Shown: positions 1 to 64,000 of the stretch, in pieces | Numbering within the stretch: position 1 is the stretch's first letter | How the letters are laid out: each line of letters starts with the position of its first letter | Origin: Octopus vulgaris | Lineage: Eukaryota | DNA length: 64,000 bases | Assembly (NCBI GenBank): GCA_951406725.2 | Contig: OX597818.1 | Location: forward strand, 27,776,001 to 27,840,000 | Reading direction: 5' to 3' | Translations under genes and position numbers: made by a program | Notes under the pieces: generated by a model | Database searches by the model: none | What the model saw: only the letters and a program-made list of their open reading frames with translations | Told to the model about the DNA's origin: nothing

Positions 1-429
1 AGGGAGGGGGAGGAAGAGAGAGAGGAGGAGACAGAAAGAGAACAAGAAAAAGCAGGAGAGAGATTGTAGCAAAGTGCCGAGTATACTCACAAATGACAGG
101 GATCAGAATATAAATGGAATGGTTGAGTAAAAGGAGAGAGAGATAAATGGTGGCAAGTGCCAGGGCATACACTTAAGGTTTGAAGGTCACACTATATGTG
201 GCAGGACATTGCCAAAGAAGCACAAGTAGAGGTGGGGAAAGGGAATGCAGTTAGTGGTGAAAACCTGGGAATAGAGAGTGGGTGGCAGGCTATGGGATAG
301 CAATGATACAGCGAAACAAGGTTGTGAGGACAGGATTGGGGAGTGAGAAGTAAACATAGTGCATAAAAGAAGAGATATAGAGATGTAGTTGTTAAGTGTG
401 TCTGGAACATACAGCACTTCTAGAACTCA

Positions 430-3400
430 GTTTTGCTGATGTTGCTGATGTGGCTCAAGAACCTCATATCACCAGACATCTCAGTCTATTGTCAATTCCT
501 CTGTGAGGCCCAACATTCTGAGATCGGTCCTTACCACTTCGTCCCATGTCTTCCTGGGTCTCACATGGCACTTCTAGAATTCAGTTTCACTGATGTAGCT
601 GGATCTTCTCAAGAACCTCATATTGGTCCATTGTCATTTCCTCTATGAGGCCCAACATCCTGAGATCAGTCCTTACCACTTCATCTCATGTCTACCTTAG
701 TCTCCCTCTTCCATGAGTACCATCCACTTTCAGTGATCAGAAAATCTTTATGCAGCTGTCTTCATTCATATCCATTACATGTCCAAACCAATTTAGTCTT
801 AGTTCCTGCATGCTGCATTTGATTCCTCTTATGCCCAGCTTTACTCTCAATACATTTGCACTTTGTCATACATTCACACTGATGTTGCACACCTAACAGA
901 GCATACTGCCTTCATTTCTCTACAGTTTACACATGTCTTTTACATTCAGAGCCCATGTCTCACTACCATGGAGTAAAGCTCTTCACATGCAATCATCATA
1001 CAATCTATCTTTCACTCTGAAAGAGAGAGAGAGAGTTCTTTTGATGCCAACAAAAGTAATAGTTCTCTGAACTTCCTCCAACCTATTCTTATTCTAGAAA
1101 CAATACTTTAGGAGAATCCACCACCATTGCTAATTTGGTCACCTATGTAACAGAAACTATCTACAACCTCAAGAGAGCCTCCTGGGCATTTGAGAGAATC
1201 TAAGTCCCGTGTACTCTTAGTGCTTATTATTCTTGTACATCTGCTACATACAAAGACAACTTTATCTGTTAAACTATCTGTGATTCCACTGCACCTCTTA
1301 TGTGTCAATAACTTATACTGATGAAATGAATGGAATTACTTTCAAATCATTTCCTATATATTAAGCAAGGTCACTTATCTGATGGAAAGAGATTCTTATC
1401 TGTCTTCTTGCTGACAACTTTGGTCTTTGCCAGAAGGCCCTTTGATTTCACGTTTTGCTTCCATATCTTGAATTTCTCTATTTCTGCTACGTATTCTGCA
1501 ATAAGAGTGAGGTCGTCAGTATAAAGTAGTTTCCATGTGCATTCAGTTTTGAATTCCTCTGTTATGGCCCAGAGGACTATAATGAATAAAAGTGAGCTGA
1601 GAACTGAAGCCTGGTGAACCCCTACTTGTATGTTAAATTCATCACTGTATTCATGACCGACTTTCCCCTTACTGATAGCACCATTGAGCATGGCTTGTAC
1701 AGCTCTAACAAGCCACTTTTCTACTCCTAACTTCCACCAGGTATTAGAGGTGGGGACTCTGTCTAAAGCTTTCTCCAGGTCGATAAAGGCTAAGTACAAT
1801 GGCCAGATACTTTCCTGCAGCTGTCTTCCTAGGAAGATGGCATCTGTGGAACTCTTCTCAGACACAGAACCAAACTGCATCTCATCTAGTTTAATTCAAT
1901 TCCTAATCAATTGCGCTATTACCCTCTCAGTAACTTTCATGACCCAGTTTAGCACTTTGATACCTCTGTAGTTGTTTCGGTCTAAGGCTTCACCTTTATG
2001 CTTGTAGCAGCTTACTATAATATTACTATTGGGGATGGTGCCTTCTTGGATAACCTGATTAACTATATGGTTGACTAGGCTGTATCCTACACCACCAGAA
2101 ATTTTAATCATCCCAGCAGTGATTCCTGATGCAGAAATGCTTCTCATATCTCCATATCCTTAATTGCTTTATCTATCATACTGCTATCAATTCTGATGGC
2201 TGGTTGCTCAATTGGTTTGATATTTGGTAAACTTTCCTTCTCACATTCATTTTCCACATTTAGTAATCTTTCATAGTGACAGTAACATGCATCTTTCATC
2301 CTTGAGTCACTGTAAGCTGCTACAAGCGTAAAGATGATGCCTTGGATAGAAACAACTACAGAGATATCAAGCATACCTTTATCCATTCGCACACATTTCT
2401 CACCAACCACATCTCTATTCTCTCTGATACACTGCTTTGCATTCCTGAACATTTCACGCCTCATGCCTCTGATCATCATGCTGGAGAACATTTGTAAATC
2501 TCTTTCTGTTATTCTTTTTGCTGTATAAACCTGACACCTGGCTGCCCTTCTGTCTGCCTGATATATTTCTGTGCTTCCACCATTTTCCCAGTCTTTCCAG
2601 ACTTATCTCTTTGCTTTTATAACACTATCTACCTTATTGTTCTACCACCATATCACCCTTGGTATAGCTGGAACTCTGCCCCAATCACAGATTTCATCTG
2701 TAGCCTTCAGTAGATTATCCTGCAGGAACTTCCAGTTGCTCACTAAGCCATCTGTCCCCAACTCTTCCTCTCTTTCATAAGAAGCTTCTATTTGGAAATC
2801 TCTAAATTTCTGTGTTTGCTGGGTCTTTGAGCTTCATAGTCTTCTGTTCTAGATGGGTTTATTTCTCCAAGTCTCTCTAGCTCTAATTTTGAAGTCACTG
2901 ACTAGTAACCTATGTTGAGCTGTACACTCTTCAACTGGAAAAGACTGTGTTTTCAAGCATCTATCTCGTTGCCTGATGAGGAGATAGCCAATCTGGCTTA
3001 TGTGCTCACCAGACTGATAAGTGATTAGGTGGCTGGCTTTCTGCAGTTAGTGTTACAGATCATGAGATCATTTGCATCACAGAACCCCAGCAATCTTGTT
3101 CCCTCCTCATTCCTAAGTCCAAAGCCATGGTCACCATGCACTCCCTGGAATCCATGGGGATGTTGTCGAACCTGTCCACTGAAGTCACCAGCCATAATAA
3201 CAAAGTCTCTGTCATTTGTTGTTGATGTAGTCTGCAAAAAGACCTCATAGAATTGGCCCTAGTGGTCATCAGCTAGTCCTGTGACTTATCTATAAGTCTC
3301 AACTTAATTAACCTATCATATACTTTGATTACCTCAATTACCTTATCTCCTCACTTTTGTGCTAATAGTATGCCTACACCACCTATGCCATCACTCCTGC

Positions 3401-3590
3401 CTACCAAGAAGAATCTGAATCTCTGTGTCTTATCCATGAGGAATGTACCTGAGGCTGCCCGCCATCTTACTTCTTGCACATCACACACATCAACATACTA
3501 TCACCCCAACATTTCAATAATCTCCCCACTCCTTCCTTTCATTCTTCCAACATTGATGGTAGCAGCCCTGAGATTGTATACATGGGAGTG
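430..3590 (-). mobile_element. Decayed RTE-clade LINE (AP endonuclease + reverse transcriptase ORF, frameshifted)
   Basis: Minus-strand fragments in the expected order. Endonuclease: ATINVGRMKGRSGEIIEML, MAGDF, RNEEGTRLLGFCDANDLMICNT. RT: NYRGIKVL, QFGSVSEKSSTDAIF, AFIDLEKALDRVP, GVHQASVLSSLLF, LLYTDDL, VDSFCYIG. The 3' part has a local duplication (about 445-563 vs 590-705). Confidence 0.9.
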
Positions 3591-4132
3591 AAGGGAAGAA
3601 GGCAATTGTAGAACTTTTGTCATTACCTGGAAAGAAATTCTGCTCAAGCACTTGCCAGCAAGAGCTTTGGTATATAGTTTATTCAGTGAATTACAGTTAA
3701 TCACAGTTTCCTCCATTCCATACAATATCCAAAGTTGGTGCCCACAAGAGATGAAGAGGATCTGAGAAAAGGTCATGTAGGTTGACCAGGAAGAAAAGAT
3801 AGAGTGGTAACATTGGACAGTTTAAGTATTATATTTATATTATATTATATATTATATAAATATTTATATATGTGGTACTTTTAACTGCATAAGACACTTC
3901 TCCAGATGCCTGCATGAAGGTATAATGGTATAAGCAGAATATGTACTCCTCACACACACAGCACATGAGGAGTATCTAAGCTGTCAGATGTACAAATGAA
4001 AATAATGGTGGTGGGGTAGGGTGGGTGGGCATAACGAGTATGCTAAAAATGGTTGCTGTGCAATGACCTTGCACAAATAAATTTTAGTCCCGTACAGCTA
4101 GACGACCTTAGAAGAAAGGTCATAATATTGAG

Positions 4133-4133
4133 A

Positions 4134-4192
<59 letters not shown>
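4133..4192. repeat. (ATT)n microsatellite
   Basis: Visible trinucleotide run. Confidence 0.95.
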
Positions 4193-4193
<1 letters not shown>

Positions 4194-4420
4194 CATCACT
4201 AATTATTAATACTAAATTAATACACATGTACATTTTAATTGGCAAATTTATTGTATAAACATTTTGCAATGAGAAAGGAGGTTGGCTGAAATTGAAATGG
4301 AATACATATGGCCTTGGTAATCGAGATATTGAAAGAAGAGATTAACCTAGATTCATTGACTAAGTCACATTTGAATAATAATAAAAACTTAGCTCTTGAT
4401 TCAAGAGAGAGTAAGCTGAA

Positions 4421-4451
<31 letters not shown>

Positions 4452-4929
4452 TGAGTGATAATTTCTGATGGACTAGGGTTTTCCCTGTCTTTATATTCTT
4501 TATTGCTTTATCTATCTGTTATGGGAGAATCTTGAACATCCCCAGGGAACTGAAGGTGGACTAACCAATTACAAAAAATAGAGAACTGAGTGAACTGCCA
4601 GTGGGGTAGTTGGTAGTGTTAGTTTGACCATGCTGGTTCAACATGTGTCAGTTTAACAGTCAGTAGTTGAACAGTGAATACCGAGTATCATACCTATGTT
4701 CAAGTAGTATGGAATGCGTTCTGTGTTAACATACATTTCTGCGATAGGTTATTTTTAGATAACCAAAACTTACTATTTATTTGTGTAGTACCATTATATA
4801 CCAGCTGTGTATACCCACATCATAACACTATCTTACTACTGTCAACTCAGCTGGTCTCTCTGTTGGGTTCACTTTAGAAAAGCTCTCCTTCTCTCATGCA
4901 CTCTCCACATGTAGCAGCCTTCCATAGTG

Positions 4930-6385
4930 ATATTTGTATGTCTCTTTGTTTTCAGAATCATCCATTCATACATACTTCTCTCACCACTTTGTCCCACATC
5001 TTCCACGGATTCCTTCCACAATTAGAGATCAGAACTTCTTTATGTAGCTGTCCTCATTTTTATGTATCACATAGCTATACCAGCACACTCTTCTCTCATG
5101 CACACTACATCCGATGCCTCTTATACTCAGTTTTTCTCTCAAACTATTTACACTCATATTGACATTGCCCATCCAGTAGAGCATGCTAGCCTCACTTCTT
5201 TCAAGCTTTCACATATCCTCTGTAGTTACAGTCCATGTTTCACTGCTATGTAGCATAACTGAGATACACAAGCATCATACAATGTGCCTTTCATTCTGAG
5301 GGAGAGGCACTTTGTTACCAACAAAGGTAGTAGCTCTCTGAATTTTGCGTAGCCTGTTTTTCCTAGCCAGACCTTCCTCATTCACTGCTAACTTGGTTGC
5401 TTTGGTATTGGAATATATCTACTACTTCTAAGGATTTCCCTCACAAGATATTTGTGGGAGTCTATTATCAACACATTCCTAGTGTTTATTGTACCTGCAT
5501 AACTGCCACACTCAAAAACTACTGCTTGACCTCTTATATGTCCATAGCTTATACAGAGTACACTATGTGGAGTTTCTACTAACTCCTTTTTTTCATAAGA
5601 AGCAGAGCCATCTCTCTGAAGGGATTAGTGCTTTGTTTTCCTACATAATAGGACTTTTGGTTATTGCCAAATTAACTCTAAGGCCCTTTGATTCCAGAAC
5701 TTCTCTAGTCTGGTAATGATTGAGTAATAATAATGTCACCAACATAGAGGAGCATCCAAGGGAAGCCAGTCTTAAATTCCTCTGTTATAGCTTGGAGGGT
5801 TATGATAAACAGGAGGGGACTGAGAACCAATCATTGAACACCTACCTATACCCTAGATTCCTTGTAATACTCATTGCTGACTTTCACCTTACTGACAGCA
5901 TCCTTGTAAATGACTTGTACTGCTCTCACCAACCACACATCAATCCCTAGCTTCTGCAGCATTTTGATACCTCTGTAATTATTTCTGTCTAAGATGTTAC
6001 CTTTACCTTTGTAGCAGTTGACTATGATACTGCTACACCAGTCATTGGGTATGAATGACTCCCTCATGCACAATCTGATTAACTATATGGGTGATTGTGC
6101 TTTATTCTACTCAGCCAGATATTTCAAGCATCTCAGTAGTGATTACTGATGGGCTAGACGTTTTCTCTGTTTTCATATCCTTAATTGCTTTATCTACCAA
6201 GCTACTATCGACTTTTATAACTGGTCCCCCTGTTAGGCACACATTAGACAGAGTCTTCTTCTCCTATGCATTCTCTACAATCAGCAGCCTTCCACAATAG
6301 CACTTCTAGACCTCTTTGCAGAATTATCAACTGCAAGTGTATCACCATCATCCTTGCAAATGCTCTTTTCAGAATCCAAGAGAGG
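4930..6385 (-). mobile_element. RTE LINE RT fragment with internal deletions
   Basis: IPNDWCSSIIVNCYKGKGNILDRNNYRGIK joined directly to KLGIDVWLVRAVQVIYKDAVSKV; homologous to 1371-2147. Confidence 0.85.
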
Positions 6386-7979
6386 CTGGTTGCTCATGCA
6401 GAGAGTACAATGACTGCCTGGTGGTGGTGGTGGTGGTGGTGGTGATGGGAAGGCCAATGCAAAACTGAAGGAGTCATCTATGGGGCTGTGGTGGTACCCA
6501 GACCTAGTGACCATAGTAATAACAGCAACAGATCATCCAACAACACCAGTGGCAACGTCAGAGGTGACAGCAGCAGAACACCAGCACTGACACCAATGAC
6601 CCCAAAACTAGCACTATAGTCAGAGATGACAGCCATGCCAACACCAGCAGCACCAGCAAAGCTACCAATCCCATGCCCAATATTACCAATGATAGCAGCC
6701 ACATCACCATTGGTGATAGCAGCAGCAACACTGGCATTATGACCAGGAATTACTGTTACAATGACAACAGTCACAGCAATATTGCCAGACTCACACTTTG
6801 TAATAACAGCACTGATAACAGTTCCAATAAAAGCAATGACAACAACATCTCCAACCCCAGAGCCAACAGAAGATACACCAGAGATGTGAACACAACTAAC
6901 ACTCATGCTTGGAAATATATTGAGTCAACTGAACTGCCTTCAAGTGGTAGGTGTGGCACCTTAAAGATGAAGGGACCCTATACAATATCAAGTGGAGTAT
7001 CATAGAGTGGCTGGGATCCTATATTAACAGGAGTGGGCACTGCAAAATTTGCATAGCTGAGTGAGCAAGGATCCTCAAAGACTCCTTGGAACCAAGGCTA
7101 TTATTAAATTCCTGATACGAAATTTATAGTCCCTGCATCCATTTCAAATGCTAACTGTTGCAAGCATGGGATTCTCCATTCATCACTTAGATGCAAAAAG
7201 CCCATATGGACTGCCAACTGAACTAGTCTAAGGGAGATAATCCATCCTTACTGACCTGGATTGTTTATTCTTTGCTTACTAACTAACCGTTATATATATA
7301 TATGTGTGTGTAAAAGCAATATTCCCTCCCCGCCCTCTCTCTTTCTCATTATTTCCTTTAGTCTCTCTCGACTATATATTTTCTTTTCATATTGCTTCTA
7401 AGAATGTTACTGGTTCTCATTTCAGCTGTTTTCATTCCTATCAAACTGCTATTACAATAAATGAGGAACATGCTAAGATAAACACTGATTTCTGTTCCCC
7501 TCTTTTCTTTAATTTTATGACGTTCATTCACCCAGTACTACTTTAGTGTTTCTAATCTGCTAAATTTGACTAGCACATGTCAAATCTATACTAGAAATCT
7601 TTCTTCTCTCTTTCAATAAGTATATAACACCTCAGTTTCCCACCTTCTGTGACTGTTTATATTATTCTCTAAATCATATACTTCATCTACCAGATCCCTT
7701 CATGCCCCTTACTTTTCTCCTTCTATACTATGATCCAGACAACGATGGTAATTAATGTCATAGCAAACATCCATAGCAACAGAAATGTTAATTATACTAA
7801 GAGTCTATTGATAATAGTTGAAAATAGCACCTATTGTAGCATATGCAGCAAGTATTTGAGACAGAATGAATGATAGCAAATCTTACCTGTGTAATTCTAC
7901 CAAGAGCCTTCATATAGTAATAAACCAACAAGCAAACAAGTCTACTATTGAAGAAACCCCTTTTACATGTAGTTTCTAA

Positions 7980-8750
7980 AAATCTAGAGCTGCAACCATA
8001 AAATATAATCATGGTGAAAAGTAGATCTGGTGAGATTGTGGAGATACTGCAGTAGAGACAAGAGGATATACTGGATACAAGAGTTGAAATGGAAAGTATC
8101 CTCAACCAAGCTGCTTGCAAGCAAGAGACAACAGTACAAGCTCGTCTGGGTGAGTGGTAGTGACTGAGATGTGTGGTAGGCATACTATTAGCTGAGACAT
8201 AAATAGATAAAGTAACTGAAGTATAGCGAGTGCATTATAGGATCACAAAAATGAGACTGGTTATAGACTACTCAACAGCAACTTTTATTTCCTCACATGC
8301 ACCACACAGGATTAACATAAGAAAGAAAGAACCGCTTTTATAAATTCCTTCTACAGACAAACTCAGCAATGATTGACAGTGTTTTCATTATTGTGGCTGG
8401 TAACTTCATTTAATATGTTGGCCAACATGATGATGTTTTCCATGACATTAGTGAAGATTTTGGATGTGGTTTAAGAAATGAGGAGGGTGTAAGGCTCCGA
8501 GAATCCTGTGATGCAATTGATTAAACACATACTTTAAGAAACCAGCCAACCACCTCATCACTTACCAATCTGGTGAACACAATTAGTCAGATATATTACA
8601 TCTTCATGAAGAAAAGGGTTGGTTTGCGAGTGAAAATATAGACCTTTCCTAATGAAGAATGCACTATACAACATACATTAGTGGCCAGTGACATCAGTCA
8701 GAGCTAAGAAGACACAGAAATGAAAGATGACTTGGAGAAAGAAAATATGA
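7980..8750 (+). mobile_element. RTE LINE AP-endonuclease fragment
   Basis: Reverse-orientation homolog of about 2830-3570 (ctagagctgcaacc...gtggctggtaacttc...agaaatgaggaggg...aagaaaccagccaaccacctcatcacttacca). Confidence 0.7.
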
Positions 8751-8883
8751 AAATAAATATTTATGCAAAATATATGTTCATTTCTGAATTTATATTTATC
8801 ACAACAATGAGAAGATTACACAAGTTTAACAATTTTGGAAATAGCCTTAGTTATTATTTCCTTTTGGTTTTAATCTAGGTGAA

Positions 8884-9041
8884 AGAGTGGCTGTGTGGTA
8901 AGTAGCTTGCTTACCAACACATGGATCCGGGTTCATTTCCACTGCATAGTAACTTGGGCAAGTGTCTACTACTATAGCCTTGTGCCAACAAAGACCTTGT
9001 GAGTGGATTTGGTAGACGGAAACTGAAAGAGACCTGTCATG

Positions 9042-9079
<38 letters not shown>

Positions 9080-9088
9080 CATATGTGT

Positions 9089-9129
<41 letters not shown>

Positions 9130-9325
9130 CTTGTGTGTCTGTGTTTGTCCCTCCAACATTGATTGACAACCGATGCTGGTGTCTTTATGTCCCTGAAACT
9201 TAGCAGTTTGGCAAAAGCAGCTGATAGAATAAGATTAAGTCCTGGGGTCGATTTGCTCAACTAAAGGTAGTGCTCCAGCATGGCCACAGTCAAATGACTG
9301 AAACAAGTAAAAGAATAAAAGAATA
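8884..9325 (+). mobile_element. tRNA-derived SINE, family A (octopus-type), near full length
   Basis: Head gagtggctgtgtggtaag (A-box) ... gggttcatttcc (B-box-like); internal TA/TG microsatellite; 3' end cagtcaaatgactgaaacaagtaaaagaataaaaga. Further copies at 9724, 10999, 36202, 45636 and 63673. Confidence 0.85.
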
Positions 9326-9723
9326 ATATATCAATGACCAATTATGAACTAGTAAACCCCAAAATATTTGTGGCAATTTCTGTAATTTGCTTTAGTTAAC
9401 TAAAGCATTTACTTCATTGAGTTCTAATTTCTAGAATAAGATGCACAGCTAAAACATAAATAAATGTGTTTGTTACAAATGTGTTGTTAGTTGCATGTCT
9501 GCTCCCTTCACCATACTTTTGATTTGCAACAACTTTGCATTGTACTTCTTGAGGGTATTAGGCATGTTTTTAGTGACATATACACAACTTTAGTGAATAA
9601 TTTCTTTCTTGCAGTCTTACAAATACAGTTGCTTAACTTGCCTAAAAAGAGAGACAGAAGTTTATAAGGTGAAGATAAGTTTTAAATGAAGTAATGTTTA
9701 AGAAGAATATTTAACACAGACAC

Positions 9724-9877
9724 AGAAGTGGTTATGTGGTAAGAAGCTTGCTTCCCAACCACATAATTCTGGGTTCAGTTCCACGGTGTGGCACCTTGGA
9801 CAAGTGGCTTCTACTATAGTCTTGGGCTGATCAAAGCCTTGTGAGTAGATTTGGTAGATGGAAACTGAAAGAAGCCT

Positions 9878-9960
<83 letters not shown>
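9724..9960 (+). mobile_element. SINE family A, 5' half, followed by a (TA)n run
   Basis: gaagtggttatgtggtaagaagcttgc...gaaactgaaagaagcc, then about 80 bp of (TA)n. Confidence 0.85.
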
Positions 9961-9963
<3 letters not shown>

Positions 9964-10299
9964 GTATGTGGATTTTTTTGTTTTTTGGTGGAGATTTGGG
10001 TTGTTGTTAGCATTTGATTTTTATGATTCATGTACTTTTTGCCTTCTTGGGTCTTAGCTCAATAATTGTATGTTCTGATTGATAATACTGATAATACTGT
10101 GTTTATTGTGGTGTGGGTTGTAATAACAGGTAGAGTTTTGGCTTTATCTGAACTGTTTTTGGTCTTTCATAATTCTTCAATGTCTTTGGCCTTGGCATGT
10201 TCAGTTCTATTCTCTATTAACTTAGACAGGCACTGTCTTTCAAGTACAACCTGTTATATATTTTGGGTGATATTAGGTAACTAGTAGTTAAGTGTATCT

Positions 10300-12900
10300 T
10301 CTTAAACACTTTCAGTGTATTTTCAACTTTTTTATTTCCTTTATACTACTACTACTTATATTGATTAGTAACTGCCCCTCTCTCTCTCTCTCCCCATATA
10401 TATATATATAATCCAGTGCAGCGTTCAAACCCTACCACCAGTGATTCACTATTGCTACTAGTTGTTTGTCGTAGTTATTAATATGATAATTATTGTTATT
10501 ATCTGTCTTACTAACATTTTTATTATATGATTCAGAGATTCTTCTTATATTATGTGCCACAATGATCTGAGCAAGATTATTGCTGGTGGAAAATGCAAAC
10601 CAAATCATGCGATGATTGAAGATCTGGATATGCTTATTCAATTTTGGGAAATATTTATCTAATGCCATGAAAAATTTAGCAAGAACATTAGTATTTATCT
10701 GCCTATTGCAAACTGCAATATACCACAATATAATCATTGAGTTATTCTTTTGTGGGGGTTGTTAATATATTTGGAAGGTGGCATATTTTTGTGCAAATTA
10801 TCTACTTTGTCAGGTTTATCTGCATTTTTGATTTTGGGCTTGACTATATTACTATCACTTGATGTATTCTTTCTTTTATGGAGGTTGCTCATATTTTTGG
10901 TACCTGGCTTAGTATTGTATGAATTATCAGTTTTCCTATGGGGGTTTAACTGTACTTTTATTATTGTGTTTGCCTATATCAGTATCCCTACCTGTCTTTC
11001 TTTTATTCTTTTACTTGTTTCAGTCATTTGACTGTGGCCATGCTGGAGTACCACCTTTAGTCAAACAAATTGACTTCAGGACTTATTCTTTGTAAGCCTA
11101 GTACTTATTCTATCAGTCTCTTTTGCTGAACCACTAAGTTACAGGGATGTAAACACACCAACATTGGTTGTCAAGCGATGGTGGGTGGGGGGACAAACAC
11201 AGACACTCAAATACCTACATATACAATGGGCTTCTTTTAGTTTCCATCTACGAAATTCACTCACAAGGCTTTGGTTAGCCTGAGGCTCTAGTAGAGGACA
11301 CTTGCCCAAGGTGCCACATAGTGGGGCTGAACTTGGAGCCATGTGGTTGGGAAGGAAGCTTCTTATAGTGATTCCAAGTGTTGTAAGCAGAGTTCACACT
11401 TCCCTTGACATGGTTTTTCTGATTATTTTCAATATTTTTGTTTTCAGTAACTACTTGATTTGAAACCTTGATTCTAATCATATGTGCCTTTACTTCATTC
11501 TTAGGGATATATACTAAATTACCCTTATATCCTGCTTCTGCCAGGGCATTGTTATAATATTTTTCATTACTTTATTGATCTCTTCATTTATAGACAGTCA
11601 AGAAATGCAGGTTGAAATAATTTTGACTATTAAGCAAGTTATATTTTCGGGGTGATTATTTAAAAACTAATGTATTTGAGGTTATCACTGGGTGTGTGAT
11701 ACAGTTAATATTCACCTGTGTTCAAATCCAAGGTAATGTCCAAGAAATTTACTTTACTATGTTCTTCCTCAATGGAGATGGATAAACTAAGACCCTTGAA
11801 GAATTTGAATAGCTTTTTCTGTATTTCTCTATGTTAATATTGCTAGATTTATATACTGTAAATAGAGTGTTATCTGTATATAACAACCCCTTCATACACA
11901 CACACCATTAGTAGAAGTTCATTATTTATACATTTTAGAGTGTAAATACCTACAAAGTTCATTACCAGAGCAAAATCGCTGGATTCCATAGTAACGATGA
12001 TCATATCAGACGTATCCTTCATTTCCCAGTATTTTCCCTCAAATTCAATAATAGATTTTCTAGCCTTTAATATAATGTCTTCTTTGGATAAACTAGAGCT
12101 TCTCATAGCAAATATTAGTGTTTTGTTGAGAAGAATGGGGTTAATAGAGGTGTAACAGTTTAAAATATCTAATTGAATGAATTTAGGGTGATTTTTATCC
12201 TCAATATCAGTGAACTTTTCTGTTACTTCATGAGAACTGAACCACAAGTTAAGCTTAATTATAATCCTAAGATTGGGTATGTATTTATCAATCCATAAAT
12301 CTACTTTTAGATTAATTCTAGGAGTTGTTAGGGAAGTAGGGTTCAGTCCTGTCCTCTAAATTTAACTTCTTCAATATCTCCTTGGCCTTAAATTCATATT
12401 AAATAGGTTGTATTTTGGTGTTATTTTATAGTTGTTCAGGAATTCTTTTCTAATTAAAGAGTGGTAGAGATTGTAATCTATGTGGTATATTTCACCAGTT
12501 TTGTTTGTGTTTAGTAGAATTCTGGGTCTCTGCTTAAGATTTTTCACCAACATGTGCAATTTTTTCAAGTTTTGGTTCCTACATAAAGGGGAGCAGTGGA
12601 ATCTAATTTTCCTGTTGATACTTCAAAATTCTTTCTCAAATCTAATAAGTTGTGGAGTTGGTGGTGGAATTCGTTGAGATTTAAATATATACTGTAATTC
12701 TTCATTGTTATTGATCTGATCTCTTTTCTTCTCTTCCCAAATAAAGTGATAGGCATGCCATATCATGTGGCATATAAAAAATTGTTTTATATCAATGAAG
12801 TTTTTTAAGATTTCCTTTTTGGTTGGTAACAGAATATCCTTAAGAGATGTATTTATGGTAAGCTTCTCCATAGAAGAGTTGACCATCTTAAGCACTCAGA
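10300..12900 (-). mobile_element. Decayed Penelope-like element (RT and thumb region), interrupted by a SINE
   Basis: Minus-strand fragments SLKDILLPTKKE..HMIWHAYHF, LDILNCYTSI (FDI..FYPSI-like), VTMESSDFA (VTMGSYDGA-like), GVVIYR (YRDD region), and IILWY..FFMALDKYFPK..IFNHRM..FSTSNNLAQIIVAHN, which is homologous to the element at 34625. Confidence 0.8.
10999..11366 (-). mobile_element. SINE family A inserted into the Penelope-like element
   Basis: Reverse complement of the 8884-9325 element. Confidence 0.85.
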
Positions 12901-13964
12901 ATAATTTGAATGTATATTGTGAATAGATAAGAATAATAGATCCAGACAGGTACCATTCAAGCACTCTAGTATGATCCAGGTTCTGGCAAACCACATCAAA
13001 TGATATGGAATAAATGGAGATTTTTTGAGGTAAACAAACTCACAGTATTTCATCCAATGGGTAAATCTTGAGTTCACTTTGTTGGATATAGTTTACTGAG
13101 TGCATATTCAAGACATTAAAATAAAAATAGAGAATTATACACCAATGTAGTTTATTATTATTATTACAGTCTCTTATGCAATATATTCTCTTTAAACCTC
13201 CATCTGACATATGTTTCTGCTGCATGAGTATCTTATGTGATGTCCAATTGCATCTTGTTGGTTTGGCTGCATTAAATTATCCATGCAGCATTATTCAAAG
13301 TGTTGCCACTAGTAAAGCTTGATGTAAACTAAAGTATAACAGTTTTGACAGCCTTATATTTTTAGACTGGATTAGAGTTTTGAGTTTAATACCACCCAAC
13401 CTGAAGAAACATGCAAATACTTTAGAAATATCCTACAATCTTGTAAATCAGTTTTACTTGTAACTGCATGCATACTGCATAAAGTACTGTCTGTCTGAGA
13501 TCCTTGTTGTGACTTGACACATAGTTCAAACTCCTGGTACAAACAACATCTTTGATCTACAATATCACAATATTAGATTCTGTGCAATGTCTTCAATAAT
13601 AATAATAAATCAGAATCAGAAAATAGACATGGTATTCAACACATTGGTCATACATGAAATTCTGCAAAATGCCAAGATAATTATATTGCAGTTGTAGAAA
13701 CATAATGCAACTACAGATGTCAAAGCTCCAAATATATACACTTTTCTTGTTATTAGAAAACGTATATATTGTTGAAGCTTTAACATCTGTTGTATTTATT
13801 GAGAGACAGTGAGGAGGTCAAGTGCAAGATTGCATAATGTTTCTTCAACTGTTCAATAATTACTTAAACATTTTGTTGAAATGCTTATATGTCCTATAAA
13901 GAATTGAATACCATACAGGTTTTCTGCTTATTATTATTATTATTATTTCTATATAAAACAGTAA

Positions 13965-14105
13965 GCTGCCTCAATTTTTACTGCACTGGGCAAAATGCTT
14001 AGCAGCATTTCTTCTGACTTTATATTCTGATTTCATGTTCCACCTGAAGGCGACTTTGTCTGTCATCATTTTGGGTTGATAAAGTAAATACTTGAGTCAT
14101 TGTAA
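13965..14105 (+). mobile_element. SINE family B fragment
   Basis: gggcaaaatgcttagcagcattt...gactttgtctgtcatcattttgggttgataaa; related pieces at 15488-15612, 16521-16790, 24440-24645, 30488-30710 and 53590-53800. Confidence 0.65.
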
Positions 14106-15799
14106 TCAAATAATTCCATGTGCTTGAGAAGACTCATCCAGCTAAGTAAAAATCAAGACCACAAAGGCATGTCATTTACATCTATGCTCCTGGCAAACTT
14201 CTCTCCCATAACCCATACATCTCCCCCTTCCTGCCACTCATGTTCACTACTCACTGTATTTCTCCCCTTTATCTCTCACTCCCTTGTTGCAAACTTGCAA
14301 ACCTATCTGCACAGAATGTGCCCCTGTCAAATCTTTTCCCAGCAATATATCCTCCTAACACTCCCCTTCTGTCTGCTTGTGTCCACTTGCTACAGTCCAG
14401 CACTCTCTCTGCTTTTGTACTCGCATGAACTTACCCACCTCCTCAAACTATCCAATCCTTGATTCCACATCACTTATTTACACCTTCCTGTAACTTGAAT
14501 TATGTTTTCATTTTTTCTCTCTCTCATCCTCCCTTTCTCTCTTCAGCTGAGGTAACCATGTATCTCCTCTACTGCAAGGTAACTATTTCTGTCCCTTCAT
14601 TCATGCCTTAAACTTACATCACCTGGCATAAACCCACTTCTTTCCATGCTATTCCTCTCTTCTGTTGAATGGTCTTCTCTTACAAGTTACTTAATGACCT
14701 TGCTACTGCTGGTGCCATGTAAAACTGGAAGAATCCCACCATATGTATGTCTAGATGTATGAATGCATGTTTATGTTACTGTCTTCTTGCCCCGACATTA
14801 TATGCTAATTGTAAATGAGTGTCACCATCATGCATATGGTGCTTTTTATTTCCAATCTTCTGTGAAAACATGTCTGTTCAAAATGGAAATATTACCTTAT
14901 TTGGAAATAGGTGACTGATGTCAACAGGAAGGCATCTAGCTGTAGATAATTTGCCTTCATGTCCACCGTTCCATGTGAGCATGGAACAGTTAACATTAGA
15001 ATTGTGATGATATGCACACGCAAACACATGCATGCACACACACATGCACACACACAAACACATACACATGTACATGTACATAAAATAATAAGAATGGACA
15101 ATCACAGTTCAGTGAAACATGTGCTTATCCATCAGTAAGATGTCCATCTAATTACATATATAATATAAAGATATCTACTTCCACATCAGCTACTGGACTG
15201 CCAGATATCAAAATCAACCATGCTTACATTTTGACTGTAATTAGAGAGAAGAATATAACTTAGTTGCTGAAGCTATCTTTGGGAATCTACCATGCAATAT
15301 CCTCTCCTGCAAGTCAGGTAATTTCTGTTCTTTTTTCTAGTCTTTAAGTTTGTTCGGTGTCATTAGTAAGTATAGAGTCTGTCATTGTTATTTTCGGAAA
15401 TAGAAGTTCAATAAAAATTAGTCAAATAAAATAATGACTAAAAATGCATGTGTTCTCAAATACTGTCCACACCCTGCATATAATAGGGTAAACTTTGCCT
15501 TTCATCCTTTTGGGGTTGATAAATCAAGTACCAGTTGAGTACTGGGGTCAATATGATTGACTGTCCCCCTCCACAAAATCCAAGCCTTGGGTCTACAGTA
15601 GAGAGGATTATCTTATATTAAGTCTGCTTGTCATTCTGTTACTTAGCCCATATGTAATGCTATCACATGATTAGTTGAAGAGAAAAGTGAAGAGCAATAG
15701 AAAAAGAGGGAGAAACAGAAGAGAGTGAGAGAGAGAGATAGAGAGAGTGAAGCATTCATGATATGAAGTAGGGAGAATGTGGGGGTAGTAGTGGGAGTC

Positions 15800-15982
15800 T
15801 AGGGCATTTACCTCCCCCATGGACAATAACCCCCAAGGACATCAGATGATGATATAAAACTTCTTAATATATTGAAGAGGGGGGAATTAACCAAGAGTGG
15901 TAATTGTCTTAGGGTGTAATTGTCCTGGGGGTAGTTATCGTTGGGGAGAATTGTCCTATGGGGGGGGGAGTAATTGTCCTGA
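15800..15982. mobile_element. Short MITE-like element with multimeric subterminal inverted motifs
   Basis: Left side has ggacaataaccccc / catttacctccccc; right side has several copies of the complementary gg..taattgtcc motif. Confidence 0.5.
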
Positions 15983-17025
15983 TATGAGTGGTGGTGATGG
16001 AGGTGGCAGTGGTGACTGGAAAGTGAAAAGTGTATTTTTATTTAATTGAACTAAGTTTTTTTTTTATATCATCTATCACTTAATGCATGCACATAAGTAT
16101 AATTTCATGAGATATTCTCATTTATTTATGTGACAGATGCATGCAGTTTGACTAAAGGCTGTATCACATGTTCAGCAATTTTTTTTGTTTATGGGGAAAA
16201 TGGAAAACAAGAATGAATATTTATTTTATGAGTGCTGTGTATTAAGTCTATAAAATTGTGCATAAAGTGTATATAGTGTATATAGAAGGTACATTAAGTA
16301 ATCATTGTATTTCAGTTTCTTTCACTTTTCAATCAGTTGTAGATGAGTGACTATCTTTCTATGCAGACACAACACAGGCTATGCTTTCAGGTTTTTTGGA
16401 AAAAGTTTTCAGAAATAACCCAATAGGTTTACCATTAATTCCATGAAATATTCATGGGTCCCACTATTATATTTAATTATTACTATCCTCATCATCACCA
16501 CCCCTCTCATTGTCATTGTCAAGGTGGTGATCTGGCAGAATTGTTAGCTTGCCAGAAAAAAATGCTTAGTAGCAAAAGTAATTATTACTATCATGTGGTA
16601 AATAAGCAGCATCAGTAGGGCATGGGACAAAATACTACGCATTATTTAGTTAGGCCTGTTTACATTCTAAGCTCAAAGTCCAATGAAATTGATATTGACT
16701 TTCAACTCTTCAGGGTCAAGAGAAGAGAGAACCTATCTTGGGGGACTGGTAGTGAGTAAGCCTTACTTCTCAAAATTGCTGACTTTTTACCTAATTCATT
16801 ACAATTGTGCTTTTCTCATAAAATTTATTCTTTTTTGCCAATGTTCAAATATTTATCAATATAGAATTATACTTAAAACTTTTTAAAAATGGTTATTTTA
16901 TTCAAAATATACTTCTGTTTTGTTTTGTTCTTTTATTTCTTATGTTTTTTTATTAAGTGCAGGTATTTGGTTTTGCTTGGAATAATTTTTCTTTCTTTTA
17001 ACTTTTTATGTTCTGAAATTCATAG

Positions 17026-17283
17026 ATTCTCTAGAAAGAGATGACATGACACTAAATGTTTCAGGAGGAAAAGTATGTGTTGATACTCCAACCAAATTCC
17101 GCTGCAGTTGGAAAGGTGGTGATCCTCCAGTAAGTGTAACCTTGATGTACAAAAATATATCAAATACTAGTAAAGAAGAAGTTGAAGTTACTGTAACACC
17201 TTCTGAATCTCATCGAACAGTCAAATGTCTGGGAACTCATATTGCTGCCAATGTGTCTCATGAAAAGAATTTTACTATTTATT
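17026..17283 (+). CDS. Ig-superfamily receptor, Ig-domain exon A (first recognisable exon; upstream exons not found)
   Basis: Acceptor catag|AT (an in-frame alternative ctag|AA starts at 17035); donor T|GTGAGT; phase 1-1. Peptide SLERDDMTLNVSGGKVCVDTPTKFRCSWKGGDPPVSVTL...TVKCLGTHIAANVSHEKNFTIY, with the Ig Cys pair and a GGxP motif. Confidence 0.88.
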
Positions 17284-17666
17284 GTGAGTATAAATGAAGC
17301 CTCTTTTGAAAATTTTTATCTTCTGTTTTTATCATTTAAAAAAAAATTCAAATATGAGATTAGTAAAATGTAAGAGTAAATGTACTCTTACATTTTACAA
17401 AAGTAAAATGTCTTTTGTAAATGCTGGTTTTTGGGTGAAGGAAACAATAATAAACAATACTCTGTGATACCAAAATGGTGAGAATTGTTTTATTTTTTTG
17501 GAACCATATATCTAATTGTATTGTTGGAATTTGTTTGTGGTTTTATCATATAAGTTGAATATTCAGAAGGAATGAACTTATGGTCAAATTCTGATATAAA
17601 TAAATATTCTTGTAAGGCTAAATACTTGGGAGCTCTTTAAATTTCATTTGAGAAGAGAGATAAGCA

Positions 17667-18235
17667 ATTAGAGAGATATCAGATTACTGGACCAGGTCAT
17701 CAAAGTCAGAAAAAGAGTTATGGCTAAGTTGATTAGGAAGAGAGTTAAACTAGATAAAATGTAGTTAAGCTTTGTACCAGAAAAAGGTACTACAGATGTG
17801 ATGTTCCTAGTGAGACAACTACAGAAATAACTGGCAAAAATGTAAGCTGCTGTATCTGACATTTGTTGACCTGGAGAACTATCACTAAATTAATTTAAAT
17901 AAATATATATATATATAATGAAACTAATTTTTGACCTGGAGAAAGCCTTTGACAGAGTTTACTCATTTGGTGATCTAATAATCACTGATGAAGCTAGGAG
18001 TAGATGAATGGCTTATGTGAGCCACACAAGCCATATGCAGGGATGCTGTCCAGCAAGATGAGAATTAGCAATAAGTACAGTGATAAATTTAGTGGGTATG
18101 TAGGATACTACCAATGCTCAGTCCCTTTCTATTTATCAAAGACCTCCATGAGAATTTAAGACTGGAAACTCTTTATGCTGATGTCCTCATTCTTATAGCT
18201 GAAGCAGTAGTAGGATCAGAAAAAAAATAGTGGTG
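17667..18235 (+). mobile_element. RTE LINE RT fragment (intronic)
   Basis: agagatatcagattactggaccaggtc...tttgttgacctggagaaagcctttgacagagt (FVDLEKAFDRV)...ctttatgctgatg. Confidence 0.8.
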
Positions 18236-19534
18236 GAGGAATTCCAACCACGTTTCGGGATTCGCTACATCAACAGCTCCTTTATAGGATCCAGTGGCTA
18301 AAGACATTATCAGGAGGAACCACGCTCTGTTTCGGCCCCCCAATCTGCTACCATTCTCGATGTGGTGGGGGCCCCCACCTTTCAGAGGTGTCTTCAGCTC
18401 TGGTCTTGAGTGCATTTCTTCTTTTTCCTTTTTTCTTTTGTTCTTTGGTTTCTTCGATGCAGTGTCAGCAAATGTCAGTGGGCAACTGACCATCCTGCCA
18501 AATTTCCCTTTAAATACACGCTGGTAGGCTCCAGCAGCCAGCACCAGCTAAGTGTCATGTGACTCTATCTAAGCTTCAACTGACCAATGGAGGGGAAGGG
18601 CACATAGTTTTAGCTCGCGCCCTCTCTAAACCTGCCTTCCAACAATGTCATGTTAGTTTCAGTTCCAGCAGCCAGAGCTGACCAGCTGTTTGGTGGTACA
18701 AGCCTTTGAACTATAAATGAGAAAAGTAGACATAAAATGGTAATGATGATGATGTTTGTCTGTTTCGAGGAGGATACATACATATAATCTAAGAATCCAT
18801 AAGTCAGAAAAATAAGCACTCTCACATATGTCAATAGAGTAGATATATCAATCAATGTGTACAGTATTATAGATCCATGCAGCCAATCTTACAAATTGAT
18901 TTTGCACTGGGTATTAAAACTGGATGATAGTTAACAACACTGTTAAGTAATATCATGTGCTCTTCAGAGCCAGATAGTATGGAAAAATAATCTGTAATGC
19001 ACTTCATGAAGTTAGAAAAAATGTAAGTAAAATTTCATAAGTTTGCACAATCAGATTTTCATAATTTCATCTTTTTAAACCCTGCTTTATTTTTTTTACT
19101 TTGGAATTAAACTCCTCTAATTTTATAACAATTCATCATTATCAACAATCCCAGTTTCATTATATATATATATATTTATTTAAATTAATTTAGTGATAGT
19201 TGTGGAACTATTGTAAACTTATATTCAATATTTCCTTTTATTCTGCCTCCTTTCTTCCGAAACTTAGTCTTACTAATTGAATTTTGCCAACAAGGATTTC
19301 CTATATAGCTATATCTTTTCCAATATATTTGTTAGGATTTGAAAATTTGTATTGGATATTTTCTTTGAATGTAAAAGATTGCAATGCTAACAGAATTTAT
19401 TGAAAATTTTCTCATTTTGTATGCATCACTTTATATGTAATGCAGCATGGAATATTAATTACTGATGTAATAGCAAAAAATAAAATATCTTTATGCAAGT
19501 ATTTATGTAAATAATTTTATTTCCCTTTGTACAG

Positions 19535-19789
19535 ATCCACCTAAAACAATAGAAATCAAGACTGATGAACCCTTTCTTGAAGGTCGCAAAGGTATTTTGC
19601 ATTGTAAGGCAATAAATGGATATCCAGAAAAGTACAGCTACAGGTGGGATCCAAATAACAACGCCTCACAAAATTTGACACTTTCTCGACTCAGTCGAAC
19701 ACAAAATAATAAGGTTTTCATCTGTTATGCTTCTAACATGTGCAATAAAGAAAGAGAATTACGTAAAGTACATTGGATCAATGTAGAAT
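19535..19789 (+). CDS. Ig receptor, Ig-domain exon B
   Basis: ttccctttgtacag|AT ... GAAT|GTAAGT, phase 1-1. The spliced junction gives YPPKTIEIKTDEPFLEGRKGILHCKAINGYPEKYSYRW...LTLSRLSRTQNNKVFICYASN...WINVE. Confidence 0.92.
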
Positions 19790-20585
19790 GTAAGTTGAAA
19801 TGTTATGATTTTATAAATCTGTGAAATAATTCATTATTTACATTCAAGACAGAAAAGCACTGATTTTTTCATCTTCATTTTTGGTAATTTTGTATTTTAA
19901 CAGAAAATTTCCACATAATTAATTTTCTTTGCTTTTCCAAAATAACTTATTTAATAAAAATACAAATAGTAGGTTGTAAGGTACATAAATTATTCAACCT
20001 ATTAAGTTTTAAACAGCATATATACTGGAGACCTGCTTTTCTATATTATACTCCAATGATCTCTGATCTTTCAAAAAACTGGTGAATGCTTAGTTATGCT
20101 TTACATTAGCAAAACCTTGAATTGTGTCTGAGTAGAAATATCTATCTTTTAGTATCCATCTATCTCATCTCATGAATTGGAAGTTTCTGATCAGTCTACT
20201 CTTTTACAACATGTATTAATATAACAATCTCTGAACCACATTCTTGTATGCATTGAAGTTCAATTATGTATTCACATAAACATTGTTCTGCCTGTTTCTT
20301 CTAACAAAAGGCTGCTATACACATTATATCCCTTTTTACTCCTGCTCAACTTTCCACACAACCTTGATACATAAGAACAGACTTATAATTCTTTCATGAA
20401 CAGAGGCTTTTAAATCATCCTCTAATGGAAACATAACATGATGACATTTGTTTTTAGTATCATCAAACATAATCACAGCACATGTTAAAGAACAGACTTG
20501 CAACACTACGCCTTTTCTATGCTTGAGTAAAACAGCTAAAACTCTCAAAACTGCTAAGTCTCAAATGATATTTCACAGTAAATAC

Positions 20586-20634
<49 letters not shown>

Positions 20635-20637
20635 ATA

Positions 20638-21847
20638 TCTATAAAAGGGAGGATGTGTGTGCGTGTGTATGTGTATGTGATTGTAATTTATGCACATCCA
20701 CAAATTAGCACACATGTCACTCAAATTTTAGGAAGACATTTGTCAACATACTATCTGGGTTTTGTCAACTTATTTTTTTCCCAAGGCACCCGCGGATAGG
20801 GTAAAAATCTATTTTCAACCATAGCTTTTAACCATAACAAATATCAGCCATTGCTTTTTGATGGCGTCTAACAAAAAAAAAAGAAAAAGAAAAGTGGAAG
20901 GAGGCAGTGAGTTTCACAAGAAAGACAAAGTGAGAGAGAGAGAGAGAGAGAGCCATTGCGTTTTTGACAGCGTCTAACAAAAAGAAATGAGATAAAGAAA
21001 AGTGGAAGAAGGAGGCAGAGAGTTTCACAAGAAAGACAAAGTGAGAGAGGGAGAGAGAATGGAAGAAGGAGGCAGAGAGTTTCACGGGAAAGACAAAGTG
21101 AGAGAGGGAGAGAGTAAGTGACTACGTTCATAAAAAATAAAATGTAAAATGTTTTGTTTTTTGTTTTTGAAAGGCACACTATATTTTATAATCATAGTAT
21201 ATATACTTTCTCACACAACAATTACAATAAATTTATTTTAAATCGTTCACCTTTCTCTTCCCTCTCTCTCACACATATTACTTTGGGTGCGAAAGAGTTT
21301 TGTTTTTATTTTATGCCGAGTAAAAAAGTGTTTTGTTGACAATCCATTTATTTAACAACAAAGAAACAAAGAGGTGAGTAACAATTTGTCAGTGAATTAC
21401 ACAATATAAATGGGTACAATTTGTGAGGCTTCCACCACACCCCACTCCATTTCACGAACCACAAAGAGGGTTTTGAGGCCAGAGTAGTTGATTCCATGCA
21501 AAAAAAAAAACGATTTTTTTTTCTTAGTGAAAATTGTGTGAGTGTTAATCTACAAATTTAACAACATTTTTTTCCATTCAGTTCTGTTTATGAACATATA
21601 TGCGTGCACAAAACATGCAGTAGGTGTATGTACGTGTGTGTATGTGTGTTCGTGTCTGTTGCCTATATATATTTATATTATATTATATATATATATGATA
21701 TATATAATATATATATATAATATAACTAATTTCAATGGGTTTCGCCCAAATTTGACATCTATATTATTTAGTTTGGTTTGAAATAAAGAACTTGATTAGC
21801 TTAATAATCGTAACTTAATCCCGGGCAAGGCTGGGTTATACTGCTAG
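20638..21847 (+). mobile_element. Non-autonomous Helitron-like element
   Basis: 5' A|TCTATAAAA; 3' GC hairpin cccgggcaaggctggg followed by tactgCTAG|T; internal purine-rich tandem repeats of about 50 bp at 20880-21115. Confidence 0.7.
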
Positions 21848-24800
21848 TATATATATATATATATATAATATTGTCAATACAACATTCCAAAGATTAAGCT
21901 TCCACTCTAGAGTCAGAAATTATTTCAGCTCTGACTAATTGATTATCCTCTCAGAAAAAAGCCCTCATTAGAATACTACTCTAATATGTGGTATAGTTTT
22001 GCTGATGCATGCACATACACACATTATTGACTGCATCTCTCAAAAGACTGACTGTGGGGGGATTCACTTACCAGCATGCTGCAACTAGGAACCTTCAAAT
22101 TTTCTGCTTCACCTCTTCTACAACTAGTTCTGCTCTAAATTAGTAAGTAGCGTACTACTTCTGCCCACACTTATCTGATGATCCAAGCTATCCTAGCCTC
22201 ATTATCTTTGGTCTTATTCCTAAACCCTGTATTAATTCCTTCTGTCCTTTTATTTCAGAACTGAAAGTCTATGAAACTCCCTCCTCAATATTTTTCCTGC
22301 TGGCATAAATTTGCAGGAAATCAAATTGAGCATTAGCAACCTAACAAAGAAATTCTGCAAGTGTCATAGATATTGTTCCTCCTCTTCTAAATAAAATTTG
22401 CTCATAAATTACATTATTCACTACAGCAAAATAAGTTTTTGATAACATCACAGTTTATATTGCAGTTTTAATTGTAATTAATTTTCAACATTTCAGTTCA
22501 GCTCTATCAAGCTTTATCAAGCTTAATCAATGGTAAACAATATTTCTATTCAAATTGATAGAGCTCAGATTTGTTTCAGTCTGTGTGAAGGTTTACAGTT
22601 GTACATTTTCTTATAAAAGTTGCTCTTGTTTTATCATATAGTTCATATATAAATGTTATTTATCTCAACATCATGATATCTAGAACTAAAATAATACCTA
22701 CTATGTTCATTATATGTTTTATTGTTTGCATCATATAAGTGGAATTATAGCTGCGGTGGTACATGCCTATTGTGAGAGGTATGCTATACTGATACATATG
22801 ACTTGAAATATACCGTCTGGTTTTAGAGATACTAGAAATTAGAGGAGGTGGGTTGAATGCCTCACTCAACAGGAAGTGCTACTACATATAGAAAGTATTT
22901 TAAGATTTGAAGTTATCATAGTTTAATGTTTAATTATTGCTGTTGTTGCTCAGCTTTAAGTCAATCTTATGAAGAAAACCTATAGCATTAGGAAGGCCAA
23001 CTAGCTGTGACAAACCATGCCAAAAGAGACAGAGTAGCTTAGTGCAGTTCTCCACTAATTGTCCTACTGATGCCAGCATGAAAAACAGATCTTAAATGAT
23101 AATGATGATGATGATGATGTTATTGATCATCCTGTCCTTTTGTATATACAGCATTACCTTGTTCAATGTATCCCCCTTTTTTTGTTTACCAGACATTTGG
23201 ATTTGATTTGAAATCTATGACAATTCTAGCAGATTGAATGACTATTCAACACTTCCATCCTTGGTTCATATATTTAACTGTTTCCATAATTGTAAATTTC
23301 TTTTTCTGTTTAAGAAAAAGGAATTTATTGTGACATAGAGGGACAGGTAATCATGTAAAGTGTATGGATGTATAAAAATATACAGTGAAAGAAAAAGAAT
23401 AACTCATTAAGAGATGAGTGTATTTATTCAGTTTTCATTATTTAACATTGAACCCACTGGCCTTGAATTCCATTACCAATAATATGTGCCTATATCCAAT
23501 CAAACTAGTATTCTGTTTTGCCACATATTTCTGTTTAGACCTGGTGCACATGCTTTCTGCACCAGTCAATGATCATTTTACATTGCTGTTACAGCTTGTG
23601 TTCTGAATAAAGGTATCACTGTGGCTTTTGTGAAGTTTGTGCGAGGCTTGGGGGGAAAATATGTTGTATTTAAAATCTGACATCAGTCAGTTAATTATTC
23701 AATTTTTAGTCATTACATGGAGCATCAGAAAGGTTTTGATAATAACCATGAAAGTGATTTTGAAAGCATATTACCCAGCAGATAAAGATAGCATGCTAGA
23801 TGCTGTTTCTCTACAAAATGTACAAATTATATATGAGAAGTAGTCTCAGATTGCAGAAGAAGGGGTGTGGTGGTACTCCTAATAGGTTACTTTGAGATTT
23901 GTAATAACAATTGTTTTCTAATGATTTCAAACCTACAGAGATCTTGTGTCTAAAAATATTCTTGATAATCTTACTGCAGGATTAGCTAATCCTGTGAATT
24001 ATTTGATCCAGTTGTTCTGAATAGATGAAATTTGGTAGCTGTTAGTATATGAAACCAATAATCAAGCATTGCAAGTCAAAGCAGCTAATCCTAATAACTG
24101 CAATTCACTAACTATGTGAACGAAGATAACCTTGCTTTTGATAAAAATGATAAAATCGATAAATTTCATCTTGTGTTCACATATCTTTTGGAAAAACGGA
24201 AATATCACAAACTACAATGGAATCTGCCACTTGAAGAGAGGAGTATCAATACAAAGAATCAGTCAAAAAGATAATGTATCAAAAATAAATTCTTCATTTT
24301 CTGTTTATAATGGGTATATTCTTGTGTATTGAAACTGGAGATAATAACTACTGGAAAATTTGGTAATGAAAGACAGAAGACAAAAAAAGGGTGGTGTAAA
24401 GGATATCTCATTACAAATTAAACATAATTTATATTTATTACATTGTTAGCATCATGGACAAAATGTGAAGCAGCATTTCATTCATCTTTCTGTTCTGAGT
24501 TTAAATTTTCTAGAGATTGACTTTGCCTTTTCATTCTTTCAAGGTCATTAAAATAAATACCGGTTGAGCACTGGCTTCAATGTAATCAATCAGCTCCCTC
24601 TCCCAAAATTTCAGACCTTGTGTCTATGGTTGAAAAGATTGTATTTATTACATTTTGTCCAGTTGAATTTGCTAATATTTTTTCAGTTTTTCAGTTTTTC
24701 TGTGATTTTCATGTAGATGTCTACAGTGTTGTACGCCTTGTTAGGATTCAAAGAATTAAACAACTTTCATAATAAATGATAGGAAAATGTTTCATGAAGT

Positions 24801-24853
24801 TTCTTAAAAAATTTTCACCATGTGATTTAAAAAAAATTTATTTATTTTTATAG

Positions 24854-25102
24854 ATGTACCTGATATTATTGCATCAGAGAATATGACATTAATTGAGAAT
24901 CAAGCATCCATTGTAAACTGTTCTGCAAAAGGAAACCCTATCCCAGAAGTGAGGCTGGAATATGAAAATCAAAGTTTTCCTTCAAACTCCCCATTCACTT
25001 TTAATCGCAGAAATAGCAGTGATGTTTTCTGTGTTGCCAATGCAAAGAGCACAAAGCATGGAAATTTGACATCTAGAAAGAAAATTAATATCATGTTGAA
25101 AT
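24854..25102 (+). CDS. Ig receptor, Ig-domain exon C
   Basis: tttttatag|AT ... AAAT|GTATGT, phase 1-1. YVPDIIASENMTLIENQASIVNCSAKGNPIPEV...DVFCVANAKSTKHGNLTSRKKINIMLK (CxAxGNPxP motif). Confidence 0.92.
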
Positions 25103-25127
25103 GTATGTTAAGTATAGATATTTTTCC

Positions 25128-25155
25128 TGCTGCTGCTGTGCTGCTAAGGCTACTG

Positions 25156-25216
<61 letters not shown>

Positions 25217-25269
25217 CACCACCACTACTACCACCACTACTACTACTGCTGCTGCTGCTGCTGCTACTT

Positions 25270-25325
<56 letters not shown>

Positions 25326-25347
25326 GCTGCTGCTACTACTGCTGCTG

Positions 25348-25389
<42 letters not shown>

Positions 25390-25450
25390 TTACCTCCACC
25401 ATCTTCAATGTTATCATCTTCACCACTACCATTACCATCCCCATCACTAC
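25128..25450. repeat. Compound (CTA)/(CCA)/(CTG) trinucleotide microsatellite
   Basis: Visible run starting 25 bp after the exon C donor; explains the poly-L/S/V/T ORFs. Confidence 0.95.
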
Positions 25451-26206
25451 TAGCTCCTATATATAATCTGTTGCATTCCATCACTACAGTTTGTTACTTT
25501 TTAAAGTCTTATAACCAATTAGATTATTGAAGCACTCGAAAATACTTATTAGTCACAGCGTCTTACCTGTTGCTTGGATTCATGGTACCTATTTAGAGCT
25601 TGGTGGACTAATAACTGACACAGCATAACACCAGTAAAATACATGTGTTGTCTCTTCTTCCTGCCTATTCTATTATTATTACTATGACACTGCTCTTAAC
25701 ATTACGCAACCCCTTTCCAAGATTATATAATGCATTTGTCTCTCCTACTTTCCTGATTGCTCAAGCCCTGCACTAACCACTATACACAATCAAACCACCT
25801 CAGGGATGAAGTCTGTGATATTCCCTCCCCACTTATGCATTTTTTTGCAGATATTGGTAATCAAAATTGGACACAAACTGTATCAGTCTTACCAGATTTA
25901 GAAAATTTTTGAAAGAACAAAAACTGCAGCTACTTTTAGTTGACTGAGCTCTAAGTAATCATATAATGCTTCCATCTAACATGCTGTTCCTGCCATATCC
26001 ACTGTATTTACTCTGAGAATAATATTCATGACACTATACTTTGCAATCTTGTTGCTGTTCAGATTCAGAACTTCCTAAGATTAGGAGAAAAAATTACAGG
26101 TGTGAGAGCAAATCTTGAAATCAAAGGGCCTCAACATTAACTTGACAACATTAAAGTTTTAGGCATAATTAAATCTCAGAATGAGATTGAAACAGTAATC
26201 GCTCGA

Positions 26207-26630
26207 TAATGTAAGGTATAGAAGCCATCTTATCATGGCTAACCACATTGAGGATGGAGTGTTACTGTAGCTTTATAGCCCCAAGAGATCTTCGTCTCTA
26301 GCTGGCTTTAGACACAATATCTATGTCCTTGGAGTATTTGCAAAGGGAGGCCATCCCTTCCTCGCAAGCCTGAGTGATACACTCGAACTAGTTTCGGGAT
26401 TGTTGTCCCTCGTCAACGGGCGGTAACCACCAGGTAGCGATGAAACTAGTTCGAGCGTATCACTCAGGCTTGCGTGGAAGGGATGGCCTCCCTATGCAAA
26501 TACTCCAAGGACACAGATATTGTGTCTAAAGCCAGCTAGAGACGAAGATCTCTTAGGGCTATAAAGCTACAGTAACACCCCCTCCCCAATGTGGTTAGCC
26601 ATGATAAGATGGCTTCTATACTTTACATTA
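26207..26630. repeat. Long palindrome: arms of about 189 bp (26207-26395, 26442-26630) around a 46-nt spacer
   Basis: taatgtaaggtatagaagccatcttatc...gaactagtttc is the reverse complement of gaaactagttc...gataagatggcttctatactttacatta, with scattered mismatches; TA at both ends. Confidence 0.95.
26380..26422 (-). ncRNA. Minimal type-I hammerhead-ribozyme-like motif
   Basis: Minus strand reads cgcccg-UUGACGA-GGGA-caacaa-UCCC-GAA-ACUAGU-U-cgagug: near-canonical core (U in place of C3), 4-bp stem II, palindromic stem III (ACUAGU), GUU cleavage triplet, imperfect stem I. Confidence 0.6.
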
Positions 26631-27219
26631 AAGTTTTAGTATATCAGAAAACATACAAGACTCTTTCTCCATCTGGAAAGCTGCATTGTTTGATATGTAA
26701 AATAGAATTGGGTGGAAATTTGATACAGTGTACTCACTGAAAGTGCATCCCACTGTAGTAGCCCTTGAAAATATGATGTTTCATTAGCTATAAGGTCAAG
26801 TTCATATTGCTCCGAGATTATGGATTTGTAGTGGTTTAGATCCCTAACTGTGTCTTGCTGTGATTTTCTTAATAAGAAAACAAATTCAATGACAATCTTA
26901 GAATATGAAGACTTACAGGGTATGAACAAAAATATATTTTACAAAATAAAAGCATAAAAAAAAGGGAGAAAGAAAAAACAAACCTCAATGCAGTAGCAAG
27001 TGCTTCAATTGGTTGCATACCACAAGGTTCAGTGGAACCTACTGAAGCAAACCAGCACTCTTGTGGCATTACCATGGGCACATTCATGTATTACTATAAC
27101 CATATTATTTATAAATTTATTTTTGAAATGTGTATGGAACTGAAATTTTGTATTAATTTTTATTATATTTTCTAAACTGAAACTGCTTTCTGATTTTGTT
27201 TTTGTTATTTCTTTTTAAG

Positions 27220-27474
27220 ATCCTCCTCAAGTAAACATTCATATTTCAAATGAGACAAATAATACTTTACTAATTAATTGCACTGCATTTGATGGAAATC
27301 CAGAAAAATATGAATACAAACTGAAGCAAAAATGGGGAAACATCACTAAGAATACTTATAATATAAATGTATTATCAATAAATAATTCTACTTTCAATAA
27401 TACTGGTACATGGGAGTGTCATGTAAGCAATGAAGATTTTCATGTGAGTAAATCATCAAACTACAAAATTCCAG
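27220..27474 (+). CDS. Ig receptor, Ig-domain exon D (absent from the ORF track)
   Basis: ttctttttaag|AT ... CCAG|GTAAGT, phase 1-1. Hand translation: YPPQVNIHISNETNNTLLINCTAFDGNPEKYEYKLKQKWGNITKNTYNINVLSINNSTFNNTGTWECHVSNEDFHVSKSSNYKIP (xTGTWEC F-strand motif). Confidence 0.92.
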
Positions 27475-29667
27475 GTAAGTGTTTAACAAAATCATAATTT
27501 AATCTTAAAAACATATTTACAATCAGATTTTTATTTGATTTTATCCCATTAGAAGATTGTTGGACTTTGTTTTTTTTATGCATATCAATAAAACTGACAA
27601 TTTGTACCTATAAAGTTTTAGGAATGGTTTGATATGTAAATAGTTAAGAATTGTAGAGCTCAATTCATCCGATTTTCTCCAAAAGAAGTGAAGCAGTTTT
27701 CAAGAAAATTTTAAACATTCATATTATTCAGTGAAATAGTTTCCCTTTTGAATTTTCTTATTGTTTAGTTTGTTCTATTTCAACTGTCTATTGCATACCT
27801 GTATAATGAATATACAGCAAATTAACTCATCAGGCAAGAACATTAAATATTTCTTGTTACAGTAATTCAAATTATAAAGATATACAATTTCAGCCAATAA
27901 ATCATTTATTTTCTAAGTGTTATAACAGATATTTCCAAAAACTTTCCTAAAACTTTTAGTAGCATGAGGTTTTCATTTAAATTCTATACTATGTTATATT
28001 TGTTATACTTAGAAAAAGAAATGTCTATATCATGTTTAGGTGTGTATGAAGGACACTTTGTAACATAAAAGGGATGGTTTATAGAATGTCTACCACTTCA
28101 GATGTCTTGAGATTTGAGGTAATGTAAGAACTAATGAAAAAAGATTATCAGTATAATCTTAGAAATACTGACTGTTTCTGAGCAGTATTGGAGAGATTGT
28201 CTTTAATGGAGTTGACACACATTTTGTATTAAGTGATATTTGAGAAAGAAACTTTCAAAACTTATTAAGAATTAGTCAATTTGCAAGAATAACTTCAGGG
28301 TGATATCTAGGACAATATCAGATAATGAAAATTGCCTCCTAAAGTATCATAAATCTCAAAATCTCTGAAGTGAGATCTAATACAGATTATATAAGCCCAG
28401 CCCCTTTCGAAATATTTCTTTTTATGTCACACATTGTCCTCCTGTCTTTGATCAAATATATGAAAATAACCAGCAAGTGTTATCTATTTTTAGATAACAC
28501 TTGAAACTATTAACTTGACTTGCTAGTTTTAAGTGATCAAGGCGTTTTGGGACTTAAAAGCCATAATGGTTACATCTCAAGTAATGAGTAGAATTGTAAA
28601 AATACTGGGTTAGTTAAAAAGTGGTGAATAAGACTCTTTCACAAAGTTGCCAGATGTCTGTGGGGATGAGATAGCTGGAAGGAAAGGGCTGTGATGTCTG
28701 TACAGACAAGGGCGTTGACTGGAACAGAAACGGTGAGAGAGGAAGTGAGGAAGGAAAATCAGAGTCATCCTCTTTTGCCTTGGGTGCTCATGATGAATGG
28801 ATGTGAGGTGAGTTAGTTGACAGGAATGGGTACTAGCAGTTGCTATCGTTAGGTGTGCAGGCTAGGCATGAGCTCTGGATTGAGTACGGCTGGGTGGCAA
28901 AATGGCAAGAAGGTAGGTGAATTATTTATTTCCCTGCATTACAGTTCCCTTACACAACAATGTCTAATAAGTAAGAATTTGTGTAATTGGAATTAAGAGT
29001 GATAAAAACTTATATTGCATAAAGGTGTATTTTACTCTATCATTAATCTTCATTTTGAAATCTTTGTATGTGTGAATGAATTTCTTTCAGATGATTATTA
29101 TTGTTTGCATGTAGTAGAAATTGTATTATAGTAGTACTGTAGTAGAAAGCATTCACTGGTTGTTAATCTATATGGCTTAGTGATGTGTAAAATTGAGAAG
29201 GTCTTACACAACAATCAAAATTGTGTTTGGTATTTGGTAGGTTATTCAGATATTTTACATACTTAGTACAACAGATTGTTAACATAAAATTTAGAGATAT
29301 GCAAGTAGTTGGATGACTTGATCAGGTGGTATGTGATGAGACAACAGTGTTAGAGGATCTGGGACCATACTCTTTAAAATATGCCATGGTTGTTGTGTAG
29401 CGGTTGTAATTGAATGGGATGATACACTAGAGTTCGTTTGACAACTAGGGATTCTAATTTGGAGGTGAAATGGTACAGATGCTTAGAATTGTCAATATCT
29501 TAGCCTTAAATACTTGCTGAATCAATCTGAAAGTAAATTTCTGTCACCAAATTATATAATTTACATTTTATTCATTCCACTTATTTTTTGAAAACTTAGG
29601 AATCTTCTATTTAAAATTTACACTATATATTATTTTCTTTCAATATTTTATTATTTTTTTCCACCAG

Positions 29668-29976
29668 TGAAACCTATTTTCAGTTCAATATCAAACGATG
29701 CGAAAAAGAAAAATGTTTCAATTGGAGAATCTGTAATTTTCAAACAGTGTTTTTATTCACATCCAAAATCTGATGTAAAATGGCAAATAAATGACAAATT
29801 AATTGACTTCAACAAATATTTAACAACTGATTTTGTATCAAGTGATTTTCCTTTCAAAGGAAGCTGTACTCATTTAAAAACAGAAGACATCAAAGATAAT
29901 GATATTAGAACTTATACCTTAACATTGGAAAACTCTGTAGGAAAAGAAGTGATAACTTTTACCTTGAGGCATAAAG
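29668..29976 (+). CDS. Ig receptor, membrane-proximal atypical I-set-like exon E
   Basis: tttttttccaccag|TG ... AAAG|GTAAGT, phase 1-1. VKPIFSS...VSIGESVIFKQCFYSHPKSDVKWQIN...DIRTYTLTLENSVGKEVITFTLRHK. Confidence 0.9.
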
Positions 29977-30487
29977 GTAAGTTGTTACATGTTTGTAATT
30001 ATTCTTTAATCATTTAAAATATTGTTTCATATTATACAGAATTATTTAGAATTGATTAATTCATTGCAAAGTACTCAAGGTTCTGCTTTTAGATCAAGTC
30101 TTAAAATTAGCTATATGTTATAAAGATGGAGAGTCAATTTTAGCCTTGTTTCTTGTTTAATCCCTTTTACATTTGTAAGTAAACAATTTTCTTTTCAGAA
30201 ATATTTTAGTTAATTACTGGAGCAAAACTTTCACTGAAAAACCATTCCCTAGACTCTGGGAATTACATTTTCTGTTCAATTAACTATTTATTTTAAGTAT
30301 ATTTACTTAAATATTTGCTACATAATGAGAGTGGAGTTGATTTGAATGTGGTAAGAATTTCAGCTAATAAATGGAAACAGCAAGCTGATGCATGCAAATA
30401 CTAAAATTTAATGTTTTTTTTGCCTTTTACTGGTCCTAATTGGTTAAATCTATTAAGTTATTTTCTTATAAGATTCTTATTACCTCC

Positions 30488-30710
30488 TTTGAGAATCTTT
30501 TCTACTCTAGTACTCTAGATAAAAGGCCCAAAATTTCTGGGGAGGAGGCCAGTCGATAAGACTGACCCCAATATGCAACTGGTACTTAATTTATGAACCC
30601 TGAAAAGATGAAAGGCAAACTGCAGTGGAATTTGAACTCAGAAGGTAAAGACAAACGAAATACCACTAAGCATTTTGTTCAGTGCACTAACTTTTCTGCC
30701 AGTTCACCAC
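30488..30710 (-). mobile_element. SINE family B with 12-bp target-site duplication
   Basis: Flanked by the direct repeat CTTATTACCTCC at 30476-30487 and 30711-30722; minus-strand head gtggtgaactggcagaaaagttagtg with gagttcaaattcc B-box. Confidence 0.85.
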
Positions 30711-31999
30711 CTTATTACCTCCATAGAAAATATTTAATAAATATGTCAGCTGTGCACATATATTTGGATTAATGCAGTATAGTGAGTTAAATGGTGACAA
30801 GTGACTGCAAGTTACAAAAATTCTATCAGAACCCGTCAGAGAAGGATAACATTGTCACAGTAAGTTAGAAACAGGTGTATTAGAGTAGATTACTTGAAGA
30901 TTATGGGTCATCTGTGTTCTCATTAGCTAAAGAACAAGGATGATAGCAGAACTGAGGGAACCTTTCAGTATGAAGAGTGAAGTGAGGTGTAAAGAATCTG
31001 TGGGGTACATCTGTAATGAGTAAACTAAGGAATCTTTAAATTCACAAATTGGCAAGTGTGCTACATATATAAAATTACTGTTTTGGTTTTAAATTATTTT
31101 TTGATATAGGTCACAGAGCAATTTCAAAATTGAATGTCTGTGAAAAGTTCTCCAGCCCTGTCAAGACCATCATCATTTAGTGTCCATTTATCATACTTAC
31201 ATTGACCAAACAGTTTACTAGATTCTGACAACCTGCAGATTTGTGTCAGGACCCAATATCAATTTTGGTATAGTTTCTACAGCTGGATACCCATCCTAGC
31301 TCCAATCACTTTACAGTGTGTATTGAATGCTTTTTTTCATGATACCAGCATTAGTAAGGTTACCAAGTATCATGCAAGACGAAGTAAATAAAGGAAAAGG
31401 AAATAGCTCCCTCAACTGACTAGGAGTGTATTTCAGAGAGGGGGTTAGCTTTATGTCAGGTGTTGAAAGTTAAAGTAAGATAGAGGGACAGGCACAGATG
31501 TTTCTCTTCTCTTTTACTTTCTCCTCTCACTTAAAAGCAAATATCGCCTTTTTACTTTATTCTCTCTTTCGATTTCTTCTCTCTTCAAAGTATACAGAAT
31601 TTAAAACAATTTTACGGAAATTAATGAACAATCATATGATCCTATATATGTTGAATTGACAACTTTGCTTCTTCAGACAAAAGAATGCCAAAAATAACTT
31701 CCTTTGACACACATACACACACTCTAGGTAAAACTTCTGTGTGAATTATGTTGTTTCTTTCAGCATGCATGTGCAAATTTACAACTCAAATCCAAATGAA
31801 ATGATCTTTTCCTATTGTGTAATTCTATTGTATTTGTGATGAGCATATTTAAAAACCTGATCTTTGATATAAACTCAAAAGGAAGTTTTCTCAGAAATCC
31901 TATCCTTTATCTCTTCTTTCTAGCATGTCCAAGATGACATTTCCATCCCACACTTATTTTTTTCCCTAAATTTTTTTCCAATTCCTATGTTTACGATAC

Positions 32000-32458
32000 A
32001 GGAAATTAAAATTTCATCCATAAAATACGTTCTCAATATTTTAATTTTCTCCCTCTCCACACCAAAGTCATTTTTTACTTATTTCAAATTTTTATTCTCG
32101 GTAATAGATGGAGAAAAAACAGAGAATATGAATTTTTAAGAATTTTACCCATCACTTCACCACTTTCAAAAAGCTACACACTCCCAATGTTTCACTTTTA
32201 GCCTTTTGGAAAATGGTGACATTTCTTCAGAAATGGTGTTGTTTACCTGTGGTTTCTAGCATGTTGGGTTTTCTGTTAGTTGTCTGATATTTTTTAAGTC
32301 TACTTTTTCAGTAGAATTCTATGCACGCGGGAAACATCAGCCAAAAGTGAAAAATTGGGAGATTTTAGCTTTTTGAAAGCTGGTAGGTGATGGGTGAGTG
32401 AGGTGGAGGAAGGGGCATTGAGTGTTTCTTTAAGAAAAATTAAACTATAAAAAATGTA

Positions 32459-32497
<39 letters not shown>

Positions 32498-32859
32498 CCC
32501 AGATTCATAATCTCTGTATTTTTCTACAAAGATAGCAAAAAAATTTGATAGAAAAGTTACAAATTAAGAAATTGTGGTGGGGATAGGGGGAAATTTAAAT
32601 ATTGAAAATGTAATTTCTGGACAAGATCGTATTAACTTCCTTTTATACAATGAAACAATACATAGTTTCTGATCTTTCTTAAGAACAGAAAGCACTCACA
32701 TGCAAATTGTACCCTCACCTATCACTATTAAACAAACAATACTTCCATTATTCCATTAACTATATTTTAGCTATGCCAATTCTGCCCATAAGAAAGGAGC
32801 AAATAATACAATGTACTTGTAGGTCATAACAGCTGGGCAATGCTGGGATGCATTGCTAG
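32000..32859. mobile_element. Degenerate foldback/MITE-like inverted repeat, followed by a Helitron-like 3' end
   Basis: acccatcac..ctttcaaaaagcta (about 32147-32176) vs tagctttttgaaag..gtgatgggt (about 32367-32395); outer arms caatattttaattttctccc vs gggggaaatttaaatattg; ctgggcaatgctggg...tgCTAG|T ends at 32859. Confidence 0.5.
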
Positions 32860-33597
32860 TTTTTTAATGATCAATAGAGTAAGGGGTAAGAGTTAGATGG
32901 TTGTTAGAATTATAATTACTATGAGAGTTTTAGAGGCAGAGCATTAGTTTATGATTTGTGTTAATTCTTAATCCATAAAATGATTTTATTTTCTAAGATC
33001 TTTAACATTCATTATTGCAATGAAATCAAATTGCTGGTGACAATATTTATTCAGTAACATTCAATAGATATTTTAAATGAGCGATTTCTCATACTGATTA
33101 TTGAATTATCATATTATCATATTAAATTAAATTATTGATTACATAAAATGTTTTGAGAAATATACTTGAAAAATACAAGAAAATGCTGCTGTATCTCACA
33201 ATGAGATGAAAGGTAATATAAATAACACTTCTGTTGGATTAGATGAGTGAAGAAAATAGAAGCTGAATGAAATGATAGTACAATAAGGACACACAAAAAA
33301 AAAACTGTAAAGAAACTTTTATATATGACCTGAAACACGTAGCCTTAATGCATTATTATAATGCAATATAGAACATATTTATAGTCTTATTTTTAGGCAA
33401 CACTTTGTGTTACAATGATTGTAAACAAATCGTCTGTACAATATTTGTGCTGATATAAAAAGGTGCACAACTGTATATACATTTTTATTGTTTTTGAAGT
33501 CTTCAGCAGCAGTTGTGTACCCCAGCATCTACTGACCTTCATAACCCTTTATCTTTTTAATATATTAATGCAAGGTCTTTTTAATATATCTTTTCAG

Positions 33598-33699
33598 AAA
33601 TTACGGAAGTCACTTTGGGAACAATTATTGGTTGCTTTGTAGGAATTGTATTATTAATAACTTTGGTACTTCTTATTTATAAAAGCCACAAAATAAGAG
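33598..33699 (+). CDS. Ig receptor, transmembrane exon
   Basis: atcttttcag|AA ... AGAG|GTTGGT, phase 1-1. EITEVTLGTIIGCFVGIVLLITLVLLIYKSHKIR: a hydrophobic helix followed by basic stop-transfer residues. An alternative donor TG|GTATGT lies after 33703. Confidence 0.88.
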
Positions 33700-34624
33700 G
33701 TTGGTATGTTTTATACATTATAAGTGTCTGTCTATCTGTCTATCTATCTATCGAGAGACTTACACACATACACACACACACACAGATATATATATATATA
33801 TATGACAGTTTCTTCAACCTATAGACCAAAATCCTGTTGAAGGTCAAACTTTGGCCTTTCATAAGCTGCAAAAAAGCATAAAATGCTTAGTAAAATAAGA
33901 TTTTCTTTTACTGTAAAACTTCTTTTGTATAAACATGCACTCATTTGTATCCAGTCAAACTTTTTCTTATGAGATGGTTTCTATTTTTAAAGCCAACTTT
34001 GTTCAAAACTCACTTTGTGCAAACATGCACTAATAGTTTTTCAGAAAACAATTTTTTATATGAAGCAACTTTTTCATCTTAGAGTAAAGCATGAAAAACA
34101 ATTAAAATGTGGGAAAACTAAATGAAATGTTTTTAAAAAATATTTCCATAGTTTTCAAATGCAAAGGACATTTTCTTTTTTTCTGTCTCTCTGTGTCTCT
34201 CTTTTTTACTCTTGTGAGGGCTTGGTAGCAGGTAGTAGTAGTAGTCCTAATATTTGATATGAGTTCTTGGTTTCGATTGTTTAAACAGCAGTAGTAGCTG
34301 AGAAAGGAGGTGGTGAAGAAAAAGAAGGAAGATGTATGTGGAAGTGGTATGATAGTAGGAGGATATTGGTGGAATGCTCTTAAATGGTCAAGTAACTTAA
34401 AAGTGACCTGTTGTGGTTGTAATAGTAGTGATTGGAATTGTTCTAAATAAATTCATGGGTAGTGACTGTTGTGAATATATTGTTTTTAATATTTGCACAG
34501 GTATCATTCTAAGGCCCTTGTAGTAGTGTCATTTGTGGTGGACGCATTCAAAAGGGGTTTATATTTTGTAATAAAATAACCTATACACCTATACACCAGT
34601 CCAATAATAAAGAAGAGGAAACAT

Positions 34625-36190
34625 AGGAATAGGAAAACTATCTGGTTCACACACCCCTACTCACCCGAAGTGACCTTCAATATAAGCAAGTATTTCTTAG
34701 CACTGATAGATAGACATTTTCCAGTCAACCATACTTACAGAAAGCTCTTCAATAGACATGACTTAAAGATCAGTTTCAGCTCAACTACTAATTTTAAAAA
34801 TATAATCGCACACAACACACAAAAACCACAATATGAAACCAGCTGTTCATGCAGGGATAAAAATTTGTGCCGCTAAATGGAGCTTGCCTGTCCGAGACCA
34901 TTTATGAAGCCACCGTGGATTCTATATCCACTAAGGACACAGTTTCGATGAAGAAATATGTGGGCTTTGAAGAGGGTAATTTCAAGGCCAGGTTCACTAA
35001 TCACACCATGAGCTTCAGGCACTGGGATAAAAGGAAAATGACCAAATTATCCAGTCATATATGGTCCTTAAAAGATAAAGGTGTCAGTTACAACATCCAT
35101 TGGAAGATCTTAGCCAAGTGTTAGCCCTACACCAACGGCAGTGGAAAGTGCAGTCTTTGTGATATGGAAAGATGGCACATCTGGAAAAGCAGCTTAGACC
35201 CCGCCCCATGTCTAAATTCAAGAACTGAACTTTTTAGTTCATGTGGCTAAATATTTGTTACGTTTTTGGTCCCCCTAAAATTACAGATAGGATATGCTTT
35301 CTATATTGTGTCCACGTACAAGCTTTTTATCTCTCTATACTTTTTACTTATATTTCTTATATATTTTTATATACTTTTTTACATATTTATAGAGATATTG
35401 CTCATATTTTTATAGGTTTATTGCTCATATTTTTTACACATATTTTTTCTTTAGTCTACCTTCCACCCTGCATTTTCCTTGTGCATATATAGACGTGTAT
35501 ATGGAATCTTTTGTGTGCGTGTGTGGATGTGTGCATGTGTGCGAGTATGTGCATATATTGATGCATTTTACTCTAATTGCTTATTTTTTACACATTTTTT
35601 TACACATTTTTCTGTATTTTGCCTTTAGCCCTGTTTTTTCCTGTGCATGTGCGTATATTGATGTGTACCTTTTTTGTGCGTGTGTGTGTGTGCATGCATA
35701 TATAGACGTTTGCGGGTATGTGCGCATATAGACGTGTGTGTGCATGCATACGAGTATGTGCATATATAGAATGTGTGGGTGAGCATGTGTGTGTTTCAAG
35801 TGAAGGTGGATGAGTATATACTTATAGGCACATGTACGTGGGTGTTCGGGCGTGCATGTGTAGGTATGGACATGCGTGCTTATGCGGATACCATGAACAT
35901 TTTTACTCCCTTACCTTTACTCCCTCCCCTCACTTAGCGGTCATTCTAATAGCTCTTTTGTCTTAATAATGGTTAATCACACAGTAATTTCTCTTTGTTT
36001 AACGGTCATTTTCATAGCATTTTTTCGATGGCTGGATAACTGAAGAGATGGCGGCGTGGGTTTCCACCTCAACATCCAAAACTTGGAGTTTTATCATAGC
36101 TACCGAATAATTGTCACATATTATATTTACAGATAAATTCCTCTATTAACATAATACTTTCATTCTTTTGTTGTCTTACCATTTCTATCA
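34625..36190 (+). mobile_element. 5'-truncated Penelope-like element: thumb, GIY-YIG endonuclease and long 3' region
   Basis: IWFTHPYS..FLALIDRHFPVNHTYRKLFNR..CSCRDKNLCPLNGACL..IYEATV..KYVG..FKARFTNH..TKLSSHIWSLK..WKILAKC..KCSLC..E..LNSRTELFSSC. Confidence 0.88.
36029..36102 (+). ncRNA. Degenerate type-I hammerhead-like motif at the 3' end of the Penelope-like element
   Basis: uggcuggauaa-CUGAAGA-GAUG...CAUC-caaaAC-uugga-GUU-uuaucauagcua. Stems I and II pair, but the GAAA core reads CAAAA. Confidence 0.5.
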
Positions 36191-36201
36191 ATATATATAT
36201 A

Positions 36202-36601
36202 TACTCTTACTCTCTTTTACTCTTTTACTTGTTTCAGTCATTTGACTGCGGCCATGCTGGAGCACCGCCTTTAGTCGAGCAAATCGACCCCGGGACTTAT
36301 TCTTTGTAAGCCCAGTACTTACTCTATCGGTCTCTTTTGCCGAACCACTAAGTGACGGGGACGTAAACACACCAGCATCGGTTGTCAAGCAATGCTAGGG
36401 GGACAAACACAGACACACAAACATATATATATATACATATATACGACGGGCTTCTTTCAGTTTCCGTCTACCAAATCCACTCACAAGGCATTGGTCGGCC
36501 TGGGGCTATAGCAGAAGACACTTGCCCAAGATGCCACGCAGTGGGACTGAACCCGGAACCATGTGGTTGGTTAGCAAGCTACTTACCACACAGCCACTCC
36601 T
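36202..36601 (-). mobile_element. Full-length, relatively young SINE family A copy
   Basis: CpG-rich reverse complement of family A with intact A-box and B-box (tggctgtgtgg / gggttcagtccc); (TA)n on both sides. Confidence 0.9.
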
Positions 36602-37269
36602 ATATATAAATAAGTACTCATGTCGACATAGTTGTACAAATATCCATACTCAACTCCATGCATAAATATATTCATGTACATAGATACACCTGCACATAAA
36701 TCTATACGTATATTTATGTATACATATACTCATATACTCACATGTGCCTAGACATATGTATGCACATATGTACACATATACAAATGTACTGGCAGGTTAC
36801 ACAGATATAGTCATATGTATATATGCATATAAATTTATATACATGCATATAAATAAAAATATAAAAATGTGTGTGCATAACAAGCATCAAATAGTTGTTA
36901 AGGGTGTGTTAATGGGGTTATTAATGCAAGATAGGTGTGTGAATAATAGTCAAACGGATATAAATGTTGCCAAGTGCATATGTTCAAATGTTTGAATAAT
37001 AGTCAAACAGTTATAAAAGTTAGCAATTGTGTATACTCAAATGCTGGTAGGTTACTAATGATATGTACAAAAGGTTAAATTAGTAGAGGTGGTTGGTATA
37101 AGATAATGCTAAATTTATGTGTTATAGAGGTAGATATTTATATAATTGATAGTGTAGTTAGATAAGATTTATGGGAGAGGTAATTTATATTTGTAAAGCT
37201 AGGGAGTTAAAAGGGGTTGTACAAATATTTCAGTGAGAGAGATAAGTTAATTATTTAAATTTAGAAAAT

Positions 37270-38520
37270 ACATATTTTCCTGCATGAATGCAAAAAATAT
37301 TTTCCTCATTTATAAGTTAAGTTGGATATTCTTAGATCTAATGATAAGGAAAGCTTCAGTGATACAAAGATGATATTTTTTTGTTGTTAACTTTTATAAG
37401 CCAGTGCAGAAGCAATGATATCCCATTCAGTTTCAAAGTCAGTATTAGTATCTTTTAATTCTCATATAAATTTACTTAATCCAGTGGAATTGGTTTTCTG
37501 CTTATTTTTAAAAGACTGGAGATTATTTGCCACCCAAGTCTCAACCTTATTTTCAATCAAGCTAATATAAAAATAATTCTTGCCTTGAGCTTTAACAGTG
37601 CATTGATAAACAACATTTTTACTTTTACATGAATTCTTAAATTTACCATTATTTTTAACTCTACAATCACAATTTTCATAAATATTGTTATGTATGGATC
37701 TATTAGAAGAAATTGTATTAGCAGTGTTAGTATGGGTTGTTATAGTTCCATTATTGGGATTTATATGAGCATAATTATTAGGGTTAGTGAAATTTGCGAG
37801 ATATATTTTAAGTTCAAGGGAGTTAGAATTATTGTTATGGACATGTCTATTGGTGTAGAATTGTTTAATTTCCTGTTGTTAATGGATGATGTAATAGTAA
37901 ATAAGTTATGAGTGGGGCTAAAACCTATCTTGACAGTTTTGTGGTTTATGATTTCATTTATTATGAATTTATTATTTGTATGATTTGTATTTATTATGAA
38001 TGTTAAAGTATTTATGAATGGCTTTAAATATAGTTTTAATTATGTTATTTTTAATTTGCATTGCATATAGAATAATAAACCATATTTTATTAGCATAACC
38101 AGGGTGATTATAATTTATGGGTATATTATAATCTATTTTAGGTTTTTTAGAGTTAATGAAGTGAGTGTGTGGTTTAATATTATTGTTATTCAGGGCATTA
38201 TATGGATTAACAGTGGTGCTGGTATCATAAGTGATTAATTGATTATTGATATTACTATGCTTATTAATTATGTTATTATCGTTGTAGCAATCATTACAAT
38301 TGTAAATTGGTTGTTTATTATTTAAGTTGGGTATATAACTTAGTAATAGTTTTTCTATTATAATGTTTGATACTATTAGTTTGGTTTAAAATAATCTTAG
38401 GTTTGTTATCGTTATCAATTCCTTGTTTATGTAGTTGGGTAACTAGTTATATGCTTATTTTTTAATTATATTACTATTTATGGTGGGATTATAAAATTTA
38501 CCAGTTTTATTTATTTTTGT
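37270..38520 (-). mobile_element. Decayed Penelope-like element, GIY-YIG end
   Basis: Minus-strand translation CDCRVK..SCKSKNVVYQCTVK..FYISL..SFKNKQKTNSTGLSKFI*ELKD..EWDII..HLCITEAFLII. Confidence 0.75.
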
Positions 38521-38694
38521 TTTTGCTTGTAAGAGGCTCAAATGTCGATGTGTTCACTGAATGCTATATTTCTGTATTCCTGGATTTTGACCTGAGATCT
38601 ATGTAGAGCCATCATTCATTTAATTTTTCCGCAATTTAATTGTGTTTAATATTGAATAACATTTCTATACACATCACTTTTTTTCTTTTTTCAG

Positions 38695-38713
38695 CTGTGA
38701 AGTGCAAGAAAGA
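38695..38713 (+). CDS. Ig receptor, cytoplasmic micro-exon 1 (19 nt, phase 1 to 2)
   Basis: ctttttttctttttttcag|ctgtgaagtgcaagaaaga|GTAAGT; reads (A)VKCKK. Confidence 0.72.
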
Positions 38714-39257
38714 GTAAGTATATAACATTTTTACCTGTTGTTTATTTGTAAAGTAGAGAGGAAATTTCTCTCAAAGATTAACTTTCATCAATCATTAAGT
38801 TTACATCATAATATACATGCTAATGCTTTGGCAATTTACAGAAATGTTGCAGTTTAGCTGAGGTTAAAATGCATGTGAAATTTTCTTCCATATATTTTGT
38901 TGAAAATGATATTAGCTATCAACTAATAATATTTTTTTCTTTTCGTGCTTGCCTCAATACACTTATGCATGTCAATGTTTTAATAATTAAATATGCTTTC
39001 AACAACATGTTTATGTAATTATCACCTGGATGGCACTTGGTTTCAGTTTAATTAATAAGTATATTGTCTAGTGTGTCTAGTATTATATTAGAAAAGCTCT
39101 TATTTGCTTTGAAATTTACATTAGCTGCTTTTTCAATACAGATTTTATTTTAAAAACTATTCATTGTTTCTTGCTATGGATAGTAAGACAAGGAAAGTAA
39201 ATTATATTGTAAAAGAGAGTTGTCAGTTCTCTTTTTTGAGAGATGTGACATACAGTT

Positions 39258-40690
39258 ACAGAAGTGTATGCTGGCATCCACCAAGGTTCAGATCTCAGTC
39301 CTCTTTTATTCATCATAGTCCTCCAGGCAATAACAGAGGAATTCAAGACGGGTTGCCCCTGGGAGCTCCTCTATGCTGATGACCTGGTCCTCATGGCAGA
39401 ATTACTACCAGAACAAGAGAAGAAATTTCGGGTGTGGAAGCAAGGTTTAGAATCAAATGGCCTTAGAGTCAATGTAGCAAAGACCAAAGTTCTAGTAAGT
39501 AGGAAGGCAAACTCACAATACACCCCCTTAGGTAGGTGGCCTTGCTCGATCTGTAGAAAAGGTGTAGGTAGAAACTCCTTAAGATGTACCCAGTGTAAGC
39601 TATGGGCACATAAGTGTAGCAACATCAAAGGAAAATTAACCAAGAAGATAGCTTTTATGTGCGGCAGATGCACAAGGGCAATAGACACCATTGATACTGA
39701 AAAAACAGATTCCATCACACTCCAGGGTGAGAAACTAGAAGTAGTTGATAGTTTCCGCTACCTAGGTGACCAAGTTAGTAGTGGGGGTGGATGCTCAGAA
39801 AGTGTTACCACTAGAATAATAATAGCCTGGGCAAAGTTTAGAAAGCCTCTTCCCCTACTGGCAACAAAGGGGCTCACACTCAGAGTGAAAGATAGATTGT
39901 ATGACGCATGTGTGCAAACTGCTGTGCTTCACGGCAGTGAAACATGGGCTGTGACTGCGGAGGACATGCGTAGGCTTGAAAGAAATGAAGCTAGCATGAT
40001 CTACTGGATGTGTATGGTCATGTACTATGGATGGATGAGGAGAGATGTGTGAAGAAGGGCCACTCCCAAACTGTTGAAGGAATCTGGGGTAGAGGTAGAC
40101 CCAGGAAGACATGGGATGAGGTGGTCAAGCATGACCTTCATACGCTGGGCCCCACAGAGGAAATGATGAAAGACCGGGACCTCTGGAGATATGCTGTGAC
40201 TGCGAAGACCCAACAAATGAAGTGTGTTCATGGCTCACGGGATGGCCTGCTGTGCTAACCTTGGATCATAGAGTGACCCGCTGTGCTTGAGGAGACCTAT
40301 TGAATCAAGTACGTCAACACCAACATCAAAATAAAAATCGAATGGAAATTGTAGTTAAGATACCCGTGCTGGCGGCATGTTAAAAGCACCATCTGAACGT
40401 GGCTGATGCCAGCGCCACCTGACTGGCATCCGTGTCAGTGACACAAACAAAGAACCAACCGATCGAGGCCATTTGCTAGCCTCCTCTGGCCCTTGAGATG
40501 GTGGTATGTAAAAAGCACACACTACACTCACGGGGTGGTTGGCGTTAGGAAGGGCATCCAGCTGTTGAAATACTGCCAGATCAGACTGGAGCCTGGCACA
40601 GCCTCCTGGCTTCCCAGACCCCGGTCAAACCATTCAACCCATGCTAGCATGGAAAACGGACGTTAAACGATGATGATGATGATGATGATA
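39258..40690 (+). mobile_element. 5'-truncated RTE LINE with 3' UTR and (GAT)n tail
   Basis: ORF 39264-40052 GIHQGSDLSPLLF..ELLYADDL..VDSFRYLG..HGSETW, then GRGRPRKTW; ends ggacgttaaacgatgatgat. Confidence 0.92.
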
Positions 40691-53999: not shown

Positions 54000-54295
54000 G
54001 GGCTCTCCTGTCATTAGATGACATATGAGGATTCTGCAATTTCTTACTGAACAATCACACTAATGATTTGTTTATAGTGATAAAATGGTGGTGTTTGCAT
54101 AAGCTCACGCTTTCCATCAAATCAACATCATCTGCATAGATGCTTGACATGCCACATGTCAACAAAATGATCACAGAGCAATGTGAAATGAAGTGTTTGC
54201 TCAGGAACATAATGCAACACCTCGTCTGGGAATCGAAATCATGATCTCACAATTGTGAGTGCAGCACCCTAACCACTAAGCCATGCACCTTCACA
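54000..54295 (-). mobile_element. tRNA-derived SINE, family C
   Basis: Minus strand gtgaaggtgcaTGGCTTAGTGGttagg...ATTTCGATTCCc (A and B boxes); a related + strand copy lies at about 57193-57325. Confidence 0.7.
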
Positions 54296-54516
54296 ATATA
54301 TATATCTAGAACCACACCAATAGCTTAGGAACGAAATTTAGGATTTCTTGGTTTTCAGTGAATTGATTTTGATAAAACTTTCCTCAGCTGGTTTGCACAC
54401 TATGGCTACACCATTGTTATGTTTTCAGTATTCTGTGAAACGTCCTTTCTTTTTTATTTTAGGTTCTTCAGTTGTTGGGTGTATCACACTAATAGCATCT
54501 CTCCTCTCTAAGAACA

Positions 54517-55380
54517 ATGGGATGTGGAAAAGGCCTTAATAATGAAGAAAAGTCTGTCATCATCAAGGAAAGTGCTAAAGACATCTCTCTTGATGTAATT
54601 GCAGAGAAGGTTAAGTCATCATGTGGATACAGCTAGGCGATTCCTGAAGGACCCATCACCAAGGAAGAAATGATTCAGTTGTGGGACCTCCAGGACTATG
54701 ACAGCTAGGGATTTAAGGAATATTAGCTGCAGGTTACATGAGAAACCTGGACAAACAAGCAAAGCCATTTTCACCACCTCTGGACTTCCTTATGTACCAA
54801 AAACCACCAGAAATCACATCCTTGGGACTATGATTTCCATGCAAGAACCCCTGAAACTGCCTCCTTTAGCGTCCTGTCACAGGAATTTGAAGCTTCAATG
54901 GGCCCAAGAGTACATGATGTTAGAAGGAGTTGTGTTCTGTTCACTGATGAAACCAGGACAACCCTTGAATGACCTGATGGTTGGTCAAATGGTTGGGTCT
55001 ATTTTGGAGATTAGCATCACCAACGTTTACAAAGTCCACAACATGGTGGAGGAGTCATGTTGTGGGCTGGTCTCATTTGGACAGACTTGTTGGCCCAGTC
55101 AGGGTGCCTGGAGAGCTTAAAGTGACTGTAGCTGCCTACTGCAATCTTTAAAAGGAGGTCTTAGATTCATGGGTAGATGACATACCACTTTCACTTCTAA
55201 GGAATCTCATATTCACGCATGACAACACTTCCTCCCACTCTGCTGGGACCATCCAAATATTACTAGGGTTTTACAGCATACACGGCGAAAGGCTGATGGG
55301 CTGCCAGCATCTCTGGGTCTCAACCCTATGGAAAATCTTTAGTCCATCATTAAACAAGATGTTTATGCTGATGAACACCA
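54517..55380 (+). mobile_element. Tc1/mariner transposase relic
   Basis: Frameshifted fragments LQWAQEYM, VLFTDETR, GGGVMLWAG, LIFTHDNTSSH and LNPMENL (DDE motifs). Terminal inverted repeats not identified. Confidence 0.8.
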
Positions 55381-55729
55381 ATTTACATAAAAAAAGTCTT
55401 TCCTGAACATATTGGAGTAACCATTTAATTATTTTGATAAAATCAAGGCACCCTCTCTATATGGGCCAGAGGAGAATTACTTGTGTGTCTAGAATCAAGA
55501 GGTCTATAAACTCACATATGTCATCAGTGTCAAAGGCTCTTGCCACCAATGAAGGAGCCTTCTGGGTCAGTTTGCTTGACATTAACTCAACTTTTATTGT
55601 AAAACAGAATTTCCTGACATGCATGATAATGTCTATGTCTCTATCATCGTTTTAGCATTTAGCAAATGTGAGTGCCTTATATAACAAGTCCCTTGACATA
55701 GTTGAATAAAAATCACTGTCATCATCCCA

Positions 55730-57150
55730 TCATCATCACCATCATTTAATATCCATCTCTCATGCTAGCATGGGTTGGATAGTTCAACTGGATCCAATGA
55801 GCTGGAAGACTGCACCGAGTCCTAATGTCTGCCTTGCATGTTTTTTATAGTTGTCTGCACTTCCAAATAACAACCTTTTTACAGGGTGTGTTGGGTACTT
55901 TTTCATGGCACTGGCATTAGTGAGGTTGCCTAGTAACTTTCAAGACAAAGAATCCCCCCACCACCACCACCACCACCTCAACTGAATGGAGATATAGTAC
56001 AGAAGGATGTGGGTTTATTCCATGTATTGAAAGACTAAAGTATGATAGAGAGACAGGCATAGGAGTTTTGTTGTGGAGATACAAGGTTATGCTGCAATAT
56101 ACATTGGTGGGTGAGAGTAGCTAAAACAAGTGATAAAGATGGCAGTGATGTGTTGTTAAAATGTTTTCTTAAAGTAAAAGAAGGTAAATATAAGAGGAAA
56201 CATGGACAGACAATTGGAAAGGGTGGAGAGCAGCAGTATAATAAATCTGTAGATAGATGAAAAATAGGGAAATGATGTGTGGAGAGGGGAGAAGGTGAGA
56301 GAGATGTACATTGACAAAGATAGAGGTCATAAGAATGTAAAGGTAGATATAGTGAGTGGCTAACATGGAAGTGGGTGTCAACAGCAGGTGTGAGAGGGTG
56401 TTGAGAATGATAGAAGATATGAGACATTATTAAAGATGAGATATGGCAGTCATAAGATGTTGCTCAGCAGAAAGTGAGAGATAACTGGAGGCAAAGAAAA
56501 GAGTGATCAGTGGAAAATAATGTAGGAAAGGATGATATTGAGAATTAGGGGCAGATTTTAAAAGGAATTGGTTCCAGTGAAAAGGATAATTGGTACCACA
56601 AAAAGGAAAGGAAATATGTACAATTCTGCTCACATATGCTGAATAGTGCTGAATTTGTTGAATAGTGCTATAGTTAGAAGAGTGATGGAGGAATGTTAGG
56701 CAGTTAAAGACAAAGGAAGGCTGAACATGGACAGATTGGGTACAGGGGCAGGGGCCAGTGAGTTTATAGGCATAATCATAATGCTTTTAGGATTTCGCTT
56801 TCACTGTGACAGCACTTCTGAAGCACAATAAATCCTCGATTATCCCAGTGCTTTTTGATTTCTTCTGTAATGATCAGTATCCTGACAACAGCCATGTCAG
56901 GATATTGTGTGACATTAAGTGATTGGCACTTCTTAGAGTAGCCATACTCATCCATACATTTCACATAACCATACCAAATAATCTCATCTCTTGCACATTA
57001 CATCTGATTCCTTTTATGCCCAATTTTTCTCTTCTCACATTTACACTTTGTTGTACATACACACTCACATTGTACATCCCATAAGTGTACTAGTTTCATT
57101 CCTTTCTAGTCTTTACATATTCTCTACATTCAACCCCTGTCTCACTAACA
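55730..57150 (-). mobile_element. RTE 3' portion with purine-rich UTR and (CAT)n tail
   Basis: catcatttaatatccatctctcatgctagcatgggttgg; the purine-rich stretch resembles 1-420; RT C-terminal remnant at 56930-57150. Confidence 0.6.
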
Positions 57151-57334
57151 TGTCTGTCTAGCTATCTCTCTATATATACGTAAACACACACAGTGAAGGC
57201 ACATGACTCAGTGGTTTTGGTGCTGGACTTACAATTATGAGGTTGTGTTCTTGAGCAAGGTGCTTTATTTCACATTGCTCTAGCTCACTCAGCAGTAAAA
57301 ATGAGTTGCAATGTCACTGGTGGAATTTTGGAAC

Positions 57335-59050
57335 AACACATCAATGGTCAGTGGTGACCACTTGACTTCTTCAGTAGACAGCTATGGCCTTCTGAACAAA
57401 AATACAATGCTTTTGACAGGGAACTGCTGGTTGTCCATCTAGCTGTCCGCTACTTTCACTATTTTCTTGAAGGCCGCACATTTACAGTGTTCACAGACTA
57501 CAAACCACTCACCTTTGCTATGAGCAAGCTCTCAGCACCTTTGTCTGCACACTAGTAACAACAGCTGTTGGCCATTTCTGAGTACACCACAGGCATCCAA
57601 CGCATAACTAGAAAAGCAACTCAGTTGCAAATGCACTCTCTCATGACCCTACCTGCTCTCACAACTACCAAGCCCCAATAAGGAAGGCCTGCATTATGAG
57701 GCTATGGCTGCAGTCCAACAGACAGATGACGAGAAAAGGCCCTACCACATTGCCATCATGTTCCTTTCCTTGCAGGATGTACACTTTGTTACAACTCTAC
57801 TGTGTGGTGTATCCACTGGGAAACCATGACCAATCATCCCATTAGGCTGGTGCAGGAAAGTTTTCAACATCATTCATAGACTGTCCTACTCAGATACTAG
57901 AGCTACATGGTACAAATTTATCTGGCACGGTATGGCCAAGCAAATTTGGGAGTGGAGCAAGAACTGCATCCCCTGTCAACAAGCCTGGGTCAATCAATAC
58001 ACCAATTATATATGTAATTCAGAAATAAAATACTATTTGCTAATGACATTAATTATACTTACTCTTTGGCTTGGATAAATTAGTAGCATCTGCACTTACT
58101 GCATCTTCGGCAACTATAAACCACCACAGGCTCATTTCAGCCACATCAACATTGACCTTGTTGGCCTCCTACCACCTTCACAAGATTGCTCGTACCCACT
58201 GACTTTGGTAGACTGCTATACTCATTGGCCTGAGGCTATCTCTCTCCAAAGTACAGAAACATAAGAAGCCAGCTGATCCTCCATCAAAAACTGGGTTGCT
58301 CATTTTGGTGTCCCAGACAACATCTCATCTGTTGGGGTCCACAGTTCACCTAAAAGCTGTGGAATGACCTTTTTGGAATCACAATGAAGTGCACAATAGC
58401 CTACCATCATCCATAGGCCAATGGGTTAGTGGAGAGATTTCACTGCGGCTTGAAGGAATTCCTGACAACCAGACTTAACTGGCCCAACTGAATTGATCCA
58501 CTTCTATTAGTGATGCTGGGAATCCCCACCACCCAAAAGGAACATCTTAACACTTCTTCTGCTGAAATGGTGTATGGTGCCTCTTTTACAATGCTAGGAG
58601 AGTTCATTCCAAACATGAAGTCAGACCCAGATTTCAAAAGGTACCTTGCGCAACTGAAAGACAAGTGTGGTCTAGTTGTACCTTATTCCCATGTCAACAT
58701 ACACCTAGATCATCTGTACTAAATGACTTCTGCTTGGCTAACCTTGTTTTTGTTCTATGTGACACACGATGAAAATCCCTCCAGTCACCCTACAATGATC
58801 CATATGAAGTCAAATGTCCAGAAGACAAATTATTCCAACTCCTAATTGGCAGACGACATGACATTGTTTCTATAGTTAGGATGAAACTGGTGTATCTTGA
58901 TATTGACAACACTTTCCAAATAAGCTCAACCACTAAACAGGGGCCACTCCAGGCAAATCACACCAACCCTTGGCAAGGAACAAACACCAAAGAGCCAAGT
59001 CACCACACGCATGGGCAGGGTAGTTAAAACACATTCCCAGTTCCAATGAC
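57335..59050 (+). mobile_element. Ty3/Gypsy pol relic (RNase H and integrase)
   Basis: YNAFDRELLVVHLAVRYFHYFLEGRTFTVFTDYKPL; CIPCQ; FSHINIDLVG; ANGLVERFH; SAEMVYG; LQSPYNDPYEV (GPY/F-like). Confidence 0.88.
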
Positions 59051-59330
59051 AGTCAACAGTAGGGCATTGCCCAAGGATTTATGACATATGAACTGTATAC
59101 AGTTACTTTGCTGCAGACTAGCTAGGGAGTTGACAGGTGGCTGTTGCCCTCATGTGTTCAACTAAATAAATCTTTCACTAACACATTCTGGGTCTCTGTT
59201 AATTTTTTGTGTATAGCTTAACTAAAAGCATATCATAAATATTTTTCTATATGTCCTAGAAATAATTCATTTCAGATACAATGCAGTGCTCATACAAGCA
59301 ATAAATGATTTTTCATTTTCTTTTTTAAAG

Positions 59331-59372
59331 ATGCAGTAAGTGCAGATGCTACTAATTTATCCAAGCTAAAGA
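59331..59372 (+). CDS. Ig receptor, cytoplasmic micro-exon (42 nt, phase 1-1)
   Basis: ttttcattttcttttttaaag|atgcagtaagtgcagatgctactaatttatccaagctaaaga|GTAAGT; reads (N)AVSADATNLSKLK. Confidence 0.68.
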
Positions 59373-59440
59373 GTAAGTATAATTAATGTCATTAGCAAAT
59401 AGTATTTTATTTCTGAATTACATATATAATTAATATATAT

Positions 59441-61405
59441 ATCATCATCATCATCATTGTTTAACGTTCGTTTTCCATGCTGGCATGAGTTGGACAGTTT
59501 GACTGAGGTCTGGAGAGCCAGTGGCTGCACCAGGCTCCAATCTGCTGTGGCAATGTTTCTACATTTGGATGCCCTTCCTAATGCCAACCACTCTGAGAGT
59601 GTAGTGGGTGCTTTTTACATGCCCCCGGCACAGGAGCCAGTCAGGCAGGCCTGGCATTGACCATGTTCAGATAGTGCTTTTTACGTGCCATCAGTGCAAG
59701 AGCCAAGTGGGGGTTACTAGCATCGGCCATGTTCGGATGGTGCTTTTTACATACCACTGGCATGGGAGCCAGTTAGGGGGCACTGGCCACAGCTACAATA
59801 TTGGTTTTACTTGATTTGACTGGTTTTCTCAAGCATATCATATTGCCCAACACATCAGGGGTATTCTTAACAGAGCTGGACATGCATGGCTGCAATCTCT
59901 CTTTAGTTGCCAGGTCTTCTCAAACACAGCATATCTCCAAAGGTCTCAGTCTCCTGTCATTGCCTCTGTGTGGCCCAATGTTTGAAGGTCATGCTTCACC
60001 ACCTCATCCCATGGCTTCTTGGGTCTACCTCTTCCATAGGTTCCTTCCACAGTTAGGGAGTGGCACTTCCTCACACAGCTGTCCTCATTCATATGTAACG
60101 CATGGCCATACCAGTGTAGATGCCTCTCTTGCACACCACATGTGATGCTTCTTATGCCCAACTTTTCTATCAGGGTGCTTACATTCTGTCGTGTATACAC
60201 ACTGACATTACACATCCAGTGGATCATACAAGCCTACGCATGGCCTCAGTATTGATGGCCCATGTTTCACTGCCATGTAGCATGGCAGTTCAGACACACA
60301 TGCACCATCCAATCTATCTTTCATCCTGAGTAAGAGGCCCTTAGTTGCCGGCAGAGTTAGGAGCTTCCTGAACTTTGCCCAGACTATTCTTACTCACTAT
60401 ACTCTCAGAGCAAACATCCCCACTACAGACTTGGTTGCCAAGGTAGCAGAAGCTATCAACTACTTCTAGTTTCTCCCCATGGCATGTAATGGAATCTGTT
60501 TTCTCTATATCTTCAGTGTTTATTGCCCCTATGCATCTGCCACATGCAAAGACTATTTTCCTGGTTAACCTACCTTTGATATTGCTACACCTCTTATGTG
60601 TCTATAGCTTACAGTGGGTACATCATATGGAGTTTCTACCCACACCTTTTCTACAGATCGAGCAGGGCCATCTACCTGAAGGGGATAACAATTTGACAGC
60701 CATCCTACTTACTAAGACTTTGGTTTTTGCTAGGTTAACCCTAAGGCCCTTCGATTCTAGACGTTGCTTCCACACCTGAAACCTCTCCTCTAGTTCTGAT
60801 AGTGACTCAGCACAGAGGAGCTCCCAGGAGCATCCTGTCTTGAATTCCTCTGTTATTACCTGGAGGACTACATCTACTTGGAATTCTTCACTATACTCAT
60901 TGCCAACCCTCACCTTACCGACAGCATCCCTGTACAGGACTTGTACAGCTCTTACCAGCAACTCATCTATCCCCAGTTTCCTCATTGACCACCAGATAAG
61001 GGATTGGGGGACCCTGTCAAAGGCTTTCTACAAGTCAACAAAAGCCAAGTACAGAGGTTTATCTTTGATTAGATATTTCTCCTGCAGGTGCCTTATCAGC
61101 AATATAGCATCAGTGGTGCTTCTGCCTGGCACAAAACCAAACTGCATCTAATCTAGGCTAACTCTCTGTCTAATTAGTCTGGCTATGACCCTCTCTGTAA
61201 CTTTCATCACCTGATCCAATAATTTGATACCCCTGTAGTTATTTCTACCTAAAGCATCACCTTTCCCCTTGTAGCAGTTGACTATGGTGCTGTTACATCT
61301 GTCATTGGATACGACTCCTTCATGAACTACCTGATTTACGATGCAGGTGATAAGATCATAACCCACACCACCCAATATTTTAAGCATCCCAGCTGTGACT
61401 TGCAA
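59441..61405 (-). mobile_element. RTE LINE RT plus 3' UTR with (CAT)n tail
   Basis: NYRGIKLLDQVMKV, KLGIDELLVRAVQ, EEFKTGCSWELL, GRGRPKKPWDEVV; repeats of about 56 bp in the UTR at 59600-59790. Confidence 0.9.
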
Positions 61406-63377
61406 GACTACAACAAACAGATGGAGGTTGAGAACTGAAACCTTATAAATCCCTACCTACACACTGAACTCATTGCTGACTTTCATCTTGCTAGCTGAAA
61501 CTCTTTACATGGCTTGTACAGTCCTCACAAACCATTTACCTATGTCTCATCTCCATGCAGCATTGCAGTTCGAACACAAGTGTCATACAACCTGGTTAAC
61601 AACATCTGGTTATCTGGCTGCTAATCCATGCTTCAAATACATATTCATGTAACACATGCTATCATGGGGAAATAAATGCAAGTGAACAATGGAATGTGTG
61701 TGTATGTGTGTCTGTATGTGTTTATATATGTATATATTTGTGTATGTTCATGTGTGTATACACACACACACACACACATTTACACGTAGTTAAGGTTATG
61801 AAAGCTTTCCCTACCTTCGTAACCTTAATTGATTTACCCAAGACATCTGTTCACTAGAACAACTGGTCCTTTCATTGGGTCGATACTGAAAAGACTCTCA
61901 TTCTCATGGAATCTTCATATCTAATAGCTTTCCATTGTAGCACTTGTGTCCCTCTAACTTTTAAGGATCAGTAATTCCAAGTGTGCCATTATCCACCAGT
62001 ACATAACTCTCTCCTGATATAAATTTGCACATTGATTAGTCAGTTGATTGTTAACATTGATGGTGTTGAAAATAGTTTTAATAGAATTTATTAGTAATTT
62101 GTCATTTGAGAAGAATTCAAAATGGGAAAAATGGTGAAACATGACATGATTTGGGTAATTCAGTTTCAGTAATATTAATGGGACCTGTAAATATTTCACA
62201 AAATTGATAGTAACCCTATTGGGTTATTTCTGGAAACTTTATCCAAAAAACCTGAAAGCATAACCTGTGTTATGTCTGTATGGAAAGATAGTCACACATC
62301 CTAAAATTCATTGAAAAATGAAAGAAATTGGAATACAATGATTACTTAATGCACTATATATACAGTTTATACACTTGATGCACAATTTTATAGACTTAAT
62401 ACACAGCACTCCTAAAATAAATATTCACTCTTATTTTTCCATTTTCCCCGTAAACAAACAAGAAAAATATCTTGTACCTAAGATACAGTCTTTAGTAAAA
62501 TTGCATATGTCTGCCATGTAAATAAGCGTTAATATTTCACTGAATTGCACTTACGTGCATGCGTTAAGTGACAGGTAATATAAAAATTTGGTTCAATCTT
62601 TAAAAAAATACCCTTTTTACTATCCAGTCACCACCACCACTGTCATCTCCTCTCTCTCTCTCTCTCACTCCTCTACCCCCCCCCCCCCACTGCCTTTCTT
62701 TAACCTCCATATTCGAACATTACCTCTCTACTAAAATTATAATTTTAACTCTCCTCCTCTAGCTTCAACTAAATTTTAACCACATAATATATATTACGAT
62801 CTCCCTATCACATGTCATGGACGCTTCTCTCTCCTTCTTTTTCTTTTCCCTCTTCCTGTCTCACTCTGTGCCTTATCCTCTTTTTCTCTCTCCTTTTTCT
62901 TTCTCTTCTCTTTTGCTTCAACAAATCATGTGAAAACATTACAATTACATTCCCTCTACCTCATAACATGGATGCTTCTCTCTCCACCCCCTTTTTCTCT
63001 CTCCCTCTTTTTTTCTCCTTCTTTTTCTCTAATCACATGAGAGCATTACCAATGGGCTAAGTAATGCAATGACAAGTAGAACTATTATAATATTGATTAG
63101 GCAATAAATATCTTGTACATTGAAATTTCTCATTAGAGAATAAGAACTTTTCTTATCTGAGAATCAGAAATTAAAACTGGTGCCTGATATGTGTTTATAT
63201 AGATATGAATATATATGTGTGTGCATGTGTGTGTGCTTGTGTGTGTGTGCATGTGTGCGCATGTGTGTGTGTGTGCTTGAGTCTATCATGTGTGTTCAGG
63301 TAGTCTCAGCACAGCCCAATATATTGTAAATATCATTTATAGCCATGTATCATATTCATTATTTTCTTTTCTTAAAG

Positions 63378-63407
63378 ACATGGATGATGCTTATGTTAAT
63401 GTTCTAA
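63378..63407 (+). CDS. Ig receptor, cytoplasmic micro-exon with YVNV (30 nt, phase 1-1); the gene appears to continue beyond the window
   Basis: attttcttttcttaaag|acatggatgatgcttatgttaatgttctaa|GTAAGC; reads (N)MDDAYVNVL. Confidence 0.72.
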   Translation, partial: TWMMLMLMF

Positions 63408-63672
63408 GTAAGCATATAAACAATACTTTACTAAAATTACACTCTTTAATGCACAAGTTCATCCTTTTATTTTATTTTAAGTTCAGTCAGAACCATTAGT
63501 GTTAATACTTCTTTGTTTTAGATTCATTTTCGAGTCCTGTTGCTGGAATCAGTCCTGGGGAAATTAGCAAAAGTTTTAGCAGATTCTTTGTGTAAAATAT
63601 ACGGTTTAATAACATGTGTATGCATGTGCAAAAATATAACTTTGGATATGTTAAAATTCTACTCATAAGTGT

Positions 63673-63985
63673 GGCATGGCTGTATGGTAAGAAGCTTGCT
63701 TCCCTACAACTGCATGGCACCTTGGGCAAGATTCTTCTACTGTAGTCTCAGGCTGACCAAAGCCTTGTAAGTGGATGTGTAAGATGCAAACTAAAAGAAA
63801 CCCATTGTGTGTGCATCTATGTGTATGTGTGTTTGTGTGTGTGTGTGTGTTTCTCACCTCATCACTGCTTGACAACAGGTGTTGGTGTGTTTACATACTC
63901 ATAGTGGAGCAATTCAATAAAAGATGCTGATATATAAAGTACTAGGCTTAAAAAACATATAAAGTAAGTACTGGAGTTGACTTGT
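63673..63985 (+). mobile_element. SINE family A, diverged copy
   Basis: ggcatggctgtatggtaagaagcttgc...aagtactaggctta. Confidence 0.8.
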
Positions 63986-64000
63986 TACTTTCTGTGCAAT

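Follow-up and report, generated by a model that had tools for sequence, protein, structure and literature searches.

A tandem array of frame-neutral tyrosine-motif exons in the tail of a candidate immune-type immunoglobulin receptor family of Octopus vulgaris

A 64,000-nt stretch of the Octopus vulgaris genome (OX597818.1, positions 27,776,001 to 27,840,000; hereafter the window) raises the question of whether a chain of tiny AG..GT segments, lying downstream of a transmembrane (TM) exon, forms the signalling tail of a receptor and what such an arrangement might do. A preliminary description had proposed six segments of this kind, and all six are present, together with the TM exon (33598..33699, + strand, 102 nt, phase 1-1), which is contained in gene models P0001 and P0003 and kept in six paralogues. 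GTAAG donors occur at five of the segments, the sixth (47499) having GTATTT, and the chain reads without stops whether 47499 is kept or left out (171 vs 150 nt). The first two, a 19-nt micro-exon with basic juxtamembrane residues (38695..38713, +, phase 1-2; in RefSeq models, with length and AG/GTAAG signals kept in five paralogues) and a 17-nt micro-exon (45080..45096, +, phase 2-1; in RefSeq models, 17 nt in three paralogues, one further copy aligning but with its acceptor gapped), keep the reading frame only when spliced in together, the second restoring it; loss of either alone leads to a stop a few codons on.

Splice-site appearance alone is weak evidence here, because a filter applied to positions 33701-64000 (at least 14 pyrimidines in 20, AG, 12-65 nt, GTAAG) returned nine candidates on the + strand and five on the - strand (110 vs 92 with any GT donor). 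Four of the nine + strand candidates are segments of the preliminary description, including all three with a length divisible by 3, and 45080 misses the pyrimidine threshold. The five segments other than 47499 nevertheless stand above chance, since paralogues retain their place and splice sites and four are also found in public gene models; we therefore reject chance as their origin. Those four (38695, 45080, 53503 and 59331) appear in RefSeq orthologue models of two octopus species, so that automated annotation, which had been expected to miss them, does not simply overlook them. The TM exon and micro-exons are lost in some paralogue models (P0004, P0016).

The individual segments fared differently. 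The 21-nt segment at 47499..47519 (+) is probably intronic: in addition to its weak donor, it is contained in none of 200 fetched proteins, its tyrosine is a cysteine in all six paralogous copies seen, and its identity (34/42) shows no conservation beyond that of its flanks (0.82-0.87). Two 42-nt cassettes of the type we call N, both in RefSeq models, lie at 53503..53544 (+; acidic Y-x-x-I motif; homologous copies of exon and flanks at eight other places) and 59331..59372 (+; no tyrosine). A 104-bp inverted copy of the latter exon and its donor region is located at 58004..58107 (- strand, 103/104 identical), is predicted to pair with exon 59331 in the pre-mRNA and is the sole inverted one among the 102 modules described below. 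The last segment, 63378..63407 (+), is a B-type cassette (YVNV) that has lost 12 nt in frame and now measures 30 instead of 42 nt; its splice sites are intact, but its use is putative, as it is skipped by the O. sinensis model and by all five O. bimaculoides isoforms. Greater conservation than in the flanking intron, anticipated for real exons, was not found: exon identity is 0.74 vs 0.78-0.79 in the near flank (far-flank identities take in non-homologous DNA). The low identity reflects a fast-evolving protein, in which length, phase, splice sites and Y-x-N are still kept.

What, then, do these exons belong to? Upstream of the TM exon, on the + strand, tblastn of P0001 located four phase 1-1 immunoglobulin (Ig) exons, corresponding to Ig4 (17026..17283, 258 nt, 99%), Ig5 (19535..19789, 255 nt), Ig6 (24854..25102, 249 nt) and Ig7 (27220..27474, 255 nt; Pfam Ig_3 at P0001 577-646) of the family plan, followed by a membrane-proximal I-set exon of 309 nt (Ig8, 29668..29976, +). 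The gene in this genome has seven Ig exons and the family plan eight. Ig1 to the stop exon is a single open frame of 996 codons; the signal peptide is taken from model P0003, not from the DNA of this genome. Ig_3 and I-set scored above the Pfam cut-off and, with the TM exon and open frame, fit a type I receptor of the Ig superfamily, bearing out the proposal of a multi-Ig receptor whose tyrosine motifs lie on frame-neutral exons of their own. A Pfam scan of five models detected no Fn3. The best of 13 sequence matches to solved structures were weak and of mixed neural and immune character (Robo2, ICAM-1, Dscam, CD22), and comparison with the Atlas returned generic Ig clusters only. The full-length structure model was poor (mean pLDDT 36) and usable for the Ig2 region only, where it predicts, at low confidence, a V-set-like fold.

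The proposed chain thus consists of real exons but is incomplete, its tail extending approximately 41 kb past the window end, and the tandem duplication behind it had gone unrecognised. The window holds just the start of the tail; 16 intact cassettes (eight A and eight B, with three decayed) occupy extended coordinates 64066-96601 and the stop exon lies at 105455 (extended coordinate + 27,776,000 = position in OX597818.1). With every cassette included, the tail measures 328 aa and carries 20 tyrosines, with four Y-x-N, seven Y-x-x-M and ten Y-x-x-I/L/V motifs; Asn or Tyr has been lost in several B copies. No strict ITAM (Y-x-x-L/I-x(6-12)-Y-x-x-L/I) occurs in the full tail of this gene (models P0012 and P0015 of paralogues have one match each), nor does a hemITAM (three acidic residues, x, Y-x-x-L; consensus as given in the part of PMC11507803 covered). 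Five looser Y-x-x-M/V-x8-Y-x-x-V pairs are each divided between an A and a B exon. The consensus of ITIMs, which bind SHP phosphatases (S/I/V/L-x-Y-x-x-I/L/V), is matched at one of the 20 tyrosines, and a single ITIM/ITSM-like match occurs in each of P0017 and P0056.

Across the family, tails are made up of phase 1-1 exons that arose by tandem duplication and measure 42 nt with Y-x-N or 54-63 nt with Y-x-x-M. The eight genes examined, some of them mapped in part, contain 102 modules, 86 intact (78 with Tyr) and 16 decayed, and the most recent units are up to 97.6% identical over 1.4 kb. Cassette calls demanded a length divisible by 3; with that rule lifted, the first strong donor gives the same length in 41/41 B, 10/10 N and 22/35 A modules; 12 A modules contain an internal site resembling a donor at +27, and one contains such a site at +23. 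The gene belongs to a cluster of about ten related genes, among which Ig number varies. The Ig8 exon has eleven full-length matches in the genome, of which copies C28 and C31 score the same and may be haplotype duplicates. Cassette number changes in the genome through duplication and donor loss, and this gene has eight A cassettes in the O. vulgaris genome vs three in the O. bimaculoides models.

Cassette number probably also changes in the transcript, by skipping, as gene models suggest. Whole-cassette isoform differences, in line with the exon skipping foreseen in the preliminary description, are present at the gene-model level in three O. bimaculoides genes (LOC106879981, LOC106874069 and LOC106869178), and some of the cassettes involved are unique in sequence. 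RefSeq isoforms are predictions, near-identical cassettes invite mis-placement of reads, and our trust in these models is lowered because they also fuse neighbouring genes. We rejected P0001 as the true product of one gene, since residues 1-322 agree with P0040 (321/322) and the C-terminal end with the paralogue P0004 (154/160). A search for shorter proteins bearing the tail gave one match among 500 candidates and no tail derived from a transcript.

Selection was assessed on the cassettes and on Ig8. The dN/dS ratio is 1.16 for the tail (pairs 0.77-1.85, non-independent) and 0.67-0.72 for Ig8. The tail value also fits drift, and positive selection over whole cassettes was rejected, as the interval includes 1. 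The tyrosine motif itself behaves differently. Changes were counted across 40 B cassettes using a tree derived solely from the flanks. The columns for Tyr and the +2 Asn had 8 amino-acid vs 10 synonymous changes, compared with 116 vs 18 in the remaining 11 columns (Fisher p = 1.6e-4), identifying Y-x-N as the part kept by selection.

Phosphorylated Y-x-N binds the SH2 domain of Grb2 and Y-x-x-M that of p85, as in the tails of LAT, CD28 and Met. The reading we prefer, at about even confidence and from sequence, is that the duplicated frame-neutral cassettes provide phosphotyrosines on which SH2 proteins of the Grb2 and PI3K types dock, in an activating receptor of immune type. Ligand binding would cluster the receptor, a Src-family kinase would phosphorylate the tyrosines preceded by acidic residues, and the cassette count would set the number of adaptors docked; exon duplication and skipping would then be likely to change the strength of signalling. 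We infer the immune role by analogy, from the behaviour of the family and its relatives: 11 Ig8 matches, variable Ig number, the dN/dS values and the predicted V-set-like Ig2 are typical of immune clusters.

The same SH2-docking tail might instead be used in adhesion or wiring, in the manner of nephrin or Kirre, in neurons, skin or suckers. Conservation is the rule among wiring receptors, whereas dN/dS here is near 0.7 in Ig8 and near 1 in the tail, and the strict ITAMs of bivalve relatives also argue against this use; we regard it as unlikely, even though the distant matches include a KIRREL-named mussel protein, Robo, Dscam and NCAM, and wiring receptors, protocadherins among them, have expanded in cephalopods (PMC9712504, in the part covered). 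Similarly doubtful is that the exons are ordinary and constitutive, the array having grown by unequal crossing-over in repeat-rich introns to a size that is neutral, with skipping as mapping noise. The near-identical recent units, the 16 decayed modules out of 102, the lower identity of exons than of near flanks and a dN/dS of about 1 are all consistent with this reading, but selection holds Y-x-N, some model differences drop cassettes of unique sequence and Y-x-N repeats differing in sequence have expanded in a cuttlefish relative. Clathrin adaptors recognise sorting signals of the form Y-x-x-hydrophobic, a consensus matched by the ten Y-x-x-I/L/V and seven Y-x-x-M motifs, and the tail could on that account belong to an uptake or scavenger receptor. 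The +2 Asn is, however, the best-held residue (three changes) while the +3 residue varies (13 changes), the opposite of what a sorting signal needs, making this very unlikely.

The docking-site reading could be extended to a cluster that is combinatorial and modular at both ends, with upstream Ig1-3 spliced to downstream bodies and cassettes chosen cell by cell, giving an RNA-level repertoire from about ten genes. RefSeq models of two species do join upstream Ig1-3 to the body of this gene at the Ig4 exon; we consider the extension quite improbable. If true, such joins would be a new source of receptor diversity in a mollusc.

Our best reading, on these sequence grounds, is of a family of fast-evolving, putatively immune-type Ig receptors in which Grb2- and PI3K-type docking sites would be counted exon by exon. 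One docking motif per frame-neutral exon offers a simple path to evolving signal strength, cassettes being gained by duplication and lost by a single donor mutation or by skipping, and the 86 intact and 16 decayed copies form a natural series on SH2-site number vs output. The literature we found says little about immune and recognition receptors of cephalopods, and the family supplies about ten concrete candidates, currently labelled 'uncharacterized'. The literature search returned no paper on this octopus family and none containing any of six locus ids looked for; six O. sinensis ids of the family were absent from the two supplements of PMC9712504 searched, part of the supplement set.

Comparison with known systems places the family outside several established groups. 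Nephrin has an Ig array plus Fn3, and Kirre has five Ig domains; membership of this IRM group was rejected, as the octopus receptors have 7-8 Ig and no Fn3 and the scores of Kirre-like proteins are much lower than those of family members. PECAM-1 (CD31), a single gene with six Ig and two ITIMs, likewise combines a multi-Ig type I architecture with a tail spread over small, alternatively spliced exons, although to our knowledge those are not an array of duplicates. The octopus gene differs in its 7-8 Ig, some 20 duplicated cassettes, Y-x-N and Y-x-x-M motifs and multigene cluster; PECAM-1 was not among the 13 solved-structure matches, and Ig number places the gene outside it. In PECAM-1, loss of exon 14 abolishes SHP-2 binding (PMC5664058, in the part covered).

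Precedents thus exist in PECAM-1 and in two invertebrate systems. According to the portion of PMC11507803 covered, Botryllus FcoR are multigene type I receptors with acidic residues before their tail tyrosines and motifs swapped by splice variants and alleles; unlike the octopus family, they are fester-related (Sushi family) and use ITIM and hemITAM, and no tandem cassette array was found in that portion. Hydractinia Alr are clustered, alternatively spliced Ig superfamily proteins whose tyrosine-motif tails diverge, but have 1-3 Ig plus an Fn3-like domain and true ITAMs/ITIMs and swap whole TM-plus-tail blocks (PMC9546547, in the part covered). The oyster CgIgR, a molluscan multi-Ig, single-pass, tyrosine-motif receptor, works in hemocytes via Syk and ERK and differs in having five Ig and one ITAM (PMC6994640, likewise in part); its ITAM was found in none of the fetched proteins. 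Uncharacterised molluscan multi-Ig receptors also match the family profile, in Argonauta (GAB1598814.1, E 1.7e-233), Sepia (CAE1168733.1, E 1.8e-69), Potamilus (KAK3596202.1, E 2.6e-20) and Mytilus (XP_071123167.1, E 2.9e-9). These proteins, compared at the protein level, resemble the family in membrane-proximal domain, TM segment and Tyr-rich tail but have shorter tails, which carry strict ITAMs in the two bivalves and, in the cuttlefish, Y-x-N repeats of its own.

The feature is real, and bigger than the preliminary description had it. All of the tail segments claimed there, from the TM exon at 33598 through 38695, 45080, 47499, 53503, 59331 and 63378, are present in the window with the splice sites reported, and joining them confirmed a stop-free frame. 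Splice signals by themselves are little proof of exons, since candidates with a GTAAG donor numbered nine on the + strand and five on the − strand, and those with any GT donor 110 and 92, respectively. Counterparts of 38695, 45080, 53503 and 59331 occur in the O. sinensis RefSeq model (P0001) and in all five O. bimaculoides isoforms (P0003, P0018–P0021), in which the next exon is 64066 directly, omitting 47499 and 63378. The 19-nt exon has kept its length and splice sites in five paralogues and the 17-nt exon in three; the two are frame-neutral only as a pair. A trinucleotide run of ~1.4 kb (43190–44610) occupies the intron just 5′ of the 17-nt exon, and just 3′ of it (45223–45661) lie open frames rich in Arg/Pro/Ala/Gly, unlike the intron around them.

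The 47499 segment, initially proposed as an exon, was rejected and is treated as intron. Its region was found at six paralogous places, all of which (6/6) carry Cys in place of Tyr; its conservation (34/42 identical) is no higher than that of its flanks (0.82–0.87, two comparisons), its donor is weak, and it is absent from all proteins examined (0/200). Where 63378 sits, a 42-nt exon is present in three paralogues, its near flanks 78–87 % identical; 63378 itself has lost 12 nt in frame while retaining both splice sites. Judged by sequence, it is a genuine cassette by descent, skipped in those six models, and a putative exon of the present-day tail.

Exon 59331, together with its donor, has an inverted 104-bp copy (58004–58107, − strand, versus 59328–59431, + strand) 1.2 kb upstream, in DNA that resembles a retroelement remnant. 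The copy keeps a Pro codon, as in O. bimaculoides and one paralogue, where exon 59331 now encodes Leu, suggesting that it likely predates this change. Pairing of the two is predicted to give a continuous duplex across the exon, where A-to-I editing or masking of the exon might occur.

The tail extends past the window, which is G000:C5:27776001–27840000 (contig C5 position = extended coordinate + 27,776,000). Between extended coordinates 64066 and 96601 lie eight A-type exons (60 or 54 nt), eight more B-type exons (42 nt) and three decayed copies, with a predicted stop exon at 105455. The repeat unit is an A cassette, a ~240 bp intron and a B cassette, with 97.6 % identity between two of the units across 1.4 kb. 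When seven Ig exons, the TM exon and every cassette are concatenated by coordinate, a single open frame of 996 codons results; the full 328-aa tail contains 20 Tyr, four Y-x-N, seven Y-x-x-M, five Y-x-x-M/V-x8-Y-x-x-V pairs and one ITIM match, and a motif scan of it returned no strict ITAM or hemITAM. Every Ig exon of this gene is phase 1-1. The last, at 29668 (Ig8), has a 100 % match in an O. sinensis RefSeq protein and also hits 16 further proteins (named species all Octopus). In 12/35 A cassettes, an inner donor-like site at position +27 would yield an in-frame 27-nt exon without Y-L-x-M. The last exon (G000:C5:27881455, locus L005; G000:C5:27535906, locus L030) is read for this gene as three residues and a stop, but models P0013 and P0040 of paralogues take it in another frame that ends later.

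Ig8 has 11 full genome matches (seven on C5, two each on contigs C28 and C31), plus a broken match on C15. Nucleotide searches of the tails of eight genes returned 102 modules, 86 intact (78 Tyr-bearing) and 16 decayed, many by donor loss. Many B cassettes cluster by gene on a flank-based tree, suggesting that part of the array expansion postdates the separation of the genes. One paralogue's tail has a second copy (G000:C5:28575225–28638366) ~180 kb off with no adjoining Ig8 match, and near-identical family genes occur on C28 and C31; either recent duplication or unresolved haplotypes could account for these. Ten of at least 150 profile matches were looked up, and relatives came from Argonauta, Sepia and bivalves; the Sepia tail has Y-x-N repeats of its own, and those of Potamilus and Mytilus carry strict ITAMs. 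A cluster gene at G000:C5:29315545–29368318 and an Argonauta relative (models P0017, P0056) possess a tail of another kind, with an ITIM/ITSM-like motif at its end, a possible mark of an inhibitory partner.

RefSeq predictions suggest cassette skipping: one of five LOC106879981 isoform models lacks a B cassette, LOC106874069 models (among 15 of 17 members) differ in one cassette of each type (N, A and B), and LOC106869178 models (among 15 of 16) in several. The annotation behind these predictions also fuses neighbouring genes: P0001 begins with 322 residues of paralogue P0040 (321/322 identical) and carries the P0004 tail at its end (154/160), and four of five O. bimaculoides isoforms have the N-terminus of another model (P0021 versus P0055, 322/322), switching at the Ig4 exon boundary. 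Models of two species (P0001, P0021) join an upstream paralogue's Ig1–3 to this gene's Ig4 exon (acceptor 17026). Annotation artefact is the likelier explanation; genuine splicing between genes would be the bolder alternative. A search of G000 (window 1–17026 and upstream) showed an Ig3 exon neither for this gene nor for the one upstream of it; five other cluster genes have one, and Ig number varies among paralogue models.

As wholes, the cassettes are not conserved, as tail exons are 0.74 identical to paralogues (608/825) against 0.78 and 0.79 for near flanks (shuffled flanks, 0.57) and their pooled dN/dS is 1.16 (bootstrap 0.77–1.85, pairs sharing one sequence); Ig8 gives 0.67 and 0.72. Y-x-N is retained in B cassettes: across 40 of them, on a tree built from flanks only, Tyr and the Asn at +2 underwent eight amino-acid and ten synonymous changes, compared with 116 amino-acid and 18 synonymous changes over the remaining 11 columns (p = 1.6e-4). 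A neutral, constitutive cassette array would sit with the pooled ratio, and must be set beside this retention and the predicted skipping; we consider it unlikely.

Modular exons, duplication, decay and Y-x-N retention are plain in these data. pY-x-N is the Grb2 SH2 signature and pY-x-x-M that of p85, and we give roughly even odds to an immune-type receptor with a Grb2-/PI3K-type docking tail. Ligand would cluster the receptor, a Src-family kinase would phosphorylate tail tyrosines, Grb2- and PI3K-type adaptors would dock, and cassette number would set signalling output. Cluster behaviour, fast evolution, the ITAM-bearing bivalve relatives and a predicted V-set-like Ig2 suggest an immune role; Ig2, in a poor model, resembles CD8, NKp44, TCR and CD300 domains with ties throughout (Z ~9–10; rmsd 2.3–2.8 over ~95 residues). 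Set against the same evidence, an adhesion or wiring role for this multi-Ig receptor seems improbable, and that its tyrosine motifs, with their retained Asn, are sorting signals is more doubtful still.

The available portions of PMC4199593, PMC9712504 and PMC11703226 make no mention of the octopus family, nor did the literature searched mention the six locus ids looked for; no published description was found, although subscription journals or supplements could contain one. The tail array is partly annotated and, so far, apparently undescribed among tyrosine-motif Ig receptors. From the portions available, PECAM-1 is similar in that small exons of its tail supply or take away an SH2 site (PMC5664058), and Botryllus FcoR (PMC11507803), Hydractinia Alr (PMC9546547) and oyster CgIgR (PMC6994640, PMC11999971) appear to work alike. 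By membership tests, the octopus receptor belongs to none of these, and what sets its family apart is a tandem array of exons with one motif each, which recurs and has been reshaped throughout a gene cluster.
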